From: an uncultured Gammaproteobacteria bacterium
GTDB lineage: Bacteria; Patescibacteriota; Patescibacteriia; Magasanikbacterales; GWA2-37-8
Assembly: GCA_964634875.1 (NCBI GenBank)
Contig: CAZWKA010000005.1
Location: 27,167-91,166 of the forward strand
Direction: 5' to 3'
DNA length: 64,000 bases
The position numbers and the translations under genes were made by a program. How positions within the stretch are numbered: position 1 is the first letter of the stretch; every line of letters begins with the position of its first letter. Positions 1-64,000 of the stretch are shown in pieces. The notes beneath the pieces are model-generated. The model was not told where the DNA came from, did no database searches, and was given only the letters and a program-made list of their open reading frames with translations.

Positions 1-1
1 G

Positions 2-112
2 GCAACGAAAGAAGAAGTTATTGTGGAGGCTCGAGTGAATGCCGACAAACAGGTGAAGCAGCTCCTTAGGTATGTGTTTCCGGATAGGGAAGTGGTGGTA
101 AGTTTTAAATAA
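2..112 (+). CDS. 3' end of an upstream CDS of unknown function, truncated by the window edge
   Basis: Frame 2 reads ...ATKEEVIVEARVNADKQVKQLLRYVFPDREVVVSFK* with no stop before the window edge and a stop at ~110. Not in the ORF track because it is partial. Confidence 0.3.
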   Translation, partial: ATKEEVIVEARVNADKQVKQLLRYVFPDREVVVSFK

Positions 113-117
113 AAACT

Positions 118-1053
118 ATGTCCGAGAAAGAAGTCTCTTATTTTGAAAATAAGTCTAGTGTAGCATTGGAGCGTTTATTTAATGCGCCTGTAAAACTAGC
201 TTCGAGTTCGGCGTATCGCCGCGACCAACTTGTCGTCGTTGGTTTTAAACAAGAAAATATTTCAACTGTAGCGATGCCAGACGAAGAGGAGAACAAAGTG
301 CAGCAAAGATTAAAAGAAGAAAAGTATGGGCGTGGTATTTCCGCAGGAATTGCAGCAGCAAAAGTTGGCTACCTGGCTGAGCGCGCAGATCCTGGGGATA
401 TGGTGATTGGTATGGATACGCTGCCAGTGTTTTTTGCTCCCGAGCCGACTGATGAACGACTCTTTACACCAGGTTTTTTTAATAAGCCTGAAAATGCCGA
501 GGATGCCAAGCGCATGATACAGGAAGCCTTTACCAATATTGTTGCGGGGTATCGAAATTATATGACAATTACTGGTGGTAGTTGGGGGCAGGATGATTTT
601 TCTTATGACCCCCATAATGATTCTGAAAATGATGAAATGACGTCGAGTGAAAAACATTATACACTGATTGGAAATTATCGTTCTGCCACAGTACGCGTTG
701 AAACAGGTGTAGCGATTCGTTTTCCTCACGAATCTAAAGTCGATTCCTTTGTCAGTGCTGTGACGCTGTTGCCGCGAGCGCTGTATCGCATTGCTCAGAC
801 CAAAAACCTCGAAGAGCAACAGGGAGCGATTGACGCGCTGGTGGAAAAAGTTATGAACGAGCTTGGGTCCCAGTCGCTTAAAATTACAGGCGCAGTAAAT
901 TGGGGAAACAAAAAAGTGCGTACTATTTTAGATGTACAAGAGTATTTGCCGCACAGTGATGAGTCAGCGGTTGAGAAAGGCGTTTATTTAGGTGCCCCAG
1001 AAAAAGCAATTAAAGATTTTTTACTCAAAAAGTTTAAAACTCCATCACGTTAG
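118..1053 (+). CDS. hypothetical protein, 311 aa
   Basis: Long ORF directly upstream of dnaJ on the same strand. Codon usage resembles its neighbours. No motif I recognise; it is not GrpE or DnaK. Confidence 0.5.
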
Positions 1054-1058
1054 ATTGT

Positions 1059-2168
1059 ATGTCCAAAGATTATTACAAAATTCTCGGTATCGACAAAAAC
1101 GCTTCGACCGATGAAGTAAAGAAAGCGTTCAAAAAAGCCGCGATGCAGCATCACCCGGATAAACCGACCGGGAACGAGGCAAAGTTCAAGGAAGCCAATG
1201 AGGCCTATCAGATTTTGTCCGACAAAGAAAAGCGTGCCCGTTATGATCAGTTTGGTTCTGACTTTGAACAGCAGGGTGGTTTTGGTGGTGGCATGAGTTG
1301 GGAAGATTTGATGCGCGCTTCACGCGGCCAAGGTGGCCAGGGCGGCGGATTTGAATTTAATTTTGGCGGACAAGATTTTGGGGATATTTTTGGCGACCTG
1401 TTTGGTATGGGTGGTGGACGGAGTCGTGGCAGTGCTCGTCAGTCACGTGGCCGCGATATTCAGGTTGATGTCGAACTCGATTTCAAAGAAGCGGCGTTTG
1501 GCGTGGAGCGTGATGTGCGTTTGCGCAAGCAAGATACGTGTGACGTCTGTAAAGGAAATGGTGCTGAGCCGGGCACTAGCATGGAAAAGTGTGAAACATG
1601 TAAGGGTCAGGGGCAGGTGGTGCAAAACCAGCGCACGTTCTTGGGGAATATGCAGACAGTGGCGACTTGTCCGACGTGCCAAGGGCGCGGCGAACATTCG
1701 ACAAAGAAATGCAAGCATTGCGGTGGAGACGGTGTGCTGTCGAAGGAGTCGACAATTAAAGTAAAAATTCCAGCAGGTATTGATGAGGGGCAGTCGATTC
1801 GTATTACGGGTAAAGGCGAAGCCGCCCCGCATGGTGGCACGAGCGGTGACCTCTATGTGTTGACCCATGTTAAACCAAGCAAAGAATTCCATCGTGAGGA
1901 TTTTGATGTATATGTAGATAAAGAAATTTCGTATCCGCAAGCAGTGCTCGGCGACACGATCGAGGTGCCGACGCTTGAAGGAAGTGTAAAGATTTTGGTG
2001 CCCGAAGGAACCGAGTCTGGTCAGTTGATCCGTTTAAAAGGCAAGGGGATTACGCATCTTGGTAGCACGACTCGCGGAGACGAGTTTGTGCGGGTCAAAA
2101 TTCGGGTTCCAAAGAAAGTCAGTAAAACGGCTAAAAAGCTTCTGGAAGAACTCAAAACCGAAGTTTAA
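1059..2168 (+). CDS. dnaJ: molecular chaperone DnaJ
   Basis: N-terminal J-domain (DYYKILGI...HHPDK), a Gly/Phe-rich linker, and four CxxCxGxG zinc-finger repeats ([32 protein letters not shown]). Confidence 0.95.
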
Positions 2169-2197
2169 AATTGGCTATAATTAGCCAAAATAGTGCG

Positions 2198-2228
2198 AAA
2201 AGGCCTTGACAAAAGGCCTTTTTTGTGC
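2198..2228 (+). terminator. rho-independent terminator of dnaJ
   Basis: Stem AAAAGGCC / GGCCTTTT with loop ttgacaaaa, followed by a T-run. Confidence 0.6.
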
Positions 2229-2234
2229 TATACT
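2206..2234 (+). promoter_or_regulatory. consensus sigma-70-type promoter (TTGACA, 17 bp, TATACT) embedded in the dnaJ terminator and facing the GC-rich island
   Basis: TTGACA at 2206-2211, a 17-nt spacer, then TATACT at 2229-2234. The same -10 hexamer recurs upstream of several genes in this window. Confidence 0.5.
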
Positions 2235-2285
2235 ATTTTGTTCGTCAAACAGACGAATTTTTTGTTTATAAAGCTCTTTAATAAT

Positions 2286-2329
2286 TTCTTACGGTGGAAA
2301 CAGGGTATCCCTTGTTTCCACCGTAAGAA
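2286..2329. repeat. perfect 17-bp inverted repeat hairpin at the left edge of the GC-rich island
   Basis: ttcttacggtggaaaca ... tgtttccaccgtaagaa, with an inner GGG/CCC pairing. Lies 30 nt upstream of the GGAGGG RBS and the ATG at 2359. No T-run follows. Confidence 0.65.
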
Positions 2330-2358
2330 CCAAACCGTTCACTGGAGGGAATTTCGTC

Positions 2359-2910
2359 ATGAAGACTGAGTCTGTCCTCGAGAGTGCCCGCAACCTCGGC
2401 CACATCACGATCACGCTCGGCTTCGCCGCGTTCATCGCTGCGATGGTCGCGAGCGGGTGCGGCACAGAGCCGGTCGGACAGGGCGACGTCGAGGTCGCGA
2501 CCCCCGCGCCCGCGCCGGATCCGCGCTTCACAGCGCCGGGCAACCCCGATTCTCCGCCTTGCTTGGGCTGCGGTTACGCAGCCACGGCTGGCGAGAGCAA
2601 GTCTGTCGCGCCGCCTGCGTCCGTCACCGTTCCCAGCGGCTTCACGCTTCCGCTCGACCTCTCCGGCACGCCCCTCAAGGCCTACCCGGCCTACTCGGCG
2701 CTCTGCCGGGGTGGGGATGTGTCTATCCTCTCGGACTGCCGCAGCCAGGAGCGCGTCTGCACCGCTCCCGAGAACTCCAACGTGGCGGTCGGCTCGATCG
2801 ATCGTCTGTGGTGTTCCGACGGAACGCAGGTCCTCATCCTCATCTGCCCCCTGGACACGAGCGGGGACACGTTCACGGTTGGTACTGAGACCTTCGCTGG
2901 CTGCCGCTAG
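2359..2910 (+). CDS. GC-rich secreted lipoprotein (island gene 1), 183 aa
   Basis: RBS GGAGGG; signal peptide with lipobox (MVASGC); Cys-rich C-terminal half. G/C at most third codon positions, contrasting with flanking genes. The overlapping same-strand ORFs at 2384..2959 and 2457..2888 are GC artefacts. Confidence 0.6.
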   Translation: MKTESVLESARNLGHITITLGFAAFIAAMVASGCGTEPVGQGDVEVATPAPAPDPRFTAPGNPDSPPCLGCGYAATAGESKSVAPPASVTVPSGFTLPLDLSGTPLKAYPAYSALCRGGDVSILSDCRSQERVCTAPENSNVAVGSIDRLWCSDGTQVLILICPLDTSGDTFTVGTETFAGCR

Positions 2911-2946
2911 CCAGCCCCCCCCGAGTCTTCGGACACGGGAGCCCTA

Positions 2947-2971
2947 CGACCCGGATTAAAAACCCGGGTCG
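2947..2971 (+). terminator. GC hairpin after island gene 1
   Basis: cgacccgg attaaaaa ccgggtcg, immediately followed by the conserved AT-rich element. Confidence 0.4.
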
Positions 2972-2974
2972 CTC

Positions 2975-3010
2975 AAATAAATTTCTAAATTTTGTTTGGA
3001 AATTTTGAGA
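2975..3010. repeat. conserved AT-rich inter-gene element, copy 1 (AAATAAATTTCTAAATTTTGTTTGGAAATTTTGAGA)
   Basis: Near-identical to 4380..4414. Internal dyad AAATTTC / GAAATTT. Confidence 0.65.
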
Positions 3011-3119
3011 GTAAGTTCTTTACAACTTAAGGCTACTTACACTCCTGTGGTTAGAACAATGCTTAATGAGTCTTGTTTCAACCACGGGAGCAATCCCATT
3101 TCCTAGGGGGAAGAACACC

Positions 3120-4307
3120 ATGAATCAGACTTTTGCCTCTGCTTTCGCCATCGCCACCACTGTCCTCTTCGGCGCATGCGGCTCGTTGCCGCGGTGGGAG
3201 GATACAATCAAGGCGCCGGCCTTCCAGGCTGTGCGTGAGATCGTGGTCGCGAACGTCCAGCTGGACAGCGCCATTACTGGTACGGCCAACGGCCGTGTCG
3301 TGGTGGCCAAAGAGAAACTGTTCGACAAGACAGTGCTCCTCGGTGCACTCGAGAGCTATGACGTCGTGAGCGGCAGCAAAATCGCTGAGCGCATCCCGAC
3401 TGGTGACTGGCGCGAGACCTGGCACAGCGGCGCGCTCGTCGCTGGTGCGAAGGGTGAGGCTCTTATCGGCCTCGGCGGCGAGTTCCGGCAGATCAACAGC
3501 GATCTCGCGGACACGCAGCGCTTCGATCAGGCCTACACCTATGTGAATCCGGTCTGGACGCCCAGCGGCTGGCTCATCGGCGGGGCGGACAAGTTCGACG
3601 GTGGCGACTCGGTGAAGTACTACTTCAACGATCCGACTGGCGATTCGCCCCCGAGCTTCGCCTTCGACGGCTGTGGCTGGGTGCGGGGCATCGCGAAGCT
3701 GGGTCACACCACCTTCGCAGTTGTCTCGCGGCGCGATGGTAACGCCAAGAACTGGTTCGAGCTGCTCACCTTCACGAAGGGCGCACAGCACGTCTATCGG
3801 GCGCTCAAGACGGACACGGGACGAGTCGGAGGCTACTGCGGCGGTCTCCAGGGTCTGGAGCTTCTCGCTATCGAAGCGGATCGTGCTCGTGAAGAGGTTA
3901 TCGTCGTGTGGTCGTTCGATAAGGACGAGAACTACGAACTCCACGTTACGGCGTTCTCTGAGGACGGCCGGTTGCTGCGGGATCAGAAGCTTCTTTCCCG
4001 CTACGAGCGCGTGTATGCGGCCAAGATCTTCCGTGGGGGAGTCGCTGTCGTCGGGCTGAGCAAGCTCGGCGCTGGTGGCTTCACGCTCAAGCTGATCTCG
4101 ACCGACAGCACCATCAAGGAAGGCGAGGCAATCCCAAATAAGGATGTTGACTCGGTGAGTTCCTTCCGGATCGCCCAGGCTGACCCGAGTCACCTGGTGG
4201 TCGCCTACACCTCGCCGAGTCGGACGGCTGCCCAGGTTCGCTCCACGGTTCTCAAGGTCTACGACCTTGGACCGGGCCCGGGAGACGAGCCGCTCCACCT
4301 CGAGTAG
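3120..4307 (+). CDS. GC-rich secreted lipoprotein (island gene 2), ~395 aa
   Basis: RBS AGGGGG then ATG at 3120 (MNQTFASAFAIATTVLFGACGS; lipobox LFGAC). The track ORF starts further upstream at 3066. The antisense ORF 3078..4298 is a typical high-GC artefact. Confidence 0.6.
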   Translation: MNQTFASAFAIATTVLFGACGSLPRWEDTIKAPAFQAVREIVVANVQLDSAITGTANGRVVVAKEKLFDKTVLLGALESYDVVSGSKIAERIPTGDWRETWHSGALVAGAKGEALIGLGGEFRQINSDLADTQRFDQAYTYVNPVWTPSGWLIGGADKFDGGDSVKYYFNDPTGDSPPSFAFDGCGWVRGIAKLGHTTFAVVSRRDGNAKNWFELLTFTKGAQHVYRALKTDTGRVGGYCGGLQGLELLAIEADRAREEVIVVWSFDKDENYELHVTAFSEDGRLLRDQKLLSRYERVYAAKIFRGGVAVVGLSKLGAGGFTLKLISTDSTIKEGEAIPNKDVDSVSSFRIAQADPSHLVVAYTSPSRTAAQVRSTVLKVYDLGPGPGDEPLHLE

Positions 4308-4350
4308 CCTTCCCCCTCATCTCTTCCGCGCTTCGGCGCGCTCGAGACCA

Positions 4351-4375
4351 ACGCCCGCGATTCACTCGCGGGCGT
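4351..4375 (+). terminator. GC hairpin after island gene 2
   Basis: acgcccgcg attcact cgcgggcgt, followed by copy 2 of the AT-rich element. Confidence 0.4.
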
Positions 4376-4379
4376 CTTC

Positions 4380-4414
4380 AATTAAATTTCTAAATTTTAT
4401 TGGAAATTTTGAGA
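4380..4414. repeat. conserved AT-rich inter-gene element, copy 2 (AATTAAATTTCTAAATTTTATTGGAAATTTTGAGA)
   Basis: Roughly 31 of 35 positions match copy 1, with the same position relative to the preceding GC hairpin. Confidence 0.65.
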
Positions 4415-4428
4415 AGCATTATAACGCT

Positions 4429-4455
4429 AACACCTTTACAAAAGGTGTTTTTTGT
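4429..4455 (+). terminator. rho-independent terminator
   Basis: aacaccttt aca aaaggtgtt followed by TTTTTT. Confidence 0.5.
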
Positions 4456-4513
4456 TATCTACTACTTTAGTCTTTAAGTCTCTGCAACGCCCACTTGTCG
4501 GAGGAAATGCAAC

Positions 4514-5701
4514 ATGCATGTTTTTCGAATCATTGGTTGGTTACTGCCCGCGTGTCTTTCTGCGTGTGGCGAACCGGGTATGACCCCAGGTGCTGCTGAC
4601 CTGCCTCCCTCGGGCGATGAGCGTGGGTGTCAGTCCTTTGGTAATGAGGTTGTTGTCCGGGATGTGCCCCTCGGCGAGACGTATCGTATCGCTGCCTTGG
4701 CGAACAGCTACCTGGTCGCCTGGCACACGAATACCCGCGATGTTCCGAGGGAAGTTAACTTCCACCTGTTTGGTCTTGGCGGAGAGGCTGTCACCACGAA
4801 CCCAGTCACGATCCCGCATGGTGAGGTTGATCTCAATTTCGTGATCGCCGGCAAGGACGGGCGTTACTACGTCCAGACGGTCGAGTCGGTGGCCGGCCGG
4901 CCGTTGTATTGGCTGCATGCGTTATCGCCCGAAGACACTACCTCCATCGTTTCGGCACCGCTCACTGAGAACATGAATGTCTCGGGGATGGCTGTTAGTC
5001 CCTGGGGCCTCCTGGCTGTTTCTGGTAGTTCGACGGCGGAAGAGAGTAGCTACGCCGTTTCGACGGTGGATGAAAAAGCTACCCTGACTCATTTCGCTGA
5101 GATCCGTGAGGCGGGCACGACGTGTCCGGTCGTATCTGCGGTTGCCGCGAGCCATAATCAGCTTGCGATCGCTGCGGTGCGTGAAACGACGAGGGGTACG
5201 AGGAAGCTGAGCGTCATCATCCGTTCGGCAGACGGTTCGGTGAACGATGTTCTTATCGAGGAGCACCAGCGGGTAGCGCTCGAAGAGGCGTTCTACTGCG
5301 CGTCGTACGCTGTTTACATCAAGAAGCTCTTCGCCCTGCCCGACGGTTCGTTTGGTGTGTGGTGGTGGGACTATCGCGTCGCTGGCTACTACCTGACCGT
5401 TGTGTCGAACACTGGCGTTGCTGGTCCGGCGCGTCGAATCAAGCCGGTTCAGTTCCCGGGCATCTCTGATTTGGCTTGGGTGGAAGGTGATTTCGTTGCC
5501 AGCGTCTACCAGTACAACGGTCGGCCCGATGAAGTCGGTATTCTGCGTCTGCAGCTTGACCTGGAGGTTGAGACGAGCGACTACCTGAAGCTGGGCATCG
5601 ATAGTTGGGAGGCACCAAAGATCGCTTCCACAGGGCGACACTTGGCCGTCGTGCGCAATTCGCTTGAGTCACCCGCGGTCTACTTTCTCGCCTGCCGTTA
5701 G
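4514..5701 (+). CDS. GC-rich secreted lipoprotein (island gene 3), 395 aa
   Basis: RBS GGAGG; signal peptide with lipobox (LSACG); GC-rich codons; the antisense ORFs here are artefacts. Confidence 0.6.
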   Translation: MHVFRIIGWLLPACLSACGEPGMTPGAADLPPSGDERGCQSFGNEVVVRDVPLGETYRIAALANSYLVAWHTNTRDVPREVNFHLFGLGGEAVTTNPVTIPHGEVDLNFVIAGKDGRYYVQTVESVAGRPLYWLHALSPEDTTSIVSAPLTENMNVSGMAVSPWGLLAVSGSSTAEESSYAVSTVDEKATLTHFAEIREAGTTCPVVSAVAASHNQLAIAAVRETTRGTRKLSVIIRSADGSVNDVLIEEHQRVALEEAFYCASYAVYIKKLFALPDGSFGVWWWDYRVAGYYLTVVSNTGVAGPARRIKPVQFPGISDLAWVEGDFVASVYQYNGRPDEVGILRLQLDLEVETSDYLKLGIDSWEAPKIASTGRHLAVVRNSLESPAVYFLACR

Positions 5702-5769
5702 GCGATTTTGGCAATTTAGTGCCATCCCCAATCTATATTGGGCATGCGTGCGGACATGTTGCCCTCCGC

Positions 5770-5810
5770 TTTTCTCTTGAGCGCTTACGTATTAAGCTCT
5801 CAAGAGAAAA
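5770..5810 (+). promoter_or_regulatory. long hairpin between island gene 3 and the ECF sigma promoter
   Basis: ttttctcttga gcgcttacgtattaagc tcaagagaaaa forms an 11-bp perfect outer stem plus inner pairing. It may terminate the island transcript or act as an operator for the sigma gene. Confidence 0.4.
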
Positions 5811-5850
5811 ATTGTTTACCCTGATATTTTTTGGTAAACTACAGATTGTT

Positions 5851-6363
5851 ATGGCTTTTACTAAAAATGATTTTGAAAAGTTTTATAACGATCACTTTGA
5901 TAAAGTGTATCGTTTTATTTTCTTTCGGATTGGCAGCAACAAAGATGTGGCCGAGGATTTGGTATCCGAGATTTTTATGAAAGCGCTCAAAGCGTTCGAA
6001 ACGTATGACCCGAAGGTCAGCCAGTCAGCATGGATCATGACGATCGCAAAACATCATCTCCTTAATTACTGGAGGGATCGTAAAAATGCGGTGCCACTGC
6101 CCGGAAGCGAGATGTCCCAAGAAAATGGTGTGTTGGATAGTTTTTGGCTTAAAAGCGCTCTGTTACAGTTTGGTGTCCAAAAGGAGAAATGGCACGTAAC
6201 CGAACTTTTATTAAAATTAGAAACAAACGAGCGGGAAATTGTAACTTTTCACTACCTTTTGGGGTATAGTTATTTAGAGATTGCTGAACTGCGGGGTCAA
6301 AGCGAAGGGGCGGTAAAAGTTGCAGCCCACCGAGCGATTAAAAAAATGCGTGATTGGTTATGA
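5851..6363 (+). CDS. ECF-type RNA polymerase sigma factor
   Basis: Sigma-70 region 2 (YDPKVSQSAWIMTIAKHHLLNYWRDRKN) and region 4 HTH (EREIVTFHYLLGYSYLEIAELRGQSEGAVKVAAHRAIKKM). The ATG at 5851 follows a TTGTTT...TAAACT promoter. The track ORF start at 5719 is a GTG extension. Confidence 0.8.
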   Translation: MAFTKNDFEKFYNDHFDKVYRFIFFRIGSNKDVAEDLVSEIFMKALKAFETYDPKVSQSAWIMTIAKHHLLNYWRDRKNAVPLPGSEMSQENGVLDSFWLKSALLQFGVQKEKWHVTELLLKLETNEREIVTFHYLLGYSYLEIAELRGQSEGAVKVAAHRAIKKMRDWL

Positions 6364-7109
6364 AATTTTTACTAAAATACAATTTAAGAAAAATGGGTAA
6401 AGCCCTGAAGGCCGAGCCTGCTTTTAAGCAAATGCTGTGGGCGGTGCTCGAAAAATCTTTGGATACTTCCCGTGCGCCGAGAGTTTTGTGGTACCAAGGA
6501 TATGTTTTTCGGGTGGCAACTGCTTTTGTGCTTGCTGCTGTAGTTGTTGGTGCAACAGGCGCCTATGCTTATGCGAGTCCCACAGTTACCGAGGGTACTG
6601 TTTTGTACCCAGTAAAAAAGACACTGGAGAAAGTGGGGGAGAAATTACAGGTCACGCCCGAGAAGAAAGCGGTCTTTTTGTTAAAACAGATCGATCGCCG
6701 CGAGGCTGAGAAAAAAGTTCTGGAGACGAAGCATCAGCCCATCCAAAACATTGAGACAGCGATTGGGAGTACTGAACAAAAGCTCGAGACAGCGAGCGCG
6801 GCACTTAAGGCGACGCCAAAGAAAAATCCGGCTTTACTTAAAAAAGTTGAGAAACGTTTGACGGAGCGCCAAGAACGGCTTGAAAAAGCCAAACGTGAAT
6901 TGGAAAAACGCCTAGAAAAACGGGAAGAACGTGATGAGGATGATAGTGAGGGGAAGGAAGAAAAGAAAAGGGAAGAGAGTGGTGTTATAGAGCAGCTCGG
7001 TGAGAAATTGTTACAAGATAAACCTGTGGAGTCACGCGAGCAGAAAAAAGACTTGGAAGACGTGGTGCAGGAGAGTGTTGAGGAAAGGCTTATGGATCGG
7101 CTCAGATGA
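6360..7109 (+). CDS. putative membrane-spanning anti-sigma factor
   Basis: Its ATG overlaps the sigma TGA (ATGA). Short cytoplasmic N-terminus, one TM helix (VATAFVLAAVVVGATGAYAYA), and a charged coiled-coil ectodomain. Confidence 0.5.
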   Translation: MKFLLKYNLRKMGKALKAEPAFKQMLWAVLEKSLDTSRAPRVLWYQGYVFRVATAFVLAAVVVGATGAYAYASPTVTEGTVLYPVKKTLEKVGEKLQVTPEKKAVFLLKQIDRREAEKKVLETKHQPIQNIETAIGSTEQKLETASAALKATPKKNPALLKKVEKRLTERQERLEKAKRELEKRLEKREERDEDDSEGKEEKKREESGVIEQLGEKLLQDKPVESREQKKDLEDVVQESVEERLMDRLR

Positions 7110-7115
7110 TAGTTC

Positions 7116-7155
7116 TAAAAAAGAATGCCTCTTAGTTTAAGAGGCATTCTTTTTG
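7116..7155. terminator. bidirectional rho-independent terminator
   Basis: An A-run, the stem agaatgcctctta gtt taagaggcattct, then a T-run. It serves the convergent anti-sigma and rnhA genes. Confidence 0.65.
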
Positions 7156-7156
7156 T

Positions 7157-7564
7157 CTATCTTTTGACTGCTGCATCAAGTATTTTGTTAACCTCGGCAT
7201 CGGCTTCTTTGTTGCCCGCGCGCAGCGTGTGGCGATAGGTAACTTTTTTGAATTTGGTGGAGAGGTTATAAGCTGCGAGCCATAATTTTTGGAGCGTCGG
7301 TTCTTTGACGCGGTATTCACGACGCATCTGTTTGACAGCAAGCTCGCTGTCGAGAATGCAGTCGACTTCAGTGGCGCCGAGCTCGAGCGCTTTTTCGAGG
7401 GCGAGAATGAGTGCGGTGTATTCGGCAAAGTTGTTGGTCTGTGTGCCTAGGTATTTACCAAAGGCTGCAACGACTTCCTGATGCTCGTTTTTGACCACAA
7501 CTCCAGCCGCCGAAGGTCCAGGGTTTCCACGTGAGCCGCCATCGGTAAAAGTAATAAGTTTCAT
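7157..7564 (-). CDS. rnhA: ribonuclease HI
   Basis: ITFTDGGSRGNPGP... matches the RNase H catalytic fold pattern (DGS.GNPGP, downstream E, D..D). The likely start is M at 7564 (MKLITFTDGG). Confidence 0.8.
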   Translation of the reverse strand: MKLITFTDGGSRGNPGPSAAGVVVKNEHQEVVAAFGKYLGTQTNNFAEYTALILALEKALELGATEVDCILDSELAVKQMRREYRVKEPTLQKLWLAAYNLSTKFKKVTYRHTLRAGNKEADAEVNKILDAAVKR

Positions 7565-7707
7565 AAAAATTAGAGTTGCCATTTCCGTACAGGCTTGCCA
7601 GTACGGTAGACGGGCGGGAAGGTAAGAAGGTAGGTTGCGTGTACCAAACCCCGGATTCCCATCTGCGTGTGAATGACAGTATTAAAAATAAAAAGAGTTT
7701 TTATTTT

Positions 7708-9072
7708 TTAGTATTCCATCCGCCAGAGTCCTTCTTTTCCACTAACAGCTCCAGAAAAATAGAGGAGGCGGTTTTCGCTATCAGCCCCCAGCCCGGTGAG
7801 TTGGCTATTGCTCAAAATATCTTGAGTGACGAGGTAGTAGGGGAATAGGACGGAAATCTTGTTATCGGCACGCAGGGCGACAGTATTATACTCATCAATA
7901 AAAACCGCTTGCCGGAGTGCAATACCCGAGCGGTTGAGGAGGTATGGGTCACTGCCACCTAAAGATGACCATAATTCCCAGGGGTTCCACAGCAGCCACC
8001 AACCGCTGGCAGAAGCGGTAAAATTTTCGGTGGGCACAACAAAAGATCTTGTAGGATTAACGAGCAGCATGCGCGATCCTTGCTCTTCGCTGATAAGGAC
8101 GGTGTTATTCTGGATGAGGCGCAACCGGAGGTTGGTGCGTGTTGTTTCTTCAAGTGATTGGCTGGTAATGGTCGCGAAGGTGTTGATGAAGCCGAGTGTG
8201 TCGCGTTTGATCGTAATTTCGTTGGTGCTCGTAGTAAGATTCATTGTCCACAATTGTCCACCGTTAAAATACCAGTCAAGATACGTGTTGGTCGTGAGTG
8301 TGGTGGTCTCTTCAAGGTTGGTGTCGGCGGCGCGGATTTGGGCCGTGGTACTATAATACAGGGTATGGTCGTTTTCAGAGTCCCAGAGAAATTTGTTAAT
8401 CGGACTTTTTTCGAGTGCTGCAAGATCCCATTTTTTTTCGGGGTTGGCGGTTTTTACCACGATGAGTTGGGTATACGGCGCGAGGGTGGTGTGGATGCTG
8501 AAAAAAACATTATTTTTCGACCAACTTACTGCTGTAGAGGTCGTATAGCTAAGTCCGGTGAGGATAGTTTCTTCCTGGCTGAGTGTATTTTTTAGGACAA
8601 GATCTGGGGTAGTTTTTTTACTGTATATGAGGTAGTTTCCGTCGGGGCTGGTTGAAAGGAGTGTCGCAGCGTCTTCGGTAAGTAGTATCGGTTCGGCTTT
8701 TTTGATGAGTGTAACGTCTTTTATGTAAATAGTCTGTTTGCTTTTAACGGTGATTTCTTGTTGCCAGTCGTAATAGCCGCTTCGCTCAATGCGCAGGTTA
8801 TATGATGAGGGGGCGACATTTTTGAGGCGGACAGGGATTTTTTCGTTAATTTCTTCGCCATTTAAAAATACCGTAGCGTCTTGAGGGAGCACGTCGATGC
8901 TGAGTGCGCCAATTTCTTTGATGAGTCCGCTCTGCCAATCGTAGCGGTAACCAACGGTGTAGAGAACCAAAAGCGGAGTAATGATTAAAAAAAGACCTAA
9001 AAACAGCGCCAGCAATAATTGGCGCCGACGTTTTGTTAGGGTGCTTCCGGGGTATTCCATACAGGAACTCAA
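7708..9072 (-). CDS. membrane-anchored PEGA-domain protein with a large beta-rich C-terminal region
   Basis: N-terminal TM helix, then a PEGA-like unit (DVLPQDATVFLNGEEINEKIPVRLKNVAPSSYNLRIERSGYYDWQQEI), then ~330 aa rich in Ser/Thr/Trp/Tyr. Confidence 0.55.
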   Translation of the reverse strand: MSSCMEYPGSTLTKRRRQLLLALFLGLFLIITPLLVLYTVGYRYDWQSGLIKEIGALSIDVLPQDATVFLNGEEINEKIPVRLKNVAPSSYNLRIERSGYYDWQQEITVKSKQTIYIKDVTLIKKAEPILLTEDAATLLSTSPDGNYLIYSKKTTPDLVLKNTLSQEETILTGLSYTTSTAVSWSKNNVFFSIHTTLAPYTQLIVVKTANPEKKWDLAALEKSPINKFLWDSENDHTLYYSTTAQIRAADTNLEETTTLTTNTYLDWYFNGGQLWTMNLTTSTNEITIKRDTLGFINTFATITSQSLEETTRTNLRLRLIQNNTVLISEEQGSRMLLVNPTRSFVVPTENFTASASGWWLLWNPWELWSSLGGSDPYLLNRSGIALRQAVFIDEYNTVALRADNKISVLFPYYLVTQDILSNSQLTGLGADSENRLLYFSGAVSGKEGLWRMEY

Positions 9073-9208
9073 AAGTCTGGGAGCCTAAAGTTAAAAGTCG
9101 CACGTTGCCTTATAAAATCGGTGCCTGGGGGACTTTTGAGCTTTTGACTTTATAGTCTATTAAAGGTATAGTTAATCATAAGCTAAAAAGACTTTTCAGT
9201 CAAAACCT

Positions 9209-10516
9209 ATGCCTTATTTAGTAATACAGGGCGGTAAAAAATTACACGGCGAAATCGTTAACCAGTCTAACAAGAACTCGGCAATTTCGATTTTGTGTGC
9301 GACTCTTATGGTGCGCGGCAAGACGACTTTGACCGATGTCCCCGAAATTCAAGAGGTGGAGCGGATGGTAGAGCTCCTGACCAGTATTGGGGTGGTTGTT
9401 ACTAGGCCCAAATCCCACACGATCGTGGTCGATGCGAGCCGCGACCTCACCATGGAAACGATTGACCGTAAGATCTGCGAAAAGGTTCGAGCGTCGCTGT
9501 TGTTATGCGGGGCGTTAGCGGCGCGTGAGAAAAGTTATAAATTATACAAATCAGGTGGTTGTCGGCTTGGCGAACGCACGGTCAGGCCGCATTGGTATGC
9601 TCTTAAAAAATTGGGCGTTTCAGTTATTTCTCGCGACGCGTATTATGAAGTCGAGCGCACAAGGCCGCTCGCAGCTGCACGTATTGTTATGTACGAGTCG
9701 GGGGATGCCGCTACGGAAAATACGATCATGGCCGCCGTCCTTGCACCGGGCACAACAGTGATCACAATGGCATCGGCCAATTATATGGTGCAGGATCTGT
9801 GTTATTTTTTGGTGAAGGCCGGGGCAAAAATTAAGGGTATCGGATCGACCACACTCACGATTACCGGTGTCAAGGAATTGCGGCCGGTCAAGGAATATCC
9901 GATCATGCCAGATCCTATTGTGGCCATGACTTTTTTATCAGCGGCAATTGCAACCGGATCGACACTGACGGTCAAAAATTGTCCACTGGAGTTTTTGGAA
10001 TTAGAGCTGTGCAAACTTGAGATAATGGGGCAAAAGTTTAAGGTTGATCACGAACGGACATCTAAGAACGGACATTTTATCATTGTTGACGTTACCGTTG
10101 AACCGAGTAAGCTTACAGCGTTACCCGATAAAATTTACGGGCGTCCATTCCCGGGTTTAAACATCGATAACCTACCGTTGTTCGTACCGATTCTGACCCA
10201 AGCAAGGGGTCGTACGCTCGTTCATGACTGGGCGTATGAGAATCGGGCGATCTACAGTTTGGAGCTTCAGAAGCTGGGTGCGCAAATTACGCTCTTAGAC
10301 CCACACCGGATGTGGGTAGAAGGTCCGGTTAAATTATTGCCGAACGAAGTGATATGTCCGCCCGCCCTTCGCCCTGCAGTGAATGTGCTCATTTGTATGT
10401 TAGCTGCCAAAGGGAAATCTATTTTGCGCAACACTGCTATGATCGACCGGGGCTATGAAAATTTGTATGAAGTATTGAATAAAGCAGGAGCGGATATTAC
10501 TCTTGTGAAAGAATAG
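9209..10516 (+). CDS. murA: UDP-N-acetylglucosamine 1-carboxyvinyltransferase
   Basis: Colinear with MurA: KNSAISILCATLM matches KNAALPIL; the catalytic-Cys loop KSGGCRLGERTVRPH is present; C-terminal IDRGYENLYEVLNKAGADI. Confidence 0.9.
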   Translation: MPYLVIQGGKKLHGEIVNQSNKNSAISILCATLMVRGKTTLTDVPEIQEVERMVELLTSIGVVVTRPKSHTIVVDASRDLTMETIDRKICEKVRASLLLCGALAAREKSYKLYKSGGCRLGERTVRPHWYALKKLGVSVISRDAYYEVERTRPLAAARIVMYESGDAATENTIMAAVLAPGTTVITMASANYMVQDLCYFLVKAGAKIKGIGSTTLTITGVKELRPVKEYPIMPDPIVAMTFLSAAIATGSTLTVKNCPLEFLELELCKLEIMGQKFKVDHERTSKNGHFIIVDVTVEPSKLTALPDKIYGRPFPGLNIDNLPLFVPILTQARGRTLVHDWAYENRAIYSLELQKLGAQITLLDPHRMWVEGPVKLLPNEVICPPALRPAVNVLICMLAAKGKSILRNTAMIDRGYENLYEVLNKAGADITLVKE

Positions 10517-10519
10517 TAT

Positions 10520-11191
10520 ATGGAAGGAAATAAATTTAGGCCACGTGAAACAGTAACGCAAGGTGAGCAAGCGAGGGAATTTGTCAATCAGGCTCGAGAA
10601 AAACTTTCTGAGCTTGAAACACTTGTGGCACACCTGGAGACTATGTCTGCGGGAGATGCTGCTATGCCTGCCAAGCAAGCAGTGCGCGAAACTGATCTAG
10701 GCAAACGACTTGCTAAACTTCTTTTGACACTCGACACTTTGGCTGGTCCAGAAAAAGGGGAGCGTGAAAAATGGATGCAGGCATGTTTAACAAAGACAGC
10801 GGATGTCTTTGAAGGTAATGATTCTGTTTTGCGCATTCTTGGAAAAGATAAACATAGTTTTAGTACCTTTGAAAGGGATTTCTGGCACCGAGATAACCGT
10901 CGTTTCCCCATTCATTTTTTAGGACAACTGCTTCTCGAGGCTGAAACATTGTTTGAAAATAAGGGTATTGGACCAAAAGTGCAAGAGGTGATTGAGCTTG
11001 GTTTAGCGTCCCGAGGTTTGTCGGTGAAAACAAAATTACCTGAGGATTTTAAGCATGATTTAGTTGCTAAACTTTCTCCTTTAATAAAAGCGGAATTGCA
11101 GAAAGAAGGGTATAGCAGATATTACCAAGATCCGCGTGAAAAACCCCTAACTGTTGATGCATATTTGTCAAAACTTATTGAACCTAAATAA
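10520..11191 (+). CDS. hypothetical protein, 223 aa
   Basis: ORF tightly following murA; no recognisable motif. Confidence 0.5.
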   Translation: MEGNKFRPRETVTQGEQAREFVNQAREKLSELETLVAHLETMSAGDAAMPAKQAVRETDLGKRLAKLLLTLDTLAGPEKGEREKWMQACLTKTADVFEGNDSVLRILGKDKHSFSTFERDFWHRDNRRFPIHFLGQLLLEAETLFENKGIGPKVQEVIELGLASRGLSVKTKLPEDFKHDLVAKLSPLIKAELQKEGYSRYYQDPREKPLTVDAYLSKLIEPK

Positions 11192-11197
11192 AATTTT

Positions 11198-12454
11198 ATG
11201 GAACCTACTGTGTCACCGATCCAAGCTAAAGCAAACAAATATTTTGGCACGTACTTGGCTATTATTTTGTTTGTCGTTGCTTTTGGTCTCGGCCTTTTGG
11301 CGGGGCGCAACTTATATTTTAAAAAATACGTTACCAATGCCGAAGGTATCGTTACGACTGATAACGTTTTGGTTAACGGTACTGCTCTCCATGCAACTGA
11401 TGTTGATTTTAATCAGTTTTGGAAAGTATGGGATCAAATCAAAGCAAAGTATGTTAAGCAGCCAGTGTCAGACAAAGATTTGCTGACTGGCGCCATGCAG
11501 GGGTTGGTCGCATCGCTTAACGACCCCTATTCTTTGTTTCTTCCGCCACAAGAAGCAACGGATTTCACCAAAGACCTGGCTGGTGAACTCGAAGGTATCG
11601 GGGCTGAGATCGGGGTAAAAAATAGCCAGCTCATGATTATTTCGCCTATCCCAGAAACACCCGCAGAAAAGGCAGGGCTTCAGCCAGGGGACAAGATTCT
11701 GCTTATTAATAAAGAATCAACGGTAGGGATGGACGCGGGGACGGCGGTAAAAAAGATCCGTGGTAAAGCAGGTACGCAAGTCGTTTTGAATATTATGCGC
11801 GATAGCTGGTCGGCGCCACGGGATATTACTATCACGCGCCAGAAAATTGTCGTGCCTTCGGTTGTATTTACAATGAAACCGGGAAATATCGCGTATATCC
11901 AAGTGTTGCAGTTTAACGATACCACGATGGGTAAGTTTGGACAGGCGATTGATCAGGCCAAGAAAAATAAGGCTGTCGGGATTGTGCTCGACCTTCGCAA
12001 TAATCCTGGTGGGTACCTAGATACGGCGATTGAAATGGCGAGTGAATGGATACCGGACGGCGGGGTGATTGTGAGTGAAAAAGGGTTAAGCGCTCTCAAC
12101 AATACCCACGAAAGTATTGGTCGACACCGTTTGGTTGGTATTAAAACCGTTGTCCTTATCAACAAAGGCTCAGCTTCAGCCTCCGAGATTGTAGCTGGTG
12201 CGCTCCAAGATAATAAAGCCGCCACCTTGGTTGGTGAAAAATCTTTTGGTAAAGGATCGGTTCAGGATTACGAGAATTTCCCTGATGGATCGGCGCTAAA
12301 ATTAACCGTTGCCGAATGGTTCACGCCGAACGGTAAGAATATTAATAAAGAAGGTATCTTACCAGATGTGGAAGTAAAGGAGGATTTTGAGAAAGATAAG
12401 ATTGGGCAGGATAAGCCGCTCGATAAGGCGCTGGAGCTTTTGAAGAAAAAATAA
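11198..12454 (+). CDS. carboxyl-terminal processing protease (S41 family) with a PDZ domain
   Basis: N-terminal TM, a PDZ-like segment, and the S41 core (GIVLDLRNNPGGYLDTAIE; SASASEIVAGALQD). Confidence 0.85.
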   Translation: MEPTVSPIQAKANKYFGTYLAIILFVVAFGLGLLAGRNLYFKKYVTNAEGIVTTDNVLVNGTALHATDVDFNQFWKVWDQIKAKYVKQPVSDKDLLTGAMQGLVASLNDPYSLFLPPQEATDFTKDLAGELEGIGAEIGVKNSQLMIISPIPETPAEKAGLQPGDKILLINKESTVGMDAGTAVKKIRGKAGTQVVLNIMRDSWSAPRDITITRQKIVVPSVVFTMKPGNIAYIQVLQFNDTTMGKFGQAIDQAKKNKAVGIVLDLRNNPGGYLDTAIEMASEWIPDGGVIVSEKGLSALNNTHESIGRHRLVGIKTVVLINKGSASASEIVAGALQDNKAATLVGEKSFGKGSVQDYENFPDGSALKLTVAEWFTPNGKNINKEGILPDVEVKEDFEKDKIGQDKPLDKALELLKKK

Positions 12455-12461
12455 ACCAAAT

Positions 12462-12488
12462 AAAAAACCGCCTTTAGGGCGGTTTTTT
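12462..12488. terminator. bidirectional rho-independent terminator
   Basis: AAAAAACCGCC TTTAG GGCGGTTTTTT between the convergent ctp-like and era genes. Confidence 0.65.
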
Positions 12489-12490
12489 AT

Positions 12491-13387
12491 TTACAAGCGT
12501 TCTTCCCAACGTTTGTCGTACTCAACGTCGAGTTCGAGGAAGACTTTTTTGTTGATGGCTTGCTCAAGTTCTTTGCGAGCCGCGATGCCGATTTCTTTGA
12601 TGGCCCGGCCGCCAGCGCCGACGATCATGCCTTTATATTTTTTATTGTAGGTGTAGACAAAAGCTTTGATAACTAAGACGTCTGGCTTTTCTTCGATGGA
12701 GTCAATTTCGACGTGGGTCGAGTAGGGGATTTCTTTGCGCAGGGCTAAGAACACTTTCTCGCGGATAATTTCGGAGATCCAGAAATTTTTATCAACGTTC
12801 GTCAGTTGGTCTGGTGGGTAGAGTGGCTCTCCAATAGGTAGTAGTTCGAACACGCGTTTAACGAGTGGTTGGATGTGGCGGTTCATGAGAGCAGAGAGCT
12901 CATAGACGCCGTCAAAGTCATCGGCGAGCGCAAGGTACTCTTCTAGGTATTTTTTTTCAGTAGCAGGGAGGTCGGATTTATTAATGACCATGAGTTTTGG
13001 TACTTGCAAATGCCGGAGCAGTGATAGGATCGAGCGTTCTTCCGCGCCAATTGATTTGGTAGGGTCAGCGACATAGACGACGACGTCAATATCTTTGACA
13101 GCTTCGTGAACGGTTTTCGTGAGTTTGCTCGAAAGAATAGTGTGGCGTTCTTTGAAGACGCCGGGGGTGTCAACAAACACAATCTGTCCTTCGGCGCCAT
13201 TTAAGACACCGTGGATATTGTTGCGGGTGGTTTGAGGTTTATCGGTTACAGCCGAGATCTTGGTACCAACCAGGGTGTTGATGAGGGTTGATTTACCGGC
13301 ATTGGAACGGCCAATAATCGAGACAATGCCCGATTTTAGGTTGGTGGTTGGTTCGGCTGCCGGAGGCGGCGTAGTCTTTTTAGCCAT
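12491..13387 (-). CDS. era: GTPase Era
   Basis: G1 GRSNAGKST, G3 DTPG, G4 NKSD, and a C-terminal KH domain; ~300 aa. Confidence 0.9.
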   Translation of the reverse strand: MAKKTTPPPAAEPTTNLKSGIVSIIGRSNAGKSTLINTLVGTKISAVTDKPQTTRNNIHGVLNGAEGQIVFVDTPGVFKERHTILSSKLTKTVHEAVKDIDVVVYVADPTKSIGAEERSILSLLRHLQVPKLMVINKSDLPATEKKYLEEYLALADDFDGVYELSALMNRHIQPLVKRVFELLPIGEPLYPPDQLTNVDKNFWISEIIREKVFLALRKEIPYSTHVEIDSIEEKPDVLVIKAFVYTYNKKYKGMIVGAGGRAIKEIGIAARKELEQAINKKVFLELDVEYDKRWEERL

Positions 13388-13466
13388 AAGGTTAGAAGCT
13401 TGTCTTTTTAACGTGGGTATACTATACTACCTCTTGGAATTAAGCAAGAAATAGCCTGTTTTTGTT

Positions 13467-13931
13467 ATGAAAGTCATTCTTCTTGAGAACGTCAAAGGAT
13501 TAGGTAAAATGGACGACATTAAAGATGTTACTGATGGGTATGCCCGTAATTTTCTGTTCCCTAACCATTTAGCGGTACAGGCATCGACCCAGGCTGTTAG
13601 TGTTGTTGCGGGAAGAAAGAAAAAAGCCGCTGGCGAAGCCGAAAGTGAGCTGCAACAGACCCAACATTTGGCTGAGGCGGTCGATGGGTTTGAACTCGAT
13701 GTGCGGGCTAAGGCCAATGAAAACGACCATTTGTATGCTGCTTTAACCCCTGCCAAAATTGCTGAGTTACTTCAGGGTCAAGGGTTCAAAGTTGTTAAAG
13801 CCCATATCGTGACCGAACCGATCAAAACGACAGGTACCCACCGCGTTAAAATTAAATTGAAACACGGACTTGAAGCCGAGGTCAAAATCATTGTCTCCGC
13901 TGTACAACATAAAGAAGAAGGAACAAAGTAA
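13467..13931 (+). CDS. rplI: 50S ribosomal protein L9
   Basis: [32 protein letters not shown] matches the L9 N-domain consensus. Confidence 0.9.
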
Positions 13932-13978
13932 TACTTTGTTCCTTCTTCTTTGTTTTATGCTTTTTTTAATACGTTCGT

Positions 13979-15607
13979 ATGGCCAAAACGAAATATATCT
14001 TCGTGGTAGGCGGAGTTTTGAGTGGAGTGGGGAAAGGCGTGGCGGCTGCTTCGATTGGAAGGATTTTAAAGAATCGCGGCTTAAATGTTTCGGCCATCAA
14101 GATTGATCCCTACATCAACGTCGATGCTGGTACAATGAACCCAACTGAACACGGGGAAGTATTCGTGACAGAGGATGCGGATGAAACTGATCAGGATTTG
14201 GGTAATTATGAGCGTTTTTTGGATACCAATATCATGTCGGTAAATTACATGACAACCGGCCGTGTGTACCAAAGTGTGATCGAAAAAGAGCGAAGCATGT
14301 TTTATAAAGGGAAATGTGTAGAAGTTGTGCCCCATATTCCCATGGAAGTCGTTGATCGGATCCAGGCGGCGGCCAAAGCTTGCAAAGCCGATGTTATGAT
14401 GATTGAGATTGGTGGGACGGTTGGTGAGTACCAGAATATTTTGTTTTTGGAGGCCGGGCGTATGATGAAGCTGAAAGATCCGGACAGTGTGTTGTTTGTC
14501 CTGGTTAGTTATTTACCAGTGCCGGGGCATTTGGGTGAAATGAAAACCAAACCCACCCAATACGCAGCAAGGACATTAAATGCGAGCGGTATCCAGGCCG
14601 ATATAATTCTAGCTCGCGGACGCGAAGAGTTGGACAAGCCGCGCAAAGAAAAGTTGGCGATTTTTTGTGGTCTTCGGAGTGAAGATGAAATTATTTCGGC
14701 ACCAGACGTGGAAAGTATTTATGACGTACCGGCGGTGCTCGAGCGGCAACATCTGAGCGATTTGATTGGTAAAAAATTGAAACTTCGTTTCAAACAGGAT
14801 CGCAGCAGCGAGTGGAATGCTTTTATTAAAAAAATGAAAAATACGAACGGCTCGGTAAAAATCGCTGTCGTGGGCAAATATTTTGCAACCGGGGACTATA
14901 CCTTGTCTGATTCGTACATTTCGGTTATTGAAGCGATAAAACATGCTGCTTGGGCCGAAGGGGTTAAACCTGAGTTGACCTGGATCGATGCTGAAAAATA
15001 TGAGAGTAATCCAGGGGTGGTAAGCGAGCTCGCTAATTTTGACGCGCTGTTAGTACCGGGTGGATTTGGTACTCGTGGTATTGAAGGAATTATCAGCGCC
15101 ATCCGATACGCACGTGAAAATAATTTGCCATACCTTGGTTTGTGTTATGGGATGCAGTTGGCTTCGATCGAATTTGTACGTAATGTGCTGAGCAAGAAAA
15201 CGGCCCATACAGTAGAAGTGAATGCCAAAACAACTGATCCAGTGATTCATATTAACCCCAATCAGGCAGAAAATGTTCGTAAAGAACGGTATGGTGGCAC
15301 AATGCGTCTGGGTGCATATGATTGCACGCTCAAAGCAGGAAGCCGCGCGCGCAAATTGTATGGCACGGAAGTTATCAGCGAGCGCCATCGCCACCGATAT
15401 GAATTTAATAATAACTACCGCGAAGCGATGCAGGCAGCTGGGATGGAGTTTGTGGGTATAAACCCGGAATCCGATTTGGTAGAAATTATTGAGCTTAAAG
15501 ACCACCCTTATTTTATTGGTACGCAATTCCACCCTGAATTCAAGTCGCGGCCACTACACCCACATCCTTTATTTGTTGGTCTGGTAAGGGCAGCGTTTAA
15601 AAAATAG
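13979..15607 (+). CDS. pyrG: CTP synthase
   Basis: N-terminal YIFVVGGVLSGVGKG synthase domain and a C-terminal class-I glutamine amidotransferase domain (GLCYGMQ...HPEF). Confidence 0.95.
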   Translation: MAKTKYIFVVGGVLSGVGKGVAAASIGRILKNRGLNVSAIKIDPYINVDAGTMNPTEHGEVFVTEDADETDQDLGNYERFLDTNIMSVNYMTTGRVYQSVIEKERSMFYKGKCVEVVPHIPMEVVDRIQAAAKACKADVMMIEIGGTVGEYQNILFLEAGRMMKLKDPDSVLFVLVSYLPVPGHLGEMKTKPTQYAARTLNASGIQADIILARGREELDKPRKEKLAIFCGLRSEDEIISAPDVESIYDVPAVLERQHLSDLIGKKLKLRFKQDRSSEWNAFIKKMKNTNGSVKIAVVGKYFATGDYTLSDSYISVIEAIKHAAWAEGVKPELTWIDAEKYESNPGVVSELANFDALLVPGGFGTRGIEGIISAIRYARENNLPYLGLCYGMQLASIEFVRNVLSKKTAHTVEVNAKTTDPVIHINPNQAENVRKERYGGTMRLGAYDCTLKAGSRARKLYGTEVISERHRHRYEFNNNYREAMQAAGMEFVGINPESDLVEIIELKDHPYFIGTQFHPEFKSRPLHPHPLFVGLVRAAFKK

Positions 15608-15610
15608 ACG

Positions 15611-15641
15611 AAAAAACAACCTCTGCAGAGGTTGTTTTTTT
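15611..15641. terminator. bidirectional rho-independent terminator
   Basis: AAAAAACAACCTCTG CAGAGGTTGTTTTTTT between pyrG and the convergent sugar-transferase gene. Confidence 0.65.
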
Positions 15642-17019
15642 ATCGTCCAATCATTCTGACCAATATATTAATCGTCCGGAGCATGATAGCGAGGTCGAGC
15701 AAAGGTCCGCGATTTTTGATATAGAAGAGATCGTATTCAAGTTTTTGTAAGTTTTCATCAATAGTGCCGTAGTATCCTTTGTGGATTTGTGCCCAGCCGG
15801 TGAGGCCTGGCTTTATCAGGTGCCGGAGGCTGTAGAAAGGCATGGCGGCAGTAAGTTGCTTAACAAATTCCGGGCGTTCCGGGCGAGGGCCGATGAACGA
15901 CATTTCGCCGCGCAGGATATTAATAACCTGGGGGATTTCATCAAGACGGGTTTTGCGAAGCAATTTACCAATTGGTGTGATGCGGACATCATTTTCGCTG
16001 GCATACTGGGCTCCAGCAATTTCAGCGCTACCGTTGCCGGATAACGCTTTCATGGTGCGGTATTTGTACATCCTAAAACGTTGCCCGCGCTGTCCGATCC
16101 GTTCCTGGTGGAAAAAAATAGGACCAGACGATGTTGTTTTGATGGCTAAAGCAATGAGGGGGAAGGTGATAAGTCCGATAAAGCTGAGGAAAAGTGCAAT
16201 AAGATAATCAGTCAGTATTCGAAAGCGGTCGTACATTTTTTTCTCTTGTTCGCGTAGATTAGTTAAAAACCATGATTCTGAAAACGTAAACGGCGGAATC
16301 CGTTCCATGAGATGTTCGTAGAATTCAGCGAGGGTGATCAGCTCTACTTGATTAAAAAGATTTTCATAAATAATCCCCAACAGAGTGTTCTGCTCGGATA
16401 GTGCGGGAGCAATGACAACGAGTTCCACGCTGTTGGCAGTTATTTTGACAGATAAATCTTTGTTGGTGGTAATCAGGTGTTTTTCTAGCTCAGCTGGCAG
16501 AGCCTGGGACGAGCGTGGGTTAAAAATCCCCGCTACTTGGTAGCCGCGCTCAGGTTCGTTTTCTAATTTTTTAATTAATTCATGAGCCTCGGGTGTGGTG
16601 CCTAAAAAAATAACATTGGTTTTTTTGATAATCTCGGAGATGTAGTGGGCGTGGAAATATCGCCAGAGGGCAATAAAACTAAAGCCGGCGACGCTCGTGA
16701 GGAGCAGAATAGTTTTGGGGGTGATTTTCAGTTCGGGGTTGAGGTAAAAATACAGCGCGCCGGTAATAAGCCAGACGAGGCCGGAAATAAGGATTTTTTT
16801 ATAAAATTTCCAGGTGTTTTTTATTTTTACCAAATCATAGGCGCCGCTGATAAACAGGATGATCGGGGAAATAATCAAAAGACCATTCATGGGACCCAGG
16901 ATTTTGTATAATTCGGTGGTTGGTAATTCTTGGTAACGGATAACCAGGGCTACGTAGAGTCCTAAGTAAAGGAGGGCCATGTCCCCGATAGCGAGAATAA
17001 TTTGTTTGAGCCGGTACAT
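15640..17019 (-). CDS. polyprenyl-phosphate sugar-1-phosphate transferase (bacterial sugar transferase, WbaP/WcaJ-like)
   Basis: Four N-terminal TM helices and a C-terminal bacterial sugar transferase domain (FRMYKYRTM...GEMSFIGPRPERPEF...DLFYIKNRGPLLD). Confidence 0.8.
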   Translation of the reverse strand: MYRLKQIILAIGDMALLYLGLYVALVIRYQELPTTELYKILGPMNGLLIISPIILFISGAYDLVKIKNTWKFYKKILISGLVWLITGALYFYLNPELKITPKTILLLTSVAGFSFIALWRYFHAHYISEIIKKTNVIFLGTTPEAHELIKKLENEPERGYQVAGIFNPRSSQALPAELEKHLITTNKDLSVKITANSVELVVIAPALSEQNTLLGIIYENLFNQVELITLAEFYEHLMERIPPFTFSESWFLTNLREQEKKMYDRFRILTDYLIALFLSFIGLITFPLIALAIKTTSSGPIFFHQERIGQRGQRFRMYKYRTMKALSGNGSAEIAGAQYASENDVRITPIGKLLRKTRLDEIPQVINILRGEMSFIGPRPERPEFVKQLTAAMPFYSLRHLIKPGLTGWAQIHKGYYGTIDENLQKLEYDLFYIKNRGPLLDLAIMLRTINILVRMIGR

Positions 17020-17067
17020 ACGTAGACCTTTATCCCGAAACAGGATATACTAGAAAAATAGCTTTAT

Positions 17068-19131
17068 TTGGAATGTATGGGCAAATTTTATCACATCTTA
17101 GCTCAAAAAGCAATGATTTTTGGATTGTTGGTTTTTTTGCTGCTTCCAACCCTGGTGGCTGCTAAAACAAGCGGAGATCCCGAATACTTGGCGCAACAAT
17201 CGGTCTTTGACCAGATCAATGCCCCAAACGCCTGGGACCTGACGACCGGATCGGGTGCGGTAGTCGTTGCGGTGATCGACACGGGTATTGATACTGCCCA
17301 CCCTGATCTGCAGCTTAATACCTGGACTAATACTCGAGAAATACCAGGTAATAGCGTTGATGATGATCGGAATGGTTTCGTTGATGACATCCATGGCTGG
17401 AATTTTGTGGAAAATAACAATAATGTACAAACACCGGTTACTACTACTAATGACAATGTGGAGGCAGTTAACCACGGGAGCTTGGTTGCCGGACTGATCG
17501 GTGCGGTTGGAGATAATGGAACGTATGGAACTGGTCTCAGCTGGCGCGTGTCGCTCATGCCTCTACGTGCTATTAGTAACTCGGGCAATGGTACGACGGG
17601 TAGTGTTATTGATGCTATTAATTATGCAATCGCTAATGGTGCCGATATTATTAACATGAGTTTTGTTGGGGATTTAAATGATACTGCTTTGAAGCAGAGT
17701 TTTTTTCGTGCGTACGAAAAAGGGATATTAGTTGTGGCCGCAGCGGGCAATGACCGGGCGAAAGGCAAGGGGGATCTGGATCAGTTTCCAGCGTTTCCAG
17801 CTTGTTATGATCGTGGGGACACGGTTAATTGGATTTTAGGTGTCAGTTCAATCAATGCCCAGAATGAATTAAGTCGTTTTGCTGATTACGGTAGTTGTGT
17901 TGATCTGGTTGCCCCTGGCGAGCGGATTTTCAGTACAACGCGGTTTGCACCGGAGTTTGGGTTTACATCTCAGTTTAAGGGAAGTTTCAACGGTACTTCA
18001 TTTTCTGCACCCTTGGTCGCGGGTGCGGCAGCGCTCATTAAGTCGATTCGACCCGAATGGAAAGCTCCGGAAATAATTAAAACACTTTTGAATACTGCTG
18101 ACTCGGTAGATGCGGCAAACCCGTCGTTCGTGGGAAAACTGGGTTATGGCCGATTAAATGTTGGTCGGGCGGTTCAGGTCGCAGTGTCGAGCGCGCCTGT
18201 TGTGATCCCTCTTCAGCCGCTGGCGACATCGACATCGGATAAGCCGGTTGTGCCGACGTTTGTGCCGCTTCCTTCTCCAAGTGCTGTACAAAAATTTTAC
18301 TATAGTAGTGGTAGGCAAATGTTTAGTTTGGAAATAGAAACGGGGAAGAAATTATTTTTAGGCACAACTGTCGACGCCCCGCTTGATTTTACTTCGCGTT
18401 TTGACGCTGTTTCCGGTCAAACAACTTTGGCAACGCTTGCGAAAAAAGGTCTGGGATATGAGGTCGCGCTCTTTAATGAACAAGGGGTTCTGCTTGAGAC
18501 GTTTTCAGTTGGTACAAAACTCTTAAGTAAGAATAAAAACCTTCGCTTTGAGGGTGTCGAACTTTTGGCTATGGATGATATTTCGCAAAAGGTACTTCTC
18601 CGCGTGTACGATCCTTTGAAAAAAACGACCCAGCTTGTTGTTCAAAAACTTGGCTCAAGTGATACTGTAAGTATCGTTGGTGGCGGTGTGGTAGTGGGTT
18701 TGGATGTGTCTGAGGATGGTAGTTTGGTGATGGTGGCCGAATTAAAAAATAAAAAATTAACTCTTACCCAAATTAATCTGGCTACTCTCGATCGTCAGAG
18801 TTGGTCCTTCGTTGGTGTTGATGAAGTCCGTGATCTGAGGCTGGGGCATTTTTTTAGCGCCCTCACCTATGAAGCGGCGCTGGTGGTAAGACAGAAAAAT
18901 CAAAATTATCGCCTGGTGGTGGATGTCAACAGCAGGAGCTCTCGCCGTGAGACGCTGGGCGCGCTTAAGGCGGGGGAGGTCTGGCGAGTCTTGGCACAGG
19001 ATTTTAGCGGGGATAATATCGATGAGGTGCTTTTTTGGAAAAGTACAGGTGGCGTTTTTGCGCTGACTGACGCGAAAGGAAATAGGATTAAGGATCTCGC
19101 GCTGCCAAGCCTTAAGGCAATTATATACTAG
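17068..19131 (+). CDS. secreted subtilisin-like serine protease (S8) with a ~330-aa C-terminal extension
   Basis: Signal peptide; catalytic triad motifs VAVIDTGID, NHGSLVAG and GTSFSAPLVAG; then a long non-catalytic tail. Confidence 0.8.
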   Translation: MECMGKFYHILAQKAMIFGLLVFLLLPTLVAAKTSGDPEYLAQQSVFDQINAPNAWDLTTGSGAVVVAVIDTGIDTAHPDLQLNTWTNTREIPGNSVDDDRNGFVDDIHGWNFVENNNNVQTPVTTTNDNVEAVNHGSLVAGLIGAVGDNGTYGTGLSWRVSLMPLRAISNSGNGTTGSVIDAINYAIANGADIINMSFVGDLNDTALKQSFFRAYEKGILVVAAAGNDRAKGKGDLDQFPAFPACYDRGDTVNWILGVSSINAQNELSRFADYGSCVDLVAPGERIFSTTRFAPEFGFTSQFKGSFNGTSFSAPLVAGAAALIKSIRPEWKAPEIIKTLLNTADSVDAANPSFVGKLGYGRLNVGRAVQVAVSSAPVVIPLQPLATSTSDKPVVPTFVPLPSPSAVQKFYYSSGRQMFSLEIETGKKLFLGTTVDAPLDFTSRFDAVSGQTTLATLAKKGLGYEVALFNEQGVLLETFSVGTKLLSKNKNLRFEGVELLAMDDISQKVLLRVYDPLKKTTQLVVQKLGSSDTVSIVGGGVVVGLDVSEDGSLVMVAELKNKKLTLTQINLATLDRQSWSFVGVDEVRDLRLGHFFSALTYEAALVVRQKNQNYRLVVDVNSRSSRRETLGALKAGEVWRVLAQDFSGDNIDEVLFWKSTGGVFALTDAKGNRIKDLALPSLKAIIY

Positions 19132-19188
19132 GGTCTGGCTTTTTGGTATACTATAGCTGTTAAAGACGTACATTTTTAAGTTAATGTT

Positions 19189-20223
19189 ATGGATAGTCCT
19201 ATTTTTGAGAAGAAAAATGTCTTAGTGACCGGGGGGGCAGGTTTTATAGGCTCACATTTGTGCGAAAAGCTCCTTCGTGAGGCAAATGTTATTTGTGTTG
19301 ACGATTTTTCTAATTCCAGCCCCGAAAACATCAATCATTTGTTGCAGTACCCAGATTTTGAGTTTATTAATTTGGATGTCAACCAGCCGATCGACCTGAC
19401 CCAATTTGCCGAATTAGATAAGTTTAAGATTAAATTCCAAGGGATCCAGGAAATTTACCACCTCGCTTGCCCGACAAGTCCAGCTGATTTTGAAAAATTA
19501 AAAATGAAATCACTGCTCGCAAATTCTTCGGGTATGCTCAGTACGCTTGATTTGGCAGTAAAATACCGGGCGAAATATGTTTTTACCTCAAGTGCAGTTA
19601 TCTACGGTTCGGCAACACCAGAGAAATTTGTTTTTAAAGAGGAAGACCAGGGGATCGTTAATCACCTGTCACCGCGAGCATGTTATGACGAAGGGAAGCG
19701 TTTTGCAGAAACATGTGTGGCTACGTATAATCAAGTCTATGGACTTGATGCGAAGATCGCTCGTGTTTTTACGTCGTACGGTCCGTACATGAAATTGTTT
19801 GAAGGCCAGCCAGTAATAGATTTTATTGTTAATGCGCTCGAAGGTAAGGATGTGGTGGTGCCGGGCGGGGACAAAGACCTAACAACACTCTGCTATGTAT
19901 CAGATATGGTTGATGGTTTGATAGGCCTTATGGCAACGGATGCTACGGTAAAGGTAGTTAATTTGGGCGGGGATACGGTTATAAAGACGATGGATGTTGC
20001 TAAGAAAATCGTGGCCATGACCGAGTCTGCTTCCGCAATCGTGGCGGGTGCGGAATTATCGTTTGTAACCCATCCAGGAGTGCCTGACCTGTTTTACACC
20101 AAAAATATGCTGGGCTGGTTTCCACTGGTAACGCTGGAACAAGGGCTCACCAAAACCATTGAATACGCTGTTGCGAACAAACAATCTCTCTTGTATACTC
20201 ATTTTGATAAGCTGGGTATGTAA
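19189..20223 (+). CDS. NAD-dependent sugar-nucleotide dehydratase/epimerase, UDP-glucuronate decarboxylase (UXS)-like
   Basis: Rossmann motif VLVTGGAGFIGSHL. PRACYDEGKRFAET closely matches the UXS signature PRACYDEGKR.AET. Confidence 0.8.
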   Translation: MDSPIFEKKNVLVTGGAGFIGSHLCEKLLREANVICVDDFSNSSPENINHLLQYPDFEFINLDVNQPIDLTQFAELDKFKIKFQGIQEIYHLACPTSPADFEKLKMKSLLANSSGMLSTLDLAVKYRAKYVFTSSAVIYGSATPEKFVFKEEDQGIVNHLSPRACYDEGKRFAETCVATYNQVYGLDAKIARVFTSYGPYMKLFEGQPVIDFIVNALEGKDVVVPGGDKDLTTLCYVSDMVDGLIGLMATDATVKVVNLGGDTVIKTMDVAKKIVAMTESASAIVAGAELSFVTHPGVPDLFYTKNMLGWFPLVTLEQGLTKTIEYAVANKQSLLYTHFDKLGM

Positions 20224-20225
20224 AT

Positions 20226-20891
20226 ATGGTGTTCGTTGTCATTCCTGCGTTTAATGAAGCAAAGAATATTGGCCGCGTTATTAGCGGCCTTTTTGAACAT
20301 GGTTTCACCAAGATAGTCGTGGTTGATGATGGGTCAAGCGACACAACAGCCGAGGTGGCACTAGGGCAAGGCGCGATCGTTCTGCGGCATTTGATTAATC
20401 GGGGCCAAGGGGCGACGCTGCAAACAGGGAATGATTATGCCCTTAAAAAAGGAGCTCAGGTAGTTGTGCATTTTGACGCGGATGGTCAATTCAACCCCCT
20501 CGACATAGATGGAGCGGTGCAGTTGGTTGAAACAGGTGCCGCAGATATTGTTTTGGGCTCACGGTTTATGGATCGCCGGTCAAAATTGCCCTTTACCAAG
20601 CAGTATGTTCTGTTCCCGCTGACCCGTTTTTTGAACCGTTTGTTTACCGGCCTCAACTTAACGGATGGACAAAACGGTTTTCGTGTCCTCTCGCGCCAAG
20701 CACTTGAAAAAATTGTTATCACGCACGATGGTATGGCGCACAACTCCGAGATCATCCGTGAAGTTAATCGCTTGGCTTTGGTGTATCAAGAATATCCGGT
20801 CGAGGTAACATACCACCGGTATGGCCAAGGGCTAGGCGGTGGAATTAAGATTGTTGGCAACATTCTCCTTAGGTTTTTATACTCCGAATAA
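20226..20891 (+). CDS. family-2 glycosyltransferase (polyprenyl-phosphate sugar synthase-like)
   Basis: VVIPAFNEAKNI...VVVDDGSSD is a GT-A DxD pattern. Starts 3 nt after the epimerase stop. Confidence 0.75.
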   Translation: MVFVVIPAFNEAKNIGRVISGLFEHGFTKIVVVDDGSSDTTAEVALGQGAIVLRHLINRGQGATLQTGNDYALKKGAQVVVHFDADGQFNPLDIDGAVQLVETGAADIVLGSRFMDRRSKLPFTKQYVLFPLTRFLNRLFTGLNLTDGQNGFRVLSRQALEKIVITHDGMAHNSEIIREVNRLALVYQEYPVEVTYHRYGQGLGGGIKIVGNILLRFLYSE

Positions 20892-20897
20892 TCATAT

Positions 20898-21248
20898 ATG
20901 CTCATCATTCAATTTTTACTTAGTCTTTTTTTTCTGGTTGCCATCGTTAAGGTTGTGGTGCGATACCAGAAGAAAGAACTTTCGCTGCGCGCGGTGTTTT
21001 TGTGGGTTTTCTTTTGGCTAGCAGCAGCAGTGGCAGTGATACAGCCGAATAGTACAGCCTACTTTGCCGAGCGGGTTGGTATTGGTCGTGGAGCGGACCT
21101 TGTGGTGTATTGTTCAGTTGCGCTTATCTTCTTCATTATTTTTAGGCTCATGATTAAAATTGACCGGCTAGAACGGCAGACCACTATTTTAACGCGGGCG
21201 CTCGCATTACAAGAACCGCCTGTTAAGAAGGATGTACCGCTCACATGA
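20898..21248 (+). CDS. small 3-4 TM membrane protein, DUF2304-like GT2 partner
   Basis: 116-aa hydrophobic protein immediately after the GT2 gene, a common pairing. Confidence 0.45.
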   Translation: MLIIQFLLSLFFLVAIVKVVVRYQKKELSLRAVFLWVFFWLAAAVAVIQPNSTAYFAERVGIGRGADLVVYCSVALIFFIIFRLMIKIDRLERQTTILTRALALQEPPVKKDVPLT

Positions 21249-22384
21249 AAATAGCCCACATTATCAGCACGTTTCCGCCGCATATTGGAGGTATGGGGAT
21301 TGTCGCGGTAAATGAAGCAAAACAGCAAGTCGCCCACGGGAATACGGTGACGGTTTTTACCATGAGGTATCCGGATACTATTTACCGTGATGAACAGTAC
21401 GCTTTTCGAATTATCCGTTTGCGTCCGCTTTTTAGATTAGGTAATGCTGGTTTTTTACCGCAATTACTATCGGCATTAAAGGGTTTTGATATAGTGCATC
21501 TCCATTATCCTTTTTATGGAGGAGCAGAATGGGTTTGGCTCTTTAGTCTTATGTACCACCGACCTTTTGTTCTAACGTACCATATGGATGCGGAACCGAG
21601 TGGGCGAGGCAGACTAGTGCTCCAAAAAATATACGACCTTATTTTTCCCCGGCTTATTTTGCATCGGGCAATAAAAATAATTGCAGTTGACGCGCTCCAT
21701 GCGAATGAAACGCGTTTCCGTAAGTTTTTAACTCACGAAAAATTACGAGTTATTCATAATGGAGTAAACACAGCTATTTTCAAACCTGAGACTGTGTATT
21801 TGGGGTCAATGGATTTGGAGCATTGGGGTATGAAAAAAATTATTTTGTTTGTCGGAAACCCTATCCCAGGGAAGCGTTTAGATATATTTCTCAAGGCATT
21901 AGCAGAAATTCGGGACGAAAACATAGTGGGGCTTGTAGTAGGCGGTGGGTATTTTATTGACCGTTATAAGCGGTTGGCATCAGAACTTGGTCTTGATAAG
22001 CGGGTGCTTTTTGTAGGGGCGCTTCATAATCGGGAGCGGTTGGCACATTATTATAAGGTGGCCGCATGCTTGGCTGTACCTTCAACAGCGGAGTCTTTTT
22101 CTTTGGTTGTTATTGAGGCAATGGCCAGCGGATGCCCGGTTGTGGCCACTGATTTGCCCGGTGTGCGCGAGCGTATTATTCCAAATGTCGATGGTTTTTT
22201 GGTTGCGCCTGGTTCAGTAGATGCGCTGGTTGCCGGTATTCATAAATGTTTATCACTAACACCAGAGGAGCGTTCATTGTTGACTGATCGGGCACGGCAG
22301 AAAATGATCGAAAAATATAGTTGGGAAGAACATGCTAAAAAGTTAGAGGCAGTTTATAAAGAAATTTTATCGCAAGCGTTATGA
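21245..22384 (+). CDS. family-4 glycosyltransferase (GT-B)
   Basis: ATGA overlap with the previous gene; C-terminal EAMASGCPVVATDLPGVRE motif. Confidence 0.8.
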   Translation: MKIAHIISTFPPHIGGMGIVAVNEAKQQVAHGNTVTVFTMRYPDTIYRDEQYAFRIIRLRPLFRLGNAGFLPQLLSALKGFDIVHLHYPFYGGAEWVWLFSLMYHRPFVLTYHMDAEPSGRGRLVLQKIYDLIFPRLILHRAIKIIAVDALHANETRFRKFLTHEKLRVIHNGVNTAIFKPETVYLGSMDLEHWGMKKIILFVGNPIPGKRLDIFLKALAEIRDENIVGLVVGGGYFIDRYKRLASELGLDKRVLFVGALHNRERLAHYYKVAACLAVPSTAESFSLVVIEAMASGCPVVATDLPGVRERIIPNVDGFLVAPGSVDALVAGIHKCLSLTPEERSLLTDRARQKMIEKYSWEEHAKKLEAVYKEILSQAL

Positions 22385-23205
22385 TCGAGTTTGACTATGA
22401 AGCCTCGATTTGGGGGGCGGGGGAGGCGAGTGAGGCTTGGTCTGACCCGACCAGTTTTCGGCTCCGCCAATCATTTTCTTTGGTTGCTGGTTTGCCGGCG
22501 GGGTCTGTCGTTCTTGAAGTAGGCGCTGGTGCGGGACAGTTTATTCGGGCGGTCAAAAAAAGGTTCCCCCAGCTTAAGTGTCATGGTTCTGATATTAGCC
22601 AACAAGCCCTAGAACTGGCACGGGCAACTGACGACGGTGTTGATTACGACCTGTCGACGCCGGAACTTTTGCCCTATGCAGATGCATCAATCGATGCGGT
22701 GTTGATTTTAGATGTCGTGGAGCATGTGGAAGATCCGCTGGGCCTGCTGAGGGAAGTCGGCCGCGTTTTGAAACCAGGCGGAAAATTTTATTGTTTTGTG
22801 CCGTGCGAAGGTGATTGGTTATCGTTGTGGAATTTTCTCAATCATATCGGGTTAAAAGGAAACCTGACAAAACGCTTTGCAGGACATATAAATTATTTTT
22901 CCCGTCATAGTTTGTTTGAGTTATATGCAAAAGCCGGATTGAAACGGGTGCGGACCCGGTACAGTGAGCATTTTCTTGGTCAGGTATTGGGAGTTGTTGC
23001 TTTTAATTTAATGGCTCGAGCAGCACGCCTGACACCAGCCGGCCAGCTTAATAATGAGGCGTATTTCCAGACTCTTAATAAGAAAAATGGTCGTTTAACA
23101 CTGTTTAGCATTCTTAAGAAAATAGTAAATAGTTTGGTGTATATAGAGTCAGCCGTGCTGCAACGCCTACCTTCACCCAATGTCCATTCATTTTTGACGA
23201 AGTAG
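22381..23205 (+). CDS. class I SAM-dependent methyltransferase
   Basis: VLEVGAGAGQF (motif I) and LKPGGKFYCFVP; ATGA overlap with the GT4 gene. Confidence 0.7.
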   Translation: MIEFDYEASIWGAGEASEAWSDPTSFRLRQSFSLVAGLPAGSVVLEVGAGAGQFIRAVKKRFPQLKCHGSDISQQALELARATDDGVDYDLSTPELLPYADASIDAVLILDVVEHVEDPLGLLREVGRVLKPGGKFYCFVPCEGDWLSLWNFLNHIGLKGNLTKRFAGHINYFSRHSLFELYAKAGLKRVRTRYSEHFLGQVLGVVAFNLMARAARLTPAGQLNNEAYFQTLNKKNGRLTLFSILKKIVNSLVYIESAVLQRLPSPNVHSFLTK

Positions 23206-23208
23206 GAT

Positions 23209-23817
23209 ATGCATGCCCTCCATATCATCCCGGCAGCTTTGGGTTATTTTGAAGACATTGCAGCTGCGGCTTTTTTATTTGCTGAACGTTTGCAGGGAAG
23301 CGGTATCGACGTAGAACCGTTTACGCTCCAAACAGGGCAACCAAGCCGAGGACTGCGTCGTTCAGTAGAATCAAAAACCATTGTTTCTGGGCAGGGGTTT
23401 GCGTATAGCAACACTCTTGGGTTCAAGGGGTTAAGTCGGGCGCTCGCTGCAGCTGATATTGTTCATCTCCACGCTCCTTTTTTAGGTTTTGGCAAAGAAC
23501 TGCTTCGTTTTAAACAAGAATATCCGGAGCGCCCACTAGTCATTACTTATTACGGCAAACTTGAATACCAAGATTTTTTTAGTTTATGTATTCGCGGGTA
23601 TAACGCTTGGTATTTGCCCAAACTTATGGCCGTCACCCAGGCTGTGGTTGAACCGTGCGGCGGTGCATTTAAAAAAACATTGCCGCGCCAAAATGGCGAT
23701 GAAATTGTGACCTTGACGAATGCGGTGAGTGGGGTACAATTAAGGTACCGACAAAAGGTACAAAATTCTTTTTTTATTCATTATCTAGAGCTGCTTAAGC
23801 AGCATAGCTATTTTTAA
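23209..23817 (+). CDS. standalone GT4 N-terminal-like domain protein, 202 aa
   Basis: Resembles only the N-terminal acceptor half of a GT-B glycosyltransferase (ADIVHLHAPF...). No C-terminal donor domain. Confidence 0.35.
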   Translation: MHALHIIPAALGYFEDIAAAAFLFAERLQGSGIDVEPFTLQTGQPSRGLRRSVESKTIVSGQGFAYSNTLGFKGLSRALAAADIVHLHAPFLGFGKELLRFKQEYPERPLVITYYGKLEYQDFFSLCIRGYNAWYLPKLMAVTQAVVEPCGGAFKKTLPRQNGDEIVTLTNAVSGVQLRYRQKVQNSFFIHYLELLKQHSYF

Positions 23818-23822
23818 TTCCT

Positions 23823-24695
23823 ATGGAAGAACGACAATCACCCTCTTTATTTAATTCACTTGACCCTAAAAGCGCCCTTATGATGGGTTTGGTCGGCGGA
23901 GTCCTCACGCTCTGTACGGTCGGGTTTCTTATTTTTCTCGGTCTTTTGCTTGGTGGAAAATTAGAGCTTGCTTCGAGCGCTGGTGGTGCTAATCTGAATG
24001 ACCAGTATGCAGCGCTTGCAGGGGCAGGCACTGGCAACGAATTGCCTTCGACGCCGCCAGCAAATATTCCTAAATCTGATCGGCCGCAAGTAGAATTATT
24101 TGTCATGTCCGACTGTCCATATGGTCTCCAGATGGAAAAGGCCTATATCCCAGCATGGGATCTTTTAAAGAAAAAAGCTGATATTGATGTGAAGTTTGTT
24201 TCTTATGCAATGCATGGCAAAAAAGAGATTGATGAGAACACAGCTCAGTATTGTATCCAAAAAGAACAATCTGATAAGTACCTTTCGTATTTACAGTGTT
24301 ATACCGCTAATGGAAATTCAGCTAGCTGTTTAGCTTCCGCTGGGGTTAATGAAAAGAAATTGCAATCATGCGTTGATGGTGCCAACAAAGAGTTTGGTAT
24401 TTTGGATGAATACAATAATCAGGCTAATTGGCTGAGCGGACAGTTCCCAGTGTACCCAATCCACAAAGATTTGAACGAAAAGTACGGTGTCCAAGGATCA
24501 CCGACGCTTGTTATCAATGGCGTGCAAGCCGAAGTGAGCCGTACGCCTGAAGCCATCAAACAAGCGATTTGTGCAGCGTTCAATACTGCTCCTGAAGAAT
24601 GCTCTAAATCACTCAGTGCTTTAGCCTTAGGGGCTGGTTTTGGCACAGCACCGGCAGCGCAAGGTGGTGCTCAGGCAGCAGGTTGCGGGACTTAA
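23823..24695 (+). CDS. membrane-anchored DsbA-like thiol:disulfide oxidoreductase
   Basis: N-terminal TM, then a thioredoxin fold with a CPYG active site (FVMSDCPYGLQ), plus extra Cys pairs. Confidence 0.65.
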   Translation: MEERQSPSLFNSLDPKSALMMGLVGGVLTLCTVGFLIFLGLLLGGKLELASSAGGANLNDQYAALAGAGTGNELPSTPPANIPKSDRPQVELFVMSDCPYGLQMEKAYIPAWDLLKKKADIDVKFVSYAMHGKKEIDENTAQYCIQKEQSDKYLSYLQCYTANGNSASCLASAGVNEKKLQSCVDGANKEFGILDEYNNQANWLSGQFPVYPIHKDLNEKYGVQGSPTLVINGVQAEVSRTPEAIKQAICAAFNTAPEECSKSLSALALGAGFGTAPAAQGGAQAAGCGT

Positions 24696-24734
24696 ACTGT
24701 TTTTCAGTAAGGATTTAGCTTTAAATGTATCTGT

Positions 24735-25043
24735 ATGGGAAAGTTCAACAAGGGTTTAGTCCTTGGTGGTATGCTTGGTGCGGCACTAGTTTGGCTGAAC
24801 GTTTCACCGAAAGGCAAGGAATTGCGGGCTAAAGCTGCTCAGCATTTGGAGCCTTTGTTTGTTCAGTTGAAAGAAAGCTTGGGTCAGCTCGAAGGCCCGA
24901 CTCGCGAGATGTATGATGCCTTGGTTGAGCGGGCGGTCGAAGAATACGCGGCTAAAAAAGAGATGGCTCTTGATCTAAAGACGGCCTTAGTTCGTGAGCT
25001 TAAGAAGCGTTGGAAAGAGGTTGAGGCGGAGCTTAAACAATAA
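24735..25043 (+). CDS. YtxH-like small membrane-associated protein
   Basis: N-terminal GLVLGGMLGAALVWL helix followed by a charged helical tail. Confidence 0.45.
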   Translation: MGKFNKGLVLGGMLGAALVWLNVSPKGKELRAKAAQHLEPLFVQLKESLGQLEGPTREMYDALVERAVEEYAAKKEMALDLKTALVRELKKRWKEVEAELKQ

Positions 25044-25124
25044 ATGCTTTTCGTAGCTTACCCCAGTTGGGTTGACAAAAACCCTAATTTAGGGTAAACT
25101 AAGCGGTTATTTATTCTTAACTCT

Positions 25125-27233
25125 ATGCATGTGTTATTTTCCAAAAAAACCTTAGTAACAGCCTTTCTGGTACTGGTTGGGGTAGCGGCCGTTGCTTTTG
25201 GTGCACCGGCTCGGGCGGCCACTACCCAGACTCAGGTAGAGACAGTCATTCGAGTCTATAACGCGGCTGGAATTATTACGATCCCCGAGGTAACACTCGT
25301 TTCTGATCCAAAGAACCTGACCCAGGCTGGATTTGATTATCGCAGCGGGGAAGTTGTCCCAGCAGCGCGGGGCTCGTTTTATGTAGGTGTGCGCGGCAAG
25401 ACACCGTACCTTATTGGAAATTCTACTGGACAAGGCGGTTTATACCGTTTAAAGAAAGTCGGAACTACAACCCCGCTTCGCCGTCTCGGTAACATTAACC
25501 GGAGCGGTGTATCGTATACACGTAGCGGTCTTACCTTTGGTAAAGACACAATTTTTGCAGTGTACGATGAAAATGATGCTACCTATTTTAAAATTCGCGT
25601 CCTGAGTGTCAAATTAGTTAATGTAGTAAAACTAGAAGGAACACCTACCATTACCGCTCCAGCTAACGACGCGGCAGTTAATTCCTCGGCTACGAGCGTT
25701 CGGGTGGCCTGGAACGGTGTCACAGGAGCTACGTCGTATACGCTTGCCTTGTACTGCACTTCTTGTGAAGCTGAATGGGAGCCGCGTACCTATGGGCTAA
25801 CGGGAGCTTCCCGCAGCTTTGTGCTTCCGCTTAATAATCTTCCGTCCGGAAAACAGTACTATTACTTAACCGTTAAAGCTTCAACAGGTAGAGAGACTAC
25901 GCCGGCTTCCTTCCCGGTGTACTTCACCTATACTAATGACACTATTTCAACTGTGGGTACACCGACGATCACTTCTCCGTCAAAGGATCAGGTGTTCACA
26001 ACCTCTCCGCGTACAATCACGGTTCAGTGGAGCAATAGCACTTCCGCTGTTCGGTATGAACTGGCTGTTGATTGTGATTCCTGTGCAGGCATGACCGGAT
26101 GGAAACGGTACCAGACCTATTCAGCACTCCCGGCTAATATGACAAGCCAGGCTGTTACGCTGCCTCAGGATGGCTCCTACAGTGTTTCTGTGCGTGCTTT
26201 TGATCTGCAAGGCGTGGCGAGTGATTGGTCAGAAAAAATTATGTTCCGCTTTGGTGCCGGGATAACTCCGGGAACATCAACTATTGTTCCACCTACTATT
26301 GTCGGCCCAACAGCTGGACAAGTCTTGACGTATTATCCCCGTGCTATCCGTGCTTCCTGGTGGAAGGTGGCTGGCGCGAGCGCGTATGAATTGAGCCTGG
26401 AGTGCCAGTCGTGTGAAGCTGGGACAGCGGGCTGGAAGGAATTGAGCCAATATACCATTAATAATATGGCTGGTAACGCTAACACACTCGATATACCAGC
26501 TGTTTCGATCGATTCTGAGTACCGCCTGCGCATGCGGTCACTCGATGGGGCTAGTAAGAAAGGCCCTTGGTCAGAGTATACGTATTTCCGTTTTTCCACT
26601 ATTAATGTCGGTGTACCGGTCATTTCTTCTCCAACCATGAATCAGACGCTTACCAACAACCCCCGCACGTTTGGGGTGATGTGGAACGCAGTCAACCAGG
26701 CAGTCAGTTATGTGGTTGAGGTAAGTTGCAAGAACTGCGCTACAACAGCCTGGGGTAAGGTTGATTATTACCCAACGATTGATACTAATCCCTGGCTCGC
26801 AATTACTGCCCCCGGTGATGACATGTACCGTGTCCGTGTGCAGGCCGTGGATCAATACAATAACCATACGGCTTGGTCTGAATATGTGAATTTCTCTTTT
26901 GTGACGACGGCGGGTATGCAGATTGCAGCTCCACGTATTACTGGCCCAGCGGCTGGTGGCGAAGTAAGTAATAGCACCAAACAGGTTTCACTTTCCTGGA
27001 ATTCTGTAGGCAGCCAGTATCGTTATGAAATTTTGGTAGAATGTAATTCATGCGGTACATCCAGTGGATGGCAGTATTGGAGAGCTTATCGCACTCCGGA
27101 CGCTTCGAATTCATACATTATTACCGTGCCTCAGAATGCGTTGTATCGGTTCCAGGTTCGAGCAGTTGATGTTGATGCGAATCGGACAGGACAGTGGTCT
27201 GAATTGACGACCTTTAGCTACCGAATGAACTAA
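25125..27233 (+). CDS. secreted protein with five tandem ~100-aa Ig/FN3-like repeats, each carrying a CxxC motif
   Basis: Signal peptide and an N-terminal ~170-aa domain. Five repeats follow, each opening (T/A/V)P.I..P, then W(N/S), Y.L, C.SC (CTSCEA, CDSCAG, CQSCEAG, CKNCATT, CNSCGTS), W, and a closing R..D...W(S). Confidence 0.6.
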   Translation: MHVLFSKKTLVTAFLVLVGVAAVAFGAPARAATTQTQVETVIRVYNAAGIITIPEVTLVSDPKNLTQAGFDYRSGEVVPAARGSFYVGVRGKTPYLIGNSTGQGGLYRLKKVGTTTPLRRLGNINRSGVSYTRSGLTFGKDTIFAVYDENDATYFKIRVLSVKLVNVVKLEGTPTITAPANDAAVNSSATSVRVAWNGVTGATSYTLALYCTSCEAEWEPRTYGLTGASRSFVLPLNNLPSGKQYYYLTVKASTGRETTPASFPVYFTYTNDTISTVGTPTITSPSKDQVFTTSPRTITVQWSNSTSAVRYELAVDCDSCAGMTGWKRYQTYSALPANMTSQAVTLPQDGSYSVSVRAFDLQGVASDWSEKIMFRFGAGITPGTSTIVPPTIVGPTAGQVLTYYPRAIRASWWKVAGASAYELSLECQSCEAGTAGWKELSQYTINNMAGNANTLDIPAVSIDSEYRLRMRSLDGASKKGPWSEYTYFRFSTINVGVPVISSPTMNQTLTNNPRTFGVMWNAVNQAVSYVVEVSCKNCATTAWGKVDYYPTIDTNPWLAITAPGDDMYRVRVQAVDQYNNHTAWSEYVNFSFVTTAGMQIAAPRITGPAAGGEVSNSTKQVSLSWNSVGSQYRYEILVECNSCGTSSGWQYWRAYRTPDASNSYIITVPQNALYRFQVRAVDVDANRTGQWSELTTFSYRMN

Positions 27234-27245
27234 AATACTTTAATT

Positions 27246-27279
27246 AAAAAACAGCTTCGCATTTTGCGGAGCTGTTTTT
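27246..27279. terminator. bidirectional rho-independent terminator
   Basis: AAAAAACAGCTTCGCA ttt TGCGGAGCTGTTTTT between the repeat protein and the convergent recJ. Confidence 0.55.
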
Positions 27280-27282
27280 AGT

Positions 27283-29061
27283 TTATACTTGGCTTGGCCG
27301 GATATCTTCGATCATCATCTGGAGTTCCCGATTGCCGTTCCATTCGTTGACGCCAATCGTGAATACCATATCAATCTTATCGCCGGGATGCAGATTTTCT
27401 TTCCAGTTCTCAGGGTGACGACCTGGGTCGCCGAAACCAAAACCAATGGTTTTTTTTGCAACTTCAGAGTTGTGCTTGAGTGTAACACGAAGGTGTTTGC
27501 CCTCTGCTCCAAGCGCATCCACAGCTGCGACAGTCAGGCCGTAAGCAGCGTATTTTGGTTCTTCGTTGGCTTGGCCAAAAGGTTGGAACTGCTGTAAGAG
27601 GTCGTAGAGCTTCCAGTTGATTTCTGCCAGGTCAACTTCGGCATCAATTGTAATTTGGGGAACAAGCTCAACCCCTTTTAAGAGTTGAGTTACTGTAGCC
27701 AAGAGGGTTGTTTTAAATTTTTCTAATTGCTCTTTATCTTTAAGTGAGAAACCGCAAGCTTGTGGATGGCCGCCAAATTTATAGAAAAATTCAGGCATTG
27801 TTTTAAGAGCTTCAATCAGGTTGAGCTCTTTGACACTTCGTCCTGAACCAGTGATTTGTCCATTACTGAGCCCCATGACTAAAATTGGGCGGTAGAATTC
27901 GTCTTTGAGGCGGCTAGCAATAAGTCCGAGAATACCTGTAGCCCAGCCTTCACCCACGGCAAAGAGGATGGAGTTATTTTCTTGATTGGTAGCTTTAATT
28001 TGGGCGCGGGCTTCAGCGACTAATTGTTCGGTTAATTTTTGGCGGTCAGTATTGTTGATTCCAAGTTGAGTGGCCAATTCTTCGGCTTCAGCCTCGCTTT
28101 CGGACATAAGAAGTAAAAAGGCCACGTTGGCATGGTCCATCCGTCCAGCGGCATTGATGCGTGGGGCGATTTGAAACCCGATCGTGTGCGCGTCGTAGCT
28201 GCCACGCTTTGGTTTTCCGTTTTCATCACAAGCGCCGGCATTGATGAGAAGTTTTTGTAAGCCAATATTGCGTGTTTTATTGAGTACTGTCAGGCCATAA
28301 CGGACAAGTGCGCGGGATTCGCCTACTAAAGGAACCATGTCACCAACAGTAGAAATAGAAACCATGTCGAGTAGCCATTTTTCAAAGCCTTCGTGTGTTT
28401 CGCCGTTAGGTAAAAATTCGTTATTTTTCTGGTGGTGTTTGAGAAGTGCTTGGGCTAATTTGAAAGCTACGCCGCCTCCAGCCAGAGTTTTGTCGGGGTA
28501 TTTTTCGTCGGGTACGAGCGGATGAATGATGGCGTCGGCCGGTGGAAAAACAGCTGGCATCGCATGGTGGTCGGTAACGATTGTCTGCATGCCAAGGGCT
28601 TTGGCTTCGGTAATTTCGACGGTATTGCTGATGCCGCAATCGCACGTGATGATCAGGCTGGTGCCGTTTTCTTTAAGAAAAGTAACGGTACGGCTATTGA
28701 GTCCGTAACCGTCAGTTTCGCGGTGTGGAAGGAAGATGCCGACGTCCTTTGCACCTAACTTTTTTAAAGTTGAAACGAGTACAACCGAAGCGCAGACGCC
28801 GTCCGCATCGTAATCACCGTGGACTGTAATTTTTTTGTTATTTTGTATGCAGTCAAAAATAAGCGCAACGGCTTTTTCCATGTCATTAAACAAATAAGGG
28901 TCATGGATGTCGCTGCTATAATCGGGGTTCAGGAATTCGTCGATCTTTTCTTGGGTTCGCAAATTACGGTTCCAGAGCAGGCGCGTAACGATTGGTGGAA
29001 GCTCGGGGTGCAGAGCGGTAAATTCTGGTGGTGGCGGGGGAAGGGTTATCCATTTTTTCAT
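27283..29061 (-). CDS. recJ: single-stranded-DNA-specific exonuclease RecJ
   Basis: DHH motifs (VHGDYDADGVCAS, DHH) and a DHHA1 domain (GGHPQACG). The N-terminus aligns from MKKWITLPP (ATG at 29061). The track ORF extends to 29169. Confidence 0.85.
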   Translation of the reverse strand: MKKWITLPPPPPEFTALHPELPPIVTRLLWNRNLRTQEKIDEFLNPDYSSDIHDPYLFNDMEKAVALIFDCIQNNKKITVHGDYDADGVCASVVLVSTLKKLGAKDVGIFLPHRETDGYGLNSRTVTFLKENGTSLIITCDCGISNTVEITEAKALGMQTIVTDHHAMPAVFPPADAIIHPLVPDEKYPDKTLAGGGVAFKLAQALLKHHQKNNEFLPNGETHEGFEKWLLDMVSISTVGDMVPLVGESRALVRYGLTVLNKTRNIGLQKLLINAGACDENGKPKRGSYDAHTIGFQIAPRINAAGRMDHANVAFLLLMSESEAEAEELATQLGINNTDRQKLTEQLVAEARAQIKATNQENNSILFAVGEGWATGILGLIASRLKDEFYRPILVMGLSNGQITGSGRSVKELNLIEALKTMPEFFYKFGGHPQACGFSLKDKEQLEKFKTTLLATVTQLLKGVELVPQITIDAEVDLAEINWKLYDLLQQFQPFGQANEEPKYAAYGLTVAAVDALGAEGKHLRVTLKHNSEVAKKTIGFGFGDPGRHPENWKENLHPGDKIDMVFTIGVNEWNGNRELQMMIEDIRPSQV

Positions 29062-29214
29062 ATTTTTAGTGTCATTGCGAGGAGCAAAGCGACCTGACTG
29101 CTGACAGGTGGTGCGGTAATCCCCTGGATTTAAGTAATACTTTTTAGAACATTTTATTCTTTTACTCAACGAGATTACTTTGTTATTCGTTCATCACTTA
29201 TCGCAATGATAAAA

Positions 29215-29613
29215 TTATGCCTCCCGATTAAGTAAATTTTCAAAAGTTAGTTTCTTAAAATCCCAATATGAATCGGCCAGGTGCAGGGTAAAAATTATAA
29301 ACAGCAGATCAAACGACCAGAACCGGGCAGCGGGAAGTGGTGCTTGGTAACTGGCAAAAAGGATGGAGCCGAGGGCGATCCAGTAGATGAGGGTTTTGGT
29401 GGTGACTTCCCGGCGGTCAGCGGCACGGATATTGCGGCGAATATGCCAGAGGTGCAGGGTGTAGTAGACGATGACCGGCCCGCCGAGATACCATTGGTAG
29501 CGATCGGGGCTGAGACCGAGCCGCCCTAAACCGTATAAACTGAGCCAAAGTAGTACTCCCAGCGCAAAAAAGAGAAAAATAATGTCGAGCTGGTAGTGGC
29601 GAAGGGGGCGCAT
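29215..29613 (-). CDS. hypothetical 4-TM membrane protein, 132 aa
   Basis: Hydrophobic ORF sitting in the operon between lepA and recJ. Confidence 0.45.
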   Translation of the reverse strand: MRPLRHYQLDIIFLFFALGVLLWLSLYGLGRLGLSPDRYQWYLGGPVIVYYTLHLWHIRRNIRAADRREVTTKTLIYWIALGSILFASYQAPLPAARFWSFDLLFIIFTLHLADSYWDFKKLTFENLLNREA

Positions 29614-29640
29614 GTCATTAAAAGCTAGAATGGAAGCGTA

Positions 29641-29739
29641 TTAGTATTGAAATAATGGTAAGATAGTCAACATCAGCATGGCGAATATAGCAACTACCGC
29701 GAGTACCATGCCAAGGCGTTTAGAAGTTTTTTCTTTCAT
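29641..29739 (-). CDS. candidate 32-aa single-TM micropeptide (MKEKTSKRLGMVLAVVAIFAMLMLTILPLFQY)
   Basis: Manual translation. The ATG lies 4 nt downstream of the lepA stop. Below the ORF-track length cutoff. Confidence 0.25.
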   Translation of the reverse strand: MKEKTSKRLGMVLAVVAIFAMLMLTILPLFQY

Positions 29740-29743
29740 AAGA

Positions 29744-31558
<1,815 letters not shown>

Positions 31559-31563
31559 AGATT

Positions 31564-33174
31564 TTACAGTCCAGTCATTCCTTCTTTAAGGGGTCTCAGT
31601 TTAAGCCAGCGTTTTTTGAGGCTGCCTGCTAAAAGCCTCATTTCATCTACTTTTAGGATGTAACAAATAAGCCCGTACAGGAGAAGCCCCACTGTACCAG
31701 AAACAGTGCCGTGAATCAATATGCCCCAAAAACGGTCCATATCAACCAGGCTAGCGAGTGGGGCTTTGAGGAATTGGATGATGAGCGCCATAGGGATTGC
31801 GGCAAGAGAGAGTTTGAATAAGAGATGGGTAATTTTTTCGCCTTCAATCGGAATCATTTTGGCGCGGAGGAAGATGGTTAGCAGGGTTACGTTAATAATT
31901 GCCCCCACAGAGGTGGCTAAGGCCAGTCCGGCAACGCCGTAGGGCCGCATAAGGAGTAGGGCAAAAATAATACTAATTAGCTCGCTGATGATGCCGAGGG
32001 CAAAGGGTGTGCGGGTATCAGTGAGCGCATAAAAGCCCCGTACAATAAGCGGGATGAGCGATTGAGCGAAAAGACTAAAAGCAAAAAAAGCGAGGGCGTT
32101 AGCAGTAGTAATGGTTGCGGACCAGTCAAAGGAACCGGTACCGAGAATAATGCGTACAATTTGAGCCCGCAAGAGCAGAACGATGATCGAGGCGGGAATA
32201 ATCAAAAAAAGGATTTGGCGGGCAGTGAGAGAAATGTTTTTACTGAATTCGGCCTGGTTTCCTTCGGCTGCTGCAGCAGAAAGTACCGGAAAAACAGCCA
32301 GCGCAAAAGGGATGCCGATCAAACCGGTTGCCACACCTTGTAAGTTGTTGGCGTAGTTATAGACAGCTACACTGCCGATAGGAAGCAGTGAGGCCAAAAC
32401 GGTGATGATAACAGAATTAAATTGTGTAACGGCAAGTCCGAGTGTTCGAGGCACCATAAGGCGCCCAATCAGTCGGGTGTTGGCGTCGGTGAGATTAAAT
32501 TGGGGCCGCCAGTTAAAACCAGCTTGCCAGGCCCCGAGGGTTTGGATAAAACAATGTAAAAATGCCCCCAATACTACGCCCCAGGCAAGTCCGGGAAGGC
32601 CTAAAACGGGTACAAGCAGGGTTGCCCCAATGATAATGCCGATGTTATAGAAAACCGGTGCGAATGAGTAAAGGAGGAAATGTTTAAGCGATTGCAAGAT
32701 GCCGCCCATGACCATTGAAATACCAAGAAAGACAGGTGAGAGAAAGAGGATGCGGGTAAAAGTAATGACCAGATCCTGGTTTTGGGGTGGAAATCCAGGG
32801 GCAATGATTTTGGCGATCCAGGGTGATAGGACGATACCAATGATGGCGAGGGTGCTAATGCATACGCCAATAATGTTGAGTACGTTGCTCGCTAAGCGCC
32901 ACGCAGTTGATTTTCCATTTTCCTGGTAAAAAAGTTTGGTAAAAGTAGGGATGAATCCGGCCGTGAGTGCGCCGATAATCAGAAGGTTATAAATAAGATC
33001 AGGAATTTTAAACGCTGCATAATAAGCATCCATAACTGGTCCCGCGCCATAGTAATGGGCTAAAATACGGTCACGGACAATACCAACGACGCGGCTGAGA
33101 AGTGTCGCAAGTGAAATGATCACGGCTGCGCCAGTGATCGACTTAGAGGGTGTCGTTAAAAATTTAGGGAGCAC
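31564..33174 (-). CDS. murJ: lipid II flippase MurJ
   Basis: 14-TM MOP-family protein with a MurJ N-terminal signature (RDRILAHYYGAGPVMDAYYAAFKIPDLIYNLL). Confidence 0.9.
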   Translation of the reverse strand: MLPKFLTTPSKSITGAAVIISLATLLSRVVGIVRDRILAHYYGAGPVMDAYYAAFKIPDLIYNLLIIGALTAGFIPTFTKLFYQENGKSTAWRLASNVLNIIGVCISTLAIIGIVLSPWIAKIIAPGFPPQNQDLVITFTRILFLSPVFLGISMVMGGILQSLKHFLLYSFAPVFYNIGIIIGATLLVPVLGLPGLAWGVVLGAFLHCFIQTLGAWQAGFNWRPQFNLTDANTRLIGRLMVPRTLGLAVTQFNSVIITVLASLLPIGSVAVYNYANNLQGVATGLIGIPFALAVFPVLSAAAAEGNQAEFSKNISLTARQILFLIIPASIIVLLLRAQIVRIILGTGSFDWSATITTANALAFFAFSLFAQSLIPLIVRGFYALTDTRTPFALGIISELISIIFALLLMRPYGVAGLALATSVGAIINVTLLTIFLRAKMIPIEGEKITHLLFKLSLAAIPMALIIQFLKAPLASLVDMDRFWGILIHGTVSGTVGLLLYGLICYILKVDEMRLLAGSLKKRWLKLRPLKEGMTGL

Positions 33175-33175
33175 A

Positions 33176-33844
33176 TTATTGTTGTGGGCTTGGTAAGTTT
33201 ACTGTGAGCAGGGCATAATCAGTGCCCGGACGATTTTCTTCATCTCCCTCAGCCTCGAGGGTACCTGTTGCCCCATCCGGACCGCTAAAGGTGATTTGGC
33301 GAGAAGTTTTGCCGATAGTTTCTTCTTCAATGCTATAGCTTTGTTTGAGCAGTTCGTTTTTATAGTAGGAAATAACGAAGGACGGTTCCGCGTCCATATT
33401 GCGCCATTCTATTTGGACAGTATCATGTGCATCGCTAACTGGGGTGGTGATAAGCTGCCACATTTTTTTGGCAATGGCTCCGCTGTCTTCGTCAGCAGTG
33501 CTATTTTTATCCATTGCAAAAATAAGCGGTGAAAGGATTAACTTGGGAAACAGGGCGGCAACTTCGACGCCTCGGCTTTTATACTTACCCGAGATAAACG
33601 TGATGCGTTCGATGGCGTCGCGGTCGTAAATGGGGATGGCGGTAGGGAAGTTGGCTGGTACGGTGCTTAATGCTTCCGGACCCTTGCCGGCGGCAAAACG
33701 GAGGGCAATAATACCAAGGACAATAAAAATAATAATCGAAAAACAGCCAATCAAGCAGCCGCGTTTGAGGCTGCCATGGCCTTTGGTAAGTTCGCCAATT
33801 GGCGGATCGACAATTTCAACGTTTTGGATAAGATCGTCCCGCAT
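33176..33844 (-). CDS. hypothetical membrane-anchored protein
   Basis: One TM helix (CLIGCFSIIIFIVLGIIAL) then a soluble domain. Ends 2 nt before the murJ start. Likely start MRDDL; the track ORF extends to 33895. Confidence 0.45.
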   Translation of the reverse strand: MRDDLIQNVEIVDPPIGELTKGHGSLKRGCLIGCFSIIIFIVLGIIALRFAAGKGPEALSTVPANFPTAIPIYDRDAIERITFISGKYKSRGVEVAALFPKLILSPLIFAMDKNSTADEDSGAIAKKMWQLITTPVSDAHDTVQIEWRNMDAEPSFVISYYKNELLKQSYSIEEETIGKTSRQITFSGPDGATGTLEAEGDEENRPGTDYALLTVNLPSPQQ

Positions 33845-34035
33845 AGATGCTCTGAAGTATATACCAAAAAGCACCGAGTATGCAATTTTTAACACTCTTG
33901 CTTGGTCAGGCTAAAAAATAAGCAGGCTTCCTTCTGTGAACTTAGTAGTATGGTGGGCGATATCTAGTTTTTTTTATTATGAAGATATGCTATTCTAGTC
34001 CTTAAACCTCGTTAAATAAGGTATTTAAGTTATAT

Positions 34036-35322
34036 ATGGGTGAAAAATATCGTGGAACTGACGATTCCCAAGTTTTTCGGCCTAATGTGGAAGCCAACAG
34101 CCCTGAGGAAGTCCTCGATGTGGGGAGTTCTGCTCGCTTACGCCTTCAAGAGCGCTTAAGGGCCTCAAGGGTAGAGCCTTCTCAGGAATTTAGTATCCCG
34201 AGTCCTCTTGAAGGGCGTGATGAGTTTTTGCAAAAGTGCCAGCAGGTTTGTGGCGGTTTAAACCATTTATTGGAACGATTTTACCGGCACGATGTTAACG
34301 TCCGGCTCGCGGAAGACCGCGAATTAGTGCGCCAACAACGAAACCGTTTAGCGGTTAGGGGGCCAGTGGTCAAATCCGAACTTCTGGAGTGCTATGAAGA
34401 GCTCAGTAATCTGTTTGATAATTTTTCATCTGTTGATTTTCCAGTGCGTGACTCGAGTCGAGCGTTGGTGGAAGAAGGTTTAGCTCGTTTGCCGGAGTTA
34501 ACAAAGGAAGTTGATCGGCTTATTGGGCGAGGGCAGTCGATGGCTGAACCGTCTATGATTACTGGGAGTATTGAGCGTCCACTGGAAGTAATGGAAGAAA
34601 AAAACCAAGAACGCGGACGTCTGAAAAAGTCAGGCCAAAGTGAAGCTGGTGCAAAACTTGCCCAAGCCGTCGCGCCGGTTTTTGATAGCCAGTTCGAAAA
34701 AGCAATGCCTACGATTGAATTTGAAGTTCCTGCTCAGCTTGGTGCTAAAGTTCCCTCGCCTGTTTCAACCCCTGCACCAGCTCGTTGGTGGAAACGGGCA
34801 GGTATTCGCTCCTTGGTGGCTGGGACCGCCCTCCTTGGAGCTGATGTTGGGGTGCCATTGTCTGACACTTTAGGTGGTAGGAAGGATATGCAGCAACCAA
34901 CACCTCTGCATATTCCAAGCGAAGTGCCACCAAAAGAGCCTCGCCCTGAATATGGTATTTTTTGGGAACTTGAAGGTGTGAAAGTAGGTGAAAAAAAAAT
35001 TACTTTGCCGCTTAAAAACTTGGAACGTTCACTATACTGGGTTTTTTTGGATTCAGCCAAAGAGCGTAATATTACTAATCGTTCTTGGGTTGATAAAGAG
35101 CAGATGGAAGATCATTGTAATTGGGCGGCAAAAAAAGCTGTTGCCCTGCTGGTTGAAGGAAAAAGCACTAAGCGGCTCCGTCAGCTGGTCAACATCAAGG
35201 TCTTGAATGAGGCAACCGATCAGGACGCTGACCATTTTACTATTAAGGATCGAGCTGTTTTTTACGACGTACTTATTAAACCACTCCTCAGTTTTGAGCG
35301 AAATAATGAGCGAGTTAATTAG
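34036..35322 (+). CDS. hypothetical protein, 428 aa, with a possible central TM segment
   Basis: Long ORF with coherent codon usage; no known motif. Hydrophobic stretch RSLVAGTALLGADVGVPL near residue 260. Confidence 0.5.
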   Translation: MGEKYRGTDDSQVFRPNVEANSPEEVLDVGSSARLRLQERLRASRVEPSQEFSIPSPLEGRDEFLQKCQQVCGGLNHLLERFYRHDVNVRLAEDRELVRQQRNRLAVRGPVVKSELLECYEELSNLFDNFSSVDFPVRDSSRALVEEGLARLPELTKEVDRLIGRGQSMAEPSMITGSIERPLEVMEEKNQERGRLKKSGQSEAGAKLAQAVAPVFDSQFEKAMPTIEFEVPAQLGAKVPSPVSTPAPARWWKRAGIRSLVAGTALLGADVGVPLSDTLGGRKDMQQPTPLHIPSEVPPKEPRPEYGIFWELEGVKVGEKKITLPLKNLERSLYWVFLDSAKERNITNRSWVDKEQMEDHCNWAAKKAVALLVEGKSTKRLRQLVNIKVLNEATDQDADHFTIKDRAVFYDVLIKPLLSFERNNERVN

Positions 35323-35328
35323 TTTTGT

Positions 35329-36699
35329 ATGGAAATTACTTTTGTGGGAGCAGCAGGAGAAGTCACCGGGTCGTGCAGCCTTGTCGAAGCAGCCGGCCAG
35401 AAAATACTCATCGATTGTGGCATGTTTCAGGGTAGTGATTTTAACGAGGCTAAAAATCATGATCCGCTACCGTTCGATCCACGGGAATTGAGTGCGGTAT
35501 TGATAACCCACGCTCATTTGGATCATGTCGGCCGCCTACCGTTGCTTGTTAAAGGTGGTTTTAGTCATACTATCTACGCTACCGCTCCGACCTGTGACTT
35601 AATCGAACTTATTTTGAATGATGCCTACGCCGTCATGGAGTATAACTTTCGAAAATTGGGTGCGCCGCTGCTGTATAATGAAACCGATATCGCGCGTGTA
35701 ATGGAGTTGATTAAGCCAGTTGAATATCATGCGGGAGTAAGGCTTAAAAAAGTAGGCAGTAGTGATGAGATTGTGGCTACCTGGTTTGATTCCGGCCATA
35801 TTTTTGGGGCAGGGTTTATTCAGCTCGAAGCAGATGGCAAGAAGGTTGTCTTTACCGGAGACGTTGGCAATGCCAACATGCCGATTTTGCGTGAAACAGA
35901 AAGTTTACCCGAGGGTTTGGATTTGTTGGTGTGCGAATCAACGTATGGTAATCGCCAGCATGAGATACCCGAGGTGCGACAGCGGATAATTCAGAAAATG
36001 GTTTCCGAAGCGATTGCGCGTGGAGGTGTCCTTATGATACCGTCATTTTCGCTTGAACGTACGCAGGAGTTGATTTATGATCTTAACGACCTGGTCGATC
36101 GCAGCCATGCCTTGCCGCGAGTGCCGATTTTTTTAGATAGCCCGCTCGCTATAGGCGCGTTAAAAGTGTATCGTAAATACCCTAAGTATTATGATGAGAA
36201 GGCTTCGGCGCTGTATAAAGCAGGGGATGATCTATTCCAATTTCCCGGGCTGACCATGTGCGAAACACGAGAGGAATCAAAAAAAATTAATAATACTCCA
36301 GGTGCTAAGATAATTATTGCAGGAGCCGGAATGATGAATGGCGGGCGTATTGTTCACCACGCGTTGCGGTATTTGTCGGATGAACGCAACACCTTGTTAA
36401 TTATTGGTTACCAAGCCCAGGGTACGCTCGGGCGGCAAATTTTGGATGGCGAATCGCCGGTTAGGGTAATGAAAGAATGGGTGCAAGTAAAGTGCCAGGT
36501 AAAAGCGATCGGCGCCCTGTCTGCCCATGCTGACCAAAATAAGCTGGTAAAGTGGGTTCACGCACTCAAAGATAGACCTAAGCAGATTGTGCTTAACCAT
36601 GGTGAGCACTCGACCTCGGAGGTGCTTGCAGAACGCTTGCGAACTGAGATACATGAAAAAGTAGTGCTGGCAAAACCGCTTATGAAAATAATGGTTTAA
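35329..36699 (+). CDS. beta-CASP family metallo-beta-lactamase-fold ribonuclease (RNase J / CPSF-like)
   Basis: MBL motif HAHLDHVGRLP; beta-CASP motifs downstream (ESTYG, SAHAD). 456 aa. Confidence 0.8.
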   Translation: MEITFVGAAGEVTGSCSLVEAAGQKILIDCGMFQGSDFNEAKNHDPLPFDPRELSAVLITHAHLDHVGRLPLLVKGGFSHTIYATAPTCDLIELILNDAYAVMEYNFRKLGAPLLYNETDIARVMELIKPVEYHAGVRLKKVGSSDEIVATWFDSGHIFGAGFIQLEADGKKVVFTGDVGNANMPILRETESLPEGLDLLVCESTYGNRQHEIPEVRQRIIQKMVSEAIARGGVLMIPSFSLERTQELIYDLNDLVDRSHALPRVPIFLDSPLAIGALKVYRKYPKYYDEKASALYKAGDDLFQFPGLTMCETREESKKINNTPGAKIIIAGAGMMNGGRIVHHALRYLSDERNTLLIIGYQAQGTLGRQILDGESPVRVMKEWVQVKCQVKAIGALSAHADQNKLVKWVHALKDRPKQIVLNHGEHSTSEVLAERLRTEIHEKVVLAKPLMKIMV

Positions 36700-36722
36700 A
36701 ATCGTACTTATCCACATTTTGC

Positions 36723-36752
36723 GCACGGGCCCCTCGGTCCGTGTTTTTTTAT
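36723..36752 (+). terminator. rho-independent terminator
   Basis: cacgggcccc tcg ggtccgtg followed by TTTTTTT. Confidence 0.5.
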
Positions 36753-36797
36753 TATAAAAATGGGCTAAAAATGACTTTTTAATTTTGGGCTAAAGTG

Positions 36798-36826
36798 TTG
36801 ACCTGTGCAGCGGGGTGGTGTAAAAT
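36798..36826 (+). promoter_or_regulatory. mraZ promoter (TTGACC, 17 bp, TAAAAT)
   Basis: Near-consensus hexamers with a 17-nt spacer, ~80 nt upstream of mraZ. Confidence 0.5.
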
Positions 36827-36850
36827 GGATGTACGTGGGGAAAAGTGGTG
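36813..36850 (+). promoter_or_regulatory. three GTGG(G/T)G direct repeats on a 10-bp register (putative MraZ operator)
   Basis: GTGGTG at 36815, GTGGGG at 36835, GTGGTG at 36845. Spacings of 20 and 10 bp. They overlap the -10 region and lie downstream of it. Confidence 0.45.
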
Positions 36851-36907
36851 AAGCAGGTTTTAAGGCAATGCTTGTCTTTTAGAACTTCCACCACCTAAAA
36901 AATACTT

Positions 36908-37339
36908 ATGTTTATCGGCGAATATTCCCACTCACTCGACGACAAAGGACGAGTCGCGATTCCGGTTAAGTTCCGTGCCGAACTCAAAAAGGGCGGTGTG
37001 GTTACTCGGGGTCTTGATAACTGTTTGTTTTTTTACACTAAAACAGAGTGGGAAAAACTGGCAGAAAAACTAGCGACACTACCAATCAGCCAGTCTAACA
37101 GCCGAGCTTTTGCTCGTCTGATGCTTGCGGGAGCGATGGATGTAGAGGTCGATAAACAAGGACGCGTGATCATTCCTGAGTACCTGCGTGATTTCGCTGG
37201 TTTCAAGAAGGATGTCGTAATCGCTGGCCTCTATAGCCGACTCGAACTCTGGGATGCTGAAAAATGGTCGGCCTATAAGAAGCAGACTGAAAGTGAAAGT
37301 AGTGTTATCGCAGAGCGGATGGGGGAATTGGGGGTGTAG
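36908..37339 (+). CDS. mraZ: transcriptional regulator MraZ
   Basis: MFIGEYSHSLDDKGRVAIPVKFR... shows duplicated MraZ DXXXR half-domains; 143 aa. Confidence 0.9.
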   Translation: MFIGEYSHSLDDKGRVAIPVKFRAELKKGGVVTRGLDNCLFFYTKTEWEKLAEKLATLPISQSNSRAFARLMLAGAMDVEVDKQGRVIIPEYLRDFAGFKKDVVIAGLYSRLELWDAEKWSAYKKQTESESSVIAERMGELGV

Positions 37340-37366
37340 GAAGGTTAGTCATTAGCCTGTGGTTGT

Positions 37367-38281
37367 ATGAGCCGACATGTACCAGTTTTATTGCAAGAAG
37401 TTCTCGTAACGCTCGAGTTAAAAAAAGGGATGCGTGTTATTGACTGTACGCTCGGTGACGGTGGGCATAGCGAGGCAATTTTAGAAAAGATCGGGCCAAA
37501 TGGCAGACTCCTTGGAATTGATGCTGATACCGAGTCGCTCCTTAGGGCTAAACGGAATTTGTACCGGTTTGAAGCGCAAACGTTGTTTGTCCACAGTAAT
37601 TTTGCTGAGTTAGAAAAAAATATTGCGACCAACAGTTTCGCCCCTGTTGACCGGATCCTGATGGATCTGGGTTGGTCAACGCCACAATTTGCCGAACGGG
37701 GGAGAGGATTTAGTTTCGAAGGCAATGAACCCTTGGATATGCGCTATGGCAGCACCTTTGCCACAGCAAACCAAACAGCGTCAGATATCCTCAATGAAAG
37801 TTCAGCAGAAGAGCTGGTAAATATTTTCAAAAAGTACGGTGAAGAAGCGCTTGCGACAGAAATAGCTTTGGCTATAGTCGAAGAAAGAAAAAATAAACCG
37901 ATTACTGAAACACAGGTATTGGTTGCGCTTATTCTCGAAGTATACCGGACAAAGTTAAGAAGTACGAAAGAGATCCCGTGGATTGGCGGGCTGCATCCGG
38001 CCACAAAGGTTTTCCAGGCTTTACGTATCGCCGTTAATCATGAGCTTGAGGTGTTACAACAAGCATTGCCTCAAGCAATTGCGGCTCTGGCTCCAGGCGG
38101 GCGGTTGGCAGTAATTTCCTTCCACTCTCTTGAAGACAGGATCGTAAAACATTTTTTTCAGAGTTTGCCGGGGCAGCAGTTTAAAATCATTACCAAAAAA
38201 CCAGTGGTGGCAAGTGAAGCCGAAGTGGCTGCTAACCCACCGTCACGAAGTGCTAAACTTCGGGTCATTCAAAAAATTTAG
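37367..38281 (+). CDS. rsmH: 16S rRNA (cytosine1402-N4)-methyltransferase RsmH
   Basis: HVPVLLQEVL...DCTLGDGGHS and the C-terminal SFHSLEDRIVK motif. Confidence 0.9.
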   Translation: MSRHVPVLLQEVLVTLELKKGMRVIDCTLGDGGHSEAILEKIGPNGRLLGIDADTESLLRAKRNLYRFEAQTLFVHSNFAELEKNIATNSFAPVDRILMDLGWSTPQFAERGRGFSFEGNEPLDMRYGSTFATANQTASDILNESSAEELVNIFKKYGEEALATEIALAIVEERKNKPITETQVLVALILEVYRTKLRSTKEIPWIGGLHPATKVFQALRIAVNHELEVLQQALPQAIAALAPGGRLAVISFHSLEDRIVKHFFQSLPGQQFKIITKKPVVASEAEVAANPPSRSAKLRVIQKI

Positions 38282-38303
38282 TTTAGTTTAAACACTAAGG
38301 AGT

Positions 38304-38672
38304 ATGTCCCTTCAACGTCAGTTACGTTCACAATATGGTCAGGTCATTCATTTTTTTAATGCGCTTACCCTTCCAGCCTGGATGACAGGAGGTGGAATGC
38401 GGGCGGGTTTACTCGTTATTTTGATCGTCAGCAGTGTTGCCTACGTGCTTAAAACAAGTTCTTCAGTAGCTTTGGGATACCAAATTAAAGGTCTGGAAAC
38501 GACTATTGAAACATTGGCATTAGAACAACAAAAAATGGCGGTCGAGGTTGCTTCGTACCGTTCAATGGCGAGTATTGAGGCACGCCTGGCTGAATTACAG
38601 ATGGTACCGGTCGCAACGATTAAACATTTAGGTTCCTCTGCGGCAACCGACGTAGTGATTGCAAAGAAATAA
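38304..38672 (+). CDS. FtsL-like cell-division protein (single TM plus coiled coil)
   Basis: Position after rsmH in a dcw-type cluster. TM helix (GLLVILIVSSVAYVL) followed by a short helical domain. Confidence 0.45.
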   Translation: MSLQRQLRSQYGQVIHFFNALTLPAWMTGGGMRAGLLVILIVSSVAYVLKTSSSVALGYQIKGLETTIETLALEQQKMAVEVASYRSMASIEARLAELQMVPVATIKHLGSSAATDVVIAKK

Positions 38673-38757
38673 CGGTTTTGAAATTTTTTACTTCTATGAT
38701 ACTCTAAAATCGCACAAACTTTGTGCGATTTTTGGCAGAAAAAACTTTTGAATTACT

Positions 38758-39804
38758 ATGGCCGCGTATTTTTTTGTTTCGTGTATCCTTTCGGTTGTTT
38801 TAACATTCATTGTTCGAAAGATTGCTTTGCGCCTGGAAATTGTTGATGTGCCCGATGGCCAGCGGCACTTGCACGCTGTGCAAACTCCTCTCCTCGGTGG
38901 TGTGGCAATTTACACTACGTTTTGGTTAGCAGTGGGATATGCGGCACGTTTCACAACGCTCCTCGAGCCCCATATTACCCAGCGGCAATTATGGGGAATT
39001 TTTTTAGCCACAACGATTATTTTGATTGTTGGTGTTATTGATGAGCGGCAGTCGGTGTCGCCGTGGATTCGTTTGTTGGTAACTGCAGCAGCGGTAGTGG
39101 TGGTAATCGGTAGCGGTATTACTCTCGACGGCGTAACTAATCCTTGGGGTGGTATTTTGAGCATAGATTTTTGGAATATCCAAGTGGGTGCCCGCGAGTT
39201 TAGTATTGCCGGTGGAGTGGTAGTTTTTGCTTGGCTGATGGGCATGATGTATACCACCAAGATTTTGGACGGCCTCGACGGTCTATCTGCCGGTATTACC
39301 GGGGTTGGTTTTTTGATGATTTTTTTGTTGACTAAGACCCAGAAATTTTCCCAGCCTGATGTCGGACTGGTCGCCTTGATTGCTCTGGGTGCAATTGTAG
39401 GGTTTTTAGTTTTTAATTTTCATCCGGCAAAAATTTTTTTAGGGGAGAGTGGAAGCCTGTTGATTGGTTTTCTTCTGGGTGTCTTGGCTATTATTTCTGG
39501 AGGGAAGATAGCGACAGCGCTCTTGGTTATGGCGGTACCCATGCTTGATTTGCTTCGGGTTATCTATGTCCGTCTTAATCAGCGCCAACCCCTTTTTAAG
39601 GGTGACCGAGAACATCTCCATTTTCGTTTGCGTGATGCGGGTTTTAGTGAACGGACGACGGTACTGTTTTTATATTTGGTGGCCTTTTTGTTCGGTTTGA
39701 TCACCTTGACGCTCCAAAGCCGCATTAAGCTCGCCGCCCTTGGCTTGCTTGCTTTTGCCATGATTTTAGTGGGGGTCTGGCTTAATAAGCGTAAAAAAAA
39801 ATAG
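38758..39804 (+). CDS. MraY/WecA-family polyprenyl-phosphate N-acetylhexosamine-1-phosphate transferase
   Basis: 10-TM protein with KILDGLDGLSAG, LGESGSLLIGF and HLHFRL motifs characteristic of the family. Its dcw context suggests MraY, but WecA-like cannot be excluded. Confidence 0.7.
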   Translation: MAAYFFVSCILSVVLTFIVRKIALRLEIVDVPDGQRHLHAVQTPLLGGVAIYTTFWLAVGYAARFTTLLEPHITQRQLWGIFLATTIILIVGVIDERQSVSPWIRLLVTAAAVVVVIGSGITLDGVTNPWGGILSIDFWNIQVGAREFSIAGGVVVFAWLMGMMYTTKILDGLDGLSAGITGVGFLMIFLLTKTQKFSQPDVGLVALIALGAIVGFLVFNFHPAKIFLGESGSLLIGFLLGVLAIISGGKIATALLVMAVPMLDLLRVIYVRLNQRQPLFKGDREHLHFRLRDAGFSERTTVLFLYLVAFLFGLITLTLQSRIKLAALGLLAFAMILVGVWLNKRKKK

Positions 39805-39805
39805 T

Positions 39806-40288
39806 ATGTTTGGATTCTCAGAAAAAAAATTCCGCGCTTTTAAACCATGGCACGGTATCTTGGTTGGCGTCATTGCTCTTTTGACTTTAGGGGTATGGCT
39901 GAGATCACTGCACTGGCCCACTGCTTGGATCAGAATTAAGGATCAGGAGTATCGTGTTCTGGTCGCAGATACGCCTAAACACTGGTTTAAGGGTTTGAGT
40001 GACCGTAAGGATCTGACTGGGTATGACGGCATGATCTTTATTTTTCCAGCCCTTGAACAGCACGCCATGGTCATGCGTGATATGCATTTTCCACTCGATA
40101 TTCTCTGGATTCAAGGGGATACGATCGTCGATATGGCGCCCAACCTCGAGCCGGATCTTTCTCAAACTGAAGCTGAACTACGGGTATACCAGGGGCGCTT
40201 GCCTTCAGACAAGGTTTTGGAGCTGCCTGCGGGGTTTATCCAGGAACATGACCTGAGGGTAGGGGATGAAATTGTGGTTGCTCGGTAG
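39806..40288 (+). CDS. DUF192-domain protein
   Basis: Signal-anchor N-terminus; YDGMIFIF...MVMRDMHFPLDILWIQGDTIVDM matches the DUF192 core. Confidence 0.65.
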   Translation: MFGFSEKKFRAFKPWHGILVGVIALLTLGVWLRSLHWPTAWIRIKDQEYRVLVADTPKHWFKGLSDRKDLTGYDGMIFIFPALEQHAMVMRDMHFPLDILWIQGDTIVDMAPNLEPDLSQTEAELRVYQGRLPSDKVLELPAGFIQEHDLRVGDEIVVAR

Positions 40289-40366
40289 GACTTGACGGGA
40301 TCGCGGGTTTTATGTATACTAAGGGCACTTTTACACTTAGCATTGTTATACTTTTAAGCACTCAGT

Positions 40367-40672
40367 ATGCTCGCAGTTATTGCTACCGGTGGAAAACAAT
40401 ATTTGGTTAAGACCGGTGAACTTCTCAAAATTGAAAAATTAGCCCTTAATGAAGGCGATACAGCAACCTTTGAACAGGTTCTTTTGACCGCCGACGATTC
40501 GGGTGAAAATGTCCAAGTTGGCGCACCATACCTTTCTGGTGTCACCGTCAAGGCAAAAGTCTTAAAGCAAGGTAAGAATCGGACTGTACGCGTTGGTAAG
40601 TTTAAGAATAAGACTCGTTACCACAAAGTACATGGCCACCGACAACGCTTTACACAAGTAGAGATCCAATAA
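40367..40672 (+). CDS. rplU: 50S ribosomal protein L21
   Basis: MLAVIATGGKQYLVKTGELL matches the L21 N-terminal consensus; 101 aa. Confidence 0.9.
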   Translation: MLAVIATGGKQYLVKTGELLKIEKLALNEGDTATFEQVLLTADDSGENVQVGAPYLSGVTVKAKVLKQGKNRTVRVGKFKNKTRYHKVHGHRQRFTQVEIQ

Positions 40673-40689
40673 AAATTTTAAAAACTCCT

Positions 40690-40726
40690 CTGACCTGGGT
40701 CAGAGGAGTTTTTTTATCGTGAGTTT
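40690..40726. terminator. bidirectional rho-independent terminator
   Basis: AAAACTCCTCTGACC tg GGTCAGAGGAGTTTTTTT between rplU and the convergent recR. Confidence 0.65.
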
Positions 40727-40729
40727 TTA

Positions 40730-41329
40730 TTACCTTTCAGTTCTCCCTTTAAGCGCATTGCTGAGTGTAATTTCATCTGCGTATTGAAGGTCGCTACCCA
40801 TGGGGAGTCCGCGAGCAAGACGGGTAATGCGGATAGTTGGTTTTAGTTTTTTAATAGCCCGCTCGAGGTACAGGGTGGTTGTTTCACCGGGTAGATTTGG
40901 ATTGAGCGCAAAAATTATTTCTGCAGGAGGTTCGTTTTGAATGCGTTTGAGAAGCTCGGCTATCTTTGTCCTCCCCAAACTCGTATCGTCGCTGGAATCA
41001 AGCAGGCTGCGTAGGATATGATAAACGCCTTTGTATTCGCTGGTATTCTCAATCGCTTGCAAGTCTTGCGGATCCGTAACAACGAGAATTGTTGAGTGGT
41101 CGCGTTTTACATTACTACAAATGCTACAGGGGCTAGTATCGCTAAAATCAAAACATATTTCACAGCTTTTGACGTTTTCGATTAATTCTTTGAGGGCGAG
41201 CATGAGTTCGGTCACATCCTTTTTGCCGGATTTGAGCCAATAAAAAACATACCGTTCGGCAGTGTGCTGGCCGACTGACGGTAATTTTTTAAGTTCGGTA
41301 ATCAGGTTGTTAATGGAAGGGGAGTACAT
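40730..41329 (-). CDS. recR: recombination protein RecR
   Basis: HhH, a C4 zinc finger (CEICFDFSDTSPCSIC) and a Toprim domain; 199 aa. Confidence 0.9.
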   Translation of the reverse strand: MYSPSINNLITELKKLPSVGQHTAERYVFYWLKSGKKDVTELMLALKELIENVKSCEICFDFSDTSPCSICSNVKRDHSTILVVTDPQDLQAIENTSEYKGVYHILRSLLDSSDDTSLGRTKIAELLKRIQNEPPAEIIFALNPNLPGETTTLYLERAIKKLKPTIRITRLARGLPMGSDLQYADEITLSNALKGRTER

Positions 41330-41371
41330 GCGTGAAGCAGTGTAAGTGCTTATTTTGCTTAGAACTTCAAA

Positions 41372-41680
41372 TTACTTTCCCATCCCTGGCAAATCAAAGC
41401 CGCCCATTTCTTGCATCTTGGTTGCGATAGTACGTTGCATTTTTTTGAGGGCATCAGCGTGGGCGTCTTTGATGCCGTTCTGAAGTTTTTCTTTTTGGGC
41501 TGGGTTCAAGAGTTCATCGTCGATCGCGAGAGCAGTGATTTCAAGGTTTCCATTGAGTGAGAGGACTACCTTGTCGCCTGCGGCGCTGGTGGTAATGCTT
41601 TCACCACCCAATGCTTCCTGAAGTTTTTTGCCTTGGTCGCGGAGGTCTTTGAATTCTTTGAGCTTGGAGAACATCGACAT
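41372..41680 (-). CDS. ybaB: nucleoid-associated protein YbaB/EbfC
   Basis: ~100-aa YbaB family protein in the conserved ybaB-recR pairing. Confidence 0.9.
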   Translation of the reverse strand: MSMFSKLKEFKDLRDQGKKLQEALGGESITTSAAGDKVVLSLNGNLEITALAIDDELLNPAQKEKLQNGIKDAHADALKKMQRTIATKMQEMGGFDLPGMGK

Positions 41681-41735
41681 AGTGTATTTAAATTAAGCTT
41701 AAGTTAAAGGATGTTTTTGTTTATTATGTTTTTTT

Positions 41736-41790
41736 CACATAACACGTATCACGTAACACAATCAATATGTTACGTGATACGTGTTATGTG
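41736..41790. repeat. perfect 23-bp inverted repeat, CACATAACACGTATCACGTAACA (9-nt loop) TGTTACGTGATACGTGTTATGTG
   Basis: Checked base by base. Sits between the dnaB stop and the ybaB start. Contains tandem ACGT cores. Confidence 0.7.
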
Positions 41791-41800
41791 CTATGTGTTT

Positions 41801-43249
41801 TTAAAATTCAGGATCGCCACCATCCTGCTTGCGGAAAGCGGACTTTGGTTTAAGTTCCTGGACCATGTTGGATTGTGGTACAAAATTGGTATCAAGGTTC
41901 CGGAAAGAAGCCATTGCATCGACAAAAACCATTTTTACTATCCCAGTCGGGCCATTGCGGTGTTTCGCGATATGGATTTCAGCCAAATTGCGTTCGTCGG
42001 GCGGAATTTCTTCGGGTCGGTAGTTGCGGTCGGCAGATTTGCGGTAAATAAACATGACGATGTCGGCGTCCTGTTCGATAGACCCGGATTCACGGAGGTG
42101 GGATAGCTTAGGGATAGCGGGTTTGCTTTGTTCGACGGTACGCGAAAGCTGGGAGAGGGCGATAACAGGCACATTCAATTCGCGGGCGATACTCTTGAGG
42201 CCGCGGGTAATTTCTGCGACTTCTTGAACACGGTTTTCAATATTACCTCGTGATTGCATGAGTTGTAAGTAGTCGATGACAATGAGTCCGAGGCCATGTT
42301 CGGCTTGGAGACGGCGCGCCTTGGTTCTGATTTGCATGATGTTAACATCAGCTGAGTCGTCAATGAAAATAGGCGCTTCAGAGAGAGTACCGATGGCGTG
42401 ACCGATGCGCGGAAAGTCGTCGTCTTCTGGCCTGTCGGACAAGCGTCCCGTGCGTAGTTTCCACAGGTCAATATTCGCTTCGGAACAAAGCATTTTATCT
42501 ACCATCTGTTCCTTGCTCATTTCGAGTGAAAATAGGCCGACTGGTACTTTTTGGCGCGTGCCAATATACCGGACGATATCAAGCGCCAGCGAAGATTTTC
42601 CCACACTCGGACGGGCGGCGATAATAATAAGGTCGGATTTTTGAAGGCCAGCCATGAGATTATCAAGTCCGGTAAAACCAGTCGGTACACCGCGTAATTG
42701 TCCTTTGTTTTTATGCAATTCGTCAATACGGTCAAAAGCGTCGGCGAGAACGCCGCGGATAGGAGTAAAGGCTTGTTTAAAATAAATCTGAGAAACACCA
42801 AACAGATGCTGCTGCGCCTGATCAAGGATTTGTTCGATATCTTCTTGATCTTCCTGGAAGGACAGGCGGGTAATCTCTTGTGAAGCCGCCAAGAGTCGCC
42901 GTCTGGTCGCTTTGCGGTGGATAATATGGGCGTAGTGTACGATGTTCGAAGCGGTCGGCACGGCGTTGGTAAGCGCCGCTAAGTAGCTACGCCCCCCGAC
43001 GCGTTCAAGTTCGCCTTTTTCTTCGAGTCGGTTGCTGAGCGTCAAGAGGTCGAGCGGCTCATTTTTATCGTAGAGTTCAAGGATGGATTCAAAAATCCGG
43101 CTGTGCGCATCTTTATAAAAATCCTCCGCCCGTACAATATCAGCAATTTTAAGCATTGCTTCTTTGTCAATCAAAATAGAGCCGAGGAGCGACATTTCAG
43201 CTTCCAGGCTCTGTGGTGGTATGCGGTCAACATTTTCACTCGATGACAT
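41801..43249 (-). CDS. dnaB: replicative DNA helicase DnaB
   Basis: N-terminal DnaB domain; Walker A RPSVGKSS; RecA-like C-terminal domain; 482 aa. Confidence 0.95.
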   Translation of the reverse strand: MSSSENVDRIPPQSLEAEMSLLGSILIDKEAMLKIADIVRAEDFYKDAHSRIFESILELYDKNEPLDLLTLSNRLEEKGELERVGGRSYLAALTNAVPTASNIVHYAHIIHRKATRRRLLAASQEITRLSFQEDQEDIEQILDQAQQHLFGVSQIYFKQAFTPIRGVLADAFDRIDELHKNKGQLRGVPTGFTGLDNLMAGLQKSDLIIIAARPSVGKSSLALDIVRYIGTRQKVPVGLFSLEMSKEQMVDKMLCSEANIDLWKLRTGRLSDRPEDDDFPRIGHAIGTLSEAPIFIDDSADVNIMQIRTKARRLQAEHGLGLIVIDYLQLMQSRGNIENRVQEVAEITRGLKSIARELNVPVIALSQLSRTVEQSKPAIPKLSHLRESGSIEQDADIVMFIYRKSADRNYRPEEIPPDERNLAEIHIAKHRNGPTGIVKMVFVDAMASFRNLDTNFVPQSNMVQELKPKSAFRKQDGGDPEF

Positions 43250-43376
43250 ATGAACGATAAAAGAAGTGTCCGTATGGTAGCCTACTTAGGGCCTTAGGGG
43301 CAAGGCCGGGGTGGGGAAGGAATGGGGGTAAGTCGGTGGATAGCTAAGCAATAAAGGTGGTATACTCGATTATACT

Positions 43377-45536
43377 ATGCAAAAACTTTATTTTTTACTC
43401 CTTTGCCTCTTGCTTGCGGCGCTCGGTGCCAATAGCATTTGGTGGCAAAGTTGGGCTGTGGGCGCGCTGGGACTTGTTTTTTACTTTTGGTTGACTGCCC
43501 GGCCTGCTGGCAGGTGGTTGCAGCATTTTTTTTGTTATACAGAGAATATCCCGCAGCGTTTTTGGGGGGTGTTTGGAAGTTTTTTATTAGTGAGCAGCTT
43601 GTCCGGAGGATTAGTTGTGACCGGTTTTTTTTCAAGTTCAGCGGTGATCGTTGTTTTAGCTCTTAATGCTTGTTTTTGGCCGTTAGTGTGTCGAATGCTC
43701 CCAATCAAAAAAAATGAAATTGAGTTTTATGCTGCTCAGGAAAAATTTTTTATACATGCAAAATTAAGCTGGGGACTTGGTTTGGCATATGCTGTTTTGG
43801 TGCTGCTAGGGCTGGGACTGCTGCTTAGTTCCCGTTCTTCCGGTGTGATTAGTGCGCCCTGGCAAGTAATTCATCCGATTTTTATCTATGTTTTTGCGGC
43901 AGCAACCTTTATTTTGGGGCTACTTATTTTTTCCCGGCTAGGAAGTCGTTTGCTTTTAGTTTTGTTCATGGTGCATGGGCTCCTCATGCATAGCTACCTG
44001 CCGTTGACGCATACGCTCTTGTATGGCGCAGATAGCTGGCGACACCTCGCGACAGAAGAGCGCTTAGTCAGAGGCGAGGGCACCTTTAAGCCGGAAATTA
44101 GCGACACGGTAAGTGCACCTAACCAAGATATTGATTTAGGGCTCGTTTCGTATAGCCAGTTGTGGGGGATAACAAGTGTTTTAGCTGGTTTAACGGGAGC
44201 GTCGCTTTTGTGGCTCAATCAGTGGCTTGTGCCAATCCTGTGGGCATTGGTACTACCACTTCTCCTCTATGAGTTTGCCTGCACGCTTCGTTGGAGCCGG
44301 GAGCTTACCTTTGGGCTTATTTTCTTAAGTTTTTTGCCGTTTGCCTTAACGAGCGCTGGTTCGTTTACTTTGCCGGTTAGTTTTGGTTTTTTAAGTTGGC
44401 TTTTTTTTATTCTGCTGCTTGTTAAGCGCCTGGTGAAACCTGAGACCGGTCAACGAATTGTGCTCGGATTTTTATGTATTCAGTTATGCGGTGGGTATGC
44501 ACTCTATGCGCTTTTGGCCGTTATCTTTTTTATCGTGGCAGAATTATTTTTGCAGCTTCAGAATAAAGCGCAACGACATTTTAACGGATTTTTTGCGGTA
44601 ATAGTTGGATTGAGTATTGTTGGAATCACTGTGTTCATTCCGCTGTTAGAATATTTTGCCGGCTATAACACGCTTGTGCCAACTACTCTATGGTTTGGCC
44701 AGCTGAAGCAGTTCGTGGGTAATTTTACAGCTGCGTATGTGGCTGCCGGTCCTCGTCCACACGATATTGCCACAGGTAATATTATTTTTAACCAAGTTCC
44801 GTTGGCTAGTTTTGTGACCAACCTTTTTACCTGGACACGCTGGCCGCTGGTTGGGTTTATGCTGGCATGGTGGGGTTTATGTATTCGTGGCTGGTATTAT
44901 TTGTTGCAGCAGCGAGGGGCGGTATCGCATTGGTTCGCTGTGGTGAGTGGTGGAGTGTTCGGTGCTTATGTCCTGGGGCGTTATTTTTTTCAGGGTGAGC
45001 AAGTGCTAACGCGTCGGCTTGAAGTGGTTGTGGCTTTAGCGGCTATTTTTTTAGTGTGCAGCGCAGTTCTTGGTTTGTCGGATCGGTATAAGTTGCGCTA
45101 TAGTAAAAATTGGCTGTTGGTTGTGTTGGGGGTGGTTAGCCTGGCCACGAGTGCTTCGTTCACGCTTGGACCAGATACGCTGACGGTTAGTAATGATCAA
45201 TACCAGGCCATGAAATGGGTACATGAGCGAGTTGGGCAAAATCAGGCGAAGTGTGTGCTTGCCGAGACGTTTCCGCTCCTAGCGCTCGAAGCCCTCAGCC
45301 GTAAGGAAATTATTGGAGGAGGTTTTCCAATCTCGCATGATTTTGAGCAGCCGGAACAGCAAAAGTTGTATACCCGATTAGCCGCCGACCCGCTTGATAA
45401 CGTGGCAGTCGGTGAAGCATTGCAGCTAACGGATGCCGAACACTGTTTCTTGGTTGCGCCGCTGAATGAGGAGGTGGTCGCTGTAGAGCCGGCTGCAAAG
45501 TTTGGCACTGTGGCGGTTTGGGAATACGGTAAATAA
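43377..45536 (+). CDS. large polytopic membrane protein (at least 12 TM) with a ~190-aa C-terminal soluble domain; possible GT-C-type glycosyltransferase
   Basis: Highly hydrophobic N-terminal 520 aa; a loop with YGADSWRH near residue 220. Family not recognised. Preceded by a TATACT -10 and a G-rich tract. Confidence 0.5.
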   Translation: MQKLYFLLLCLLLAALGANSIWWQSWAVGALGLVFYFWLTARPAGRWLQHFFCYTENIPQRFWGVFGSFLLVSSLSGGLVVTGFFSSSAVIVVLALNACFWPLVCRMLPIKKNEIEFYAAQEKFFIHAKLSWGLGLAYAVLVLLGLGLLLSSRSSGVISAPWQVIHPIFIYVFAAATFILGLLIFSRLGSRLLLVLFMVHGLLMHSYLPLTHTLLYGADSWRHLATEERLVRGEGTFKPEISDTVSAPNQDIDLGLVSYSQLWGITSVLAGLTGASLLWLNQWLVPILWALVLPLLLYEFACTLRWSRELTFGLIFLSFLPFALTSAGSFTLPVSFGFLSWLFFILLLVKRLVKPETGQRIVLGFLCIQLCGGYALYALLAVIFFIVAELFLQLQNKAQRHFNGFFAVIVGLSIVGITVFIPLLEYFAGYNTLVPTTLWFGQLKQFVGNFTAAYVAAGPRPHDIATGNIIFNQVPLASFVTNLFTWTRWPLVGFMLAWWGLCIRGWYYLLQQRGAVSHWFAVVSGGVFGAYVLGRYFFQGEQVLTRRLEVVVALAAIFLVCSAVLGLSDRYKLRYSKNWLLVVLGVVSLATSASFTLGPDTLTVSNDQYQAMKWVHERVGQNQAKCVLAETFPLLALEALSRKEIIGGGFPISHDFEQPEQQKLYTRLAADPLDNVAVGEALQLTDAEHCFLVAPLNEEVVAVEPAAKFGTVAVWEYGK

Positions 45537-45557
45537 AATAATTTTTTAATATTTTTT

Positions 45558-45965
45558 ATGGACTGCATTTTTTGTAAAATTATTGCTAAAGAAATTCCAA
45601 GCCACCTAGTTTATGAAGATGATTTTGTGGTTGCGTTTTTAGACAAGTTCCCTTGCGCCAAAGGCCATACGGTCGTCATACCTAAGCAGCATTTTGCTTC
45701 ACTGTGGGAAATGAATAGTGAGGATTCAACCCGTATGGGGGCTGCACTATGGACTGTGGCTGGCAGGGTTCAAACAAAACTCAAGCCCGATGGTATGAAT
45801 ATTGGGCTTAATAATGGTAAGGCTGCTGGGCAAGCTGTACCACATTTGCATTGGCATATACTTCCGCGTTACGAGGGGGATGGAGGGGGAAGTATACATT
45901 CAATAGTTAAGAACCCGGGTGAAACAGAGGTGAAGGAGTTGGCAAAACTTTTTAGTACACCCTAA
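45558..45965 (+). CDS. HIT-family nucleotide hydrolase
   Basis: Histidine triad VPHLHWHILPR. Confidence 0.85.
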   Translation: MDCIFCKIIAKEIPSHLVYEDDFVVAFLDKFPCAKGHTVVIPKQHFASLWEMNSEDSTRMGAALWTVAGRVQTKLKPDGMNIGLNNGKAAGQAVPHLHWHILPRYEGDGGGSIHSIVKNPGETEVKELAKLFSTP

Positions 45966-46151
45966 GATTTATGGACGACTCAACTCGAAAAGTGCTGCTC
46001 AGATTTTCATAAGAAAAGTCTGCTGGAAAAGTTGAAATGGTATTTGCAACTCCAGCTGAGTTTGACGCAATGGTGCGGTGCGGTGAAATTTGGGATGGTC
46101 AGACATTGGCTGCTTGGGCGCTGTGTCGTCATTATTGTATGAATTAATTTT

Positions 46152-46739
46152 GTGAAAAATATATTTAAAAGTAAAAAGTCAATTTGGGCACTGATTAATG
46201 CAATTGTTTTTATTATTTTGTCTGTTATTTTGTATCTGCGGCAAGGTAGCTTCGAATCGCCTTTGTCGAGTTCACGCTTGGATGTTGTCCAGGACGACAG
46301 CGAGACGCCCGGGCAAAGCGTACAAACGATTGAGACGACTACTACGAGTGTGGCTGTTGTGGTGCGGGTAATTGATGGGGACACTGTCGAACTATCAACG
46401 GGCGCACGCGTCCGGTATATCGGCATTAATACTCCCGAGACTGTTGATCCACGCAAATCGGTTGAATGTTTTGGCAAAGAGTCGTCGGCCTACAACAAGC
46501 AGTTGGTGCTGGGTCAAGAGGTTCGTCTTGAAAAAGATGTTTCCGATACTGACCGTTACCATCGACTGCTCCGGTATGTCTATTTGGAAGACGGGACTTT
46601 TTTGAATTTGAAACTTATTGAAGACGGCTATGCGGATGCGGCTACGTATCCACCAGATACCAAATACAGCGAGCAATTTGTTACAGCTGCCAAGGTCGCG
46701 CGTGAAACCGGCAAAGGGCTCTGGGGGAAATGTAAATAA
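46152..46739 (+). CDS. membrane-anchored staphylococcal-nuclease-like (SNase) thermonuclease
   Basis: N-terminal TM helix; SNase core RVIDGDTVEL...RYIGINTPE...DRYHRLLRYVY. The opposite-strand ORF 46007..46477 is rejected. Confidence 0.8.
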   Translation: MKNIFKSKKSIWALINAIVFIILSVILYLRQGSFESPLSSSRLDVVQDDSETPGQSVQTIETTTTSVAVVVRVIDGDTVELSTGARVRYIGINTPETVDPRKSVECFGKESSAYNKQLVLGQEVRLEKDVSDTDRYHRLLRYVYLEDGTFLNLKLIEDGYADAATYPPDTKYSEQFVTAAKVARETGKGLWGKCK

Positions 46740-46992
46740 TGTCCAAATATTCACAGTGAAGACTTTTATTCGCTCGACAAGACGAAACAGCCCCCGATGA
46801 AGCTCAGGGTTGAAAAAATCGCCAAGAATGAAGAAGAATATGAAAGTGATGTAGATGACATTAAAAGCGGATTTGGTTTTCGCCCTTTACTATTTAGGGT
46901 ACATAAAAGACTCTCCCAAGGTTTGAGCACGTTCGAATGACATTTCCTGAGCGTTTTCCAGATGAAGCCCTAGAATAAGGCAGCGGTTTACC

Positions 46993-47021
46993 TTGTTAAT
47001 TTTGGCTAATAGCTGTATACT
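46993..47021 (+). promoter_or_regulatory. promoter TTGTTA, 17 bp, TATACT
   Basis: Ends 10 nt upstream of the ATG at 47032. Its -35 is the TTG alternative start of the over-extended track ORF. Confidence 0.45.
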
Positions 47022-47031
47022 AGGGGTAAAT

Positions 47032-49254
47032 ATGGATAGTATCGACCAAACAGAAAACGAAAAGCTGGCTGCCTCAATTGATCCGACAATCAATTTTTTT
47101 GGCATGACTAATTACCGGAACCAGAACCGGCGTTTTGGTATTAAGATTGATGACCGGCGCCGTCATATGTATTTGGTGGGGAAGACAGGTATGGGTAAAA
47201 CCACCATTCTTGAGAACATGGTTATTAACGATATTTATTCCGGCCACGGTATTGGGCTGGTAGATCCGCATGGCGACTTTGCCGAAAAGGTGCTTAACTT
47301 TGTTCCCGCTAACCGTATTAACGATATTGTCTATTTCAATCCTTCGGATATTGATTATCCGATTGGGTTTAATATTTTGGAATCAATTAACCCCGATTAC
47401 AAACACTTAGTGACCTCGGGTCTGATGGGTGTCTTTAAAAAGATTTGGCCAGACGTCTGGAGTGCCCGTATGGAATATATTTTGAATAATACGATTTTGG
47501 CGCTGTTAGATTTTCCAGGTACGACACTCTTGGGTATTAACCGTCTACTTGCTGATAACGAGTACCGCAAGCGAGTGGTTGCCAACCTAAAAGATCCGGT
47601 GGTCAAAGCTTTTTGGCAAACTGAGTTTGCGGGATACAGCGATAAATATAAGCAAGAAGCCGTTGCGCCTATCCAAAACAAGATTGGTCAATTTTTGTCA
47701 GCATCAATTATCCGCAACATTGTGGCTCAGGTCAAATCGCGTATCGATATCCGCGAGATTATGGACAGCAAGAAAATTTTTATTATGAACTTGTCCAAAG
47801 GGCGCATTGGTGAAGATAACTCGCGCCTCCTGGGCGGTATGCTTATTACCAAGATCCAGCTTTCGGCCATGGAGCGTGTCGATATAATTGAAAAAGACCG
47901 TAAAGATTTCTTTTTGTATGTTGACGAGTTCCAAAACTTTGCCACGGAAAGTTTTGCGAATATTTTGTCCGAAGCCCGTAAGTACCGCCTTGATTTGATT
48001 ATGGCACACCAGTACATGGAACAGCTTGATGAAAAGGTGTTGGCGGCGGTTATTGGTAACGTTGGTACTATGGTTACCTTCCGAGTAGGATCGAGTGATG
48101 CCGAAATTTTGGCTAAAGAATTTATTCCAACATTTGTGGAAGAAGATTTAGTTAACTTGCCCAAGTACCATGTTTATTTAAAACTCATGATTGACGGTGT
48201 TGCGTCGCGACCATTTAGCGCAATGACCTTGCCGCCTATTGGCAGTCCAACCGGAAGCTTGGAGAAAGTAATACGCGTTTCGCGTGAACGCTATGCAGTT
48301 AATCGCAATACCATTGAAGATAAGATTGCAAAATGGAGTGGTATGCTTATAAATGCCGAAGACGTTGAGGCAGAAATGGCGCTTGGTCCCGATGTAGTTA
48401 CTTTTAAAGAAGATTTACCTCCGAAGCCAGCGGTTGTGCCTCCACCTCTGGCTAATGTCTCAACTCCACTTCCTGTCGTACCGCCCGCTCCGGCTAGTGT
48501 CCCAAAACCGGCTGAAAACCGTACTCCAGCTGCCCCAGCATCGCCGGTTCCGCCGAGTTTGGTAAGTGCTCAGCAGCAACGTGCCGTGTATGTTAATCGG
48601 ACTACTCCTTTGCCAGCATCTTCGCCTGCTGTAAGGTCGCCGCAATTACAGCCAATGCGTGAGCCGCAGCGGGATACTTTTCAGCGTCCGCCGCAGCTTC
48701 GTGATCAATCTGCCGCTGGTTTAGGCTCTGCAATGGGTGCAGATGGCGAGCGAAGAAAAAAGCGGCGGCGCAAAAAGAAAGGTTCTGGTTCGGGCTCCTT
48801 GCCCTCACAAGGGGAACAAGTGCTCTTGGTTGATCCGGCACAACAGGGGATATCGCTTAGCGCCATGCTTCCTAAAAACGCGCCGCAGAATGACCGGTCG
48901 CGAGACATTCGTCCGCCTCGGCAGCCGCAGGCACCACAACAGCCAACGAGCATGCCCGAACAACGCCAGGGTGAGCGCCGCGAGCAGTCGGGTGCACCTG
49001 AGCCAATTAATTTGGGTAGCCCGGTACAGCCTCGTGAACAACCGCCAGTACAACCACCTGCGCCTGCTGCACCCCGTCCAGCGCCAGTTGCACCACCGAC
49101 ATCAGCTGTTCCGACGGCTCCGCCACCACCTGCTCCAATGGCACCGCCACCGCAGCCTCGGCCCGAACCGCCACCAACACCGCCAGCTCTTCGTCCCGAA
49201 CAGCAACCAACCCAATTACAGCCGGGGCAAGTCGTAAAGCTTGATATACATTAA
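47032..49254 (+). CDS. orphan VirD4/TraD/TrwB-like (FtsK-HerA superfamily) P-loop ATPase with a ~300-aa Pro/Gln/Ala-rich disordered C-terminal tail
   Basis: Walker A LVGKTGMGKTT and Walker B FFLYVDEFQNF, ~430-aa core. The tail (from ~aa 450) is low-complexity PPAPA-type with an RKKRRRKKK cluster. Confidence 0.65.
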   Translation: MDSIDQTENEKLAASIDPTINFFGMTNYRNQNRRFGIKIDDRRRHMYLVGKTGMGKTTILENMVINDIYSGHGIGLVDPHGDFAEKVLNFVPANRINDIVYFNPSDIDYPIGFNILESINPDYKHLVTSGLMGVFKKIWPDVWSARMEYILNNTILALLDFPGTTLLGINRLLADNEYRKRVVANLKDPVVKAFWQTEFAGYSDKYKQEAVAPIQNKIGQFLSASIIRNIVAQVKSRIDIREIMDSKKIFIMNLSKGRIGEDNSRLLGGMLITKIQLSAMERVDIIEKDRKDFFLYVDEFQNFATESFANILSEARKYRLDLIMAHQYMEQLDEKVLAAVIGNVGTMVTFRVGSSDAEILAKEFIPTFVEEDLVNLPKYHVYLKLMIDGVASRPFSAMTLPPIGSPTGSLEKVIRVSRERYAVNRNTIEDKIAKWSGMLINAEDVEAEMALGPDVVTFKEDLPPKPAVVPPPLANVSTPLPVVPPAPASVPKPAENRTPAAPASPVPPSLVSAQQQRAVYVNRTTPLPASSPAVRSPQLQPMREPQRDTFQRPPQLRDQSAAGLGSAMGADGERRKKRRRKKKGSGSGSLPSQGEQVLLVDPAQQGISLSAMLPKNAPQNDRSRDIRPPRQPQAPQQPTSMPEQRQGERREQSGAPEPINLGSPVQPREQPPVQPPAPAAPRPAPVAPPTSAVPTAPPPPAPMAPPPQPRPEPPPTPPALRPEQQPTQLQPGQVVKLDIH

Positions 49255-49283
49255 TTTTTCTTACCTTTTCTGTTATTCGTGAT

Positions 49284-50534
49284 ATGCGTTATTCACATCT
49301 GTTTGGAAAAACCAGTAAAACAGCTCCGGCTGACGCCGAGAGTCGGAATGCACAACTCTTGACCCAAGGTGGATTTATTTCTAAGCAAATGGCAGGGGTC
49401 TATAATTATTTGCCGCTCGGTTTGAAGGTGCTTAGTAAAATCCAAAATATTATTCGTGAGGAATTGTCTGTGATTGGTGCGCAAGAAATTTTGATGCCGG
49501 CAATGAGTCAGGAAGAAAGTTACGTTACTACTGGCAGGCAGGGGATGGATGTTTTGTTCCACATGCTTGGTCAGGGTGATACACAACTTGTTTTGAACCC
49601 GACGCACGAAGAAGTGGTGACGCCGCTCGTTCAGAAATATACTTTTTCATATCAAGATCTGCCAACTGCGGTGTACCAGATCCAGAATAAATTCCGTAAT
49701 GAAGCGCGGGCGAAGTCTGGGTTGTTGCGTGGTCGGGAGTTTAATATGAAAGACCTGTATTCATTCCATACTTCAAATGAAGATCTGGATGCCTATTATG
49801 AAAAAGTACAGCAGGCTTATCATAAAATTTACCAACGCCTCGGTATTGGAGAGCGAACACTTTTAACCTACGCTTCAGGCGGGGATTTTAGTAAGTATTC
49901 GCACGAGTTCCAAACCCTTTCGGAGATTGGTGAGGACACAGTACATGTGTGTGAAAAGTGCCGAGTAGCTATTAACCAAGAAATTATTGCTGAACAACCA
50001 GGCTGTTCTTTGTGTGGCAACACCGAACTGGTTCCCCAGAAAGCAATTGAAGTAGGGAACATATTTAAATTACACCAGCGTTATTCAAATGCCTTTGGTT
50101 TTACATTTCAAGATAACGCTGGGGAGCAGAAGCCGGTCGAGATGGGGTGCTATGGTATTGGGCCCTCGCGCATTATGGGTACCTTGGTAGAAGTATTTAA
50201 TGATGAAAAGGGAATTGTTTGGCCGGCAGCCGTCGCTCCCTACCAGGTGCATGCGGTGGTGCTCGGTCCGGACGAGGCCGTCTTTGCGGCCGGTGAAACG
50301 TTATACCAAACACTCCTTGAAAAAGGTGTTGAAGTCCTTTTGGACGATCGGCCTGATGTTTCGGCTGGGGCAAAATTTGCCGACGCAGATTTAATTGGTA
50401 TTCCGCTCAGGATTGTTATTTCTAAAAAAACTTTGGCTCAGAATTCATTTGAGCTTAAAAAGCGTTCAGAAAAAGAAGCGCGTTGTATACCGCTCGAAGA
50501 AGTAGCGGGCGCAGTTATTTCCGCTATCGTATAA
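49284..50534 (+). CDS. proS: prolyl-tRNA synthetase (short bacterial type lacking the insertion/editing domain)
   Basis: Its N-terminus aligns with ProRS (TSKTAPADAESRNAQLL...YNYLPLGLKVLSKIQNIIREE), plus class II motifs and a C-terminal anticodon-binding domain. Confidence 0.85.
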   Translation: MRYSHLFGKTSKTAPADAESRNAQLLTQGGFISKQMAGVYNYLPLGLKVLSKIQNIIREELSVIGAQEILMPAMSQEESYVTTGRQGMDVLFHMLGQGDTQLVLNPTHEEVVTPLVQKYTFSYQDLPTAVYQIQNKFRNEARAKSGLLRGREFNMKDLYSFHTSNEDLDAYYEKVQQAYHKIYQRLGIGERTLLTYASGGDFSKYSHEFQTLSEIGEDTVHVCEKCRVAINQEIIAEQPGCSLCGNTELVPQKAIEVGNIFKLHQRYSNAFGFTFQDNAGEQKPVEMGCYGIGPSRIMGTLVEVFNDEKGIVWPAAVAPYQVHAVVLGPDEAVFAAGETLYQTLLEKGVEVLLDDRPDVSAGAKFADADLIGIPLRIVISKKTLAQNSFELKKRSEKEARCIPLEEVAGAVISAIV

Positions 50535-50537
50535 ACT

Positions 50538-50771
50538 ATGAATACTGTTACCATATACTCCACGCCGTCATGTGGTTTTTGCCATCAGGCTAAAGACTAT
50601 TTAACCGAAAAAGGGGTGGCTTTCACGGACATTGATGTCGCCGACGATCAAGTGAAAGCTGAAGAGATGGTCCAAAAATCTGGTCAGATGGGTGTGCCGG
50701 TGATCGACATCAATGGTCAGATCATTGTTGGTTTTGACAAGCAAAAAATTAATGCGTTGCTCCACCTATGA
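50538..50771 (+). CDS. glutaredoxin/NrdH-like redoxin
   Basis: 77 aa; CGFC active site (TIYSTPSCGFCHQAKDYL). Confidence 0.75.
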   Translation: MNTVTIYSTPSCGFCHQAKDYLTEKGVAFTDIDVADDQVKAEEMVQKSGQMGVPVIDINGQIIVGFDKQKINALLHL

Positions 50772-51361
50772 AGAATCAGATTGTCTTTGATATTGAAACC
50801 CAAAATACGTTTGCTGATGTTGAGAATGACTTCAAGAAATTGCGTGTTTCGGTAGTGTCGCTCTATTATTATGCCACTGACAAGTACGAAAGTTTTACCG
50901 AAGATGAGTTACCAAAGCTGTGGCCGATTTTTGAACATGCCGATTTGTTAATTGGGTATAACAGCGAGCATTTTGATTTGCCGGTTTTGAATAATTATTA
51001 CTTGGGTGATTTGCTGCAGTTTCCTAACTTGGATTTACTTAGAAAAATCAAAGAAAGTCTGGGTATTCGGCTTAAGCTTGACGATGTAGCACAAGCGACG
51101 CTTGATAATGTCAAGAAAAGCGCTGAGGGTCTACAGGCAATCCGGTGGTGGAAAGAAGGAAAAATTGATGAGATTAAAAAGTATTGCGAACAAGACGTTT
51201 TAGTAACCAAAGAAGTGTACGACTTTGGGCGTAAGAATAAGCAGTTATTTTACAAGTCGTTGACGAATGAGGTGCTGCCGTTTGCGGTTGATTTTTCTTT
51301 CCCCAAGCAGCATGCGGAGGCACAAACAAAGAAAAGTATTAATTTAACCCTGCCTTTTTAA
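50768..51361 (+). CDS. DEDDy-type 3'-5' exonuclease-fold protein
   Basis: Exo I FDIETQ, Exo II YNSEHFDLPVL, Exo III YCEQDVLVTKEVY. ATGA overlap with the glutaredoxin gene. Confidence 0.55.
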   Translation: MKNQIVFDIETQNTFADVENDFKKLRVSVVSLYYYATDKYESFTEDELPKLWPIFEHADLLIGYNSEHFDLPVLNNYYLGDLLQFPNLDLLRKIKESLGIRLKLDDVAQATLDNVKKSAEGLQAIRWWKEGKIDEIKKYCEQDVLVTKEVYDFGRKNKQLFYKSLTNEVLPFAVDFSFPKQHAEAQTKKSINLTLPF

Positions 51362-51367
51362 CCAGGT

Positions 51368-52549
51368 ATGGAAAAAAAAGCTGTTTACTTGGACCATGCA
51401 GCAGCAACACCGCTTCTTCCCGAAGTGTTGAAAAAAATGATGCCGTTTTTAACGGATCAGTTTGGTAATCCGTCAGCGCTCTACGGCCTCGGGGTAGCTG
51501 CCCACGACGCAGTTGAAAACAGCCGTGAAAAAGTTGCGCAAGTACTAGGGGCAGTTCCGGAAAACATTATTTTTACAAGCGGAGGAACGGAAAGTAATAA
51601 TTTAGCTATCCTTGGTGTGGCACGGGCACACGCAGGAAGCGGCAACCATGTTATTGCCATTGGTATTGAACATTCGTCAGTGCTTGAGCCGCTCAAAGAA
51701 TTGACGAAGCAGGGTTTTGAAATTACGTATGTACCTGTCGATCGCAGCGGGCTAGTCTCGGCGGAAGCTGTTTTGGCTGCATTAAAACCGGAAACGATTT
51801 TGGTAACTGTACTGTATGCCAATAACGAAATTGGTTCGATCGAACCGATCGCTGACATTGGTCGGGTGATTCTTAAATACCGACAGCATAATAAAACACA
51901 CTATCCGTATTTCCACACCGATGCCTGCCAGGCGGGTAATTATTTGGACTTGAATGTCGAGCGACTACATGTCGACCTGATGACGCTTAATGGTAGCAAG
52001 ATCTATGGACCTAAAGGGAGTGGGTGTTTGTATGTACGCCGCGGAGTGAAATTAGAAAAACTCGTGCATGGTGGAGGGCAGGAGCGTAATTTTCGTTCTG
52101 GCACAGAGAACGTAGCCGGAATAGTTGGTTTTGCCGAGGCGTTGTCCAAGGTACAATCAGAACGAGAAAAAGAAACAGAGCGTTTGCAAAAATTGAGCGC
52201 CTATTTTTGGGAAGAGCTATATCGATTACTCCCAGAAGCTGTGCTAAACGGCCCCATGTTTGGGATAAACCGTTTACCTAATAACGTTCATGTTACTTTG
52301 CCCGGTGTTGAGGGTGAGCGATTAGTGCTCTACTTAGGTGAAACAGGAGTCAGCTGTTCAGCCGCATCAGCATGTGCCAGCGAAAAGGGAGAAACCTCGC
52401 ATGTTTTACAAGCTATTGGAATTAGTGAAACGAATGCGAATCAAAGTGTTCGCTTTACCTTGGGGCGCGGCACGACGAAATCCGTTGTTGAGCATGTAGT
52501 AGGAGTAATTGCTCGGTTGCATAAAAAATTATTCAATCATGCTTTTTAA
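51368..52549 (+). CDS. cysteine desulfurase (class V aminotransferase, NifS/IscS-like)
   Basis: PLP-lysine region and the active-site loop GSGCLYVRR; 393 aa. Confidence 0.9.
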   Translation: MEKKAVYLDHAAATPLLPEVLKKMMPFLTDQFGNPSALYGLGVAAHDAVENSREKVAQVLGAVPENIIFTSGGTESNNLAILGVARAHAGSGNHVIAIGIEHSSVLEPLKELTKQGFEITYVPVDRSGLVSAEAVLAALKPETILVTVLYANNEIGSIEPIADIGRVILKYRQHNKTHYPYFHTDACQAGNYLDLNVERLHVDLMTLNGSKIYGPKGSGCLYVRRGVKLEKLVHGGGQERNFRSGTENVAGIVGFAEALSKVQSEREKETERLQKLSAYFWEELYRLLPEAVLNGPMFGINRLPNNVHVTLPGVEGERLVLYLGETGVSCSAASACASEKGETSHVLQAIGISETNANQSVRFTLGRGTTKSVVEHVVGVIARLHKKLFNHAF

Positions 52550-52566
52550 TTAGTTTACATTTTTGT

Positions 52567-53385
52567 ATGCAAGAAGCGTATGCAATGCGTCATGAGCCTC
52601 CGCAGGAAAGTGTTGATCGGCACTTTCCGTTTACCCGCTTTAAGGATTTTTTGCACGGTACATTATATAGCTTAAAACTTGATCCGAATTTAGCAGAACG
52701 GCACGCTAGCATTATTTACGGTATTAAAGGTGTAAAAAATATACTTGAGTATGTAAAGCGTAACTTTGGTCTGGATCGACTACAGGCCGAAGAATTTGCC
52801 CGTAAAATTATTCGTGAAGAGTTTAAGATTTTTTTAACTAAACCCCTTATGGGTTTTAGTGAGGATTTTGCTGATACATTTGGTGATGATTTGTATCAAG
52901 CGCCCAGCGTACAAGAAATTGAGCGCATACTTCGAGAAAATTTGCCTGTAAAGTTACGAAGTGATAGTAAGCGAAAGGCTTTGACTATTGCCCTGGCTGT
53001 TAAGGCGCAAGTGGCTGAGGCCTTGCCATCTTCGCCCAATGATTTGGATATAGGCGGTTCTGGCTCTCCGCTTAATGAAGATGAGTTAAAGAATGCTGGT
53101 CTGCAAATGGGCGCTATAGTGCCGGAACCTTATTTGGCTACCGAAACAATAGCGCAATCAAACCGCGAGCGAAGAATGACTATGCAGGCTGCCGGACGTA
53201 TTAAAACTCAGCCAAGTTATAGGCAAGATTTTGGTGATCAGGTGACTGCTGTAAAAACCGTGCAACTTGATTCAGGGCTTTTTGTAGACGAAGATACAGA
53301 CGTGCCGCGTTTAACTAATGACCACGAGGACACGACAATGCGGACTTTCGACCCCGCAAATCGGAAAAAAAAGAAAAAGAAGTAG
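52567..53385 (+). CDS. hypothetical protein, 272 aa, with a C-terminal poly-Lys tail
   Basis: Coherent ORF between the desulfurase and dnaG genes. No known motif. Ends in KKKKKK. Confidence 0.45.
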   Translation: MQEAYAMRHEPPQESVDRHFPFTRFKDFLHGTLYSLKLDPNLAERHASIIYGIKGVKNILEYVKRNFGLDRLQAEEFARKIIREEFKIFLTKPLMGFSEDFADTFGDDLYQAPSVQEIERILRENLPVKLRSDSKRKALTIALAVKAQVAEALPSSPNDLDIGGSGSPLNEDELKNAGLQMGAIVPEPYLATETIAQSNRERRMTMQAAGRIKTQPSYRQDFGDQVTAVKTVQLDSGLFVDEDTDVPRLTNDHEDTTMRTFDPANRKKKKKK

Positions 53386-53440
53386 TCCTTTCGTTCCGTA
53401 TTGACAGAACTGCCTGTAATAGTACTATTGACGTACCTCT

Positions 53441-55237
53441 ATGACTGATACGCAAGCGATAAAAGACCGGGTGAGCGTTGTCCAATTAATCCAGGAGTAT
53501 GTGCCTCTTAAGAAATCCGGGGCCAACTGGAAGGGGCGCTGTCCGTTTCACAACGAAAAATCTCCCTCATTCATGGTGCATGAAGAAAAGCAAATGTGGC
53601 ATTGCTTTGGCTGCAGCAAAGGTGGGGATATTTTTGCATTTATCCAAGAAATTGAAGGGATAGAATTTCCGGAAGCGCTCAAACTTTTGGCAACACGCGC
53701 AGGGGTACAGCTCGATACTTTTAAAAGTGAGATCAACGCGAGTCAGCGCAATCGCTTGCTGGATATCCAGGCTAAAGCAACACATTTTTTCCATCGTATT
53801 TTGCTTGATTTGCCACAAGCTAAACCAGCTCGGGATTATTTGGAAAAAAGAGGATTGACGCGGAGCGTCATTGAATTATGGAATATTGGTTTTGCGCCGG
53901 AGCAGTGGGATTTGCTAACTAAATATTTACGAGGCAAGGGTTTTACTTTAGACGATTTGGTTGCCAGCGGCCTCGTTATTCGCCGCGAAGACGCCGATCC
54001 TGCTAGTGGTCGGGGATTTTATGACCGTTTCCGCGGAAGGATCATGTTCCCTTTGGCTGATGTGCAGGGGGCAGTAGTCGGTTTTACCGGGCGGGTATTG
54101 GTTGAAACTGAGCGCTCCGGAGGAAAATATGTCAACAGCCCGCAAACACTCGTGTATGATAAGTCGCGTTTATTGTTTGGGCTGAACAAGGCAAAAACAG
54201 CTATTAAGGCCCAAGGTTTTGCGGTCGTTGTGGAAGGCCAGATGGACGTGATCGCTTGCCACCAAGCTGGGATGCAAAATGTGATTGCCGCTTCCGGAAC
54301 AGCTCTGACGGCTGAACAATTAAAGTTGTTGAAACGGTACACGACGACCCTGTGTATTTCTTTTGATGCAGACAGCGCTGGTTTAGCGGCAGACAAGCGA
54401 GGGATCGATGCGGCGCTTGAAGCTGGTGTGGCAGTAAAAATTGTCACTATTCCTGAGGGTGCAGGTAAAGATGCGGATGAATGCCTTAAAAAAGATAAGG
54501 CAGTTTGGTTTAAAGCGGTCGAAGAGGCTAAAGGGGTTATGGAATGGTACTTTGAGATTGCTTTTAAGGGTAAAAATATCGCTTCACCAGCAGGAAAACA
54601 GGGGGTTGCAAGCATTCTGTTGCCTCAAATTAATCGTATTGCGTACCCGGTAGAGCGGGATCACTGGCTGCAGGAATTAGCCTCGCGGCTTCAAGTTGAG
54701 CCACGAGTTTTGGTGGAAGAAGGGAAGCGGCTTAAGGAGCCGGTGGTTAAAAATCGTTTTGTGGGCTCTCGGGCTCCTGAGCCACCTAAAACCATCACTT
54801 TACGCCAGGAACGGCTAGAATTGCTGCTCAGAGCGCTATGGTCGCTCCTGAGTGCCTATCCGGAACATTTTACCGCTTTAAAAAATAAAGGGTTACGGCG
54901 GGTATTTGTGGCTGGTTCAGCGTTTGAAGCCCTTTACGATTTATATGAAAAGCACTATACTATGAGCCAAGGAAGCCCTTCTGACTGGCTTTTGTCCTAT
55001 GTTCCGCCTATTCCGGAAGCGTCACTGACTGTTTTGCAACTTAATAGTGAACGCGAGTACCCGAGCACAACTGCGGATAGTGCTTTGAAAGAACTTGAGA
55101 GTTTAGTTGTAGTAGTAGGTGAGGAATGGCGTAAACGCCGCCGCCGCGACCTTCAATTTCAGATTGAGCAGGCTGAAAAGGAGAAGAATGACCGTCTCCT
55201 CAAGGAACTCCTGAGTGAAATCCAGAGTTTGGCTTAA
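53441..55237 (+). CDS. dnaG: DNA primase DnaG
   Basis: CHC2 zinc finger (CPFHNEKSPSFMV...HCFGC) and a Toprim domain (VVVEGQMDV...DAD). Confidence 0.95.
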   Translation: MTDTQAIKDRVSVVQLIQEYVPLKKSGANWKGRCPFHNEKSPSFMVHEEKQMWHCFGCSKGGDIFAFIQEIEGIEFPEALKLLATRAGVQLDTFKSEINASQRNRLLDIQAKATHFFHRILLDLPQAKPARDYLEKRGLTRSVIELWNIGFAPEQWDLLTKYLRGKGFTLDDLVASGLVIRREDADPASGRGFYDRFRGRIMFPLADVQGAVVGFTGRVLVETERSGGKYVNSPQTLVYDKSRLLFGLNKAKTAIKAQGFAVVVEGQMDVIACHQAGMQNVIAASGTALTAEQLKLLKRYTTTLCISFDADSAGLAADKRGIDAALEAGVAVKIVTIPEGAGKDADECLKKDKAVWFKAVEEAKGVMEWYFEIAFKGKNIASPAGKQGVASILLPQINRIAYPVERDHWLQELASRLQVEPRVLVEEGKRLKEPVVKNRFVGSRAPEPPKTITLRQERLELLLRALWSLLSAYPEHFTALKNKGLRRVFVAGSAFEALYDLYEKHYTMSQGSPSDWLLSYVPPIPEASLTVLQLNSEREYPSTTADSALKELESLVVVVGEEWRKRRRRDLQFQIEQAEKEKNDRLLKELLSEIQSLA

Positions 55238-55268
55238 CTTTTAGTATCTTATATCTAATTTTACAAAC

Positions 55269-56630
55269 ATGACTGCCAAGGCCAATCTTTCTTCGCTGGC
55301 TCGTCCTAAAAAGAAGGGCAAGCCCGTCGTTTCCAAACCAAAGGCAGTTTCGATCAAAAAGAATGCCTCAAAACCCGCCAAAAAACTTTTAGTCCGCAAA
55401 GCTGTCTCCAAAATAGCAAAAAAAGTTATTAAGAAAATTGCCAAGCCGGTGCCTAAAAAGGTTTTAGCAAAGGCGGTAAAAGAAGCGGTAAAAGGCCCAA
55501 TAAAAAAGTTTATCCCGCCGCCACCGGAAGTCGTCGTTGAGCCTACCATGGAGCAGGTGTGGGAGATTTTGCTCAAAGGCCGTAACCGTGGGTTTGTGAC
55601 CGAAATTGAACTGGGCAGAGTTATGCCCCGGCCTGAATATTACCTCGATTTGTATGAGGGCTTTTTGGATTTGACTGATAAGAATGGGGTAACGATTGTG
55701 GAAACTGCTACCAACCTCTTGGGTGTTTCGGGTGAGCAAAAGATAACGCTCAAACAATTTCAGGGTGCTCAGCCTGACATGGATGTGCCGTTTGACCTCG
55801 GTCAAATTTCTTCAGACTCGATCCAGATGTATTTGCGTGAAATTGGTAAGATCCCGCTCTTAAATACTGAAGATGAAGTATCGCTCGCAAAACGCAAGGA
55901 ACGCGGTGACAAAGCGGCAGAACGTAAACTTATCGAAGCGAACTTGCGTTTGGTTGTTTCGATTGCGAAAAAATTTGTCGGTAAAAGCTTGTCGCTCCTT
56001 GATTTGATCCAAGAAGGCAATATTGGTTTGTTCCGTGCAGTTAAGAAATTTGATCACCGCAAGGGTTATAAATTTTCAACCTACGCCACGTGGTGGATCC
56101 GTCAGGCGATTACGCGTGCGCTCGCTGATCAGTCGCGTACCATCCGTATTCCGGTGCATATGGTGGAAACCATCAACCGGTTCCAACAAGTCCGTCGCCG
56201 TCTTTTGCAAGATTTAGGCCGTGATCCGACTGTCGAAGAATTAGCTGCTGAAATGGGTGAAGAGGTGGAAAAGATCCAGCATATTATCAAAATTTCACAG
56301 GACATGGTGTCGCTCGAAGTATCGGTTGGTGACGACGATGACGATACGCAGCTGAGTGACTTTATTGAAGATGTTAAAAATATTTCTCCCGACCGCGCTG
56401 CCGCACTCCAGATTTTGCGTGACTATGTTCAGTCCGCGGTCAAAGATTTAGTGCCTCGCGAGCAGAAAATCTTGGAAATGCGTTTTGGTTTGACCGATGG
56501 CGTTACCCATACACTTGAAGAAGTGGGGCAGGAATTTGGTGTTACCCGTGAACGTATCCGCCAGATCGAAGCTAAAGCGCTTGAACGTATTCAGCAATCG
56601 GATATTATTACGAAACTTCGGGATTATTAA
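55269..56630 (+). CDS. rpoD: primary RNA polymerase sigma factor (sigma-70) with a Lys/Ala/Pro-rich N-terminal extension
   Basis: Region 2 ([18 protein letters not shown]...[13 protein letters not shown]), regions 3 and 4. Sits in the conserved dnaG-rpoD arrangement. Confidence 0.95.
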
Positions 56631-56637
56631 AAACACA

Positions 56638-56665
56638 CGAGCCCGCCTGGAGGCGGGCTTGTTTA
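56638..56665. terminator. terminator hairpin after rpoD
   Basis: AGCCCGCCT gg AGGCGGGCT followed by TTGTTT. Confidence 0.5.
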
Positions 56666-56962
56666 GATGCTCGAATCTTTCGGGCTGAACCAGCGGCCTG
56701 GATCCTGAAGCACGAAGACGAGCAGAAAGAAGATGTGGCAGGACACAAGCAGTCCAATCCCAATGACCCAGCTCAGCGTGACGTTGCTTGTGGAGGGTGG
56801 GTAGACTATTGGAAAGGTGGTAGCACCCGTAATCAGAAAAATTTTTGCCCAGACAATCAGGCAGAATTTTCGATCGAAGAGTCGGTTGATGAGGGTGATC
56901 CAGCCGACCGCTGTGTAGCAAAAGGCTGTGAAAATAAGGGCACAGAGCGCTTGAGTCATCAT
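56663..56962 (-). CDS. possible small 3-TM membrane protein, 99 aa
   Basis: Hydrophobic ORF divergent from murG. Preferred over the overlapping plus-strand ORF 56735..57100, which runs into the murG start. Confidence 0.3.
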   Translation of the reverse strand: MMTQALCALIFTAFCYTAVGWITLINRLFDRKFCLIVWAKIFLITGATTFPIVYPPSTSNVTLSWVIGIGLLVSCHIFFLLVFVLQDPGRWFSPKDSSI

Positions 56963-57026
56963 GGCAGCTCCTCCAAATCTTGTTCGTATTTAATAGCACT
57001 TAGCCAAATAAAGCAAGCCCAAGCCT

Positions 57027-58106
57027 ATGAAAATTATTTTTTCCGGCGGAGGAACACTGGGGCCGGTGACTCCACTTTTGGCAGTCGCTGCCGCCTATAA
57101 ACAAGCGCACCCCGATGCTGAATTTGTTTGGGTGGGAACCAAATTTGGCCCGGAACGCCAGGTTGTGGAAGAAGCGGGGATGACATTTTATCCGCTCAAC
57201 GGTGGCAAGTGGCGGCGGTATTTGTCGTTTTGGAATATTGTCGACATGATTAAAATAGCTATTGCTTTTTTTCAGGCGATGATTTTTATTTGGTATGAAA
57301 AGCCGGACTTGCTGGTTTCCGCGGGTGGGTTCGTAAGCGTGCCCTTGCATTGGGCGGGGGCATTCTTGGGGATACCAACTTGGGTGCATCAGCAGGATTT
57401 ACGGGTTGGTTTGGCGAATAAATTGATGTTTCCTGTGGCAACAAAAATTACAGCGACTTTAGAGCAGACTGCTCGTCAGTTACCTGCTAAAAAAACTGAA
57501 TGGATCGGAAACCCGTCGCGTGAATTGTTGTGCCAAAATGCCAACCAGGCCTGTACACATTTTAATATTCCGCCCAACAGTGTAGTTATATTTGCCGTTG
57601 GTGGGGGAACAGGTTCAAACGCTATAAACCGCATGATTGTGGAAGCGTTGGGGAATTGGCCCAAAGATTGGCATGTTATCCATTTGACAGGGAAGGAGCG
57701 GTCGAGTGAATTAGCTGAACGGGTGGCAGCAGTTTTCCCGAATTACCATGCGTTTAAATTTTTTACCGGTGAAATGGCCTGTGCGTATGCCTTGGCAACA
57801 GTAGTAGTAGCGCGGGCTGGATTCGCGACGCTTACCGAGTTGGCAGCGCTTTCAAAGCCCGCAATTATTTTGCCAATGGCGGGTACCCACCAAGAAGAAA
57901 ATGCTTCGTTTTTTGCCACGCATAACGGTGTTATTCAATTCCACGAAACCATGGATAACGGTCTCAAGTTGGCACAGGTGATTAAAGATTTGGTTGAACA
58001 CCCCGAGCGGCGGCAGATGCTTGGGTCAAATCTGCACGAACTCTTGCCTCAGACAGAAAGTAAAAAGATCGTGGAGATTATCGATACTCTTATTAGTAAT
58101 TCCTAA
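57027..58106 (+). CDS. murG: undecaprenyldiphospho-muramoylpentapeptide beta-N-acetylglucosaminyltransferase MurG
   Basis: MKIIFSGGGTLGPVTPLLAVA, a GT28 N-terminal motif, and a C-terminal GT-B domain; 359 aa. Confidence 0.9.
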   Translation: MKIIFSGGGTLGPVTPLLAVAAAYKQAHPDAEFVWVGTKFGPERQVVEEAGMTFYPLNGGKWRRYLSFWNIVDMIKIAIAFFQAMIFIWYEKPDLLVSAGGFVSVPLHWAGAFLGIPTWVHQQDLRVGLANKLMFPVATKITATLEQTARQLPAKKTEWIGNPSRELLCQNANQACTHFNIPPNSVVIFAVGGGTGSNAINRMIVEALGNWPKDWHVIHLTGKERSSELAERVAAVFPNYHAFKFFTGEMACAYALATVVVARAGFATLTELAALSKPAIILPMAGTHQEENASFFATHNGVIQFHETMDNGLKLAQVIKDLVEHPERRQMLGSNLHELLPQTESKKIVEIIDTLISNS

Positions 58107-58116
58107 ATATATTTGT

Positions 58117-58656
58117 ATGGCAGAGTCGATTGTATTTGGTGGTGGGTGTTTTTGGTGCACCGAAGCAGTATTTCAAATGCTTGAAGGTGTTACAGGTGTT
58201 TCGTCTGGGTATACGGGCGGCACAGTACCAAATCCGACATATGAACAGGTCTGTAGTGGGCGTACGGGTCATGCTGAGGCAATTAAGATAGAGTATGATC
58301 CAAGCAAAGTAAAAGTATCAGACCTGCTTGCAGTATTTTTTTCGAGCCATGATCCGACAACTTTAAATCGGCAAGGAAATGATGTGGGTACGCAGTACCG
58401 TTCGGCGATTTTTTATTCGACGCCTGAACAAAAAACAGCTGCTGAAGCTTTTATTGCCGAGCTTGTGGCTGAAAAAACATTTGTTGATCCAATTGTTACG
58501 ACCCTTGAACCGGCAGCAGAATTTTTTCCAGCTGAGCAGTACCATCAAAACTATTACCAGAATAACCAAAGCCAGCCGTATTGCCAGTTTATGATTGATC
58601 CTAAAATTGCTAAGCTCCGGCAGAAATACGCGCATTTACTCAAAAAATCCATGTAA
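58117..58656 (+). CDS. msrA: peptide methionine sulfoxide reductase MsrA
   Basis: MAESIVFGGGCFWCTEAVF is the active-site GCFWC. The true start is M at 58117; the track ORF is extended upstream into murG. Confidence 0.9.
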   Translation: MAESIVFGGGCFWCTEAVFQMLEGVTGVSSGYTGGTVPNPTYEQVCSGRTGHAEAIKIEYDPSKVKVSDLLAVFFSSHDPTTLNRQGNDVGTQYRSAIFYSTPEQKTAAEAFIAELVAEKTFVDPIVTTLEPAAEFFPAEQYHQNYYQNNQSQPYCQFMIDPKIAKLRQKYAHLLKKSM

Positions 58657-58658
58657 GG

Positions 58659-58687
58659 TTGCCTGGTTTTCATTTTTCCGCTATACT
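58659..58687 (+). promoter_or_regulatory. promoter TTGCCT, 17 bp, TATACT
   Basis: Lies between msrA and the ATG at 58740. Confidence 0.4.
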
Positions 58688-58739
58688 AATTAAATGTGTA
58701 TCGGTTCCTGCCGAGATTAATTACGTAACTTTTGTTCCT

Positions 58740-59309
58740 ATGAGTCAAAAAAATATTTATAAGGCCTTTCTTCTTTTTACCCTTATGGTCGTGGCCATGG
58801 GTGCTGGTTGTAGTCCTGCGACTGACCAACAGCCGACTGACACCATGCCCGGTGCAATGACACCTTCAGATTCAAGCCCGTCAGGCGTCATGACACCTGG
58901 GGAAGGAGCGATGGTCGCCCCACCGGCTACTGAGCCGACGCCAACCACGCCAGCACCAACAACTCCGCCGGCAACAGAGCCTGCAGCAGTGACGCCTCCG
59001 GCAAAGAGTTCATTTAAGGATGGTACCTATTCTGCCGATGGCACATATATGTCCCCGGGTGGCCAGGAAGCAATTGGTATAACAATAACCCTTAAGAATG
59101 ATGTTGTAACTGCGGTGAGTGCCGTTTCTAAGACGTCCCGCCCAATGTCACAGCGTTACCAGGGAATGTTTATTGGTGGCTTAGAGGAAGTGGTTGTTGG
59201 TAAGAAAATTACCGAGGTTAGTTTGACGAAAGTTTCCGGTTCTTCATTGACTCCGGCCGGTTTTAATGACGCTGTAGTTAAAATCCAAGCCCAGGCAAAA
59301 AATTCATAG
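58740..59309 (+). CDS. secreted lipoprotein with a putative FMN-binding (NqrC/RnfG-type FMN_bind) domain
   Basis: Signal peptide with lipobox (MGAGCS); a Pro/Thr-rich linker; then a ~100-aa domain with the character of FMN_bind domains (DGTYSADGTY...GITITLKNDVVTAVSAV). The canonical D..SGAT flavinylation motif is not exact here. Confidence 0.45.
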   Translation: MSQKNIYKAFLLFTLMVVAMGAGCSPATDQQPTDTMPGAMTPSDSSPSGVMTPGEGAMVAPPATEPTPTTPAPTTPPATEPAAVTPPAKSSFKDGTYSADGTYMSPGGQEAIGITITLKNDVVTAVSAVSKTSRPMSQRYQGMFIGGLEEVVVGKKITEVSLTKVSGSSLTPAGFNDAVVKIQAQAKNS

Positions 59310-59320
59310 CTATCCGCGGT

Positions 59321-60190
59321 ATGTCTTCGGCAGTTTTTGAAGCAATAGGGACGCACTGGCAAATTGATATTTTTGATCCCTTGGCAGAAGACGTGCAGCA
59401 AAGAATTATTGAGAGCATTAAAGCCCGTATCGATGCGTTCGATCGGGCTTATTCTCGTTTTAGGCCAGATTCATTAGTTACTGAAATGTCGCTTAAAGCA
59501 GGGGAGTACACTTTACCGCCTGATGCGGAGCCGCTCCTCGACCTCTATAAAGAGCTCTACGACCGCCTGGGAGGGTCGTTTACACCCTTGATCGGGCAAA
59601 CGTTAGTTGAGGCCGGGTATGATGCTGTATATTCACTAGAGCCTAAAATACTGAGTCGGTTGCCAACGTGGGAAGAGGCGCTTGATTATCGGTATCCAAA
59701 GCTGGCGCTTAAAAGGCCGGCTGTGCTCGATTTTGGAGCTGCTGGTAAGGGGTACTTAATTGATATTGTTGCTCAAATTCTCTATACTGAAGGTGTCCAG
59801 TCATTTTGTGTGGATGCGGGCGGCGACATGTTTTATGCGCATCCACAAAATAAGCTGCTCGATGTCGGGTTAGAAAATCCGCTCGATACCACCGAAGTAA
59901 TTGGGATTGCGACTATTGCGAATGAAAGTATTTGTGGATCAGCGGGAAATAGACGGACGTGGAAGAATTTTAATCATATTATCAATCCGTTCACGCAGGA
60001 GTCACCAAAAAATATTTTGGCAGTTTGGACTATTGCAGATACCACGCTCCTCGCGGATGCCCTGTCGACCTGTTTATTTTTTGTCCCGGGCAAGACGCTG
60101 ACGCCACATTATGATTTTGAGTACGTAATTTTGTATCAAGATTTTTCGATTGAGAAGTCCCAGTACTTTCCAGCGACATTTTTTAAATAA
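59321..60190 (+). CDS. apbE: FAD:protein FMN transferase ApbE
   Basis: ApbE-family signature blocks (FGAAGKGYLID, VDAGGDM); no signal peptide. Confidence 0.8.
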   Translation: MSSAVFEAIGTHWQIDIFDPLAEDVQQRIIESIKARIDAFDRAYSRFRPDSLVTEMSLKAGEYTLPPDAEPLLDLYKELYDRLGGSFTPLIGQTLVEAGYDAVYSLEPKILSRLPTWEEALDYRYPKLALKRPAVLDFGAAGKGYLIDIVAQILYTEGVQSFCVDAGGDMFYAHPQNKLLDVGLENPLDTTEVIGIATIANESICGSAGNRRTWKNFNHIINPFTQESPKNILAVWTIADTTLLADALSTCLFFVPGKTLTPHYDFEYVILYQDFSIEKSQYFPATFFK

Positions 60191-60210
60191 ATTTTATTTG
60201 TATAGCAGCG

Positions 60211-60290
60211 TAGGCAGAGTAAGTACTAAGCAGAGTAAGTAATTTTTCGCAACTTAATCTGCCTACTCTGCGTAATCTGCCTAGTACTAT
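60211..60290. repeat. repeat/dyad cluster: direct repeat GCAGAGTAAGTA twice (16-bp register) and TAATCTGCCT twice (18-bp register) in inverted orientation
   Basis: Checked by eye. agtactaagcag (60222-60233) is a one-mismatch reverse complement of ctgcctagtact (60279-60290). Lies between apbE and the oxidoreductase gene. Confidence 0.45.
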
Positions 60291-60293
60291 TTT

Positions 60294-61814
60294 ATGCACT
60301 TTATCGATAATCTGCTCAATAAATTTACGATGTATCGCGTGGTATTGTACGGACTAACGCTTCTCGCGGCCTGCGCATTTATTCTCAGCGCCTTCAAACT
60401 AATTTTTTTTACACCTCTTGAACTCGCTGCTTCGCTCGTAACACTCCTCGTTACCTGTGGTTTGGTTAATTGGGTTTTTGCTAAATTATTTAAAATTCCT
60501 GCCAACGTTGAGTCAGTTTTTATTACGGCGTGGATTTTGTTTTTGGTGTTAGCGCCAAGCACTGCTCGGGCAGATATCTTATGGATAGCTGCAGCCGGTG
60601 CGATTGCCATGGCTTCCAAATATGTTTTAGTTTTTCGTAAACATCATATTTTTAATCCGGCAGCTATCGGCGTGCTTATTCCGGGGCTTTTGGGTAGTGG
60701 CCTCGCTATCTGGTGGGTGGCGACACCGCTTATGTTCCCGCTTGTCCTCGTGGTTGGGTTTTTAGTGGTTCGAAAAGTACATCACTTTAATTCAGTTATC
60801 GCCTTTTTAGCAGTTAGTCTTGGCTATCTGATGCTGACCGGAATTATGGCTGACCGAAGCGTGTGGCCGCTTTTTAAAGAACTGATGCTTTCGTGGCCGA
60901 TTATCTTTTTTGCTTCAGTTATGTTTACCGAACCTCTGACAATGCCTGCTCGGAAGCATCTGCAGATTGTGTACGGAGCGTTGATCGGTTTCTTATTTTC
61001 CATCCAGTTTCATGTGGGGCCGGTGTATTCTTCGCCAGAACTCGCCCTCGTGCTCGGTAATATTTTTTCGTTCATCGTGAGTCCTAAGCAGCGTCTTATT
61101 TTGAAGTTTAAAGAAAAGACGCAGCTGGCGGCGAATATGTTTGAATTTATTTTTACTGCTCCTCAGCGGCTACAGTTTTTGCCAGGGCAATATTCGGAAT
61201 GGACCCTCTTTCATGAAAAACCAGACACCCGTGGGAATCGGCGTTACTTTACGATTGCCTCTGCACCCGAAAGTAACGATATTGCGATTGGTATTCGTTT
61301 ATCTGACCCGTCGAGTAGTTTTAAACAGCAGCTGGCGAATTTAAAAACAGGGGATGCTATTATGGCTTCTTCAGCAGCCGGGGATTTTGTGCTACCAAAA
61401 AATAAAGAGAAAAAAATAGTCTTCATTGCCGGTGGCATTGGGGTAACACCGTTTGCCAGCATGCTTCGTCATCTTTTAGAAACTAAAGAAAAACGTACAG
61501 CAACTATGCTGTACTCAGTGCGTACGTGTGCGGATATTGCTTATCAATCGGTTTTTGACCAGGCCGAAAAGGAGCTGGGTATTAAAACTCATTATATTGT
61601 CACTGATGTTTCGTGTTTACCACCAGGTTGGACAACACCAACGGGCTATATCTCTGACCCAACAATTCGCCAGCTCGTGCCAGATTTTAAAGAACGCCTC
61701 TTTTATATTTCTGGGCCATTTGTAATGGTCGATGCAACGGAAAAGTTACTCAAAAAAATGGGTGTACCAAGCAGTCAGATTAAGACCGATTTCTTCCCAG
61801 GGTTTGCCGGGTAA
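60294..61814 (+). CDS. polytopic membrane domain fused to a C-terminal FNR-like FAD/NAD(P)H-binding oxidoreductase domain
   Basis: N-terminal ~270 aa with at least 7 TM helices and a duplicated RK.HHFN(P/S) motif (RKHHIFNPAA; RKVHHFNSV), possibly RnfD/NqrB-like. C-terminal FNR motifs RRYFTIAS (FAD) and GGIGVTPF (NAD). No Fe-S cysteine cluster seen. Confidence 0.7.
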   Translation: MHFIDNLLNKFTMYRVVLYGLTLLAACAFILSAFKLIFFTPLELAASLVTLLVTCGLVNWVFAKLFKIPANVESVFITAWILFLVLAPSTARADILWIAAAGAIAMASKYVLVFRKHHIFNPAAIGVLIPGLLGSGLAIWWVATPLMFPLVLVVGFLVVRKVHHFNSVIAFLAVSLGYLMLTGIMADRSVWPLFKELMLSWPIIFFASVMFTEPLTMPARKHLQIVYGALIGFLFSIQFHVGPVYSSPELALVLGNIFSFIVSPKQRLILKFKEKTQLAANMFEFIFTAPQRLQFLPGQYSEWTLFHEKPDTRGNRRYFTIASAPESNDIAIGIRLSDPSSSFKQQLANLKTGDAIMASSAAGDFVLPKNKEKKIVFIAGGIGVTPFASMLRHLLETKEKRTATMLYSVRTCADIAYQSVFDQAEKELGIKTHYIVTDVSCLPPGWTTPTGYISDPTIRQLVPDFKERLFYISGPFVMVDATEKLLKKMGVPSSQIKTDFFPGFAG

Positions 61815-61834
61815 ACTTATAGTGTCTCCAAAAT

Positions 61835-61868
61835 AAAAACAACCTTATTCGAGGTTGTTTTTATTTTC
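61835..61868 (+). terminator. rho-independent terminator
   Basis: aacaacct tattcg aggttgtt followed by TTTTATTTT. Confidence 0.55.
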
Positions 61869-62005
61869 AAGGCTGCTCTCGCTCAATGTTATAGCGTGTA
61901 AAACACTGAGCGAGGTCGAGCAGTCTTGGGAGTTTTTTGCAGCGAGAGGGAGTGGCCAACTTGGTTTTCGGCCGCTCCCTCGTTGTATGAGGGGGTGAAA
62001 TTTGT

Positions 62006-63112
62006 CTAGGCTGGGGGTCCGAGCTCAGCCGTCTCCACGCGCGAGCTGAGGAACGCGCCCAGGTGTCGCCGGAGCGTTGTGATACCCGGCTTGATCAGCT
62101 CGGCATAGTCAACGAGGGCGCTGCCGATCATCGCATACTCCTTGGTCATTCCCGAGAGCTGATAGGTGGAACGCCCAAGCTTGAGCGGGTACTCGATCTG
62201 CTTCTTGTTGGTCGAGTGCCGAGCGACGTTCGGCTTGAAGCCTAGGTTGTTTCTCAAAAAGCCGAGCCCGCGGCTCGGGCGCTGCGAGATGTCATGCTCG
62301 TTGTACAGCGAGAGCTTGGCCGAGGTGAGCTCGCCATCTTTCAGAACCGTCTCAATGGCGTAGCGCTCTGTATAGACGATCTCCGGCAGAAGCGAAGGGT
62401 TGTTCATGAGCTCGTGGAACTCGGGCGGCAGAACAGCACGAACGCAATTCTCATAGAGATCGAGGTCCAGCAGCTCAGGACCGTCGAGCGGCTCTTCACC
62501 CCGCCAGATCGGCCGACCGAGCGGGATGCCGGTCAGGCGCTTGATCGTCTTCAGGATCGACTTGCGCTCCTCGTCGAGCAGGTGGCTCACGTTCGCCGTG
62601 AAGAAGGTGCGACCACGCTCTACCCTTCGCTTGAGCGCACCCCACTGCTGGATGATCCAGAGCGCGCCGTGGTCCGGCGAGATCGGGCGACCGTCATCGA
62701 AGGTCCAGCTGCAGGTTACGTAGTTTTCGGACTTTCTCTGCTTTAGGCTGAACCCGACGCGAAAACTCTTCGGGCCGATACCTACCTGATTCATGCCGCT
62801 GTAGCTCAGTTCCACCGGACCGTAGGTGACCGTGTCGCGCTGCCCCGAGAACGCGGAGTTTCCGACCCCCTCTCGGATAGTGTAAGGAGCGAGGTGATCA
62901 CCCGGCCGATACTCAAGGAGCCAGCTGGTCGGCAGGAGTGCGCTCGAAGGCTCCACCCACACGTGATCGCCCATGTTGTGGATCATCAGGTGCCGAGAGC
63001 CTGTCTCGTGGTGGTCCTCCGGCCGCAGCTGCCACTCACCCCGTATACGTAGGAGCGGCGTTGGGCTCGGGAACCGGACCTGGTTTGCGAAAAAATAGTT
63101 CTGACCATTCAT
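62006..63112 (-). CDS. GC-rich orphan hypothetical protein, ~368 aa
   Basis: Visibly GC-rich ORF with GC at third codon positions in an AT-richer genome. RBS GAGGAAAAG upstream of the ATG at 63112. The track ORF extends to 63211. The plus-strand ORFs inside it are artefacts. Confidence 0.55.
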   Translation of the reverse strand: MNGQNYFFANQVRFPSPTPLLRIRGEWQLRPEDHHETGSRHLMIHNMGDHVWVEPSSALLPTSWLLEYRPGDHLAPYTIREGVGNSAFSGQRDTVTYGPVELSYSGMNQVGIGPKSFRVGFSLKQRKSENYVTCSWTFDDGRPISPDHGALWIIQQWGALKRRVERGRTFFTANVSHLLDEERKSILKTIKRLTGIPLGRPIWRGEEPLDGPELLDLDLYENCVRAVLPPEFHELMNNPSLLPEIVYTERYAIETVLKDGELTSAKLSLYNEHDISQRPSRGLGFLRNNLGFKPNVARHSTNKKQIEYPLKLGRSTYQLSGMTKEYAMIGSALVDYAELIKPGITTLRRHLGAFLSSRVETAELGPPA

Positions 63113-63291
63113 GAACTTTTCCTCTGCTCTCCCTTTCCATTCAAGGCTCCGGTCAGGGCACTGCCTGACATGCGGAGGAGTCTTGGTAACTCTCAGGAGT
63201 AGCTCGCGCATAACAAATTTATTGTGCTCGAGCTCATCCGGAAAACTCTTAAGAGTATACTTTTTAGATCATTTTGTCAATATACTGGGGT

Positions 63292-63324
63292 AAAAAACAC
63301 GACGTCGATTGACGTCGTGTTTTA
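63292..63324. terminator. bidirectional rho-independent terminator
   Basis: AAAAAACACGACGTC gatt GACGTCGTGTTTT, a perfect 13-bp stem, downstream of gpmA on the minus strand. Confidence 0.65.
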
Positions 63325-63341
63325 GACTTAGACCATGCGCA

Positions 63342-63947
63342 TCAAAGAATTTTTTTAATTGGTTTTTGATTTTTGTCATTGAAATAATAGACCCACGGAA
63401 TTCCCGTTGGAATCTCAAGCGTAATTATTTCTTCGGGCGTCAGTCCTTCTAATTTCATGACAAGTGCACGCAGACTATTATGGTGAGCAGTAACTAAAAT
63501 ATTTTTTCCTTGCGCTAGCTCTACTGTTATTTTTTCTTCAAAGTGTGTGTGGACGCGAGTAGCAGTATCGGCCAGGCTTTCACCTTCGGGCGGGCGTGTG
63601 TGATAGCTTCTGCGCCATAATTTAACTTGCTCCTCGCCGTGCAGGGCAATAGTCTCAGCATGGGTTTTGCCCTGAAGCGCTCCGTAATGGCGTTCGTTGA
63701 GTGCTCTGTATGATTGTAGGGGTAAATGACTTTTATTGCTCGATTCCAAGGCGATTTTTGCTGTTTCTATGGCGCGAGTCAGTAGGGAAGTGTGCACGAG
63801 TGAAATATCAAAATCAGCTAACTTTTCGCCGGCCCGGCGAGCCTGGAGTTCGCCTTCCGGAGAGAGGGGGATATCGGTTTGGCCGGTAAAGCGACCCTCG
63901 GCGTTCCAAAGGGTTTTACCATGACGTAGGAGGATGAGAGTAGACAT
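63342..63947 (-). CDS. gpmA: histidine-phosphatase-family phosphoglycerate mutase
   Basis: LILLRHGKTLWNAEGRFTGQTDIPLSPEGE contains the catalytic RHG motif; 201 aa. Confidence 0.8.
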   Translation of the reverse strand: MSTLILLRHGKTLWNAEGRFTGQTDIPLSPEGELQARRAGEKLADFDISLVHTSLLTRAIETAKIALESSNKSHLPLQSYRALNERHYGALQGKTHAETIALHGEEQVKLWRRSYHTRPPEGESLADTATRVHTHFEEKITVELAQGKNILVTAHHNSLRALVMKLEGLTPEEIITLEIPTGIPWVYYFNDKNQKPIKKIL

Positions 63948-64000
63948 AGAAAGTTGTTAAAGTATTCAATACAGTGTACCACGGGTTAAAAATAAAAACA

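Follow-up and report, generated by a model that had tools for sequence, protein, structure and literature searches.

The interval between dnaJ and an ECF sigma gene in the window (the whole 64-kb stretch of DNA that was analysed) appears, on balance, to be a flexible expression locus for surface lipoproteins, whose position, flanked by dnaJ and an ECF sigma/anti-sigma pair, is fixed in a small uncultured clade. The dnaJ|ECF-sigma locus was found in five related lineages (A to E), and cassette number, identity and order all vary between them at this one locus. Both flanks were seen and are conserved in lineages A to D, and the sigma-side flank alone was seen in lineage E, so that conserved core flanks enclose non-homologous content, as in flexible genomic islands. 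According to the first-pass annotation, it would speak against cassette-like acquisition if all relatives carried these three genes separated by identical spacers, and this is not what the five lineages show; its proposal of a recurring, native-looking cassette scaffold agrees with relatives that differ in their cassettes and share a scaffold of approximately 90% identity. The host clade is probably Patescibacteria/Saccharibacteria-like, judging from gene content and a GC content of 47%; the MAGs L002 (the lineage-B sister) and L003 (more distant) are labelled Gammaproteobacteria. The arrangement in the lineages is as follows.

Lineage A (the 64-kb window): cassette order ORF1-ORF2-ORF3
Lineages B and C: cassette order ORF1-ORFX
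Lineage D: an ORFX-like cassette (41% identity) in position 1 and an ORF3 homologue (43% identity) in position 2, the last
Lineage E: first cassette unseen, then block S2, ORFX and the sigma gene

The features of the locus in the window, in order, are given below.

2171-2188 (+), AT-rich hairpin immediately following the dnaJ stop codon, where scaffold block S1 begins; kept in A to D with one compensatory pair change
2198-2234 (+), predicted terminator/promoter module 1: 10-bp stem, -35 TTGACA in the loop, T-run, extended -10 TGcTATACT
2241-2257 (+), small second hairpin and T-run in the predicted 5' leader; stem preserved in lineage D by a compensatory change
2286-2329 (+), 20-bp hairpin in the 5'UTR of the first cassette; folding z = -5.9 against shuffles
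2359-2910 (+), cassette 1, ORF1: Cys-rich lipoprotein of 183 aa, TAG stop
2911-2947 (+), ORF1-linked 3' segment: C-tract and hairpin hpA (2921-2938, UUCG loop)
2948-2970 (+), GC hairpin hpB, start of block S2; conserved in A to E regardless of the upstream ORF
2972-3011 (+), AT-rich dyad, copy 1; nearly invariant among six copies
3042-3119 (+), 5'UTR of cassette 2: long hairpin (3042-3090) plus RBS
3120-4307 (+), cassette 2, ORF2: lipoprotein of 395 aa, predicted all-beta; present in lineage A alone
4308-4375 (+), 3' tail of cassette 2: C-tract, hpA (4327-4340, UUCG loop) and hpB2 (4351-4375); architecture like that of the first tail
4376-4416 (+), AT-rich dyad, copy 2; forms with copy 1 direct repeats that bracket the lineage-specific ORF2 cassette
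4423-4479 (+), predicted terminator/promoter module 2: stem 4429-4449, TTTACA in the loop, -10 region 4455-4464
4514-5701 (+), cassette 3, ORF3: lipoprotein of 395 aa
5770-5810 (+), island-closing 18-bp hairpin immediately before the sigma-gene promoter; conserved in part with lineage D
5812-5840, predicted sigma-gene promoter, just downstream of the island-closing hairpin
5851-6363 (+), ECF sigma factor (Pfam match), the right flank; syntenic in all lineages
6354/6393-7109 (+), DUF5667 protein (Pfam match), read as the anti-sigma factor of the adjoining ECF sigma; syntenic in all lineages

The non-coding scaffold was compared between lineages A and B, where S1 and S2 are 91% identical, against 0.41-0.86 for other intergenic regions and no more than 0.35-0.47 at the 4-fold sites of native genes. 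Within S1, lineages C and D have replaced a GC by an AU pair in the module 1 stem, a compensatory change, and the 2286-2329 hairpin has both-sided changes at four pairs across four lineages. Altogether the four S1 stems carry seven compensatory pairs; the S1-wide covariation score was reached by 0 of 500 shuffles, and slid controls gave none. The left boundary had been described as a consensus promoter with a perfect 17-bp hairpin. The predicted promoter 1, TTGACA-17-TGcTATACT at 2206-2234 (11/12 matches in the scan, plus TG), and the hairpin are both there, but the hairpin is a 20-bp stem that includes one G-U pair.

Block S2 is made up of hpB, the AT-rich dyad of approximately 40 nt and a second predicted terminator/promoter module. 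This module is present at only two sites in the window, 4423-4479 being the sole paralogue of module 1, and the 34-nt core of module 2 (CACCTTTACA...TCTACTA) is matched at all aligned bases between A and B, with identity lost right past the -10 region. The sequence of the hpA segment changes whenever the upstream ORF changes, while hpB and the dyad track position and not the ORF; lineages B to E have this element once each, between the cassettes. Only the two dyad copies were found in the 64 kb, and since copy 2 carries a 1-nt deletion, an ungapped search detects one copy only. The AT-rich palindrome earlier noted in both internal spacers is a shared scaffold element, though the scaffold is not purely AT-rich, as the GC hairpin hpB belongs to it. 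The unit that is swapped comprises an ORF together with its RBS and its first 3' hairpin, with the non-coding scaffold staying in place. The element also occurs at the murA|ctpA junction of L003, a distant relative; at that junction the window has an extra ORF.

If hpB and the dyad were an attachment site for a recombinase encoded elsewhere, and cassettes moved as units by integron-like logic, several of these features would be accounted for: the direct element copies that bracket the lineage-A-only ORF2 cassette, the near-invariance of the element in six copies beside adjoining stems that covary (a pattern typical for a protein-recognition site), its presence in L003 at murA|ctpA, and a cassette order that is not constant between lineages. 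Such a site-specific system is nonetheless doubtful. The 64-kb window, and the 8-10 kb next to the locus in lineages B and D, yielded no tyrosine or serine recombinase, and no attC R'' (RYYYAAC)/R' (GTTRRRY) core pairs came up when 2169-5850 was scanned on both strands with a regular expression. There are only two element copies in 64 kb, and the single, position-bound element between cassettes in B to E fits a fixed scaffold better than a travelling site. No integrase, transposase or recombinase domain was detected in window ORFs of at least 90 aa, consistent with the statement in the first-pass annotation that the window holds no integrase; its integron-like reading did not hold up, as neither IntI nor an attC core pair was found.

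Three independent assemblies have contigs that stop at hpB, as could be expected if GC-rich foreign reads had been joined to an AT-rich genome in assembly or binning. This is extremely improbable, since a Logan contig identical to the window at all bases spans ORF2, ORF3, the sigma gene and beyond, and the same mosaic architecture recurs in the assemblies of at least five lineages, which come from separate studies. The contigs break at hpB because the scaffold is common to co-occurring lineages; SRR12762304 contains both A and E.

As had been reported, each of the three ORFs has a Shine-Dalgarno site and a lipobox cysteine; the former lie at 2346, 3106 and 4500, the latter at residue 34 in ORF1 (ASGC), residue 20 in ORF2 (FGAC) and residue 18 in ORF3 (LSAC). 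Lipoboxes were matched with a regular expression ([LVI..][ASTVI..][GAS]C) and no dedicated predictor, which gave four at residues 18-34, VVAC being the fourth. That the three proteins are not obviously paralogous was confirmed using BLASTP and hhalign, which link nothing beyond the signal peptides. The cassette ORFs fall into at least four mutually unrelated lipoprotein families that are GC-rich, fast-evolving and found in this clade only. No homologue of ORF2 was found in 5.8 billion proteins by a word-indexed search or among 1.84 billion representative proteins by exhaustive HMMER; its structure model is of low confidence (pLDDT 47), with weak beta-propeller matches. Relatives of ORF1, ORF3 and ORFX were found at this locus in this clade only, and no phage or plasmid relatives of the cassette ORFs were found. 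Between lineages the island families are 39-62% identical, compared with 94-95% for DnaJ, and the dN/dS of ORF1 is 0.64 against 0.03-0.13 for native genes. Orthologues of ORF1 are 62% identical in lineage B and 74% in lineage C, where the allele is mosaic.

The 5'UTRs of ORF1 and ORF2 are homologous (local alignment score of 18 versus 8.4 +/- 1.6 for shuffled sequence, with 0/2000 shuffles reaching 18). Together with the shared 3'-tail architecture, the duplicate terminator/promoter module and the very fast protein divergence, this would suit an origin in which a single ancestral lipoprotein cassette (5'UTR, ORF and tail) was duplicated in tandem and its coding parts then underwent runaway divergence under diversifying selection. 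We consider such an origin quite unlikely, as profile-profile comparison aligns the signal peptides only and the family lengths are far apart (183, 253-261 and 395 aa). Each family is also still recognisable across lineages, so that divergence alone has not wiped out homology on this time scale.

The strikingly high GC content first noticed by eye in the three ORFs was verified against the 54 remaining window ORFs (GC 0.464 +/- 0.024, GC3 0.455 +/- 0.056). ORF1 has a GC of 0.679 and a GC3 of 0.837, ORF2 0.623 and 0.775, and ORF3 0.583 and 0.657, corresponding to z = 5.0-9.0 for GC and 3.6-6.8 for GC3. GC1, GC2 and amino-acid usage are shifted as well, with G, A and V up and K halved, and the positive GC skew of the window is absent from the island (-0.05 to +0.05). 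The spacers had been called AT-rich; this is true of their greater distance from the stop codon (GC 0.32-0.37) but not of the first 65-73 nt past each stop, which contain two hairpins and have a GC of 0.66-0.67. A fourth GC-rich gene lies in the window at 62006-63211(-), and further single GC-rich genes occur in these genomes, such as a queuosine-precursor transporter (TIGR00697, GC3 0.74-0.78).

The first-pass annotation had attributed this composition to coding sequences that entered native intergenic DNA one ORF at a time from high-GC donors, for example an actinobacterium that serves an epibiont as host. GC, GC3, GC1/GC2, amino-acid usage and GC skew do all look foreign, other single GC-rich genes such as the TIGR00697 transporter exist in these genomes, and cultivated Saccharibacteria, which live on Actinobacteria, are naturally competent (PMC10633639). 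Recent independent transfers of this kind are nevertheless improbable. The search results for all four families, confined as they are to this locus and clade and without phage or plasmid relatives, give no sign of an actinobacterial or other host donor, and GC-rich genes elsewhere in the genome keep their synteny between lineages B and D and have co-diverged. The cassette families recur and remain GC-rich in lineages whose 4-fold sites are near saturation, so that the data do not support a fresh import from such a host; under neutral amelioration since the lineage splits, GC3 would be expected at or below approximately 0.63 (an F81-based estimate), and 0.66-0.80 is observed. GC-richness of the cassette pool is instead a long-standing property, which may be kept up by selection, by GC-biased conversion at a hot spot of recombination, or by renewal via exchange.

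Homologous recombination inside the conserved scaffold is the most likely mechanism of cassette exchange. In the lineage C genome L004, ORF1 matches the window at 94-96% identity over its 5' 130 nt, although the dnaJ of L004 is only approximately 80% identical, and the remainder of the gene is 98-100% identical to lineage B; the allele is an inter-lineage mosaic. Between lineages A and B, 4-fold-site identity is 0.67 in ORF1 and 0.35-0.47 in native flanking genes. For Saccharibacteria, both natural competence and homologous recombination have been documented (PMC10633639). No direct recombination event was observed, the lineage-D contigs all being clonal, and the motif copies flanking ORF2 show no clean hybrid-site signature. 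As the homology arms are short (approximately 40-100 nt), RecA-dependent exchange would be inefficient. We propose that DNA taken up from related lineages would recombine within the scaffold, so that cassettes may be exchanged, gained or lost. The predicted promoter 1 would transcribe cassette 1 and, because the tail hairpins are not followed by a T-run, would read through into cassette 2 in lineage A; module 2 would then end this putative transcript and initiate a new one for the last cassette. The outcome would be variable exposed surface proteins.

Flexible (replacement or additive) genomic islands with cell-surface genes have been described as metagenomic islands of marine and halophilic prokaryotes. 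Like them, the locus has conserved core flanks, unrelated content in close relatives, surface products, atypical composition and presumed exchange through homologous recombination in the flanks. It differs in being tiny (2-3 genes), in that the parts that vary are individual ORFs, each lying between structured intergenic modules that are conserved inside the island, and in a composition that is above and not below genome GC and persists over deep splits. The Mycoplasma vsa, vsp and vpma loci are variable surface-lipoprotein clusters of small-genome, host-dependent bacteria, with conserved 5' non-coding regions and paralogous genes that undergo site-specific inversion via an adjacent recombinase. 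Clustering of variable surface-lipoprotein genes, the conserved 5' non-coding regions and, probably, a small-genome, host-dependent carrier are shared with the present locus, but its genes are unrelated, and an inversion switch of this type was rejected, as all cassettes are on the + strand with no recombinase adjacent. Integron arrays and CALINs resemble it in having single-ORF cassettes, foreign in composition and for the most part without known function, structured lineage-typical repeats between them, content that differs among relatives, and a cassette without a recognisable promoter. They were also rejected, since here neither IntI nor an attC core pair was found, the conserved element follows position and not the ORF, and promoters lie within the array. 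A diversity-generating retroelement, which would have a reverse transcriptase and a template/variable repeat pair, was ruled out, as there is no reverse transcriptase domain in the window and the ORFs contain no long direct repeats; no phage signal was found.

In Borrelia, the vls locus of the surface lipoprotein VlsE has a G+C of 49% versus 28.6% for the genome, an excess of approximately 20 points that is conserved across species and has been interpreted as selection-maintained and linked to recombination (PMC11499132). Both are variable surface-lipoprotein loci with elevated G+C. However, vls consists of one expression site with paralogous silent cassettes, a GC skew of 0.52 and G-runs, whereas the cassettes here belong to unrelated families, have an RBS and a start codon apiece, and show a skew of about 0. 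Silent-cassette donation of the vls type was rejected for the window, as it has no paralogous copies and the families are unrelated.

A more far-reaching interpretation, which we put forward tentatively, is that the locus represents an undescribed Patescibacteria-like gene-cassette platform, in which single ORFs are exchanged on a fixed scaffold of a conserved structured junction (the GC hairpin and the AT-rich dyad) and two terminator/promoter modules, and a locus-specific process keeps these ORFs 12-22 GC points above the genome over evolutionary time. By analogy with Borrelia vls, a recombination hot spot with GC-biased conversion could be responsible, or selection coupled to the exchange mechanism. 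If this interpretation is true, the locus would be an independent case linking composition to surface variation, and cassette capture might here follow a non-integron route.

The island between dnaJ and the ECF-sigma gene is made up of three genes for predicted lipoproteins, ORF1, ORF2 and ORF3, whose composition was compared with that of the 54 other ORFs of the window, which has an overall GC content of 47%.

Composition of the island ORFs and of the other ORFs in the window
2359-2910, +, ORF1: GC 0.679, GC3 0.837
3120-4307, +, ORF2: GC 0.623, GC3 0.775
4514-5701, +, ORF3: GC 0.583, GC3 0.657
Whole window, 54 other ORFs: GC 0.464 +/- 0.024, GC3 0.455 +/- 0.056

The first-pass annotation had described these ORFs as strikingly GC-rich against their surroundings, and the z-scores (5-9 for GC, 3.6-6.8 for GC3) bear this out. 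The shift extends to codon positions 1 and 2, amino-acid usage is altered, with G, A and V raised and K halved, and the island does not share the positive GC skew seen elsewhere in the window. As the same annotation had claimed, a Shine-Dalgarno site was found upstream of each ORF and a lipobox cysteine in each product (residue 34 in ORF1, 20 in ORF2 and 18 in ORF3), and the proteins are not obviously paralogous, no kinship beyond the signal peptides being detected among them by BLASTP or profile-profile comparison. All island ORFs of lineages A (the window), B and E, three of the five related lineages that hold the locus, stop at TAG, as does a fourth GC-rich gene of the window, ORF4 (window positions 2910, 4307, 5701 and 62006; positions 10621 and 11560 of the lineage B contig L005); native window ORFs use TAG in 13 of 55 cases, TAA in 37 and TGA in 5. 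The TAG rule is not absolute, since TGA closes the ORF3-like gene of lineage D.

The ORFs are set in a non-coding scaffold consisting of two conserved blocks, S1 after dnaJ and S2 before the last gene.

Elements of the non-coding scaffold
2171-2188: AT hairpin after the dnaJ stop codon (S1)
2198-2234: predicted terminator/promoter module 1, a stem with TTGACA in its loop, 17 nt, then TGcTATACT; 11/12 promoter matches (S1)
2241-2257: small second hairpin and T-run (S1)
2286-2329: 20-bp hairpin, then the ribosome-binding site (RBS); folding z = -5.9 (S1)
2948-2970 and 4351-4375: copies of hpB, the GC hairpin that starts S2
2972-3011 and 4376-4416: AT-rich dyad of ~40 nt, able to fold on itself
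4423-4479: predicted terminator/promoter module 2, before ORF3; a paralogue of the post-dnaJ module with compensatory stem changes

The order 3' of both ORF1 and ORF2 is TAGCC, a C-tract, hpA (the first 3' hairpin, with a UUCG loop), hpB and the dyad, so that the GC hairpin followed by an AT-rich dyad reported for both internal spacers was recovered (2948-3011 and 4351-4416). The spacers had also been called AT-rich, which holds for most of their length (GC 0.32-0.37) but not for the first 65-73 nt (0.66-0.67); likewise, the hairpin and the predicted promoter placed at the left boundary are both present, but the hairpin is of 20 bp rather than 17. The 5'UTRs of ORF1 and ORF2 are homologous over the 3' arm of a long hairpin, the RBS and the ATG (0/2000 shuffles reached the score). 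No further copy of the terminator/promoter module was found in the window besides the two listed. The dyad was rejected as a dispersed repeat, there being no copy beyond the two in 64 kb and a metagenome scan yielding nothing beyond chance matches (contigs of 23-37% GC). A reading of it as a sigma-70, ECF or sigma-54 promoter was also rejected on visual inspection, since it lacks a conserved -10 at fixed spacing; the absence of a dyad from the sigma gene's own promoter counts against this role as well. An inverted-repeat pair at the two ends of the island (2172-2191 with 5705-5724) is absent from the sister lineage and was judged to be due to chance. An Rfam search of the whole 64 kb gave nothing at the gathering score, including no tRNA, rRNA or known riboswitch, and the sub-threshold matches were generic hairpins. 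A relatively GC-rich intergenic segment of 143 nt between the RNase H and PEGA-domain genes (7565-7707) had no Rfam match, and its counterpart in lineage B is only 9 nt long.

Relatives were found by a dyad scan of the genome collection, by cluster look-ups of the flanking housekeeping proteins and by exact-protein look-ups, and the same dnaJ/ECF-sigma locus was recovered in four further lineages, giving a comparison of five lineages, each apparently clonal in the data.

Cassettes at the dnaJ/ECF-sigma locus
Lineage A (window): ORF1, ORF2, ORF3
Lineage B (L002, L005, L006): ORF1 (62% identity), then ORFX, an unrelated 253-aa lipoprotein
Lineage C (L004): ORF1, then ORFX
Lineage D (L018-L027): ORFX-like gene (41%) first, then ORF3-like gene (43%)
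Lineage E (L028): contig begins in S2, then ORFX (64% to B), then the sigma gene

The lineages differ in how many cassettes they carry, in which ones and in their order, the kind of shuffling that the first-pass annotation had suggested looking for in sister genomes, and ORF2 is unique to the window. The scaffold, in contrast, is conserved in all of them; S1 and S2 are 91% identical between lineages A and B, compared with 0.41-0.86 in other intergenic regions and 0.35-0.47 at native 4-fold sites. In the four S1 stems, seven pairs have changed on both sides in four sequences and 97.7% of cells are paired; 0/500 shuffles reached this covariation score, and slid controls gave none. The dyad is almost invariant, its sole variation turning U-A pairs into U-G. 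Both hpB and the dyad come after ORF1 in lineages A-C but after the ORFX-like gene in lineage D, and so are tied to the position and not to the ORF. The variable unit comprises the RBS, the ORF and the hpA region. On the 3' side of module 2, identity between lineages ends just past the -10 region, and the last swapped unit therefore corresponds approximately to the whole transcribed region.

A Logan contig (SRR12762304) reproduces window positions 2951-13465 with zero mismatches. In three independent assemblies the contigs stop no more than a few bases apart, at the 5' edge of hpB, between CTACGACCCGG and ATTAAAA (contigs L001 and L029, both from SRR12762304, L007 and L028). SRR12762304 contains both lineage A and lineage E, whose S2 sequences have more than 31 nt in common, so these breaks are likely to be graph branch points caused by the scaffold common to the lineages, and are not evidence of a chimera.

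Outside the island, the window has an extra AT-rich ORF of 223 aa (10520-11191, +; GC3 0.30; no family match) between murA and an S41 peptidase gene, which is absent from lineages B, D and E; at the corresponding murA/ctpA junction the distant relative L003 carries a copy of the dyad (L003 4380-4427). Both L002/L005 (CAZINT010000001.1) and L003 (CAZILH010000012.1) encode a DUF5667 protein by the ECF sigma gene, a PEGA-domain protein and small proteins, and they are syntenic with the window; their gene content looks Patescibacteria-like, and the title 'uncultured Gammaproteobacteria bacterium' that both records bear is probably wrong. The window likewise encodes a PEGA-domain protein, a TrwB-like coupling protein and a DUF5667 protein that is taken to be an anti-sigma factor, and its GC content matches the 47% reported for G1 Saccharibacteria (PMC7427843). 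These features suggest a Patescibacteria/Saccharibacteria-like affiliation.

An acquisition from a high-GC actinobacterial donor had been suggested, and nothing in the searches points to one. No homologue of ORF2 was found in a word-indexed search of 5.8 billion sequences, nor did HMMER find one when run exhaustively against 1.84 billion representatives. For ORF1 and ORF3, hits in the word-indexed protein search were limited to clade members or the query; for ORF3 the search gave only the query, missing a 396-aa homologue of 43% identity (L018/L019) in the same collection that was found through synteny. This miss weakens the claims of absence for ORF1 and ORF3, and the ORFan status assigned to them was partly wrong. 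Pfam and NCBIfam gave nothing above threshold for any island ORF, and searches of PDB by sequence and by profile gave either no match or none of significance. A phage origin was rejected, with no IMG/VR relatives of ORF2, ORF3 or ORF4 and a best PHROG match that was not significant (E = 0.03), as was a plasmid origin, with no PLSDB relatives of ORF2. Single-sequence AlphaFold models were of low confidence (pLDDT 47 and 36) and matched only beta-propellers in Foldseek (TM about 0.25), which is no more than a hint that the fold is all-beta and perhaps propeller-like.

Lineages A, B and D are about equidistant (DnaJ 94-95% amino-acid identity), and native 4-fold sites exceed the identity expected at saturation by only 0.05-0.36. 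Protein identity within the island families is much lower than that of DnaJ, at 39-62%, and dN/dS is 0.64 for ORF1 versus 0.03-0.13 for native genes. In all lineages these families remain GC-rich (GC3 0.66-0.84). From a model of the F81 type we infer that the fraction of an initial composition excess still present in one lineage is the square root of the excess identity, which is 0.11 for ORF3 (A vs D) and about 0 for ORFX (B vs D). On this argument, based on few 4-fold sites (58-99), neutral amelioration since the splits predicts a GC3 of ~0.63 or less, even from a start of ~1, while values of up to 0.77-0.80 are observed (ORF3, ORFX); either the genes have therefore not simply descended vertically, or something keeps them GC-rich.

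In lineages B and D, synteny and co-divergence are also seen for two other GC-rich genes: a queuosine-precursor transporter (TIGR00697; L005 3952-4635, L018 3470-4153; GC3 0.74 and 0.78, 85% identity), which exceeds the neutral GC3 expectation only marginally, and a small ORF (GC 0.60-0.69) between a Band_7-family gene and hrcA (L005 1240-1557, L018 1094-1300). Persistent GC-rich genes are thus a feature of these genomes beyond the lipoprotein locus. ORF4 (62006-63211, -; GC 0.60, GC3 0.77; 368-401 aa) has no signal peptide recognisable by eye. It is preceded by a predicted terminator and a TTGACA-17-TATACT promoter, both of native type, and GC hairpins follow it; it had no Pfam, NCBIfam, PHROG, PDB or IMG/VR match, and the dyad is absent nearby. 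A local GC peak of 0.55-0.65, especially at 48400-49250, is accounted for by the low-complexity composition of a ~280-aa Pro/Gln/Ala-rich C-terminal tail in the TrwB/VirD4-like type IV coupling protein (gene 46993-49254, +), and not by a foreign gene.

Exchange at the locus was seen in the ORF1 allele of lineage C. Over its first ~130 nt, L004 ORF1 has 94-96% identity to the window, although the identity of L004 dnaJ to the window is only ~80%; the remainder of L004 ORF1 matches lineage B at 98-100%. This mosaic sequence directly shows recombination between lineages, and the 4-fold identity of ORF1 between A and B (0.67) is above that of flanking genes.

The anatomy of the locus, its pattern of conservation, the cassette differences and the mosaic allele are features of the sequences themselves, and a mechanism may be proposed from them. 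Promoter 1 is predicted to drive cassette 1 and, in the window, to read through into ORF2, because there is no T-run after the tail hairpins and no recognisable promoter in spacer 1. The tail hairpins may serve as 3' stabilisers or processing sites, and module 2 is predicted to stop the transcript and restart transcription for the last cassette. Related lineages would take up each other's DNA and exchange cassettes by homologous recombination within S1, S2 and the sigma flank; for Saccharibacteria, both competence and homologous recombination have been documented (PMC10633639). The direct dyad copies around ORF2 fit equally well its gain by recombination at the dyad or its loss in other lineages. 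A recombinase encoded elsewhere and acting on the invariant dyad is a possible but less likely alternative to homologous exchange, to which the dyad at the murA/ctpA junction of L003 lends support; the earlier statement that the window has no integrase was confirmed and extends to transposase and reverse transcriptase, RecJ and RecR being the only recombination proteins it encodes.

The likeness to an integron cassette array did not hold, as both IntI and attC cores are absent, and a diversity-generating or other retroelement was rejected since there is neither a reverse transcriptase nor template/variable repeats. The locus also fails the tested defining features of inversion switches; its behaviour resembles that of a flexible genomic island for surface proteins, on a very small scale. 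In composition, the system nearest to it is Borrelia vls, a variable surface-lipoprotein system ~20 GC points above its genome and apparently held there by recombination-tied selection (PMC11499132). Unlike vls, the locus described here has unrelated cassettes, no GC skew and, in the window, no silent copies.

Patescibacteria make up a large, mostly uncultured share of bacterial diversity; those in cultivation grow attached to host cells. For the surface molecules that mediate or diversify this contact, the locus is a concrete and compact candidate: a conserved scaffold, predicted to direct expression, with interchangeable lipoproteins found only in the clade, and amenable to testing by the natural-transformation genetics that now exist for Saccharibacteria. 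It also poses an evolutionary puzzle, in that single ORFs with sharp boundaries stay strongly GC-rich in a 47% GC genome, and do so in lineages between which synonymous sites are near saturation. Atypical composition is routinely taken as a sign of recent horizontal transfer, and choosing among selection, biased gene conversion and continual exchange at this locus would inform how such composition is read.

Follow-up and report, generated by a model that had tools for sequence, protein, structure and literature searches.

The window, a 64-kb stretch of DNA, carries a gene island between dnaJ and a pair of genes for an ECF sigma factor and an anti-sigma factor. Its features, together with two further GC-rich segments of the window, are as follows.

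1059–2168, + strand: dnaJ, the conserved left border of the island
2198–2234, + strand: T', the dnaJ terminator hairpin (AAAAGGCC/GGCCTTTT) followed by a T run
2240–2327, + strand: slot-1 leader, with a 5'-end hairpin and U run at 2240–2264 (a terminator-like site) and a long leader hairpin at 2288–2327
2359–2910, + strand: g1, a 183-aa Cys-rich lipoprotein, GC3 0.83
2920–2939, + strand: H1, a GC hairpin with a TTCG loop, just past the g1 stop codon
2947–2971, + strand: H2, the GC-rich hairpin of the type-1 junction
2971–3012, + strand: E1, copy 1 of the element, a two-helix stem-loop (previously noted core 2975–3010; outer helix 2971–2974/3009–3012, inner helix 2979–2990/2994–3005, loop 2991–2993)
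3012–3043, + strand: T*, a decayed copy of the T module, with a weak hairpin (TAAGTT/AACTTA) and TTTACA in its loop
3042–3090, + strand: g2 leader hairpin, weakly similar to the g1 leader hairpin
3120–4307, + strand: g2, a 395-aa lipoprotein, GC3 0.77
4327–4375, + strand: H1' (4327–4340, TTCG loop) and H2' (4351–4375), the GC hairpins of the type-2 junction
4376–4416, + strand: E2, copy 2 of the element (previously noted core 4380–4414; outer helix 4376–4379/4413–4416, inner helix 4384–4393/4400–4409, loop 4394–4399)
4429–4463, + strand: T, an intrinsic terminator (hairpin 4429–4449 and T run), called as a terminator-like site
4514–5701, + strand: g3, a 395-aa lipoprotein, GC3 0.65
5851–7109, + strand: ECF sigma factor (5851–6363) and DUF5667 anti-sigma factor (approximately 6363–7109), assigned by Pfam and synteny, the conserved right border
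48.4–49.3 kb: GC-rich segment without the element, the Pro-rich tail of a TraD-like ATPase
62.0–63.2 kb: GC-rich segment without the element, a gene on the - strand

The gene content of the island varied between lineages. No similarity was detectable among the g1, g2 and g3 proteins. Homologues of g1 were found only in lineages A and C (62–74% amino-acid identity), g3 had a close homologue in lineage D alone (43–44% identity) and a distant relative (P0127) in an unrelated locus context, and a search of 5.8 billion proteins returned no homologue of g2. The GC-rich genes flanking the element fall into six or more unrelated families, most of them of lipoproteins, and differ from one lineage to another. 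The g1 gene of one relative (L012) is a mosaic, indicating that the island recombines, and in a more distant relative (L009), which has no island, the dnaJ and sigma genes overlap. All known examples of the island come from a single small clade of Patescibacteria near Candidatus Magasanikbacteria. Pfam searches covering every window ORF of 120 aa or more (54 in total) revealed no integrase, transposase, HUH nuclease or reverse transcriptase. A diversity-generating retroelement, considered because of the GC hairpins that follow the stop codons, was rejected, as neither a reverse transcriptase nor a template/variable repeat pair was present.

The intergenic scaffold has a fixed order of GC hairpin H2, element, variable spacer and terminator/promoter module T, and the element holds the same position behind g1, behind gY, behind g2 or behind a membrane-protein gene of lineage F. 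T' and T are canonical promoter-overlapping intrinsic terminators with a hairpin and a U run, whereas the element has neither a GC-rich stem nor a conserved U tract and so does not qualify as a terminator itself. The loop of T' holds a −35 hexamer, TTGACA, with TATACT 17 nt downstream (11/12 matches in the promoter scan, with an extended TG), and T' is the probable promoter of g1 and g2; in lineages C and D the stem has covaried to GACC/GGTC around an unchanged loop. The loop of T holds TTTACA, with TCTACT 17 nt downstream, and T serves as terminator of the g1–g2 unit and probably as promoter of g3. Lineages A, B, C and D all keep T, as does F, where changes in the stem are compensatory. At T* there is no U run, TACACT lies only 13 nt away, and the scan called neither a promoter-like nor a terminator-like site; likewise, the promoter scan and inspection detected no sigma-70-like promoter for g2 inside or just past copy 1.

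The leaders and hairpins of the scaffold were also compared across lineages. The slot-1 leader is orthologous in A, C and D although gY replaces g1 in D, and its homology stops approximately 28–33 nt ahead of the ATG. The leader hairpins of g2 and g1 aligned with a local score of 28 (null 18.7±3.6; 27 of 1000 shuffles reached 28). Different hairpins fill the H1 position behind g1 (lineages A and C) and behind gY (lineage D), H2 differs at 0–4 of 29 nt among lineages W (the window), A, B, C and D, and H1' and H2' are nearly identical in lineage F, where they lie behind an unrelated gene. The free covariation of H1, H2 and T suggests that the region behaves as structured RNA. An AT hairpin close to dnaJ (2171–2188) was considered as a relative of the element and set aside, since its architecture was analogous and its sequence homology unconvincing.

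E1 and E2 were identical in 33 of 36 aligned columns, differing by two substitutions and a 1-nt deletion in the loop. The sequence-only reading had described two near-identical 35-bp copies at these positions, each containing an AAATTTC/GAAATTT internal dyad and preceded by a GC-rich hairpin after the stop of a GC-rich ORF, and all of this was recovered, the hairpins being H2 and H2'. Its suggestion that the copies may mark the borders of compositionally atypical genes was correct; the flanking genes have a GC3 of 0.65–0.83. Each half of the element occurred exactly twice in the 64-kb window, and dinucleotide-preserving shuffles gave no full-length match. With filters off, a covariance-model scan across the entire window returned the two copies alone, at 100 and 76 bits, the next-best match (20.7 bits) being an ordinary terminator. 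Weak homology of approximately 50–60% reached into the flanks of E1 and E2 on both sides, indicating that the repeated unit exceeds 35 bp. The same reading had allowed that these might be the sole copies, produced by a simple segmental duplication that included the flanks; the aligned junctions are not a simple recent segmental duplication, and the element is also present in relatives.

Exact-pattern scans covered genome, metagenome and viral collections, and further lineages were obtained by protein-guided retrieval. The scans yielded one additional true copy, at the equivalent locus of a related genome, the species representative of lineage A, which the exact pattern matched once; two of the three matches in the genome collection were rejected as spurious. 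Protein-guided retrieval added four more lineages with the element, for a total of six, and in 6/6 it lies between dnaJ and the ECF sigma/anti-sigma pair, with 1–2 copies per genome and always at one locus. No copies outside the island were seen in the other retrieved loci. The exact pattern gave only chance matches inside coding sequence, or nothing, in the metagenome and viral collections, BLAST of the intergenic region against phage and plasmid collections returned nothing, and Rfam 15 gave no gathering-level match in the window and chance-level matches alone in 2100–5900. A small mobile repeat dispersed in the manner of REP, MITE or uptake sequences, one of the earlier suggestions, would account for a short palindromic repeat and nothing more; as both copies in 64 kb sit at one locus, with one exact match in the lineage A genome, no true metagenome or viral matches and an empty phage and plasmid BLAST, it is refuted for the sequence covered.

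The element data set comprised seven copies from six lineages (two from W, and one each from A, B, C, D and F). The inner 5' arm was identical in 7/7 copies and the 3' arm differed by at most one base. Among W, A and D, 50–53% of the fourfold-degenerate sites of dnaJ were different, and the 15–19-nt spacer directly downstream of the element had diverged beyond recognition; invariant arms next to such saturated sites indicate purifying selection. Within the same module H2 and H2' differed at 13–14 of 29 positions, with compensatory stem changes, yet the element arms were identical. In these alignments no other non-coding piece of the island scaffold is as strongly constrained as the element. 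A neutral relic, whose similarity would stem from a recent duplication or transfer of a junction module without function, would be consistent with the weak homology in both flanks and with recombination of the island between lineages. Conservation in six lineages where neutral sites differ by approximately 50%, and identical arms beside the diverged hairpins and saturated spacer, make this explanation very unlikely.

In the element, a small asymmetric internal loop separates an outer helix of 4–5 bp from an AU/GU inner helix of 10–12 bp, which is capped by an apical loop that varies. Across the copies, fold energies ranged from −8.8 to −17.1 kcal/mol (z −2.0 to −4.7) on the + strand and from −1.7 to −6.6 kcal/mol (z +0.8 to −2.4) on the - strand, so that good folding was confined to the + strand. 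In the alignment 95% of cells were paired, compared with 26–60% when partners were slid by 1–3 columns. Each stem substitution was compatible with pairing on the + strand only: the inner helix shows a single U-A/U.G toggle, with G in B, D and F, and the outer helix a compensatory change from C-G to U-A and a change from C-G to U.G. Departures from a perfect palindrome always placed T opposite G, in one orientation. The arm-to-arm distance was 10, 12, 13 or 15 nt while the arms were unchanged, which argues for a hairpin rather than a duplex site. In this sample of seven copies, pairing on the predicted transcribed strand was kept through substitutions, as in an mRNA stem-loop.

Two points about this pairing pattern weigh against an RNA signal. 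The covariation of the inner helix consists of a single wobble toggle, and the two-sided changes come from one split between type-1 and type-2 copies. The same pairing signature would be expected from a hairpin in single-stranded + strand DNA.

The + strand-specific hairpin with wobble-compatible substitutions is the strongest signal and points to RNA, a reading absent from the sequence-only reading. We tentatively favour, with a probability of roughly 45%, a sequence-specific RNA stem-loop in a 3' UTR or between cistrons, with possible roles in processing, stability or terminator read-through. The transcript of the upstream gene would carry the element in its 3' UTR, and copy 1 would probably be intercistronic within a g1–g2 transcript: with no sigma-70-like promoter for g2 and no U tract at T*, transcripts that start at the dnaJ-proximal promoter should extend across copy 1. 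The element would act in cis on the RNA and be recognised by sequence plus shape, and its likely roles would be endonucleolytic processing that stabilises the 3' end, or a control on how far transcripts read through terminator T. As a secondary consequence, the two direct copies would form repeats between which the g2 slot was gained or lost. Antiterminator pairing of the element with T was considered and dropped, because the spacer is not conserved and inspection revealed no complementarity.

Arms as strictly conserved in sequence as these two are typical of protein-binding sites, and in 5/7 copies the AT-rich dyad lies 19–23 bp upstream of the −35 hexamer of module T. Both features would suit a double-stranded DNA operator, in which the AAATTTC/GAAATTT dyad is bound by a dimeric transcription factor, possibly linked to the ECF system, that regulates the promoter downstream. 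However, the variable half-site spacing shifts the helical phase, the distance to the −35 hexamer is either 8 or 19–23 nt, and T-opposite-G departures are meaningless in duplex DNA. There is no ECF-type −35/−10 pair and no conserved −10, and the sigma-70-type promoter of the sigma gene itself lacks the element (TTGCAC-17-TATACT in A; TTGTTT-17-TAAACT in W). The operator for the ECF sigma system that had been suggested earlier is on these grounds highly doubtful. Promoters that depend on an ECF sigma factor have −35 and −10 elements at a fixed distance and usually recur ahead of the sigma gene. An ECF sigma-dependent promoter was also rejected, since nothing is conserved 16–18 nt downstream of GGAAAT across the copies and the sigma-gene promoters are of sigma-70 type and free of the element.

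The element might instead be part of a compound terminator, its AU-rich hairpin pausing RNA polymerase, or terminating where a U run follows, and thus reinforcing T. The hairpin always lies just upstream of T or its relic, a U7 run follows it directly or after 1 nt in A and C, and a U6 run follows after 4 nt in B. In W copy 1, W copy 2, D and F, however, no U run follows; the stem is built of A-U and G.U pairs, the scan leaves the element uncalled yet calls the neighbouring T, and g2 appears to depend on read-through of copy 1. We give this explanation only a small probability.

Recombination at the element deserves separate consideration. The g2 unit of 1404 bp (3011–4414) is bounded by two direct copies. 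Lineages A, B, C and D have a single copy, whose left flank is orthologous to that of copy 1 and whose right flank is orthologous to that of copy 2. In lineage F a type-2 junction adjoins T, which suggests that a slot was lost in A–D through recombination between repeated junction modules, and the mosaic g1 of L012 shows that recombination does take place in the island. The element could thus be a crossover site for slot insertion or deletion, either site-specific (integron-, Xer- or HUH-like, acting on a single-stranded + hairpin) or driven by homology between direct repeats. Recombinases acting on single-stranded DNA also use strand-specific hairpins with wobble pairs.

Several results speak against a dedicated crossover site. 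The 54 window ORFs encode no recognisable recombinase of the types searched, and the attC core motifs RYYYAAC (R'') and GTTRRRY (R') were absent from both strands of 2905–3125 and 4300–4520. A tyrosine-recombinase core site could not accommodate the variable central spacing. The element is fixed in the scaffold and is not carried along with the genes, and the single copy in A–D is of type 1 from end to end, GAGAG tail included, so that no crossover is visible inside it. Deletion between 35-bp repeats, moreover, requires no dedicated site. The recombination site for cassette insertion that the sequence-only reading had listed has weak support, from the g2 indel between direct copies, and we regard a crossover site as unlikely. 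Two specific candidates were rejected: a Xer/dif-like or other tyrosine-recombinase core site, which needs a fixed centre of 6–8 bp, and an integron attC site, because the inner helix is invariant in sequence and the same junction lies behind unrelated genes (g1 or gY; g2 or the membrane-protein gene of F). Against the RNA stem-loop, it also counts that an indel of g2 with a copy at either end is explained equally well by recombination.

The island nevertheless resembles integron arrays in its co-oriented, unrelated and partly promoterless genes (g2), in the hairpin repeats between them, in apparent expression from an upstream promoter and in gene content that varies between relatives. Unlike integron arrays, it has no IntI in the 64-kb window and no RYYYAAC/GTTRRRY core sites. 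A CALIN is a cluster of attC sites without an integrase, but it has several attC sites. The element conserves sequence, whereas attC sites conserve structure only, and the repeat belongs to the locus rather than to cassettes, with none behind the last gene of the array.

In the minimal mobile elements of Neisseria, a single syntenic site flanked by conserved genes is occupied by alternative genes, as summarised in PMC1797815, citing Saunders and Snyder 2002. The island is similar in holding alternative, unrelated gene sets between conserved neighbours (dnaJ and the sigma gene), in carrying surface-protein genes, and in the mosaic g1, which points to exchange by homologous recombination. It differs from the Neisseria elements in that conserved non-coding modules inside the variable region split it into slots, and in that the inserted genes have a foreign GC3 (0.65–0.83). 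A combined explanation, in which the island is an integrase-free gene-capture platform with fixed expression slots next to the ECF sigma/anti-sigma genes, foreign GC-rich genes for surface lipoproteins are swapped in and out, and H2–element–T acts both as expression or processing signal and as specific recombination site, is improbable. If true, it would be a platform of a kind not described before, in Patescibacteria.

For the RNA stem-loop that we favour, the closest parallels are processing and stabilisation signals. SRPS elements in E. coli are intercistronic or 3'-UTR stem-loops for selective RNA processing and stabilisation (PMC10667835), and the plastid intercistronic expression element is another example (PMC2230500). 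Like these, the element is a sense-strand hairpin located between cistrons or at a gene end, beside GC-rich hairpins of a protective kind, and has a two-helix shape with an internal loop, approximately 17 bp in total. It differs from them in that its helix sequence is invariant, it occurs in 1–2 copies per genome at one locus, and a role in cleavage or stabilisation is here predicted from sequence. Two helices and an internal loop also characterise the RNase III sites of phage T7.

Patescibacteria (the Candidate Phyla Radiation) are uncultured and mostly attached to other cells, and with such a lifestyle their surface lipoproteins probably mediate contact with hosts or phages. Conserved non-coding slots through which six or more unrelated gene families of foreign codon bias rotate point to a cell surface that is remodelled rapidly. 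The element offers a short, testable handle, as an RNA motif or a recombination junction, on the expression or exchange of the island genes, and could serve as a marker to find further such islands; were it merely a lineage-specific stabilising hairpin, its interest would be local. One point against the RNA stem-loop lies in the helix itself: RNA signals that are purely structural seldom have an AU-rich helix of invariant sequence, and such a helix would need a sequence-specific partner.

The element is a 35-base AT-rich palindromic repeat present in two near-identical copies (copy 1, 2975-3010; copy 2, 4380-4414), as the sequence-only reading had described. The copies were identical at 33 of 36 aligned columns, the differences being two substitutions and one central single-base deletion. 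With two mismatches allowed, the element halves, AAATTTCTAAATTTT and TTGGAAATTTTGAGA, each occurred exactly twice in the window, and window shuffles yielded no full-length match to the element. A covariance model built from all known copies and run over the window with filters off recovered only copies 1 and 2 (100 and 76 bits); the third-ranked match (20.7 bits) was an ordinary bidirectional terminator. The copies lie in an island of three GC-rich lipoprotein genes (g1, g2 and g3), within host DNA of ~45% GC whose genes have a GC3 of 0.36-0.49.

Features of the island and its neighbours in the window
1059-2168, dnaJ, left neighbour of the three-gene island
3' of dnaJ, T', sister module of T, TTGACA-17-TATACT, 11/12 matches
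2359-2910, + strand, g1, GC3 0.83
3120-4307, + strand, g2, GC3 0.77
4429-4449, T, canonical hairpin and U-run terminator, TTTACA in the loop and TCTACT 17 nt downstream
4514-5701, + strand, g3, GC3 0.65
5851-7109, ECF sigma/anti-sigma pair (Pfam), right neighbour of g1-g2-g3

As read from the sequence, all three genes have a Shine-Dalgarno sequence and a signal peptide with a terminal lipobox cysteine, and their proteins are mutually unrelated. Both g1 and g2 are followed, in this order, by a GC hairpin whose loop is TTCG (H1 or H1'), a second GC hairpin (H2 or H2') and the element, which folds into two helices, an outer one and an AU/GU inner one of 10-12 bp, separated by a small internal loop. 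Copy 2 is followed by a variable spacer and module T, and copy 1 by T*, a decayed relic of T that lacks the U run and has a gap of only 13 nt between TTTACA and TACACT. Neither sequence reading nor a promoter scan of the window found a sigma-70-like promoter for g2. From these features we infer that g1 and g2 would be co-transcribed through copy 1, with the transcript ending at T.

We then searched for the element beyond the window. An exact-pattern scan of 185,579 species-representative genomes returned one true relative, a 416-kb contig (L001) with a single copy at the same locus; the metagenome collection gave chance coding matches only and the viral collection nothing, all these counts being lower bounds because variants such as GGAGATTTT escape the pattern. 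Phage and plasmid BLAST searches and an Rfam search gave no matches. In the sequence covered by these searches the element occupies a single locus, which excludes the dispersed, small mobile repeat suggested earlier. Homologues of the sigma factor place the source organism in the Patescibacteria, near Candidatus Magasanikbacteria, and protein-guided retrieval brought the total to seven copies in six lineages. The element is an undescribed, lineage-restricted structured motif.

Gene order in the element-carrying lineages (E, element)
W (window): dnaJ-g1-E-g2-E-T-g3-sigma
A (L001/L013/L014), B (L008) and C (L012), B and C partial: dnaJ-g1'-E-T-gX-sigma
D (L019-L023): dnaJ-gY-E-T-g3'-sigma
F (L024): GC-rich membrane-protein gene, E-T, 391-aa lipoprotein gene, sigma

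The element was absent from two more distant relatives: L009, where dnaJ and the sigma gene overlap, and L011, where one ordinary gene lies between them. gX and gY are relatives at 38-40%, members of a family that follows the junction in A and B and precedes it in D. Homology across lineages ends ~30 nt 5' of the start codon and restarts at H2, and the slot-1 leader hairpin and the H2-element-T junction keep their position whichever gene adjoins them, which assigns the element, on sequence comparison, to a fixed scaffold and not to the genes. The slots (gene positions of the island) hold at least six unrelated gene families; g2 had no homologue among 5.8 billion proteins, and homologues of g1 and g3 were confined to element-carrying lineages. 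A fixed scaffold with interchangeable GC-rich genes is a more unusual feature than the element itself. Among known systems, this architecture most resembles the minimal mobile elements of Neisseria (PMC1797815), and its likeness to integron arrays is superficial.

Two junction types were distinguished. In type 1, which comprises copy 1 and the copies of A, B, C and D, the shared H2 varies at 0-4 of 29 nt; in type 2, which comprises copy 2 and the F copy, the shared H2' and H1' are nearly identical. Between the types, 13-14 of the 29 positions of H2 and H2' are different and the stem carries compensatory changes, a divergence that points to an old duplication of the junction module. The inner arms of the element are unchanged across it: the inner 5' arm (10 nt) is identical in 7/7 copies, and the sole variation in the 3' arm is one position that toggles between A and G, with G present in B, D and F. 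Neither the sequence nor the length of the apical region is constant, the spacer 5' of T is saturated, and W, A and D differ from one another at 50-53% of the fourfold-degenerate sites of dnaJ. These comparisons show purifying selection on the arms and rule out similarity merely from recent copying.

Only the + strand of the element folds well (-8.8 to -17.1 kcal/mol, z -2.0 to -4.7; - strand, -1.7 to -6.6 kcal/mol). On the + strand, all positions that depart from Watson-Crick pairing are U.G pairs, and either base of the A/G toggle can pair with U. Two changes are seen in the outer helix, one from C-G to U-A, which is compensatory, and one from C-G to U.G. In total, 95% of cells were paired, compared to 26-60% after sliding partners by 1-3 columns, and only 2-5 of 500 shuffles reached the observed percentage paired, two-sided changes or covariation score. 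These statistics give support, short of proof, because the sample is small and the two-sided changes come from one split. The arm-to-arm distance was 10 nt in F, 12 nt in copy 2 of W, 13 nt in copy 1 of W and in A, B and C, and 15 nt in D, a range that suits a hairpin loop and does not suit a recombinase core or the site of a dimeric DNA-binding protein.

The proposed operator for the ECF sigma system was not supported, and both a phased operator and an ECF promoter were rejected: there is no conserved -10, the distance to the -35 of T is variable, and each sigma gene is served by a sigma-70-type promoter of its own that lacks the element. A terminator was also rejected, the stem being AU-rich and followed by a U run only in A, B and C.

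We put at roughly 45% the probability that the element acts at the RNA level, control of read-through at T included. It would form a stem-loop of the sense transcript, read by a partner for its sequence as well as its shape; the two GC hairpins 5' of it could protect the upstream cistron, and the element would then precede the terminator. Alternatively, within the same RNA reading, it may set read-through at T. T7 RNase III sites are known processing hairpins that resemble the element. With two helices and an internal loop (~17 bp in total), it is like the processing hairpins of polycistronic mRNAs and selective RNA processing and stabilisation elements (PMC10667835; PMC2230500).

The suggestion of a recombination site for cassettes held only in a loose sense. 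The g2 unit (1404 bp) is bounded by two direct copies of the element, and its outer flanks are orthologous to those of the single copy in A-D. The type-2 junction adjoining T in F makes it probable that recombination between repeated junction modules removed a slot in A-D; W, A and D are roughly equidistant, so F alone gives this direction. At a minimum, then, the element appears to have been a passive substrate for recombination. A dedicated system of site-specific recombination acting at it is unlikely: a scan of 54 window ORFs turned up no integrase or other recombinase, no transposase and no reverse transcriptase, and the element fails as an attC or dif site. An attC site was rejected, as the element lacks the core motifs, conserves sequence instead of structure, and does not travel with the gene.

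The lineage C g1 allele (L012 686-1243) is a mosaic, its first 240 nt being 92.5% identical to W and the rest 98% to A, although for lineage C dnaJ the identity is 93% with A and 80% with W; this points to exchange between lineages by recombination within the island. The 5' arm of H2 is a breakpoint in three independent assemblies (start of L007, at window 2951; end of L015; start of L008), and a JGI contig (L016) begins exactly at the sigma gene; these breaks could reflect strain heterogeneity at the junction or coverage loss in GC-rich hairpins.

Terminator hairpins with a -35 hexamer in the loop lie at window 2198-2234 and 4429-4463, L020 2888-2925 and L024 697-735. The loop hexamer is TTGACA or TTTACA and is followed, at exactly 17 nt, by TATACT or TCTACT; the stems covary between lineages (GGCC, GACC, CACC, CCC) and the loop is fixed, suggesting combined terminator-promoter modules. 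The g1 leader (2240-2327) opens, directly 3' of the promoter, with a terminator-like hairpin, which covaries in D, and a U run; next comes a long leader hairpin, to which the g2 leader hairpin (3042-3090) is weakly similar; these leader hairpins may be attenuators or 5' stabilisers. A perfect AT-rich hairpin (2171-2188, TTGGCTATAATTAGCCAA) lies directly 3' of the dnaJ stop codon and 5' of T', and its lineage C counterpart (TTGGCTTATATAAGCCAA) shows covariation. It occupies a position comparable to the element's and differs from it in sequence.

GC-rich island genes (window 2359-5701; L001 2005-3501; L020 1983-4160; L024 1-1988) have a GC3 of 0.65-0.83, compared to 0.36-0.49 for the genome, and lack homologues outside the clade. 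A DUF5666 gene lies 3' of the anti-sigma gene in the distant relatives (L009 11134-11814; L011 11470-12393) and is absent from W, A, B and D, the GC-rich-island lineages with that region sequenced. A second GC-rich island on the - strand (window 62006-63211; 60% GC, GC3 0.77), with no element nearby, encodes a 401-aa protein with no Pfam match or signal peptide. The GC-rich stretch at 48.4-49.3 kb stems from the ~300-aa proline/glutamine-rich C-terminal tail of a TraD/VirD4-like coupling ATPase (window 46993-49254).

Follow-up and report, generated by a model that had tools for sequence, protein, structure and literature searches.

A predicted secreted bacterial protein with five fibronectin type III repeats, each carrying a CxxC cysteine pair

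The fibronectin type III (FN3) domain (PF00041) is a beta-sandwich of about 100 (~90-110) amino acids with seven strands (A, B, E / C, C', F, G); it has a Trp in strand B, a Tyr in strand C, a Tyr in strand F (the tyrosine corner) and a 'WS..F' stretch in strand G. Its bacterial form is found as tandem arrays in secreted proteins. The protein described here resembles both. It is a predicted secreted multi-FN3 protein of 702 amino acids, and its coding sequence, taken from the list of open reading frames, occupies 25125..27233 of the + strand (the end coordinate includes the stop codon) in the window, by which we mean the whole 64,000-nt stretch of DNA analysed. Unlike PF00041, every repeat here has a conserved CxxC and a C-C' loop longer by about three residues.

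The only Pfam model to exceed its gathering score in this protein is Ig_Rha78A_N (PF25788), which matches repeat 2 (30.5 bits against a cut-off of 27.4, E 4.4e-7; best stretch aa 307-377); the same model also matches other CxxC-FN3 proteins, with up to 57 bits. In GH78 alpha-L-rhamnosidases, Ig_Rha78A_N is a single N-terminal module. Here, in contrast, the modules form a five-fold tandem array, the match covers profile positions 34-102, and Pfam detects no glycoside hydrolase domain. Class I cytokine-receptor modules (IL-2R beta, GHR) are also FN3 domains; they contain structural disulfides, and a WSxWS-like motif precedes their strand G. In these receptors the disulfides of the N-terminal module bridge separate strands. 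Our repeat profile matches the IL-2R beta and GHR D2 domains in the PDB. The CxxC of the present repeats would, however, close one loop, and the repeats have only 'WS(E/D)Y', not WSxWS; no evolutionary link to cytokine receptors is implied. Two SLH-anchored proteins, P0042 and P0104, share the same CxxC-FN3 subtype, with the cysteines in the same columns, and a signal peptide. They differ from the multi-FN3 protein in having C-terminal SLH domains and in lacking its N-terminal domain.

Gene, export signal and N-terminal domain

A sigma-70-like promoter candidate (TTGACA-17-TAAACT, 25072..25100, + strand) lies 24 nt before the ATG; it was picked out by a consensus scan (10/12 matches) and is a candidate by that match alone. 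Downstream, a bidirectional terminator candidate (27247..27279, assigned to neither strand), made up of a hairpin with a 15-bp stem and A/T runs on both sides, separates the FN3 gene from recJ, which converges on it. The window gave no match in Rfam and tRNA scans. One identical protein and three orthologues, with 55-59% identity to the 702-aa protein, are present in the public protein collection, and NCBIfam has no family for it.

Direct reading of the sequence indicates a Sec-type signal peptide at aa 1-31 (MHVLFSKKTLVTAFLVLVGVAAVAFGAPARA; 25125..25217, + strand), with an A-x-A site and without a lipobox Cys. Its cleavage site is placed by the A-x-A rule, and the AF2 model has a helix at aa 7-24 inside it. 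The gene product is thus predicted to be exported. Other carriers of the CxxC-FN3 module likewise begin with signal peptides. No SLH, LPXTG or LysM element and no TM segment was found as an anchor by Pfam (to E<=10) or in the sequence, whose C-terminus reads ...FSYRMN.

The signal peptide is followed by an all-beta domain (aa 33-168, 25221..25628, + strand) in the AF2 model (pLDDT 83.8, pTM 0.81). A preliminary description of this gene had placed an N-terminal domain of ~170 aa after a signal peptide; both elements are present, but the domain measures about 136 aa and the signal peptide 31. The domain is common to P0006, P0007, P0009 and P0077 (phmmer E 3e-17 to 2e-8), and its conserved motifs are GN..GQGG..RL and Y.R.G....K....A(V/I)YD....Y.K.R. 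It has no Pfam match and no PDB sequence match, and a Foldseek search with its fold gave no match in PDB or BFVD at E<=0.001.

The five repeats are fibronectin type III domains

The rest of the protein consists of five repeats of ~105 aa, all on the + strand: R1 (aa 170-275, 25632..25949; CTSC at aa 211-214, 25755-25766), R2 (aa 276-385, 25950..26279; CDSC at aa 317-320, 26073-26084), R3 (aa 386-493, 26280..26603; CQSC at aa 427-430, 26403-26414), R4 (aa 494-598, 26604..26918; CKNC at aa 535-538, 26727-26738) and R5, which ends the protein (aa 599-702, 26919..27230; CNSC at aa 640-643, 27042-27053). They align end to end with pairwise identities of 24-35%, and the columns P, I, P, W, Y, C, C, W, Y, P, Y, S and F are invariant in all five. 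Comparisons of repeat with repeat by phmmer gave E-values from 4e-15 to 5e-2 (scaled to a database of 1e6 sequences), R1 being the most divergent. The full-length alignment and these scores show real homology, not shared low-complexity composition, the outcome that the preliminary description had named as fatal to its reading. Its five tandem repeats of ~100 aa with a CxxC are borne out, and the dyads share one alignment column; its repeat pattern holds overall, with 'R..D...WS' present in R2-R5 and absent in R1. Recent amplification of the repeats was rejected as their origin, since paralogous repeats are 24-35% identical as against 48-73% for orthologous ones.

The repeats are FN3 domains, as is evident from the predicted strands and the Foldseek matches, with profile matches of modest score, and the Ig/FN3-like beta-sandwich first suggested for them was correct. 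Solved FN3 domains matched by the repeat profile, at E-values of only 2e-4 to 1e-2, are those of myomesin, DCC, EphB2, IL-2R beta and chitinase A1. Each repeat has 7-8 strands (AF2, DSSP; pLDDT ~70-88), and Foldseek matched multi-FN3 chains with E-values down to 7e-18. The Ig_Rha78A_N match of R2 also speaks for an FN3 identity. The FN3 core residues W27, Y36 and Y77 (repeat numbering) are invariant in the five repeats and in a set of 15. In the Pfam scan of the protein PF00041 stayed below threshold, and fn3_4 reached E 0.005, under its cut-off; the precomputed PF00041 matches of the orthologues are flagged 'faint'. The stretch best kept in distant relatives is the FG-loop motif of R4, RVQAVDQYNNH..WS.Y. 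Thioester/isopeptide adhesin domains were considered and rejected, as neither a matching motif nor a Pfam match is present.

The cysteine pair across relatives

The 702-aa protein has 10 cysteines, an even number, all in the five CxxC dyads with none left unpaired, and the three orthologues retain all ten. In four of the five repeats the first Cys is the final residue of strand C (AF2 strands 204-211, 310-317, 526-535 and 632-640). The exception is R3, where C427 falls within the strand 418-428. The second Cys opens the C-C' loop in the model. Within the repeats, model confidence is lowest in the dyad loops (AF2 pLDDT <50 at 321-328 and 432-435).

The pairing of the two cysteines is evident on a wider scale. 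Among 838 well-covered domains from the best 150 matches, 638 have no Cys, 42 have one, 158 have two and none has more; the two-Cys domains include 115 whose pair falls entirely within the C-C' region. Repeats of CxxC-type proteins have both Cys or neither, and orthologous repeats in P0007 have lost both jointly. The C-to-C' segment averages 11.2 residues without the pair and 14.1 with it, that is, about three residues shorter when the pair is missing (p = 8e-23). The spacing of the pair varies, with 3 to 7 intervening residues in 19 domains. In two repeats one partner has moved: P0005/331-431 has lost the first Cys and gained one in the EF loop (profile positions 45+75), and P0015/431-527 has lost the second and gained one at the same EF-loop place (42+76.5). 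Giant FN3 proteins have longer-spaced Cys pairs in the same C-C' loop, and R1 of P0077 has Cx6C.

The CxxC form thus recurs among FN3 domains as a subtype that has not been curated. The repeat family that the preliminary description could not name has no entry for this form in curated Pfam or NCBIfam, although the repeats themselves are FN3, and our literature search found no description of a CxxC FN3 subtype.

The preliminary description had left the choice for the dyad between a metal site, a redox site and an intradomain disulfide. The comparative evidence fits a disulfide best, and metal and redox less well. An intradomain disulfide is indicated because the Cys pair is gained and lost together, the loop that carries it is about three residues longer and its spacing is variable, and also because two repeats have moved one partner to the EF loop and no further metal ligand is conserved. 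We infer, with somewhat better than even confidence, that each FN3 module has an intradomain disulfide and that the protein is an exported structural or adhesive component of the envelope.

Such a protein would be cleaved of its signal peptide to leave the N-terminal beta domain followed by a rod of five FN3 modules. The dyad cysteines, at the end of strand C and three positions later, would pair as a local intradomain disulfide. This 'staple' would stiffen the extended C-C' loop at the C-terminal pole of the module, beside the EF loop, and the stapled modules would be stabilised for life outside the cytoplasm. Extracytoplasmic disulfides would be less certain if the organism is anoxic. A CxxC, whose closure makes a ring of 14 atoms, is classically also a redox-active motif or one that binds Cu(I)/Hg(II).

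Each CxxC may instead be a thiophilic metal site, either two-coordinate for Cu(I)/Hg(II), like the CxxC of CopZ/Atx1/MerP, or for Zn with the remaining ligands from another chain or domain; the protein would then have five such sites. A CxxC at the start of a hairpin is like a zinc-knuckle or Cu(I) dyad. Acidic residues are frequent within or before the dyad: D occupies x1 in 53 of 102 CxxC domains, and many relatives have acidic residues around it, in the form [DE]-C-D-x-C. There is also a Pfam match to CopC, a beta-sandwich copper protein, at E 3e-4; this match is, however, under the cut-off, and the copper ligands of CopC are His and Met. We consider a metal site unlikely. Each repeat offers only two candidate ligands, the only residues invariant across 15 repeats are P, W, Y, C, C, Y, S and F, with no His, Asp or Glu, and the whole protein has 2 His. 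Spacing between the cysteines ranges from 2 to 7 residues across relatives, and the relocated partner in two repeats also argues against a metal site. Pairing of domains to complete a site is disfavoured by the odd numbers of CxxC repeats in relatives (3, 5 or 7), with Cys-less repeats interspersed. Two known types of metal site do not fit. A zinc ribbon or knuckle, rejected on this ground, needs four ligands in one module, as a rule two CxxC knuckles or Cys/His, whereas a repeat contains just two Cys, and none of its His, Asp or Glu residues is invariant. Sites of the CopZ/Atx1/MerP type belong to a ferredoxin-like beta-alpha-beta-beta-alpha-beta fold, not to an FN3 beta-sandwich, and the Met of GMxCxxC is missing here.

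The dyads might also form disulfides between domains or molecules and so assemble a surface lattice or fibre of covalently joined proteins. The lack of a recognisable cell-wall anchor is compatible with this, as are the surface-layer contexts suggested by the SLH-bearing relatives and the probable position of the dyad close to the junction between domains, at the module's C-terminal pole (judged from FN3 topology and the AF2 model). A lattice is nevertheless highly improbable. The both-or-neither rule per repeat and the relocation of a partner within the repeat point to an intradomain partner, and cysteines three residues apart normally pair with each other.

Locus context and thiol-redox neighbours

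The upstream gene at 23823..24695 (+ strand), considered here as context only, encodes a membrane-anchored thioredoxin-fold protein with a CPYG motif and a C-terminal GCGT. Its sole Pfam match is a weak one, to GILT (24.7 bits against a cut-off of 22.4). It had been labelled DsbA-like, but CPYG has a single Cys in place of the CxxC of DsbA, and the label does not hold. CPYG and GCGT are kept in 4 orthologues. A scan of genome contigs with the R4-type alignment found five true orthologous loci and one unrelated weak match (L010); among metagenome contigs it found only one unrelated high-GC locus (L011). In most of the orthologous loci a membrane-anchored thiol-redox gene lies immediately or one gene upstream, mostly the GILT-like gene. 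The latter is absent from L004, and in L007 a membrane-anchored MsrB is found in its place. The conserved gene order reaches RecJ-LepA-MurJ, which points to general genome collinearity.

This context bears on the possibility that the dyads are redox dithiol/disulfide couples that exchange with the extracytoplasmic GILT-like or MsrB neighbours, or engage a partner or host surface through mixed disulfides. The thioredoxin-fold gene is found two genes upstream in the window as well as in L001/L006, L005 and L008, the TM-anchored MsrB is directly upstream in L007, and the dyad is strictly kept in orthologues. The membrane-anchored thiol-redox genes could hint at redox chemistry rather than at a static staple. 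We regard redox couples as quite unlikely all the same: the GILT-like gene is missing in L004, the FN3 gene is flanked by a promoter-like site and a terminator of its own, and the gene order is kept across flanking housekeeping genes too. In a thioredoxin fold the dyad would stand at the N-terminus of a helix; the present repeats are all-beta. The variable spacing and the joint loss of both Cys in P0007 repeats also count against a redox couple. A thioredoxin-like redox CxxC as such was rejected because the fold is wrong, the dyad spanning the junction of strand C with the loop that follows.

A broader proposal, to which we give a similarly small chance, is that the rod displays five functional extracellular dithiol sites, for a thiophilic metal such as Cu(I) or for a thiol-disulfide relay, which would work with the membrane-anchored redox proteins whose genes lie upstream in most orthologous loci (CPYG/GCGT, or MsrB in L007), with the N-terminal domain as a targeting head. 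If true, the FN3 scaffold would have been put to a new use.

The preliminary description had also suggested that this locus may yield the protein as its disulfide-bonded, glycosylated surface product. Such a link to the upstream genes is not supported: the FN3 gene has a promoter-like site and terminator to itself, the CPYG neighbour has a single Cys and is absent or replaced in two orthologous loci, and the shared gene order is of a general kind. As for glycosylation, N-x-S/T sequons number 12 against 7.2 +/- 2.3 expected and only 2 are kept in four orthologues, so an N-glycoprotein was rejected on account of this slight enrichment and poor conservation.

The CxxC form is a variant of a module that is very common in surface proteins, not a novel kind of system, and the understanding of any known system is unchanged by these findings. 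If the intradomain disulfide staple is true, it would be a small, well-defined addition to FN3 diversity, in which a CxxC disulfide closes a lengthened C-C' loop. The bacterial CxxC-FN3 subtype would then deserve a profile model of its own for consistent annotation, and a natural loop-stapled FN3 scaffold may serve as an example for protein engineers. A surface or adhesive/structural role for the protein is suggested by analogy, from the SLH domains of two other CxxC-module proteins and from its architecture. The multi-FN3 protein is among the very few sizeable secreted proteins visible in a poorly characterised lineage. Being predicted to be secreted, sizeable and equipped with an N-terminal domain without recognisable relatives, it can reasonably be put forward as a candidate surface or attachment factor.

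The five repeats and their fold

The gene at 25125..27233 on the forward strand encodes a protein of 702 aa (the FN3 protein), whose ten cysteines all fall within five CxxC dyads: CTSC at aa 211, CDSC at 317, CQSC at 427, CKNC at 535 and CNSC at 640, at intervals of 105-110 residues. Repeats R1 to R5, with borders set by the dyad period (aa 170-275, 276-385, 386-493, 494-598 and 599-702), can be aligned end to end and share thirteen invariant residues (P, I, P, W, Y, C, C, W, Y, P, Y, S, F). Comparison of repeat against repeat with phmmer gave E-values from 4e-15 to 5e-2, scaled to a million-sequence database, with R1 as the outlier. The end-to-end alignment and these E-values indicate that the repeats are real and ancient. 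Each repeat is 48-73% identical to its counterpart in three orthologues, in which all ten cysteines are invariant, whereas paralogous repeats within one protein are just 24-35% identical. This difference argues that the five-repeat array is older than the divergence of these species and that each repeat is conserved individually. The preliminary description of five tandem CxxC-bearing repeats is thus borne out, by an alignment that extends beyond low complexity.

The description of the repeats as Ig/FN3-like beta-sandwiches also holds. A profile of 15 repeats matches solved FN3 domains of myomesin, DCC, EphB2, IL-2R beta and chitinase A1 (E 2e-4 to 1e-2), and the matches agree in register. In the Pfam scan, Ig_Rha78A_N was the sole model above its cut-off (30.5 vs 27.4 bits) and PF00041 stayed below threshold; NCBIfam holds no family matching the protein. 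An AlphaFold2 model built on a four-sequence alignment is of moderate confidence (mean pLDDT 66.5; repeats about 70-88). It has seven to eight strands per repeat, and Foldseek aligned it to multi-FN3 chains (contactins, gp130, LAR) with E-values down to 7e-18. In the model, strand C ends at the first cysteine of the dyad (Cys1) in four of the five repeats, while in R3 Cys1 is an internal residue of the strand; the C-C' loop starts at the second (Cys2). We take standard FN3 topology to place this loop at the C-terminal pole, beside the AB and EF loops. The CxxC loops are the lowest-confidence parts of the modelled repeats.

R4 (26604-26918) carries an FG-loop motif, R[VI]R[VI]Q[AS]VDQ[YH][GN]N[HR]..WS.Y, whose conservation across distant relatives is far above that of any other repeat. 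Counterparts occur in five cluster representatives (P0006 385-483, P0009 279-379, P0019 138-237, P0085 136-233 and P0007 378-474), and the motif is retained even by P0007 copies that have lost CxxC. Such conservation suggests that R4 offers a binding or contact surface specific to this repeat.

Genomic setting and source lineage

Upstream of the FN3 gene lie genes for an S8 subtilase, an epimerase, GT2 and GT4 glycosyltransferases, a methyltransferase, a GT4-like protein, a TM-anchored thioredoxin-fold protein and a YtxH-like protein; recJ is convergent downstream. The FN3 gene has a promoter-like site of its own (25072-25100, forward strand, 10/12 consensus match) and is followed by a hairpin with a 15-bp stem (27247-27279). 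No Shine-Dalgarno sequence is recognisable in the 24 nt (25101-25124) between the promoter-like -10 and the ATG (…taagcggttatttattcttaactctATG), and the mRNA leader would be very short if this promoter-like site is used. In orthologous loci the whole neighbourhood is kept, through recJ, a hypothetical gene, lepA and murJ, a pattern better explained by the collinearity that related genomes share than by a dedicated operon.

The thioredoxin-fold neighbour (23823-24695, forward strand) had been called DsbA-like, a label that fits it poorly. It has a weak GILT match only, and where DsbA has its active-site CxxC, a conserved C-P-Y-G supplies a single Cys. Its Gly/Ala-rich tail ends in G-C-G-T, strictly conserved in four of four orthologues (the others being L001 8660-9568, L005 5216-6094 and L008 1927-2793), and the tail Cys could be a putative detached second active-site cysteine. 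The thioredoxin-fold gene is absent from the orthologous locus L004. In the more distant L007, the place of the GILT-like/YtxH pair, directly upstream of the FN3 orthologue (1913-4663), is taken by a TM-anchored MsrB (1182-1766, forward strand; SelR domain, E 5e-42). With this MsrB, a CxxC-FN3 gene has a neighbour from another class of extracytoplasmic thiol-redox proteins, which may be a coincidence.

These differences between loci, together with the gene's own promoter-like site and hairpin, do not support the earlier proposal that the FN3 protein is the product of a locus shared with the oxidoreductase. The proposed glycosylation fares no better: the protein has 12 N-x-S/T sequons vs 7.2 +/- 2.3 expected, two only are conserved in all four orthologues, and nothing ties the glycosyltransferases to it.

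Five orthologous loci come from MAGs labelled 'uncultured Gammaproteobacteria bacterium'. This label appears doubtful, and the window does not look gammaproteobacterial. The window LepA scores 667 bits against 2ywe (presumably Aquifex LepA), 643-647 against 5imq and 4w2e, and 626 against 3cb4 (presumably of E. coli type). The primary sigma factor downstream of dnaG (453 aa) gives its best, nearly end-to-end alignment with short SigA chains of 368-390 aa, which from their PDB codes we take to be those of B. subtilis, S. aureus and C. difficile; the non-conserved insertion that RpoD of E. coli type carries is missing from it. LepA and this sigma factor are both closer to non-proteobacterial homologues, the SigA chains being of the short Firmicute type. 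The window also has genes for an RNase J-type beta-CASP protein, YtxH and PEGA, and its mraZ-mraW-x-mraY cluster is compact; the sole match that came from a Gammaproteobacteria MAG of independent submission (L010) is unrelated. Our guess is that the source belongs to a group that branches deeply and may be of monoderm type, such as Patescibacteria.

G+C is clearly raised at 2001-6000, and also at 48001-50000 and 62001-64000 (0.50-0.58 vs ~0.45-0.47 elsewhere), with GC skew near zero. Two ORFs in the first segment (3066-4307 and 4514-5701) lack a Pfam match, and long antisense ORFs run opposite both; the high-G+C segments may be foreign or compositionally unusual DNA. Separately, a 719-aa protein (43377-45536, forward strand) with no Pfam match is encoded ~1.5 kb upstream of a 753-aa TrwB/type IV coupling-protein-like ATPase (46993-49254, forward strand), with smaller ORFs between, and the region 43377-49254 may be a DNA-uptake or conjugation-related module.

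The N-terminal domain and the spread of the CxxC-FN3 subtype

Residues 1-31 of the FN3 protein read as a typical Sec signal peptide, with A-R-A as the putative cleavage site and without a lipobox; SLH, LPXTG, LysM and a C-terminal TM segment were all absent in the Pfam scan. An all-beta domain follows (aa 33-168; 25221-25628, forward strand), which AlphaFold2 models confidently from eight sequences (pLDDT 83.8, pTM 0.81). It has no sequence match in Pfam or PDB. Foldseek likewise matched its model to nothing in PDB or BFVD at E<=0.001; FHA-like sandwiches came closest (TM about 0.45). The domain, with conserved motifs GN..GQGG..RL and A(V/I)YD....Y.K.R, was seen only in a few FN3-repeat proteins, among them four more distant representatives (E 3e-17 to 2e-8) in which it precedes three (P0077), six (P0009), seven (P0006) or eight (P0007) CxxC-FN3 repeats.

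An exhaustive profile search at E<=1e-3 yielded 19,388 cluster representatives, mostly generic FN3 arrays. Of the best 150, which were realigned, about 20 place CxxC in the same two columns of the profile in half or more of their repeats, with the consensus P.ITsP...q.LTNyPR....W..V.gA..Yevev.CD.Cs....W...tY....LPgDn.YRVRVRA.d..G..G.WSdYvYF.f.T. These carriers are 330-1000 aa long; most start with a signal peptide, and two (P0042 and P0104) have C-terminal S-layer homology domains. No curated model in Pfam or NCBIfam covers the subtype, and the literature search found no paper describing it; FN3 is a very well known domain, and its CxxC form a variant that recurs but has not been curated. Full-length members of the FN3 protein's own family number four in 5.8 billion clusters, plus a handful of more distant ones, and a JGI metagenome scan yielded no true further member. 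In this rare family the recurrent variant is attached to an N-terminal domain that is itself an orphan.

The paired cysteines

The preliminary description had offered a metal site, a redox site or an intradomain disulfide for each dyad, and the comparative data favour the last: CxxC most likely forms a local disulfide. Among 838 well-covered domains from the best 150 matches, 638 have no Cys, 42 have one, 158 have two and none has more. Both cysteines lie in the C-C' region in 115 of the 158 two-Cys domains, and in CxxC-type proteins single repeats carry both or neither. Repeats with the pair also have a longer loop: from the Tyr of strand C to the Trp of strand C' they average 14.1 residues, vs 11.2 in repeats of the same proteins that lack it (p = 8e-23).

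Spacing of the pair varies: 19 domains of relatives have 3-7 intervening residues, pairs of giant FN3 proteins are spaced more widely within the same C-C' loop, and R1 of P0077, which shares the N-terminal domain, has Cx6C. This variability speaks against a metal site, a redox-active dithiol and an intermolecular cross-link, all of low probability, as do the all-beta context of the dyad, the presence of two ligands only per repeat, odd numbers of CxxC repeats and the loss of the pair from orthologous repeats of P0007. Hints in favour of these rivals are the acidic residues frequent around the dyad and the thiol-redox genes that most orthologous loci have upstream. The disulfide is also favoured by the lack of a further conserved ligand: the 15 repeats share no invariant His, Asp or Glu, and the whole FN3 protein has two His only.

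The local disulfide also agrees with relocated partners. Cys1 is gone from P0005/331-431, where a new Cys appears in the EF loop just before strand F, and Cys2 is gone from P0015/431-527, where a new Cys stands at the same place. Such relocation is expected if a bonding partner at the same domain pole is required. Other FN3 lineages among the matches have recurrent Cys pairs at profile positions 20/86, 72/86, 45/95 and 83/88. A general theme therefore emerges, in which disulfides stabilise exported FN3 modules of bacteria and CxxC is one solution.
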